Counted from the first letter of the stretch, positions 1-31,621 are shown. The stretch: 31,621 nt of DNA from Macrostomum lignano (GCA_002269645.1 NIVC01003901.1:1-31621), one strand, 5' to 3'. The notes: generated by a model from the sequence alone, not told the origin. Program-made: numbers and translations.

Positions 1-600
1 ATGGCTGAGCAAATTTTTAAAATTTTGAAAGGATCACTGAAGTTTAGAGCCAGCCAAGAGGAGAATTGCAGACTGTTGAGAAGATAAATGAAAATTGCTA
101 AGGGAACAATTAGAGAAAAAATGTGATGACTGTAGACTGTGGAAAAGAACAGCAGATTTTCAAAGGGATCATTGCAGACTATAAAGGGGGCAAACTAAAA
201 AATTCCAAGGTAGTTTCTCTAGACTTATGAGTGTAAAGCAGCAAACTACTCGAGGGGTAACTATAGATTGCTTGGAGGATAATGACGGACTTCTGAGGAG
301 GATAATGACAGACTTCTAAAGAGGATAATAAACAATAAAGTTTTGAATGGATAATAACTATAGAGGATTAAGTGCAGGTTGTTGAGGGGACTACTAAGTG
401 AATTATTGTAGTTTGCTAAGGGGACAATACTTGATACTAGGTCACTGAGAGGATTAATGCTTAATGTTAATGAACATTGTAGACTGCAAAGGGGATAACA
501 ATATGGGGGTACTAAGAGATGACTACAATCTGTTTTGCAGGATTAGAAGTAATAATTTCAGGTTGTTGTGGGGATAACTGCCAAATTTTTTTTGGGGGGG
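1..600. repeat. Degenerate purine-rich minisatellite / low-complexity tract (locally 23-bp period)
   Basis: GGAGGATAATGAC(G/A)GACTTCT at 274-294 and 297-317 (period 23, 1 mismatch), with a partial third copy at ~320-329. Related words (GGGATCA/GGGATAA, GCAGACT, GACTGT) recur across 1-600, with strong G>C skew on the + strand. Left boundary lies outside the window. Confidence 0.5.
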
Positions 601-1219
601 GGAGGTTAACTTCAAACTGCAGGTTAGGCTAATAGGCAAAAGCTAAGTAGAAAGTTAGCAGTTTGAGTTTGCATTGAAGCAGTGAATTTATCTATGATCT
701 AGGACAATTATAATTGTTTCCTATATAGACTTAGGAAAATGTATAACATCTAAAGGGCCTGTCACTTAAGCGCCATAAAGTGGAACCCAAGTAACTTTTA
801 CTTGTATATACAAATGATATGCCATTTTGCTAAAACAAGTGACAAAAAAAGTGGTTTGGCAAAAAAGTGACAAAAATTAGACTTGGGACAACAAGAAAAG
901 AGATAATTAGGGACAATTATATCAATGTAAGCTCATAAAGTGGAGTCCCATATTATCTATTTCCCTAGTAGTAGGAGGACCTCAACTATAGACTTACAGT
1001 AATTTGACAAGTTAACAGAAAGTAGCAAAAGTACTTTTGATAGAATGCACTTAGACTTCTTTGTTAGGCTGCTGTGACAAAGACATATTAATGGAAAAAA
1101 ATTGGAGAAGCATATGGCTTTTAAAGCAACAAAATATTTCAAATTAGGCTTCAACTATATTGTTGTTTGTTCCCTCTTTTTGCTGCCCTGAAATTCCTAG
1201 ATATGCATTTAAGTGTTTC

Positions 1220-1285
1220 TTAAAGGAGTGTGATAGACACCCTTTAATAATGAAGGGTGTCTATCATAATGAAGGGTGTCTATCA
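1220..1285. repeat. Local fold-back (14-bp perfect inverted repeat) plus 19-bp tandem duplication
   Basis: TGATAGACACCCTT (1231-1244) is the exact reverse complement of AAGGGTGTCTATCA (1253-1266). TAATGAAGGGTGTCTATCA is duplicated at 1248-1266 and 1267-1285. Confidence 0.85.
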
Positions 1286-1294
1286 TATTCATAA

Positions 1295-1316
1295 TCCTAT
1301 ATACTAAAAATGTGAT

Positions 1317-1353
<37 letters not shown>

Positions 1354-1386
1354 ATAGATCCTTTTCCTATATACTAAAAATGTGAT

Positions 1387-1429
<43 letters not shown>

Positions 1430-1435
1430 ATAGAT
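1295..1435. repeat. Direct duplication of a ~65-70-bp unit, each copy containing an (AT)n microsatellite
   Basis: TCCTATATACTAAAAATGTGATGTTT-(AT)n-GTGATAGAT at 1295-1359 with (AT)15 (1321-1350) and at 1365-1435 with (AT)18 (1391-1426). Confidence 0.9.
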
Positions 1436-1474
1436 ATGTGATATATGTGATAGATTAGAGAAAAAATGGCTTAA

Positions 1475-2270
1475 GGCTCATTCCATATAAGCATGGTTGT
1501 AACATGACAGGTTATTTTTACTTATAAAATGAAATCTAATAATAGAATATACTAAACCAATGTTTTAAATGAAAGATTATTTTGTCTAGAATATATTTAT
1601 AGAGTTTCATATAGATATCATCATTAGTATAGATGCTATTGAACCTTAAATGACACTTATGGTCGTAACGACAGGATTTTTGACATATAGAAACTAAAAG
1701 GTAAAAGTCTTATAACATTTTTCATTTTTGATATTTTGCAATACATTAAAGTACATTTTTTAAATTTGACTAAGAACATCTTTAGAAATCATACTCTTTT
1801 ATTAGAATATATAAACTCAAAAGGCAACAAAGATACAAAAGAAAAGGCAGCCTTATGGTTGTAACATTATGGTCGTAACATATTTTTTTCTGTCAATTCA
1901 GTAACTTTGAGGTACTAATACATTAAAAATATAATAGATTATTTGGTCACCAATGCTTTTATCTGATGATGCAAGTACTATACTTTTATCTATAGTTTGT
2001 TTCAACCTTCAAAAGCTTTCTATTTGTTTTTAAAAGGTACAAAATCTTAATGATGTCTTTTGCTTCGAAAAATGTCTAAATTTTTACAAAAATGACTTTT
2101 TGCCAATTGATAACATACTAATCCAACATTTTACCATTCCTTTATTCTTAGATTGTATATATTGCACAATATAAACATTTGGTAAAAAAATAGGCTAATT
2201 AGGCAATGGCAAGCAAAAATATTGACTTTTTTCTATTTTCCAAATATGTCCATCTTATATGGAATGAGCC
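1475..2270. mobile_element. Non-autonomous DNA transposon (MITE, 796 bp) with TTAA target-site duplication; Kolobok-like termini
   Basis: Perfect 17-bp TIR GGCTCATTCCATATAAG (1475-1491) / CTTATATGGAATGAGCC (2254-2270), extending to ATGG/CCAT with a 1-nt indel. TTAA flanks both sides (1471-1474, 2271-2274). TTAA TSD with RR...YY termini is the Kolobok pattern (piggyBac typically has CC...GG). No ORF inside. The MITE call is firm; the superfamily is inferred from the termini only. Confidence 0.85.
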
Positions 2271-2721
2271 TTAACCGATTTTCATGAGACTTGCACTGTT
2301 TGTTCAGAAATTTTCTTGGGACAGTATATGTATCTTGGCTAAGAAATTGCTAAATGCTAAAGGGATTAGATATTCAAAAAAATGCTTTTTTGCAAAGGTC
2401 AAGCAAACTTTTCAACTTGAAATGCATTGTAAGAATGCTAGAGAACAAACCAACTGGTTTTTGAATTCTAATTCTGAAATAGATTGCATGATAACTGAAA
2501 TGTAACTCCAACTTGAATTGCGTCGCAGTATTGAAAATACAATGTGGAAGCGTAGCACCAGACTTGATTTAGATTATGTAACCATATTCTCAATTTTAAT
2601 TGAGACTAATACTGACTTGCCTAGGAAATTGATTATGTCATAACTGCTTCGAAGTGAGTGTTGAATTATAGAAGTGCTACAATTTCATTTATATAAATTC
2701 AATAAGATCTAGCCAGACTTA

Positions 2722-2778
2722 TCTACCCAGAGTGAACAGACTGGACTGCTAATGCAGCGACCTGGGTTCGAATCTTAG
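2722..2778 (+). pseudogene. Decayed tRNA-like sequence / tRNA-derived SINE head (GCT anticodon loop)
   Basis: B box GGTTCGAATC (2765-2774) in a T-arm CTGGG-TTCGAAT-CTTAG. Anticodon arm CTGGA-CTGCTAA-TGCAG (2741-2757, 4/5 pairs). TGGACTGCTAATGCA matches the tRNA-Ser(GCT) anticodon arm TGGACTGCTAATCCA (recalled) at 14/15. D arm and acceptor stem do not pair. Confidence 0.6.
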
Positions 2779-2835
2779 TAATGAAAACTTTTTTATTAAA
2801 AGCTTTTATTAAAAAAATAATAAAGGACTAAAGGG

Positions 2836-3645
2836 GTCATGTAAAAAATCATAGAAGCGTCATGTAAACAATCATAGAAGCGTCATGTAAAAATCATTGA
2901 AGAGTCATGTAAAAAATCATAGAAGCGTCATGTAAACAATCATAGAAGCATCATGTAAACAATCATAGAAGCGTCATGTAAAAAATCATTGAAGCGTCAT
3001 GTAAAAATCATAAAAGCATCATGAAACAATCATAGAAGCATCATGGAAAAATCATAGAAGCATCATGGAAAAATCATAGAAGTGTCATGTAAAAATCATA
3101 GAAGCATCATGTAAACAATCTTAGAAGTGTCATGTAAAAAATCATAGAAGCGTCATGTAAAGAATCATAGAAGCGTCATGTAAAAAATCATTGAAGCGTC
3201 ATGTAAAAATCATAAAAGCATCATGAAACAATCATAGAAGCATCATGAAAAAAATCATAGAAGCATCATGGAAAAATCATAGAAGTGTCATGTAAAAATC
3301 ATAGAAGCATCATGTAAACAATCTTAGAAGCGTCATGTAAAAAAATCATAGAAGCGTCATGTAAAAATCATAGAAGCGTCATGTAAAAATTGTAGAAGTG
3401 TCCTGCAAAAATTGTAGAAGCGTCATGAAAGAATCATTAAAGCATCATGTAAAAATCATAGAAGTGTCATGTAAAAAATCATAGAAGTGTCATGTAAACA
3501 ATCATAGAAGCGTCATGTAAACAATCATAAAAGCCTCATTTAAAAACTAATTAAAGTGTCATTTAAAAAATTAAGAAGCATCATGGTAGAATAAAAGAAG
3601 CGTCATGTTAGACATGAAAGGTGTCATGTAAAAATTAAATGAAGC
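2836..3645. repeat. 22-24-bp minisatellite (consensus GTCATGTAAAAAATCATAGAAGC), ~35 copies, degenerating rightward
   Basis: Units start at 2836, 2859 and onward. Variants are mainly in A-run length and single substitutions; copies after ~3530 are clearly more diverged. Confidence 0.95.
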
Positions 3646-4016
3646 TATAGTGATGTGCTAGGGAGAAAAACTGAGACGTCAAGGCTCACAGAGAATAACT
3701 GAGATTATGGGGGGGGGTTTCTGAGATGTCAAAGCAAAAGTCAGAAGCTACTTCAAAGTTCATTTACTTTACTCAATTTATTTATTACATTCTTTGTTGG
3801 CTCGCCACAGGGGGGCGCTGATAAAAGAAGAGTCATGTAAAAAATAAAAGTAGCACTTATGTATAAAAGAAGAATCATGTTGAAGTTAAAAGATTCATTT
3901 GGGAATTGCTACGATGTCAAAGCTTGGTGGAAATTGTTATAGTGCTGTGATTCTTAAAAAAGGAATCACTAAAATGTCAAGGCTTAGGGGAGAAGAATTG
4001 CTGTGATTTCAAGATT

Positions 4017-4063
4017 TTAGGTTGGGTTAAAGTTAGGTTTAGGTCAGGTGTGGGTTGAGGGTT
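4017..4063 (+). repeat. Degenerate telomere-like (TTAGGG-related) tract
   Basis: TTAGGTTGGGTTAAAGTTAGGTTTAGGTCAGGTGTGGGTTGAGGGTT, at the position homologous to the 4437 tract in the preceding macro-unit. Confidence 0.6.
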
Positions 4064-4436
4064 ATATTTTATTGGGTTTCAAGGTTAACAGGGGTTTTTT
4101 TAGATTTCAAGGTTTATGGGGGCCATTGCTGACATGTCAAGGCTTACGGGGGGAATAGCTGAGATGTCAAGGCTCATGGGGTATAAATGAGATTTCAAGG
4201 CTAAAGTCAAAAGCTACATGTAGTTTATTGAAAACTTTTTATTACATTATTTGATGCCTCCTCAGGGGAGGGATAGCTGATAAAAAAAGCGTAATGTAAA
4301 AAATAAAATAAGCTTCATGTCGAAGTTAAGAGATTCATTTGGGAATCTCTACGATGTCGAGGCTTGCAGGGAATCGCTATAATGCTGTAGTAGTACTATA
4401 ATGACTCTTAGAGAGAATTACTGAAATGTCAATGCT

Positions 4437-4526
4437 TTAGGGTTAGGTTAGGGTTAGGGCTAGGTTAGGGTTAGGGTTAGGGTTAGGGTTAGGCTAAGGT
4501 TGGGGTTAGGCTAAGGTTAGGGTTAG
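4437..4526 (+). repeat. Interstitial telomere-like repeat (TTAGGG)n
   Basis: Four perfect TTAGGG at 4465-4488, flanked by TTAGG, TTAGGG, CTAGG and CTAAGG variants over ~90 bp. Confidence 0.9.
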
Positions 4527-5479
4527 AAGGTTGACAGATATTTTTAGATTTCCAAGGCTTATTGGGGGCATTGCTGAGATGTCAAGGGTGGAAGTTGATA
4601 TGTTAAAGCTTGTGGGGGAATTACTGACATGTCAAGGCTTAAAAGGTTTGACAGGAGATTTTTTGAGATTTCAAGGATACATGTAGCTTATTAAAAAAAT
4701 GTGTATTGCATTTCTTTGGCTCCCCAACGGGGTGTAGATTGCTAGTAATAAAGCTAAATAATTTTTTGTGTTTTCTCTAAGACAATAGGGACTCCAATGA
4801 GATTTTGAAACTTTCAAATTTATTTCTTTTCAGATATGTATTTGATAGAAGACAATAACAGCATCACAAAATGGCTTCACTTAATAATTTTGGTTGAGTA
4901 ATAAAAGTTATAGCATTTTTTGTCTCAAAAAATTGTTTTTTAGATAGGAAATATATATTATAGGTTGTTGCCATTAGAAGTATGAAAACTAAATTTTTCA
5001 CTTTTTGTTGTCATCTTTTTTGCTATTTAACATACAATGTAGAGTCTAGCATCATTTTAAAGACCAATCAGTTCTACATAGGATTAGCAAATTGTTTTTA
5101 TTCTTTTTAATGTATCTTTTTGGGGATTGCATTTGAATTCTTTTAAAATAAAAAATGCACGTCGAAAAAAGAGCAAATTTCAAATTTCAAATGGCTACTA
5201 TTTAAAATTAATTGCTTTTTCTGAAATCTTTTTATTTGTTTACTCTACAACATATAAAAGTATGTTTTTATACCCTTTTTGCCTATATATTGACAAGGGT
5301 TAAAAAGTTCACCAATTCATGACTTTTTTGCTACTAGAACTTGATAGCATATAATGTTACAAATTACAAAATGTTGATAATTAGCTTTTTATTTGATAGC
5401 ATATCTTAAAGTCGCATATTTTTCAACTTTGAATGATTTTAATTTTAAGACTAATGAATACATATTAAGTTTGGAGTAC

Positions 5480-5528
5480 TTATAGGCACGGCGGCCGTGT
5501 CTATAATATTTGAGCTTATGGGCATGGC
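5480..5528 (-). repeat. Isolated inverted copy of the palindrome-spacer repeat family of 5967-6298
   Basis: The reverse complement of 5485-5528 (GCCATGCCCATAAGCTCAAATATTATAGACACGGCCGCCGTGCC) aligns with 5967-6014 (GCCATGCCTTTAAGCTCCAATATTAGAGACACGGCCATCTACCGTGCC). Confidence 0.8.
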
Positions 5529-5580
5529 AATAATCATCGATATAAAAGGTGTGTTCTATAGGGCTATCTCAAAAGCAATT

Positions 5581-5641
5581 GGTGGCTCAGTGGATATGTC
5601 TATAGTCTTGTGATTTTGAGTAGCAGGGGTTTGAATCCCCA
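5581..5641 (+). pseudogene. Second decayed tRNA-like sequence / tRNA-derived SINE head
   Basis: A box TGGCTCAGTGG (5583-5593). T-arm GGGG-TTTGAAT-CCCC (5626-5640), i.e. a B box with CpG decay TTCG>TTTG. A-to-B spacing is tRNA-like. The anticodon arm is poorly paired, so identity is not assigned. Followed by T/A-rich sequence. Confidence 0.6.
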
Positions 5642-5778
5642 ATGCTTGGAGATTTTTTAATTAGAAATTTTTTAGCAAATAGAAATTTTTTTGCCTTGAA
5701 TTTTTTCAGGTTTTTAAATAAAATAAAATAATAATTTAAAATAAACTAAATTAATTTTTTAAATAAGAGTAATACTTA

Positions 5779-5854
5779 ATCTTAAAGTGCGGCCAATATG
5801 TATTAAAAGAATATTTCTTTTTTATATATAACTGTGGCTGCACTTTTTTAAGAT
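5779..5854. repeat. Short inverted repeat / possible minimal TTAA-flanked element
   Basis: ATCTTAAAGTGCGGCCA (5779-5795) vs TGGCTGCACTTTTTTAAGAT (5835-5854): reverse-complementary with one mismatch and 3 extra T, around a 39-bp AT-rich spacer. Confidence 0.55.
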
Positions 5855-5966
5855 TTTGTGTTACTCTGAAAAATTAAATTTATTTAATTTTTAAAAACTT
5901 TCAAGTTAAAAAACTCCCCAACAACTCTTTTTTCTTTTCATCCAATTGATGATTGTATACATGACA

Positions 5967-6298
5967 GCCATGCCTTTAAGCTCCAATATTAGAGACACGG
6001 CCATCTACCGTGCCACTAAGTGTGAACCCAGTCAATATTAACGACATAGCCACCCACCGTGTCTCTAAGTGTGAACCCATTCAATATTAATGACACGGCT
6101 GCCATGCAAGTTTTATTGACATGGCGACTGTGTCTCTAATAATGACTAGGTCCATACTTATAGACACGGCCATGTCTATAATGCAGAAACTAAGAGACAT
6201 GGCAGCCATGTCTATAAGTATGGACTTAGTCACTATTAGAGACACGGCTACCGTGTCTATAAGTTTTTGCATTATAGACACAGTCGCCATGTCTCTAA
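5967..6298. repeat. Array of ~24-31-bp palindromic units separated by short re-used spacers
   Basis: Eight units approximating TTA(G/T)AGACA(C/T)GG-x-CC(G/A)TGTCT(A/C)TAA at 5989-6019, 6038-6068, 6087-6107 (truncated), 6115-6139, 6158-6181, 6191-6217, 6236-6262 and 6272-6298. Spacers are mostly 9 or 18 bp. The near-identical peptides of the opposing ORFs 6087-6290(-) and 6121-6312(+) are a by-product of this symmetry. Confidence 0.85.
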
Positions 6299-7067
6299 GT
6301 GTGGCATATTAAGTTTGATTTCTCTGAAAAACATAGAAAAAAAGTTTTTTGTATACCTTAGTAGTTAATTCAAAAGCTTTTTTCATTTCTTTCCCAATAT
6401 TATTGCTTGTTGATTAGCTGCAACTAAAGACTGAAGTTAGCACATACTTTATATTTAATGCTTATTGTCTTTATACACAACATATATTGTCTGCTTTGCT
6501 TTCAAAATGCAAAACATATAGGTAAATGATTGTTGATAGACTATTGTCTTGTATATTTCTTGTATTGAGTGTACCCTTATTGTAAAATTGTATACTATAA
6601 GTAAAGCTGTTAATGAACATTCATATCTGCAAAAAAGTGTAACTTATTAATTTTGTTATTAAATATTAAATTAAATTATTGTATTTAAAAATATTTTATA
6701 CTTAAAATTGTATATTGTGAAGTTGCTTATTAAATATACAAATTGAATAAACACCATTTCTTGTCAAACTCAATTTAATTTATAAGAGTTTGCATCACAG
6801 ACCAAAGTTACATACATTTAAGAGGTCACTTGTTAGGATTGCAATTGCTATAGCTCAATAATGAGCTGAAGCATACACTTATTTGAATTATTTTACCTTT
6901 AAAACAAGTTTGTAATGGTAAAACTCCTTTTTGGTTCCTTAGGCCTATTGGAATAAGTTGACAAAATGCGGACAACCAAAATAAGTACAAAATAGGATTA
7001 GGCCTACTTTTAAAATAGATATAAAGATACATTACATTATGGTAAACTCACTGGAGTCCCTAAAGAC

Positions 7068-7740
7068 CCATACTCAGGAAGGTGGCCTGCACGCGGGAAA
7101 ATTCTCGCGTGCACAAGCCACGCTAAAATTTTGGCGTGCAAAGTTGGCATGCAAATAGGGGTCTCAAGCCACGCCTAAATTTTCAGCATACAAGTTTTTT
7201 ACTTGGCATGTAACCTTGGCGTGCAATTACAAACTGACAGTATATCAACAAGTCAGATATAGATGTATACACTATATATATACAATATATAAAGTTAAAC
7301 GTGAACAATTGAATTTGAATATTGATTAAACCAACTAGTTGAGGCTACAGCCTAGCCTACAGCTAGGCCTACTTGTACTCTACAACCTACATTAAAATTA
7401 AAATATCCAATAACTTCTAAACGCTCTTATTTTGTGACTCTTGTAGACTTTTATTTTATTTGTTTCTTGAAATGTGAAGAAAAAGTTTTTGATACTTACT
7501 ATGTTCTTTGTAGCGAATTTCCTTGTTTTATATAAACTTTGTTTAATGTAAGTAGAAAATTTAGTATCATCTAATTCGGTATACACAATTTTCGGCATAC
7601 ATGATTTTTGGTATTCAAGATTTTTGGCGTGCAACAGAAACGTCATGTTAAGGGTTTTAAAAAATTGGCGTACATTGGCGTGCACAAGGATTTTTCCATA
7701 AATTGATTCCCGCGTGCACTTGCCACCTTCCTGACTATGG
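7068..7740. mobile_element. Non-autonomous DNA transposon (MITE, 673 bp) with 8-bp target-site duplication
   Basis: Exact 8-bp direct repeat CTAAAGAC at 7060-7067 and 7741-7748. TIR CCATACTCAGGAAGGTGGC (7068-7086) vs GCCACCTTCCTGACTATGG (7722-7740), 18/19. This continues with TGCACGCGGGAA (7088-7099) / TTCCCGCGTGCA (7707-7718), 12/12 after a small indel. Subterminal TTGGC(G/A)TGCA motifs cluster at 7131-7226 and 7623-7685. An 8-bp TSD fits hAT, P or Zisupton-type elements; the superfamily is unresolved. Confidence 0.9.
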
Positions 7741-8954
7741 CTAAAGACAATGTCTTTTTTATTTCTTTCTATTTCTAGTTTATATGTTTGCTTAGTTCTT
7801 TATATAATTACACTGCAACATTATTCATTTGCAAAGAATCTACTTTATACTAAAACTTGCCTACGCCCTTCTCTGTATGTAGGCCTATTGGCAAGACATA
7901 AGATCCTAACTAAAGTCTAACAATAATACAAAAACCACAATTAGCATAGAAAGAGAAATAGCAAGCAGAAAAAACAGTAAACAAATAATGCTCACTCGCT
8001 GATCCAGATTTGTCAAGTGATATGGATTCAGGTTATTGTATGACATAGCAAGTACTATTGACTAAAGACTCTTAAAAACAAAAAAATAAATTTACTGGCT
8101 CTGGCTTTTAAACTTTCTTTTATATTGGTGTGTTTAGGATATAATTACGACTTATTGTAACAAACAACAGCGCCAATCGCTAGAAAACATTAAAACTTCT
8201 TAAAATAGTAGCAAATAACTAACGCAATTATTAAATAGTAATGGGATGCCGCGGTCACAGTTACCGTGCAAGTGAGGCTTACCCAAAGCCTTAAATTCGG
8301 AATACAACAACGAATAGAAATTAAATGCTTAGGTTTCTTTACCTAATTAAACAAATCCTAAAGCAAGAAAATGCTACCGTACTAAATTTTTTGTAAAAAA
8401 TATACTTTAAACTGAAAAAATTATTAAAAAAGTAGAACTCATAAAATTTGACTTGACTTTTCAAAACGCCGGTATTAACCGGATTTTTCTGATTAAACTT
8501 TGCATGTCGTCATGCCGGTCTACAATATTGCATAAATTTTTTGCATGCAAGCAAGGGAAGAAAATTTCCATCCTATACTCACTCCTAAGTTCCAATCTTC
8601 TCTTTAATTGTTGTTGCCTGGCAGGGGCGGATACCAGCAGAGGGGATCGCCTCCCCCCGAAGTTGACCTCAGCCAGGCGCCCATTGTGAGACACGCTAGA
8701 CGCCCACTTAGCCAGAGTGATGGACAATGCCTACAACCAACTGGCGCGTCTGGCTGTTAGCAAAGCTGTTTGGGAGGCGCGAGTTACATGTAGGCCTGTG
8801 CTGCAACAGATAGGCGCAATGAATTAGTTCAGCGGAAGTGGGCCCGCGCCGGCCCAAACGAGTGTTATTTACAAGACATTAAATCAGAGGGGTTGAGGCA
8901 GATTAAGAAAATGAGAGGTAAATTAAGCGACTGAGGACAGAGGCAAGTTTGAAG

Positions 8955-9160
8955 GGCCAATCAGAAGGCAGCGAGGGAGAAAGATAAGAAAACAATTAAG
9001 AGTCAAGACAAAGATTATTAGTACTTCCTAGTGGTCCTTGAGTCAAGACTGAACAGAGGGAGAAAATAGCTGAGTAAAACAGACACGAAGGGCAAATGAA
9101 CAAAAAAAATTGCAGCTGCGACACATGTACATTTGAAGGGTGGGCGGGTGGGCGGGGTGG
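8955..9160 (+). promoter_or_regulatory. Promoter-like motif cluster: CCAAT box, two GC boxes overlapping a G-quadruplex motif
   Basis: GGCCAATCAG at 8955-8964 (NF-Y-type consensus). GGGTGGGCGGGTGGGCGGGGTGG at 9138-9160 contains GGGCGG at 9142-9147 and 9150-9155. Motif-level evidence only. Confidence 0.35.
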
Positions 9161-9226
9161 CCTCACTTCGCGGTTTAATTAGTGAGTGGCGACTTCGGCG
9201 CCCAGCCTGCAGGGAACACCCAAGCT

Positions 9227-12200
9227 TAACTACACCAAGCAGTCTCGCGCATGCACAGGCGTTCGAAAATACGCTCACGGCGTGTTATTCTGCTTCCGTG
9301 CACTTGTATTTTGCACGCAGTCAGTTTCTTTAGACAAATAGACACGGTTTAAGCTAGAGGCGCAGTTGCCTTCTAATAACTACACCAAGCAGTCTCGCGC
9401 ATGCACAGGCGTTCGAAAATACGCTCACAGCGTGTTATTCTGCTTCCGTGCACTTGTATTTTGCACGCAGTCAGTTTCTTTCGACAAATAGACACGGTTT
9501 AAGCTAGAGGCGCAGTTGCCTTCTAATAACTACACCAAGCAGTCTCGCGCATGCACAGGCGTTCGAAAATACGCTCACGGCGTGTTATTCTGCTTCCGTG
9601 CACTTGTATTTTGCACGCAGTCAGTTTCTTTAGACAAATAGACACGGTTTAAGCTAGAGGCGCAGTTGCCTTCTAATAACTACACCAAGCAGTCTCGCGC
9701 ATGCACAGGCGTTCGAAAATACGCTCACGGCGTGTTATTCTGCTTCCGTGCACTTGTATTTTGCACGCAGTCAGTTTGTTTAGACAAATAGACACGGTTT
9801 AAGCTAGAGGCGCAGTTGCCTTCTAATAACTACACCAAGCAGTCTCGCGCATGCACAGGCGTTCGAAAATACGCTCACGGCGTGTTATTCTGCTTCCGTG
9901 CACTTGTATTTTGCACGCAGTCAGTTTCTTTAGACAAATAGACACGGTTTAAGCTAGAGGCGCAGTTGCCTTCTAATAACTACACCAAGCAGTCTCGCGC
10001 ATGCACAGGCGTTCGAAAATACGCTCACGGCGTGTTATTCTGCTTCCGTGCACTTGTATTTTGCACGCAGTCAGTTTGTTTAGACAAATAGACACGGTTT
10101 AAGCTAGAGGCGCAGTTGCCTTCTAATAACTACACCAAGCAGTCTCGCGCATGCACAGGCGTTCGAAAATACGCTCACGGCGTGTTATTCTGCTTCCGTG
10201 CACTTGTATTTTGCACGCAGTCAGTTTGTTTAGACAAATAGACACGGTTTAAGCTAGAGGCGCAGTTGCCTTCTAATAACTACACCAAGCAGTCTCGCGC
10301 ATGCACAGGCGTTCGAAAATACGCTCACGGCGTGTTATTCTGCTTCCGTGCACTTGTATTTTGCACGCAGTCAGTTTGTTTAGACAAATAGACACGGTTT
10401 AAGCTAGAGGCGCAGTTGCCTTCTAATAACTACACCAAGCAGTCTCGCGCATGCACAGGCGTTCGAAAATACGCTCACGGCGTGTTATTCTGCTTCCGTG
10501 CACTTGTATTTTGCACGCAGTCAGTTTGTTTAGACAAATAGACACGGTTTAAGCTAGAGGCGCAGTTGCCTTCTAATAACTACACCAAGCAGTCTCGCGC
10601 ATGCACAGGCGTTCGAAAATACGCTCACGGCGTGTTATTCTGCTTCCGTGCACTTGTATTTTGCACGCAGTCAGTTTGTTTAGACAAATAGACACGGTTT
10701 AAGCTAGAGGCGCAGTTGCCTTCTAATAACTACACCAAGCAGTCTCGCGCATGCACAGGCGTTCGAAAATACGCTCACGGCGTGTTATTCTGCTTCCGTG
10801 CACTTGTATTTTGCACGCAGTCAGTTTGTTTAGACAAATAGACACGGTTTAAGCTAGAGGCGCAGTTGCCTTCTAATAACTACACCAAGCAGTCTCGCGC
10901 ATGCACAGGCGTTCGAAAATACGCTCACGGCGTGTTATTCTGCTTCCGTGCACTTGTATTTTGCACGCAGTCAGTTTGTTTAGACAAATAGACACGGTTT
11001 AAGCTAGAGGCGCAGTTGCCTTCTAATAACTACACCAAGCAGTCTCGCGCATGCACAGGCGTTCGAAAATACGCTCACGGCGTGTTATTCTGCTTCCGTG
11101 CACTTGTATTTTGCACGCAGTCAGTTTGTTTAGACAAATAGACACGGTTTAAGCTAGAGGCGCAGTTGCCTTCTAATAACTACACCAAGCAGTCTCGCGC
11201 ATGCACAGGCGTTCGAAAATACGCTCACGGCGTGTTATTCTGCTTCCGTGCACTTGTATTTTGCACGCAGTCAGTTTGTTTAGACAAATAGACACGGTTT
11301 AAGCTAGAGGCGCAGTTGCCTTCTAATAACTACACCAAGCAGTCTCGCGCATGCACAGGCGTTCGAAAATACGCTCACGGCGTGTTATTCTGCTTCCGTG
11401 CACTTGTATTTTGCACGCAGTCAGTTTGTTTAGACAAATAGACACGGTTTAAGCTAGAGGCGCAGTTGCCTTCTAATAACTACACCAAGCAGTCTCGCGC
11501 ATGCACAGGCGTTCGAAAATACGCTCACGGCGTGTTATTCTGCTTCCGTGCACTTGTATTTTGCACGCAGTCAGTTTGTTTAGACAAATAGACACGGTTT
11601 AAGCTAGAGGCGCAGTTGCCTTCTAATAACTACACCAAGCAGTCTCGCGCATGCACAGGCGTTCGAAAATACGCTCACGGCGTGTTATTCTGCTTCCGTG
11701 CACTTGTATTTTGCACGCAGTCAGTTTGTTTAGACAAATAGACACGGTTTAAGCTAGAGGCGCAGTTGCCTTCTAATAACTACACCAAGCAGTCTCGCGC
11801 ATGCACAGGCGTTCGAAAATACGCTCACGGCGTGTTATTCTGCTTCCGTGCACTTGTATTTTGCACGCAGTCAGTTTGTTTAGACAAATAGACACGGTTT
11901 AAGCTAGAGGCGCAGTTGCCTTCTAATAACTACACCAAGCAGTCTCGCGCATGCACAGGCGTTCGAAAATACGCTCACGGCGTGTTATTCTGCTTCCGTG
12001 CACTTGTATTTTGCACGCAGTCAGTTTGTTTAGACAAATAGACACGGTTTAAGCTAGAGGCGCAGTTGCCTTCTAATAACTACACCAAGCAGTCTCGCGC
12101 ATGCACAGGCGTTCGAAAATACGCTCACGGCGTGTTATTCTGCTTCCGTGCACTTGTATTTTGCACGCAGTCAGTTTGTTTAGACAAATAGACACGGTTT

Positions 12201-15200
12201 AAGCTAGAGGCGCAGTTGCCTTCTAATAACTACACCAAGCAGTCTCGCGCATGCACAGGCGTTCGAAAATACGCTCACGGCGTGTTATTCTGCTTCCGTG
12301 CACTTGTATTTTGCACGCAGTCAGTTTGTTTAGACAAATAGACACGGTTTAAGCTAGAGGCGCAGTTGCCTTCTAATAACTACACCAAGCAGTCTCGCGC
12401 ATGCACAGGCGTTCGAAAATACGCTCACGGCGTGTTATTCTGCTTCCGTGCACTTGTATTTTGCACGCAGTCAGTTTGTTTAGACAAATAGACACGGTTT
12501 AAGCTAGAGGCGCAGTTGCCTTCTAATAACTACACCAAGCAGTCTCGCGCATGCACAGGCGTTCGAAAATACGCTCACGGCGTGTTATTCTGCTTCCGTG
12601 CACTTGTATTTTGCACGCAGTCAGTTTGTTTAGACAAATAGACACGGTTTAAGCTAGAGGCGCAGTTGCCTTCTAATAACTACACCAAGCAGTCTCGCGC
12701 ATGCACAGGCGTTCGAAAATACGCTCACGGCGTGTTATTCTGCTTCCGTGCACTTGTATTTTGCACGCAGTCAGTTTGTTTAGACAAATAGACACGGTTT
12801 AAGCTAGAGGCGCAGTTGCCTTCTAATAACTACACCAAGCAGTCTCGCGCATGCACAGGCGTTCGAAAATACGCTCACGGCGTGTTATTCTGCTTCCGTG
12901 CACTTGTATTTTGCACGCAGTCAGTTTGTTTAGACAAATAGACACGGTTTAAGCTAGAGGCGCAGTTGCCTTCTAATAACTACACCAAGCAGTCTCGCGC
13001 ATGCACAGGCGTTCGAAAATACGCTCACGGCGTGTTATTCTGCTTCCGTGCACTTGTATTTTGCACGCAGTCAGTTTGTTTAGACAAATAGACACGGTTT
13101 AAGCTAGAGGCGCAGTTGCCTTCTAATAACTACACCAAGCAGTCTCGCGCATGCACAGGCGTTCGAAAATACGCTCACGGCGTGTTATTCTGCTTCCGTG
13201 CACTTGTATTTTGCACGCAGTCAGTTTGTTTAGACAAATAGACACGGTTTAAGCTAGAGGCGCAGTTGCCTTCTAATAACTACACCAAGCAGTCTCGCGC
13301 ATGCACAGGCGTTCGAAAATACGCTCACGGCGTGTTATTCTGCTTCCGTGCACTTGTATTTTGCACGCAGTCAGTTTGTTTAGACAAATAGACACGGTTT
13401 AAGCTAGAGGCGCAGTTGCCTTCTAATAACTACACCAAGCAGTCTCGCGCATGCACAGGCGTTCGAAAATACGCTCACGGCGTGTTATTCTGCTTCCGTG
13501 CACTTGTATTTTGCACGCAGTCAGTTTGTTTAGACAAATAGACACGGTTTAAGCTAGAGGCGCAGTTGCCTTCTAATAACTACACCAAGCAGTCTCGCGC
13601 ATGCACAGGCGTTCGAAAATACGCTCACGGCGTGTTATTCTGCTTCCGTGCACTTGTATTTTGCACGCAGTCAGTTTGTTTAGACAAATAGACACGGTTT
13701 AAGCTAGAGGCGCAGTTGCCTTCTAATAACTACACCAAGCAGTCTCGCGCATGCACAGGCGTTCGAAAATACGCTCACGGCGTGTTATTCTGCTTCCGTG
13801 CACTTGTATTTTGCACGCAGTCAGTTTGTTTAGACAAATAGACACGGTTTAAGCTAGAGGCGCAGTTGCCTTCTAATAACTACACCAAGCAGTCTCGCGC
13901 ATGCACAGGCGTTCGAAAATACGCTCACGGCGTGTTATTCTGCTTCCGTGCACTTGTATTTTGCACGCAGTCAGTTTGTTTAGACAAATAGACACGGTTT
14001 AAGCTAGAGGCGCAGTTGCCTTCTAATAACTACACCAAGCAGTCTCGCGCATGCACAGGCGTTCGAAAATACGCTCACGGCGTGTTATTCTGCTTCCGTG
14101 CACTTGTATTTTGCACGCAGTCAGTTTGTTTAGACAAATAGACACGGTTTAAGCTAGAGGCGCAGTTGCCTTCTAATAACTACACCAAGCAGTCTCGCGC
14201 ATGCACAGGCGTTCGAAAATACGCTCACGGCGTGTTATTCTGCTTCCGTGCACTTGTATTTTGCACGCAGTCAGTTTGTTTAGACAAATAGACACGGTTT
14301 AAGCTAGAGGCGCAGTTGCCTTCTAATAACTACACCAAGCAGTCTCGCGCATGCACAGGCGTTCGAAAATACGCTCACGGCGTGTTATTCTGCTTCCGTG
14401 CACTTGTATTTTGCACGCAGTCAGTTTGTTTAGACAAATAGACACGGTTTAAGCTAGAGGCGCAGTTGCCTTCTAATAACTACACCAAGCAGTCTCGCGC
14501 ATGCACAGGCGTTCGAAAATACGCTCACGGCGTGTTATTCTGCTTCCGTGCACTTGTATTTTGCACGCAGTCAGTTTGTTTAGACAAATAGACACGGTTT
14601 AAGCTAGAGGCGCAGTTGCCTTCTAATAACTACACCAAGCAGTCTCGCGCATGCACAGGCGTTCGAAAATACGCTCACGGCGTGTTATTCTGCTTCCGTG
14701 CACTTGTATTTTGCACGCAGTCAGTTTGTTTAGACAAATAGACACGGTTTAAGCTAGAGGCGCAGTTGCCTTCTAATAACTACACCAAGCAGTCTCGCGC
14801 ATGCACAGGCGTTCGAAAATACGCTCACGGCGTGTTATTCTGCTTCCGTGCACTTGTATTTTGCACGCAGTCAGTTTGTTTAGACAAATAGACACGGTTT
14901 AAGCTAGAGGCGCAGTTGCCTTCTAATAACTACACCAAGCAGTCTCGCGCATGCACAGGCGTTCGAAAATACGCTCACGGCGTGTTATTCTGCTTCCGTG
15001 CACTTGTATTTTGCACGCAGTCAGTTTGTTTAGACAAATAGACACGGTTTAAGCTAGAGGCGCAGTTGCCTTCTAATAACTACACCAAGCAGTCTCGCGC
15101 ATGCACAGGCGTTCGAAAATACGCTCACGGCGTGTTATTCTGCTTCCGTGCACTTGTATTTTGCACGCAGTCAGTTTGTTTAGACAAATAGACACGGTTT

Positions 15201-18200
15201 AAGCTAGAGGCGCAGTTGCCTTCTAATAACTACACCAAGCAGTCTCGCGCATGCACAGGCGTTCGAAAATACGCTCACGGCGTGTTATTCTGCTTCCGTG
15301 CACTTGTATTTTGCACGCAGTCAGTTTGTTTAGACAAATAGACACGGTTTAAGCTAGAGGCGCAGTTGCCTTCTAATAACTACACCAAGCAGTCTCGCGC
15401 ATGCACAGGCGTTCGAAAATACGCTCACGGCGTGTTATTCTGCTTCCGTGCACTTGTATTTTGCACGCAGTCAGTTTGTTTAGACAAATAGACACGGTTT
15501 AAGCTAGAGGCGCAGTTGCCTTCTAATAACTACACCAAGCAGTCTCGCGCATGCACAGGCGTTCGAAAATACGCTCACGGCGTGTTATTCTGCTTCCGTG
15601 CACTTGTATTTTGCACGCAGTCAGTTTGTTTAGACAAATAGACACGGTTTAAGCTAGAGGCGCAGTTGCCTTCTAATAACTACACCAAGCAGTCTCGCGC
15701 ATGCACAGGCGTTCGAAAATACGCTCACGGCGTGTTATTCTGCTTCCGTGCACTTGTATTTTGCACGCAGTCAGTTTGTTTAGACAAATAGACACGGTTT
15801 AAGCTAGAGGCGCAGTTGCCTTCTAATAACTACACCAAGCAGTCTCGCGCATGCACAGGCGTTCGAAAATACGCTCACGGCGTGTTATTCTGCTTCCGTG
15901 CACTTGTATTTTGCACGCAGTCAGTTTGTTTAGACAAATAGACACGGTTTAAGCTAGAGGCGCAGTTGCCTTCTAATAACTACACCAAGCAGTCTCGCGC
16001 ATGCACAGGCGTTCGAAAATACGCTCACGGCGTGTTATTCTGCTTCCGTGCACTTGTATTTTGCACGCAGTCAGTTTGTTTAGACAAATAGACACGGTTT
16101 AAGCTAGAGGCGCAGTTGCCTTCTAATAACTACACCAAGCAGTCTCGCGCATGCACAGGCGTTCGAAAATACGCTCACGGCGTGTTATTCTGCTTCCGTG
16201 CACTTGTATTTTGCACGCAGTCAGTTTGTTTAGACAAATAGACACGGTTTAAGCTAGAGGCGCAGTTGCCTTCTAATAACTACACCAAGCAGTCTCGCGC
16301 ATGCACAGGCGTTCGAAAATACGCTCACGGCGTGTTATTCTGCTTCCGTGCACTTGTATTTTGCACGCAGTCAGTTTGTTTAGACAAATAGACACGGTTT
16401 AAGCTAGAGGCGCAGTTGCCTTCTAATAACTACACCAAGCAGTCTCGCGCATGCACAGGCGTTCGAAAATACGCTCACGGCGTGTTATTCTGCTTCCGTG
16501 CACTTGTATTTTGCACGCAGTCAGTTTGTTTAGACAAATAGACACGGTTTAAGCTAGAGGCGCAGTTGCCTTCTAATAACTACACCAAGCAGTCTCGCGC
16601 ATGCACAGGCGTTCGAAAATACGCTCACGGCGTGTTATTCTGCTTCCGTGCACTTGTATTTTGCACGCAGTCAGTTTGTTTAGACAAATAGACACGGTTT
16701 AAGCTAGAGGCGCAGTTGCCTTCTAATAACTACACCAAGCAGTCTCGCGCATGCACAGGCGTTCGAAAATACGCTCACGGCGTGTTATTCTGCTTCCGTG
16801 CACTTGTATTTTGCACGCAGTCAGTTTGTTTAGACAAATAGACACGGTTTAAGCTAGAGGCGCAGTTGCCTTCTAATAACTACACCAAGCAGTCTCGCGC
16901 ATGCACAGGCGTTCGAAAATACGCTCACGGCGTGTTATTCTGCTTCCGTGCACTTGTATTTTGCACGCAGTCAGTTTGTTTAGACAAATAGACACGGTTT
17001 AAGCTAGAGGCGCAGTTGCCTTCTAATAACTACACCAAGCAGTCTCGCGCATGCACAGGCGTTCGAAAATACGCTCACGGCGTGTTATTCTGCTTCCGTG
17101 CACTTGTATTTTGCACGCAGTCAGTTTGTTTAGACAAATAGACACGGTTTAAGCTAGAGGCGCAGTTGCCTTCTAATAACTACACCAAGCAGTCTCGCGC
17201 ATGCACAGGCGTTCGAAAATACGCTCACGGCGTGTTATTCTGCTTCCGTGCACTTGTATTTTGCACGCAGTCAGTTTGTTTAGACAAATAGACACGGTTT
17301 AAGCTAGAGGCGCAGTTGCCTTCTAATAACTACACCAAGCAGTCTCGCGCATGCACAGGCGTTCGAAAATACGCTCACGGCGTGTTATTCTGCTTCCGTG
17401 CACTTGTATTTTGCACGCAGTCAGTTTGTTTAGACAAATAGACACGGTTTAAGCTAGAGGCGCAGTTGCCTTCTAATAACTACACCAAGCAGTCTCGCGC
17501 ATGCACAGGCGTTCGAAAATACGCTCACGGCGTGTTATTCTGCTTCCGTGCACTTGTATTTTGCACGCAGTCAGTTTGTTTAGACAAATAGACACGGTTT
17601 AAGCTAGAGGCGCAGTTGCCTTCTAATAACTACACCAAGCAGTCTCGCGCATGCACAGGCGTTCGAAAATACGCTCACGGCGTGTTATTCTGCTTCCGTG
17701 CACTTGTATTTTGCACGCAGTCAGTTTGTTTAGACAAATAGACACGGTTTAAGCTAGAGGCGCAGTTGCCTTCTAATAACTACACCAAGCAGTCTCGCGC
17801 ATGCACAGGCGTTCGAAAATACGCTCACGGCGTGTTATTCTGCTTCCGTGCACTTGTATTTTGCACGCAGTCAGTTTGTTTAGACAAATAGACACGGTTT
17901 AAGCTAGAGGCGCAGTTGCCTTCTAATAACTACACCAAGCAGTCTCGCGCATGCACAGGCGTTCGAAAATACGCTCACGGCGTGTTATTCTGCTTCCGTG
18001 CACTTGTATTTTGCACGCAGTCAGTTTGTTTAGACAAATAGACACGGTTTAAGCTAGAGGCGCAGTTGCCTTCTAATAACTACACCAAGCAGTCTCGCGC
18101 ATGCACAGGCGTTCGAAAATACGCTCACGGCGTGTTATTCTGCTTCCGTGCACTTGTATTTTGCACGCAGTCAGTTTGTTTAGACAAATAGACACGGTTT

Positions 18201-21200
18201 AAGCTAGAGGCGCAGTTGCCTTCTAATAACTACACCAAGCAGTCTCGCGCATGCACAGGCGTTCGAAAATACGCTCACGGCGTGTTATTCTGCTTCCGTG
18301 CACTTGTATTTTGCACGCAGTCAGTTTGTTTAGACAAATAGACACGGTTTAAGCTAGAGGCGCAGTTGCCTTCTAATAACTACACCAAGCAGTCTCGCGC
18401 ATGCACAGGCGTTCGAAAATACGCTCACGGCGTGTTATTCTGCTTCCGTGCACTTGTATTTTGCACGCAGTCAGTTTGTTTAGACAAATAGACACGGTTT
18501 AAGCTAGAGGCGCAGTTGCCTTCTAATAACTACACCAAGCAGTCTCGCGCATGCACAGGCGTTCGAAAATACGCTCACGGCGTGTTATTCTGCTTCCGTG
18601 CACTTGTATTTTGCACGCAGTCAGTTTGTTTAGACAAATAGACACGGTTTAAGCTAGAGGCGCAGTTGCCTTCTAATAACTACACCAAGCAGTCTCGCGC
18701 ATGCACAGGCGTTCGAAAATACGCTCACGGCGTGTTATTCTGCTTCCGTGCACTTGTATTTTGCACGCAGTCAGTTTGTTTAGACAAATAGACACGGTTT
18801 AAGCTAGAGGCGCAGTTGCCTTCTAATAACTACACCAAGCAGTCTCGCGCATGCACAGGCGTTCGAAAATACGCTCACGGCGTGTTATTCTGCTTCCGTG
18901 CACTTGTATTTTGCACGCAGTCAGTTTGTTTAGACAAATAGACACGGTTTAAGCTAGAGGCGCAGTTGCCTTCTAATAACTACACCAAGCAGTCTCGCGC
19001 ATGCACAGGCGTTCGAAAATACGCTCACGGCGTGTTATTCTGCTTCCGTGCACTTGTATTTTGCACGCAGTCAGTTTGTTTAGACAAATAGACACGGTTT
19101 AAGCTAGAGGCGCAGTTGCCTTCTAATAACTACACCAAGCAGTCTCGCGCATGCACAGGCGTTCGAAAATACGCTCACGGCGTGTTATTCTGCTTCCGTG
19201 CACTTGTATTTTGCACGCAGTCAGTTTGTTTAGACAAATAGACACGGTTTAAGCTAGAGGCGCAGTTGCCTTCTAATAACTACACCAAGCAGTCTCGCGC
19301 ATGCACAGGCGTTCGAAAATACGCTCACGGCGTGTTATTCTGCTTCCGTGCACTTGTATTTTGCACGCAGTCAGTTTGTTTAGACAAATAGACACGGTTT
19401 AAGCTAGAGGCGCAGTTGCCTTCTAATAACTACACCAAGCAGTCTCGCGCATGCACAGGCGTTCGAAAATACGCTCACGGCGTGTTATTCTGCTTCCGTG
19501 CACTTGTATTTTGCACGCAGTCAGTTTGTTTAGACAAATAGACACGGTTTAAGCTAGAGGCGCAGTTGCCTTCTAATAACTACACCAAGCAGTCTCGCGC
19601 ATGCACAGGCGTTCGAAAATACGCTCACGGCGTGTTATTCTGCTTCCGTGCACTTGTATTTTGCACGCAGTCAGTTTGTTTAGACAAATAGACACGGTTT
19701 AAGCTAGAGGCGCAGTTGCCTTCTAATAACTACACCAAGCAGTCTCGCGCATGCACAGGCGTTCGAAAATACGCTCACGGCGTGTTATTCTGCTTCCGTG
19801 CACTTGTATTTTGCACGCAGTCAGTTTGTTTAGACAAATAGACACGGTTTAAGCTAGAGGCGCAGTTGCCTTCTAATAACTACACCAAGCAGTCTCGCGC
19901 ATGCACAGGCGTTCGAAAATACGCTCACGGCGTGTTATTCTGCTTCCGTGCACTTGTATTTTGCACGCAGTCAGTTTGTTTAGACAAATAGACACGGTTT
20001 AAGCTAGAGGCGCAGTTGCCTTCTAATAACTACACCAAGCAGTCTCGCGCATGCACAGGCGTTCGAAAATACGCTCACGGCGTGTTATTCTGCTTCCGTG
20101 CACTTGTATTTTGCACGCAGTCAGTTTGTTTAGACAAATAGACACGGTTTAAGCTAGAGGCGCAGTTGCCTTCTAATAACTACACCAAGCAGTCTCGCGC
20201 ATGCACAGGCGTTCGAAAATACGCTCACGGCGTGTTATTCTGCTTCCGTGCACTTGTATTTTGCACGCAGTCAGTTTGTTTAGACAAATAGACACGGTTT
20301 AAGCTAGAGGCGCAGTTGCCTTCTAATAACTACACCAAGCAGTCTCGCGCATGCACAGGCGTTCGAAAATACGCTCACGGCGTGTTATTCTGCTTCCGTG
20401 CACTTGTATTTTGCACGCAGTCAGTTTGTTTAGACAAATAGACACGGTTTAAGCTAGAGGCGCAGTTGCCTTCTAATAACTACACCAAGCAGTCTCGCGC
20501 ATGCACAGGCGTTCGAAAATACGCTCACGGCGTGTTATTCTGCTTCCGTGCACTTGTATTTTGCACGCAGTCAGTTTGTTTAGACAAATAGACACGGTTT
20601 AAGCTAGAGGCGCAGTTGCCTTCTAATAACTACACCAAGCAGTCTCGCGCATGCACAGGCGTTCGAAAATACGCTCACGGCGTGTTATTCTGCTTCCGTG
20701 CACTTGTATTTTGCACGCAGTCAGTTTGTTTAGACAAATAGACACGGTTTAAGCTAGAGGCGCAGTTGCCTTCTAATAACTACACCAAGCAGTCTCGCGC
20801 ATGCACAGGCGTTCGAAAATACGCTCACGGCGTGTTATTCTGCTTCCGTGCACTTGTATTTTGCACGCAGTCAGTTTGTTTAGACAAATAGACACGGTTT
20901 AAGCTAGAGGCGCAGTTGCCTTCTAATAACTACACCAAGCAGTCTCGCGCATGCACAGGCGTTCGAAAATACGCTCACGGCGTGTTATTCTGCTTCCGTG
21001 CACTTGTATTTTGCACGCAGTCAGTTTGTTTAGACAAATAGACACGGTTTAAGCTAGAGGCGCAGTTGCCTTCTAATAACTACACCAAGCAGTCTCGCGC
21101 ATGCACAGGCGTTCGAAAATACGCTCACGGCGTGTTATTCTGCTTCCGTGCACTTGTATTTTGCACGCAGTCAGTTTGTTTAGACAAATAGACACGGTTT

Positions 21201-24200
21201 AAGCTAGAGGCGCAGTTGCCTTCTAATAACTACACCAAGCAGTCTCGCGCATGCACAGGCGTTCGAAAATACGCTCACGGCGTGTTATTCTGCTTCCGTG
21301 CACTTGTATTTTGCACGCAGTCAGTTTGTTTAGACAAATAGACACGGTTTAAGCTAGAGGCGCAGTTGCCTTCTAATAACTACACCAAGCAGTCTCGCGC
21401 ATGCACAGGCGTTCGAAAATACGCTCACGGCGTGTTATTCTGCTTCCGTGCACTTGTATTTTGCACGCAGTCAGTTTGTTTAGACAAATAGACACGGTTT
21501 AAGCTAGAGGCGCAGTTGCCTTCTAATAACTACACCAAGCAGTCTCGCGCATGCACAGGCGTTCGAAAATACGCTCACGGCGTGTTATTCTGCTTCCGTG
21601 CACTTGTATTTTGCACGCAGTCAGTTTGTTTAGACAAATAGACACGGTTTAAGCTAGAGGCGCAGTTGCCTTCTAATAACTACACCAAGCAGTCTCGCGC
21701 ATGCACAGGCGTTCGAAAATACGCTCACGGCGTGTTATTCTGCTTCCGTGCACTTGTATTTTGCACGCAGTCAGTTTGTTTAGACAAATAGACACGGTTT
21801 AAGCTAGAGGCGCAGTTGCCTTCTAATAACTACACCAAGCAGTCTCGCGCATGCACAGGCGTTCGAAAATACGCTCACGGCGTGTTATTCTGCTTCCGTG
21901 CACTTGTATTTTGCACGCAGTCAGTTTGTTTAGACAAATAGACACGGTTTAAGCTAGAGGCGCAGTTGCCTTCTAATAACTACACCAAGCAGTCTCGCGC
22001 ATGCACAGGCGTTCGAAAATACGCTCACGGCGTGTTATTCTGCTTCCGTGCACTTGTATTTTGCACGCAGTCAGTTTGTTTAGACAAATAGACACGGTTT
22101 AAGCTAGAGGCGCAGTTGCCTTCTAATAACTACACCAAGCAGTCTCGCGCATGCACAGGCGTTCGAAAATACGCTCACGGCGTGTTATTCTGCTTCCGTG
22201 CACTTGTATTTTGCACGCAGTCAGTTTGTTTAGACAAATAGACACGGTTTAAGCTAGAGGCGCAGTTGCCTTCTAATAACTACACCAAGCAGTCTCGCGC
22301 ATGCACAGGCGTTCGAAAATACGCTCACGGCGTGTTATTCTGCTTCCGTGCACTTGTATTTTGCACGCAGTCAGTTTGTTTAGACAAATAGACACGGTTT
22401 AAGCTAGAGGCGCAGTTGCCTTCTAATAACTACACCAAGCAGTCTCGCGCATGCACAGGCGTTCGAAAATACGCTCACGGCGTGTTATTCTGCTTCCGTG
22501 CACTTGTATTTTGCACGCAGTCAGTTTGTTTAGACAAATAGACACGGTTTAAGCTAGAGGCGCAGTTGCCTTCTAATAACTACACCAAGCAGTCTCGCGC
22601 ATGCACAGGCGTTCGAAAATACGCTCACGGCGTGTTATTCTGCTTCCGTGCACTTGTATTTTGCACGCAGTCAGTTTGTTTAGACAAATAGACACGGTTT
22701 AAGCTAGAGGCGCAGTTGCCTTCTAATAACTACACCAAGCAGTCTCGCGCATGCACAGGCGTTCGAAAATACGCTCACGGCGTGTTATTCTGCTTCCGTG
22801 CACTTGTATTTTGCACGCAGTCAGTTTGTTTAGACAAATAGACACGGTTTAAGCTAGAGGCGCAGTTGCCTTCTAATAACTACACCAAGCAGTCTCGCGC
22901 ATGCACAGGCGTTCGAAAATACGCTCACGGCGTGTTATTCTGCTTCCGTGCACTTGTATTTTGCACGCAGTCAGTTTGTTTAGACAAATAGACACGGTTT
23001 AAGCTAGAGGCGCAGTTGCCTTCTAATAACTACACCAAGCAGTCTCGCGCATGCACAGGCGTTCGAAAATACGCTCACGGCGTGTTATTCTGCTTCCGTG
23101 CACTTGTATTTTGCACGCAGTCAGTTTGTTTAGACAAATAGACACGGTTTAAGCTAGAGGCGCAGTTGCCTTCTAATAACTACACCAAGCAGTCTCGCGC
23201 ATGCACAGGCGTTCGAAAATACGCTCACGGCGTGTTATTCTGCTTCCGTGCACTTGTATTTTGCACGCAGTCAGTTTGTTTAGACAAATAGACACGGTTT
23301 AAGCTAGAGGCGCAGTTGCCTTCTAATAACTACACCAAGCAGTCTCGCGCATGCACAGGCGTTCGAAAATACGCTCACGGCGTGTTATTCTGCTTCCGTG
23401 CACTTGTATTTTGCACGCAGTCAGTTTGTTTAGACAAATAGACACGGTTTAAGCTAGAGGCGCAGTTGCCTTCTAATAACTACACCAAGCAGTCTCGCGC
23501 ATGCACAGGCGTTCGAAAATACGCTCACGGCGTGTTATTCTGCTTCCGTGCACTTGTATTTTGCACGCAGTCAGTTTGTTTAGACAAATAGACACGGTTT
23601 AAGCTAGAGGCGCAGTTGCCTTCTAATAACTACACCAAGCAGTCTCGCGCATGCACAGGCGTTCGAAAATACGCTCACGGCGTGTTATTCTGCTTCCGTG
23701 CACTTGTATTTTGCACGCAGTCAGTTTGTTTAGACAAATAGACACGGTTTAAGCTAGAGGCGCAGTTGCCTTCTAATAACTACACCAAGCAGTCTCGCGC
23801 ATGCACAGGCGTTCGAAAATACGCTCACGGCGTGTTATTCTGCTTCCGTGCACTTGTATTTTGCACGCAGTCAGTTTGTTTAGACAAATAGACACGGTTT
23901 AAGCTAGAGGCGCAGTTGCCTTCTAATAACTACACCAAGCAGTCTCGCGCATGCACAGGCGTTCGAAAATACGCTCACGGCGTGTTATTCTGCTTCCGTG
24001 CACTTGTATTTTGCACGCAGTCAGTTTGTTTAGACAAATAGACACGGTTTAAGCTAGAGGCGCAGTTGCCTTCTAATAACTACACCAAGCAGTCTCGCGC
24101 ATGCACAGGCGTTCGAAAATACGCTCACGGCGTGTTATTCTGCTTCCGTGCACTTGTATTTTGCACGCAGTCAGTTTGTTTAGACAAATAGACACGGTTT

Positions 24201-27200
24201 AAGCTAGAGGCGCAGTTGCCTTCTAATAACTACACCAAGCAGTCTCGCGCATGCACAGGCGTTCGAAAATACGCTCACGGCGTGTTATTCTGCTTCCGTG
24301 CACTTGTATTTTGCACGCAGTCAGTTTGTTTAGACAAATAGACACGGTTTAAGCTAGAGGCGCAGTTGCCTTCTAATAACTACACCAAGCAGTCTCGCGC
24401 ATGCACAGGCGTTCGAAAATACGCTCACGGCGTGTTATTCTGCTTCCGTGCACTTGTATTTTGCACGCAGTCAGTTTGTTTAGACAAATAGACACGGTTT
24501 AAGCTAGAGGCGCAGTTGCCTTCTAATAACTACACCAAGCAGTCTCGCGCATGCACAGGCGTTCGAAAATACGCTCACGGCGTGTTATTCTGCTTCCGTG
24601 CACTTGTATTTTGCACGCAGTCAGTTTGTTTAGACAAATAGACACGGTTTAAGCTAGAGGCGCAGTTGCCTTCTAATAACTACACCAAGCAGTCTCGCGC
24701 ATGCACAGGCGTTCGAAAATACGCTCACGGCGTGTTATTCTGCTTCCGTGCACTTGTATTTTGCACGCAGTCAGTTTGTTTAGACAAATAGACACGGTTT
24801 AAGCTAGAGGCGCAGTTGCCTTCTAATAACTACACCAAGCAGTCTCGCGCATGCACAGGCGTTCGAAAATACGCTCACGGCGTGTTATTCTGCTTCCGTG
24901 CACTTGTATTTTGCACGCAGTCAGTTTGTTTAGACAAATAGACACGGTTTAAGCTAGAGGCGCAGTTGCCTTCTAATAACTACACCAAGCAGTCTCGCGC
25001 ATGCACAGGCGTTCGAAAATACGCTCACGGCGTGTTATTCTGCTTCCGTGCACTTGTATTTTGCACGCAGTCAGTTTGTTTAGACAAATAGACACGGTTT
25101 AAGCTAGAGGCGCAGTTGCCTTCTAATAACTACACCAAGCAGTCTCGCGCATGCACAGGCGTTCGAAAATACGCTCACGGCGTGTTATTCTGCTTCCGTG
25201 CACTTGTATTTTGCACGCAGTCAGTTTGTTTAGACAAATAGACACGGTTTAAGCTAGAGGCGCAGTTGCCTTCTAATAACTACACCAAGCAGTCTCGCGC
25301 ATGCACAGGCGTTCGAAAATACGCTCACGGCGTGTTATTCTGCTTCCGTGCACTTGTATTTTGCACGCAGTCAGTTTGTTTAGACAAATAGACACGGTTT
25401 AAGCTAGAGGCGCAGTTGCCTTCTAATAACTACACCAAGCAGTCTCGCGCATGCACAGGCGTTCGAAAATACGCTCACGGCGTGTTATTCTGCTTCCGTG
25501 CACTTGTATTTTGCACGCAGTCAGTTTGTTTAGACAAATAGACACGGTTTAAGCTAGAGGCGCAGTTGCCTTCTAATAACTACACCAAGCAGTCTCGCGC
25601 ATGCACAGGCGTTCGAAAATACGCTCACGGCGTGTTATTCTGCTTCCGTGCACTTGTATTTTGCACGCAGTCAGTTTGTTTAGACAAATAGACACGGTTT
25701 AAGCTAGAGGCGCAGTTGCCTTCTAATAACTACACCAAGCAGTCTCGCGCATGCACAGGCGTTCGAAAATACGCTCACGGCGTGTTATTCTGCTTCCGTG
25801 CACTTGTATTTTGCACGCAGTCAGTTTGTTTAGACAAATAGACACGGTTTAAGCTAGAGGCGCAGTTGCCTTCTAATAACTACACCAAGCAGTCTCGCGC
25901 ATGCACAGGCGTTCGAAAATACGCTCACGGCGTGTTATTCTGCTTCCGTGCACTTGTATTTTGCACGCAGTCAGTTTGTTTAGACAAATAGACACGGTTT
26001 AAGCTAGAGGCGCAGTTGCCTTCTAATAACTACACCAAGCAGTCTCGCGCATGCACAGGCGTTCGAAAATACGCTCACGGCGTGTTATTCTGCTTCCGTG
26101 CACTTGTATTTTGCACGCAGTCAGTTTGTTTAGACAAATAGACACGGTTTAAGCTAGAGGCGCAGTTGCCTTCTAATAACTACACCAAGCAGTCTCGCGC
26201 ATGCACAGGCGTTCGAAAATACGCTCACGGCGTGTTATTCTGCTTCCGTGCACTTGTATTTTGCACGCAGTCAGTTTGTTTAGACAAATAGACACGGTTT
26301 AAGCTAGAGGCGCAGTTGCCTTCTAATAACTACACCAAGCAGTCTCGCGCATGCACAGGCGTTCGAAAATACGCTCACGGCGTGTTATTCTGCTTCCGTG
26401 CACTTGTATTTTGCACGCAGTCAGTTTGTTTAGACAAATAGACACGGTTTAAGCTAGAGGCGCAGTTGCCTTCTAATAACTACACCAAGCAGTCTCGCGC
26501 ATGCACAGGCGTTCGAAAATACGCTCACGGCGTGTTATTCTGCTTCCGTGCACTTGTATTTTGCACGCAGTCAGTTTGTTTAGACAAATAGACACGGTTT
26601 AAGCTAGAGGCGCAGTTGCCTTCTAATAACTACACCAAGCAGTCTCGCGCATGCACAGGCGTTCGAAAATACGCTCACGGCGTGTTATTCTGCTTCCGTG
26701 CACTTGTATTTTGCACGCAGTCAGTTTGTTTAGACAAATAGACACGGTTTAAGCTAGAGGCGCAGTTGCCTTCTAATAACTACACCAAGCAGTCTCGCGC
26801 ATGCACAGGCGTTCGAAAATACGCTCACGGCGTGTTATTCTGCTTCCGTGCACTTGTATTTTGCACGCAGTCAGTTTGTTTAGACAAATAGACACGGTTT
26901 AAGCTAGAGGCGCAGTTGCCTTCTAATAACTACACCAAGCAGTCTCGCGCATGCACAGGCGTTCGAAAATACGCTCACGGCGTGTTATTCTGCTTCCGTG
27001 CACTTGTATTTTGCACGCAGTCAGTTTGTTTAGACAAATAGACACGGTTTAAGCTAGAGGCGCAGTTGCCTTCTAATAACTACACCAAGCAGTCTCGCGC
27101 ATGCACAGGCGTTCGAAAATACGCTCACGGCGTGTTATTCTGCTTCCGTGCACTTGTATTTTGCACGCAGTCAGTTTGTTTAGACAAATAGACACGGTTT

Positions 27201-30200
27201 AAGCTAGAGGCGCAGTTGCCTTCTAATAACTACACCAAGCAGTCTCGCGCATGCACAGGCGTTCGAAAATACGCTCACGGCGTGTTATTCTGCTTCCGTG
27301 CACTTGTATTTTGCACGCAGTCAGTTTGTTTAGACAAATAGACACGGTTTAAGCTAGAGGCGCAGTTGCCTTCTAATAACTACACCAAGCAGTCTCGCGC
27401 ATGCACAGGCGTTCGAAAATACGCTCACGGCGTGTTATTCTGCTTCCGTGCACTTGTATTTTGCACGCAGTCAGTTTGTTTAGACAAATAGACACGGTTT
27501 AAGCTAGAGGCGCAGTTGCCTTCTAATAACTACACCAAGCAGTCTCGCGCATGCACAGGCGTTCGAAAATACGCTCACGGCGTGTTATTCTGCTTCCGTG
27601 CACTTGTATTTTGCACGCAGTCAGTTTGTTTAGACAAATAGACACGGTTTAAGCTAGAGGCGCAGTTGCCTTCTAATAACTACACCAAGCAGTCTCGCGC
27701 ATGCACAGGCGTTCGAAAATACGCTCACGGCGTGTTATTCTGCTTCCGTGCACTTGTATTTTGCACGCAGTCAGTTTGTTTAGACAAATAGACACGGTTT
27801 AAGCTAGAGGCGCAGTTGCCTTCTAATAACTACACCAAGCAGTCTCGCGCATGCACAGGCGTTCGAAAATACGCTCACGGCGTGTTATTCTGCTTCCGTG
27901 CACTTGTATTTTGCACGCAGTCAGTTTGTTTAGACAAATAGACACGGTTTAAGCTAGAGGCGCAGTTGCCTTCTAATAACTACACCAAGCAGTCTCGCGC
28001 ATGCACAGGCGTTCGAAAATACGCTCACGGCGTGTTATTCTGCTTCCGTGCACTTGTATTTTGCACGCAGTCAGTTTGTTTAGACAAATAGACACGGTTT
28101 AAGCTAGAGGCGCAGTTGCCTTCTAATAACTACACCAAGCAGTCTCGCGCATGCACAGGCGTTCGAAAATACGCTCACGGCGTGTTATTCTGCTTCCGTG
28201 CACTTGTATTTTGCACGCAGTCAGTTTGTTTAGACAAATAGACACGGTTTAAGCTAGAGGCGCAGTTGCCTTCTAATAACTACACCAAGCAGTCTCGCGC
28301 ATGCACAGGCGTTCGAAAATACGCTCACGGCGTGTTATTCTGCTTCCGTGCACTTGTATTTTGCACGCAGTCAGTTTGTTTAGACAAATAGACACGGTTT
28401 AAGCTAGAGGCGCAGTTGCCTTCTAATAACTACACCAAGCAGTCTCGCGCATGCACAGGCGTTCGAAAATACGCTCACGGCGTGTTATTCTGCTTCCGTG
28501 CACTTGTATTTTGCACGCAGTCAGTTTGTTTAGACAAATAGACACGGTTTAAGCTAGAGGCGCAGTTGCCTTCTAATAACTACACCAAGCAGTCTCGCGC
28601 ATGCACAGGCGTTCGAAAATACGCTCACGGCGTGTTATTCTGCTTCCGTGCACTTGTATTTTGCACGCAGTCAGTTTGTTTAGACAAATAGACACGGTTT
28701 AAGCTAGAGGCGCAGTTGCCTTCTAATAACTACACCAAGCAGTCTCGCGCATGCACAGGCGTTCGAAAATACGCTCACGGCGTGTTATTCTGCTTCCGTG
28801 CACTTGTATTTTGCACGCAGTCAGTTTGTTTAGACAAATAGACACGGTTTAAGCTAGAGGCGCAGTTGCCTTCTAATAACTACACCAAGCAGTCTCGCGC
28901 ATGCACAGGCGTTCGAAAATACGCTCACGGCGTGTTATTCTGCTTCCGTGCACTTGTATTTTGCACGCAGTCAGTTTGTTTAGACAAATAGACACGGTTT
29001 AAGCTAGAGGCGCAGTTGCCTTCTAATAACTACACCAAGCAGTCTCGCGCATGCACAGGCGTTCGAAAATACGCTCACGGCGTGTTATTCTGCTTCCGTG
29101 CACTTGTATTTTGCACGCAGTCAGTTTGTTTAGACAAATAGACACGGTTTAAGCTAGAGGCGCAGTTGCCTTCTAATAACTACACCAAGCAGTCTCGCGC
29201 ATGCACAGGCGTTCGAAAATACGCTCACGGCGTGTTATTCTGCTTCCGTGCACTTGTATTTTGCACGCAGTCAGTTTGTTTAGACAAATAGACACGGTTT
29301 AAGCTAGAGGCGCAGTTGCCTTCTAATAACTACACCAAGCAGTCTCGCGCATGCACAGGCGTTCGAAAATACGCTCACGGCGTGTTATTCTGCTTCCGTG
29401 CACTTGTATTTTGCACGCAGTCAGTTTGTTTAGACAAATAGACACGGTTTAAGCTAGAGGCGCAGTTGCCTTCTAATAACTACACCAAGCAGTCTCGCGC
29501 ATGCACAGGCGTTCGAAAATACGCTCACGGCGTGTTATTCTGCTTCCGTGCACTTGTATTTTGCACGCAGTCAGTTTGTTTAGACAAATAGACACGGTTT
29601 AAGCTAGAGGCGCAGTTGCCTTCTAATAACTACACCAAGCAGTCTCGCGCATGCACAGGCGTTCGAAAATACGCTCACGGCGTGTTATTCTGCTTCCGTG
29701 CACTTGTATTTTGCACGCAGTCAGTTTCTTTAGACAAATAGACACGGTTTAAGCTAGAGGCGCAGTTGCCTTCTAATAACTACACCAAGCAGTCTCGCGC
29801 ATGCACAGGCGTTCGAAAATACGCTCACGGCGTGTTATTCTGCTTCCGTGCACTTGTATTTTGCACGCAGTCAGTTTGTTTAGACAAATAGACACGGTTT
29901 AAGCTAGAGGCGCAGTTGCCTTCTAATAACTACACCAAGCAGTCTCGCGCATGCACAGGCGTTCGAAAATACGCTCACGGCGTGTTATTCTGCTTCCGTG
30001 CACTTGTATTTTGCACGCAGTCAGTTTGTTTAGACAAATAGACACGGTTTAAGCTAGAGGCGCAGTTGCCTTCTAATAACTACACCAAGCAGTCTCGCGC
30101 ATGCACAGGCGTTCGAAAATACGCTCACGGCGTGTTATTCTGCTTCCGTGCACTTGTATTTTGCACGCAGTCAGTTTGTTTAGACAAATAGACACGGTTT

Positions 30201-31621
30201 AAGCTAGAGGCGCAGTTGCCTTCTAATAACTACACCAAGCAGTCTCGCGCATGCACAGGCGTTCGAAAATACGCTCACGGCGTGTTATTCTGCTTCCGTG
30301 CACTTGTATTTTGCACGCAGTCAGTTTGTTTAGACAAATAGACACGGTTTAAGCTAGAGGCGCAGTTGCCTTCTAATAACTACACCAAGCAGTCTCGCGC
30401 ATGCACAGGCGTTCGAAAATACGCTCACGGCGTGTTATTCTGCTTCCGTGCACTTGTATTTTGCACGCAGTCAGTTTGTTTAGACAAATAGACACGGTTT
30501 AAGCTAGAGGCGCAGTTGCCTTCTAATAACTACACCAAGCAGTCTCGCGCATGCACAGGCGTTCGAAAATACGCTCACGGCGTGTTATTCTGCTTCCGTG
30601 CACTTGTATTTTGCACGCAGTCAGTTTGTTTAGACAAATAGACACGGTTTAAGCTAGAGGCGCAGTTGCCTTCTAATAACTACACCAAGCAGTCTCGCGC
30701 ATGCACAGGCGTTCGAAAATACGCTCACGGCGTGTTATTCTGCTTCCGTGCACTTGTATTTTGCACGCAGTCAGTTTGTTTAGACAAATAGACACGGTTT
30801 AAGCTAGAGGCGCAGTTGCCTTCTAATAACTACACCAAGCAGTCTCGCGCATGCACAGGCGTTCGAAAATACGCTCACGGCGTGTTATTCTGCTTCCGTG
30901 CACTTGTATTTTGCACGCAGTCAGTTTGTTTAGACAAATAGACACGGTTTAAGCTAGAGGCGCAGTTGCCTTCTAATAACTACACCAAGCAGTCTCGCGC
31001 ATGCACAGGCGTTCGAAAATACGCTCACGGCGTGTTATTCTGCTTCCGTGCACTTGTATTTTGCACGCAGTCAGTTTCTTTAGACAAATAGACACGGTTT
31101 AAGCTAGAGGCGCAGTTGCCTTCTAATAACTACACCAAGCAGTCTCGCGCATGCACAGGCGTTCGAAAATACGCTCACGGCGTGTTATTCTGCTTCCGTG
31201 CACTTGTATTTTGCACGCAGTCAGTTTCTTTAGACAAATAGACACGGTTTAAGCTAGAGGCGCAGTTGCCTTCTAATAACTACACCAAGCAGTCTCGCGC
31301 ATGCACAGGCGTTCGAAAATACGCTCACGGCGTGTTATTCTGCTTCCGTGCACTTGTATTTTGCACGCAGTCAGTTTGTTTAGACAAATAGACACGGTTT
31401 AAGCTAGAGGCGCAGTTGCCTTCTAATAACTACACCAAGCAGTCTCGCGCATGCACAGGCGTTCGAAAATACGCTCACGGCGTGTTATTCTGCTTCCGTG
31501 CACTTGTATTTTGCACGCAGTCAGTTTGTTTAGACAAATAGACACGGTTTAAGCTAGAGGCGCAGTTGCCTTCTAATAACTACACCAAGCAGTCTCGCGC
31601 ATGCACAGGCGTTTCGAAAAT
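9227..31621. repeat. 150-bp tandem satellite DNA array, ~149.3 copies, runs off the window end (candidate centromeric/pericentromeric satellite)
   Basis: Exact 150-bp period. Consensus: TAACTACACCAAGCAGTCTCGCGCATGCACAGGCGTTCGAAAATACGCTCACGGCGTGTTATTCTGCTTCCGTGCACTTGTATTTTGCACGCAGTCAGTTTGTTTAGACAAATAGACACGGTTTAAGCTAGAGGCGCAGTTGCCTTCTAA (71/150 GC, 11 CpG by hand count). The confidence refers to the satellite call; centromeric function is not shown by the sequence. Confidence 0.99.

What the first reader, a model, noticed from the sequence alone, without database searches (positions are those of the whole stretch)
9227..31621. Nucleosome-sized, near-invariant 150-bp satellite: candidate centromere-type array edge
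Seen: over 22 kb of head-to-tail 150-bp monomers with no indel except one at the window end, at 47% GC against a very AT-rich flank. Established: centromeric satellites in many animals and plants have monomers of about one nucleosome, and active arrays tend to be the most homogenised. Inference: this may be the centromeric or major heterochromatic satellite of this genome. I do not recognise the monomer, so it may be an undescribed family, but that needs a database search.
Basis: partly seen in the sequence, partly recalled or inferred. Interest (0 to 1): 0.7.

Follow-up and report, generated by a model that had tools for sequence, protein, structure and literature searches.

The report
Very uniform 150-bp satellite DNA array
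The window ends in a real stretch of at least 22 kb of non-coding satellite DNA made of almost identical 150-base units, an ordinary kind of eukaryotic repeat, and nothing in the window shows whether it marks a centromere.

Summary
From 9227 to the window end there are 149 head-to-tail 150-bp monomers plus a 45-base partial one. Monomers 6-136 are 131 identical copies. Only three sites vary, and the single indel is one extra T, 8 bases from the end.

The monomer is 47% GC with CpG observed/expected 1.31. The gene-free, repeat-rich eukaryotic flank is 31.5% GC with CpG o/e 0.45. The 630 bp touching the array are 51% GC, so the AT-rich DNA does not abut it.

The monomer has stop codons in all six frames, no Rfam match, no structured-RNA signal, no CENP-B box, no excess dyad symmetry, no significant 10-bp periodicity and no similarity to the flank.

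It is best read as a very young or very actively homogenised heterochromatic satellite.

The centromere idea cannot be tested: the source organism is unknown and no collection I could search holds this sequence. The nearby telomere-like tract is part of a repeated unit of about 480 bp and does not settle the location.

The uniformity may be partly a polishing artefact.

Novelty is unresolved because nt, WGS, Dfam and Repbase were not available. Interest is low to moderate.

The parts
9227..31621 (.). 150-bp satellite array: 149 full monomers plus a 45-base partial one. It runs off the right end of the window, so its true length is at least 22.4 kb.
   Evidence: TRF: period 150, 149.3 copies, 99% matches, score 44718. 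All monomers stay in register.
9227..9976 (.). Left-edge monomers 1-5. Monomers 1, 2, 3 and 5 carry C at position 102. Monomer 2 also has G53A (a CpG-to-CpA change) and A106C.
   Evidence: Per-monomer differences from the consensus. By inference, the edge keeps the minority, probably older, variant.
9977..29626 (.). Core block of 131 consecutive identical monomers (19,650 bp), all with G at position 102.
   Evidence: Zero differences from the consensus in monomers 6-136.
29627..31576 (.). Monomers 137-149. The 102C variant reappears in monomers 137, 146 and 147.
31577..31621 (.). Partial last monomer with one extra T in the run at 31612-31614. This is the only indel in the array. By inference it is probably an unpolished contig end.
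8600..9226 (.). Non-repetitive junction segment, GC 51%, CpG o/e 0.69. It lies between the AT-rich flank and the array and contains a G-quadruplex motif, GGGTGGGCGGGTGGGCGGGG, at 9138-9157. It shows no similarity to the monomer.
   Evidence: Composition, G4 regular expression, blastn of a monomer dimer against the flank, no Rfam match.
3640..4760 (+). Context only: a unit of about 480 bp in 2.3 tandem copies. Each full copy holds a telomere-like tract (degenerate at 4016-4070; TTAGGG-rich at 4437-4526, G-strand on +).
   Evidence: TRF, repeat families D4, D5, D7, D8, D12, alignment A1, unit counts.

Best explanation
This is a genuine, non-coding satellite DNA array in a eukaryotic genome. By inference, it makes no product and acts at most at the chromatin level, with about one nucleosome per 150-bp unit in constitutive heterochromatin.

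Its near-perfect uniformity means one variant monomer (G at position 102) was amplified or swept through the array very recently. The usual routes are unequal sister-chromatid exchange, gene conversion, or replication slippage or rolling-circle re-insertion. The minority 102C variant survives at the left edge and in a few units near the right end.

Assuming 1e-9 to 1e-8 substitutions per base per generation, 19,650 identical bases imply homogenisation within roughly the last 10^4-10^5 generations, and sooner if its 11 CpGs per unit are methylated.

The chromosomal role is not shown. I rank a non-centromeric heterochromatic block (subtelomeric or interstitial) above the functional centromere. 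That ranking rests mainly on base rates and on the lack of any layered, diverged edge.

Shown: the array's anatomy, the absence of coding or known-RNA signals, and the CpG contrast with the flank. Inferred: the mechanism, the age and the chromatin role.
For: - Array anatomy and identity.
- Stop codons in all six frames.
- No Rfam match, even at E<=10 on three monomers alone.
- No tRNA gene in positions 1-10000, which include the first five monomers.
- No structured-RNA signal (best z = -2.6 among 150 windows).
- The flank looks eukaryotic and gene-free: stop density near the random expectation, microsatellites, minisatellites, MITE-like inverted repeats and a telomere-like tract.
- CpG o/e is 1.31 in the monomer against 0.45 in the flank, so the repeat has not undergone the CpG decay seen next to it.
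- The shared 102C variant at the left edge and in three units near the right end fits real descent better than random error.
- The boundary is sharp, with no relic monomers.
Against: - A polisher that maps reads ambiguously can erase real variation, so the 131 identical copies may overstate uniformity. The window probably ends at a contig break inside the array (terminal homopolymer indel).
- Nothing here measures chromatin state, copy number in the genome or chromosomal position.
- A high CpG content could instead reflect function or lack of methylation rather than youth.
- No second copy of the repeat was found anywhere, so I cannot show it is a genome-wide family at all.
Confidence: 0.6

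Rival explanations
1. Centromeric satellite: the array is the edge of a functional centromere, whose units each wrap a CENP-A nucleosome. Its uniformity would reflect the rapid homogenisation typical of active centromere cores.
For: The monomer length is in the class of many centromeric repeats, the array is long and extremely homogeneous, and it runs off the window, so it may be far larger. Telomere-like tracts also occur in pericentromeres (PMC9498494), so the nearby tract does not argue against this.
Against: No CENP-B box, no excess dyad symmetry and no significant 10-bp WW periodicity. The unit is GC- and CpG-rich. There is no higher-order repeat and no graded, diverged monomers or layered pericentromeric repeats at the edge. 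Most satellite arrays in a genome are not the centromeric one (own knowledge). None of these points is decisive.
Confidence: 0.2
2. Subtelomeric (telomere-associated) satellite: the array lies between repeat-rich subterminal DNA and the terminal telomere, which would be to the right of the window.
For: A TTAGGG-rich tract at 4437-4526 has its G-strand on +, so it points towards the array. The flank is rich in minisatellites and free of genes. GC- and CpG-richness fits recombination-prone chromosome ends (own knowledge).
Against: The telomere-like tract sits at the same place in two tandem copies of a unit of about 480 bp. It is therefore part of a repeated element rather than a healed end. Such tracts also occur near centromeres. 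No terminal telomere is seen, because the array runs off the window.
Confidence: 0.25
3. Assembly or polishing artefact in degree: a repeat is really there, but its length and its perfect identity come from consensus polishing with ambiguously placed reads, and the contig simply stops where the assembler gave up.
For: The 131 identical copies span about one long-read length. The only indel is a homopolymer error 8 bases from the end, as at an unpolished contig end.
Against: The same 102C variant is retained at specific units deep in the array (137, 146, 147) as well as at the left edge. Wholesale consensus collapse would tend to erase it.
Confidence: 0.25
4. Tandem array of small-RNA genes (for example a lineage-specific spliced-leader or pol III RNA), kept GC- and CpG-rich by selection and uniform by concerted evolution.
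For: The GC and CpG content stand out against a CpG-depleted flank. The unit holds a partial B-box-like GTTCGAA and a TTTT run (read directly from the sequence).
Against: No Rfam family matches, even at E<=10. No tRNA gene was found in positions 1-10000, which include the first five monomers. Folding energy is not unusual on either strand in any phase. No A-box was recognisable by eye in the sequence (not scanned).
Confidence: 0.05
5. Transposon-seeded repeat: the unit began as the internal tandem repeat of a mobile element (Helitron- or MITE-borne, as in bivalves) and then expanded locally. The 630-bp GC-rich segment would be an arm of that element.
For: The flank is full of elements that carry internal tandem repeats (2836-3608, 3640-4760) and MITE-like inverted repeats. 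A compositionally distinct 630-bp segment directly abuts the array.
Against: Neither the monomer nor the 630-bp segment resembles anything else in the window. No terminal inverted repeat or Helitron-type end was recognised at the junction.
Confidence: 0.15

Closest known systems
Centromeric satellites (human alpha satellite 171 bp, Arabidopsis CEN178/180, rice CentO 155 bp, maize CentC 156 bp; from own knowledge)
   Same: Head-to-tail array, monomer close to one nucleosome length, strong local homogenisation, non-coding.
   Different: No CENP-B box, no higher-order repeat, GC- and CpG-rich, and a sharp undiverged edge. CENP-A binding and chromosomal position are unknown. Sequence similarity to these families could not be tested against a repeat database.
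Subtelomeric, telomere-associated satellites (tomato TGR1 162 bp, tobacco HRS60 about 180 bp, rye pSc200; from own knowledge; general review PMC9498494)
   Same: A long homogeneous array next to repeat-rich, gene-poor DNA that contains a telomere-like tract oriented towards the array.
   Different: No terminal telomere is seen, and the telomere-like tract belongs to a repeated unit of about 480 bp.
Transposon-associated satellites of bivalves (Cg170/BIV160-type repeats in Helitron or pearl-like elements; from own knowledge)
   Same: Monomer of 150-170 bp and a flank rich in MITE-like elements and internal tandem repeats.
   Different: No similarity between the monomer and any flank element. 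The bivalve arrays are mostly short and scattered, whereas this one is at least 149 units. The organism is unknown.
Tandem small-RNA gene arrays (5S rDNA, spliced-leader RNA repeats)
   Same: GC- and CpG-rich units kept uniform by concerted evolution in an AT-rich genome.
   Different: No Rfam match, no unusual folding energy and no recognisable promoter set.

Membership tests
Satellite DNA (generic tandem repeat of more than 100 bp in long arrays) | Head-to-tail monomers of constant length in an array of many kilobases | tested here: met
   Period 150, 149.3 copies, 22.4 kb, all in register.
Satellite DNA (generic) | Non-coding: no protein or known RNA product | tested here: met
   Stop codons in all six frames. 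No Rfam match. No structured-RNA signal. No protein shares words with the longest open frame.
Centromeric satellite | Occupied by CENP-A/CENH3 nucleosomes | not testable with these tools
   Needs ChIP or CUT&Tag in the source organism, which is unknown.
Centromeric satellite | One major array per chromosome at the primary constriction | not testable with these tools
   No assembly of the source genome is available. No other copy was found in any searchable collection.
Centromeric satellite | CENP-B box (TTCGNNNNANNCGGG); found in some lineages only, so not strictly defining | tested here: not met
   Zero matches with up to 1 mismatch in the whole window.
Centromeric satellite | Excess dyad symmetry or non-B DNA potential (proposed for satellites that lack CENP-B boxes) | tested here: not met
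   DNA folding of the monomer gives z = -1.59; 13 of 200 shuffles fold as well.
Centromeric satellite | Monomer length near one nucleosome (common, not defining) | tested here: met
   150 bp. However, 10-bp WW periodicity is not significant, p about 0.10.
Subtelomeric satellite | Array directly adjoins the terminal telomere repeat | not testable with these tools
   The array runs off the window end.
Subtelomeric satellite | Telomere-like tracts in the proximal flank, oriented towards the chromosome end | tested here: inconclusive
   A TTAGGG-rich tract at 4437-4526 on + points towards the array. It is part of a repeated unit of about 480 bp, and such tracts also occur near centromeres.
Transposon-derived tandem repeat | Monomer is homologous to the interior of a dispersed mobile element | tested here: inconclusive
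   No similarity to anything in the 9.2-kb flank. The genome-wide test is not possible.
Any described satellite family | Sequence similarity to a published or database consensus | tested here: inconclusive
   No match in the full text of 8.3 million papers using 20-mers and 12-mers of both strands, in Rfam, in phages or plasmids, or in the metagenome, prokaryote-genome and viral collections. Dfam, Repbase, nt and WGS were not available.

The most novel reading that the evidence does not exclude
A newly born satellite as CpG-dense as a CpG island has very recently taken over, or is taking over, centromere function in an AT-rich, CpG-depleted genome. On this reading the window shows its undiverged edge. 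That would make the locus a rare snapshot of centromere-repeat turnover at its earliest stage, with almost no mutations yet accumulated.
Probability: 0.08. Interest if true: 0.55.

Novelty: new member of a known kind. Interest (0 to 1): 0.25.

Why it matters
If the assembly is right, 131 identical units with undecayed CpGs beside a CpG-depleted flank mark one of the youngest or most actively homogenised satellite arrays one can expect to see. Such an array would be a useful case for measuring rates of repeat turnover. It could also help find the centromeres or chromosome ends of the source species. Without the organism, the rest of the genome and chromatin data, it remains an ordinary satellite at a contig end.

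Tried and rejected
**Finding the organism or another copy. All attempts were empty.**
- Exact 30-mers of the monomer in the metagenome, prokaryote-genome and viral collections.
- A MITE terminal-repeat pattern from the flank in the metagenome and genome collections.
- Exact look-up of window ORFs in the gene-position index.
- Protein searches with the longest open monomer frame and with a MITE-borne ORF.
- blastn against plasmids and phages.
- Full-text paper searches: monomer 20-mers, 12-mers of both strands, flank-repeat words, '150-bp satellite' phrases and satellitome-style names. The sequence-word searches found nothing. The phrase and name searches returned only unrelated plants, beetles, frogs, ticks and a snake.
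I did not push it further, because stop density is at the random expectation.

**Readings rejected.**
- Protein-coding repeat: stop codons in all frames.
- tRNA, 5S, snRNA, spliced-leader or hammerhead origin: no hits.
- Structured RNA: no signal.
- In-vitro rolling-circle concatemer or synthetic array: the array is joined to natural-looking flank and carries a shared variant at specific units.
- Monomer derived from the adjacent flank: no similarity.
- A 10-base match of flank 9172-9181 to the start of nematode SL1 (recalled from memory): judged coincidence, because there is no Rfam SL1 hit and the telomere-like repeat is TTAGGG.

Full report
**Observation**

Tandem Repeats Finder finds a single array from 9227 to the last base of the window: period 150, 149.3 copies, 99% matches, no indels, score 44718. 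Cutting it into 150-base pieces shows 149 full monomers in perfect register and a 45-base partial one.

- Monomers 6-136 (9977-29626) are 131 identical copies.
- Only three sites vary. Position 102 is C instead of G in monomers 1, 2, 3, 5, 137, 146 and 147. Monomer 2 also carries G53A (a CpG-to-CpA change) and A106C.
- The one indel is an extra T in the run at 31612-31614, 8 bases from the window end.
- Mean pairwise difference is 0.00078 per site.
- The monomer is 47.3% GC. The flank 1-8600 is 31.5% GC.

A non-repetitive segment at 8600-9226, with 51% GC, lies between the AT-rich DNA and the array. The left boundary at 9227 is abrupt. A sensitive blastn of a monomer dimer against 1-9226 gives only chance words of 8-11 bases, and the monomer has no internal sub-repeat.

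**What the unit is not**

- All six frames have stop codons; the most open frame has one per unit.
- The 49-residue open stretch shares no words with any of 5.8 billion proteins.
- Rfam gives nothing for the array edge at E<=1, for three monomers alone at E<=10, or for the junction beyond a chance miRNA-like hairpin.
- ARAGORN finds no tRNA gene in 1-10000, which includes the first five monomers.
- RNA folding of 150 windows covering both strands and all phases gives a best z of -2.6 and a median of -0.7.
- DNA folding of the monomer gives z = -1.59.
- There is no CENP-B box with up to one mismatch anywhere in the window.
- The 10-bp WW periodicity expected of a strong nucleosome-positioning sequence is not significant, p about 0.10.

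**Surroundings**

The 9.2-kb flank has no ORF above 95 codons, and its stop density is close to the random expectation. It is a patchwork of repeats:

- (TA)n at 1320-1446.
- A 22/23-bp minisatellite at 2836-3608.
- A unit of about 480 bp in 2.3 tandem copies at 3640-4760.
- Palindromic repeats at 5478-6300.
- A MITE-like element with 19-base terminal inverted repeats at 7068-7740.
- Pieces with tRNA-like A and B boxes.

This is eukaryotic, gene-poor DNA.

The tract at 4437-4526 holds 8 TTAGGG and 3 TTAGG units with the G-strand on +, so it points towards the array. However, it sits at the same place in both full copies of the 480-bp unit, and the other copy is degenerate at 4016-4070. It therefore belongs to a repeated element and is not a healed chromosome end. 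Telomere-like tracts are also known from pericentromeres (PMC9498494). The tract does not tell subtelomere from pericentromere.

**The most informative contrast: CpG**

The monomer has 11 CpGs (observed/expected 1.31). The flank has 0.45 and the junction segment 0.69. The flank has evidently lost CpGs over time, as methylated DNA does. The repeat has not.

Taken with the 19,650 identical bases, this points to very recent amplification or sweeping homogenisation. At an assumed 1e-9 to 1e-8 substitutions per base per generation, that is within the last 10^4-10^5 generations, and sooner if the CpGs are methylated (inference). The alternatives are an unmethylated state or selection on the sequence.

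The minority 102C variant sits at the left edge and in three units near the right end. That pattern is expected if a G102 unit swept the interior by unequal exchange or conversion while the edge units were left behind (inference).

**Caveat on the assembly**

Several features fit a contig that stops where the assembler could no longer place reads. The window ends inside a unit. The only indel is a homopolymer error next to that end. The identical block is about one long-read length. Polishing with ambiguously placed reads can erase real variants. The retention of the same variant at specific deep units (137, 146, 147) argues that reads were placed accurately, but only the raw reads can settle this.

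**Search for relatives and for the organism**

Every route open to me was empty.

- Exact 30-mers of the monomer in the metagenome, prokaryote-genome and viral collections.
- A flank MITE pattern in the metagenome and genome collections.
- Exact gene look-ups.
- A second protein search.
- Plasmids and phages.
- Full-text searches of about 8.3 million papers with 20-mers and 12-mers of both strands, flank words, size phrases and satellitome-style names.

None of these collections is a eukaryotic nucleotide or repeat database. 'No match' therefore means little for novelty.

**Interpretation**

The best-supported reading is an ordinary kind of object in an unusually pristine state. It is a non-coding heterochromatic satellite that was amplified or homogenised very recently, presumably packaged at about one nucleosome per unit.

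The centromere reading cannot be tested here. The testable sequence hints are neutral to mildly negative:

- no CENP-B box;
- no dyad excess;
- no higher-order repeat;
- no graded edge;
- GC- and CpG-rich.

None of them is decisive. I give it about 0.2, and about 0.25 to a subtelomeric satellite. An interstitial block, possibly seeded by a transposon, takes much of the rest. A small-RNA gene array gets about 0.05. A polishing artefact affecting the degree of uniformity is a separate, non-exclusive risk of about 0.25.

**Verdict**

The interpretation cannot be decided from this window. It is filed as a new member of a known kind, provisionally, pending a search of nt and Dfam. Interest is 0.25.

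Noticed in passing
window 9227-31621 versus 1-8600: CpG observed/expected is 1.31 in the satellite unit (11 CpGs per 150 bp, as dense as a CpG island) against 0.45 in the flank. The repeat has escaped the CpG decay seen next to it.
   Followed up: partly
window 3640-4760: A unit of about 480 bp in 2.3 tandem copies. Each full copy holds 30-bp sub-repeats (CTGAGATGTCAAGGCT...GGGGG) and a telomere-like tract (4016-4070 degenerate; 4437-4526 with 8 TTAGGG and 3 TTAGG units).
   Followed up: partly
window 2836-3608: A 22/23-bp minisatellite (GTCATGTAAAAAATCATAGAAGC, about 34 copies) with a 202-bp higher-order period. Its unit resembles a motif inside the neighbouring 480-bp unit. It is preceded at about 2755-2775 by a tRNA B-box-like GGGTTCGAATC.
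   Followed up: no
window 7068-7740: A MITE-like element of about 670 bp with 19-base terminal inverted repeats (CCATACTCAGGAAGGTGGC / GCCACCTTCCTGACTATGG, 95% complementary). The pattern is absent from the metagenome and prokaryote-genome collections.
   Followed up: partly
window 5478-6300: A cluster of nested inverted repeats and 49-bp tandem repeats built on TAGAGACACGGC/GCCGTGTCTCTA. It gives weak chance miRNA-like Rfam hits (mir-994, E about 0.03-0.04, far below the gathering score).
   Followed up: no
window 1463-2282: A pair of 29-base inverted repeats, 93% complementary, 762 bp apart (AAAATGGCTTAAGGCTCATTCCATATAAG). This is probably another non-autonomous DNA transposon.
   Followed up: no
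window 5578-5640: A tRNA-like stretch with A-box (TGGCTCAGTGG) and B-box-like (GGTTTGAATCC) motifs. ARAGORN does not call it a tRNA. It is probably a SINE head.
   Followed up: no
window 9138-9157: A G-quadruplex motif, GGGTGGGCGGGTGGGCGGGG, 70 bases left of the first monomer, inside the GC-rich junction segment.
   Followed up: no
window 9213-9240: The last bases of the flank (GGAACACCCAAGCT) resemble the first bases of the monomer (TAACTACACCAAGC). This could be microhomology linked to the origin of the first duplication, or it could be chance.
   Followed up: no
window 9172-9181 and 9218-9224: GGTTTAATTA and ACCCAAG match the two halves of the nematode SL1 leader as I recall it. There is no Rfam SL1 hit and the telomere-like repeat is TTAGGG, so I treat this as coincidence.
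   Followed up: partly
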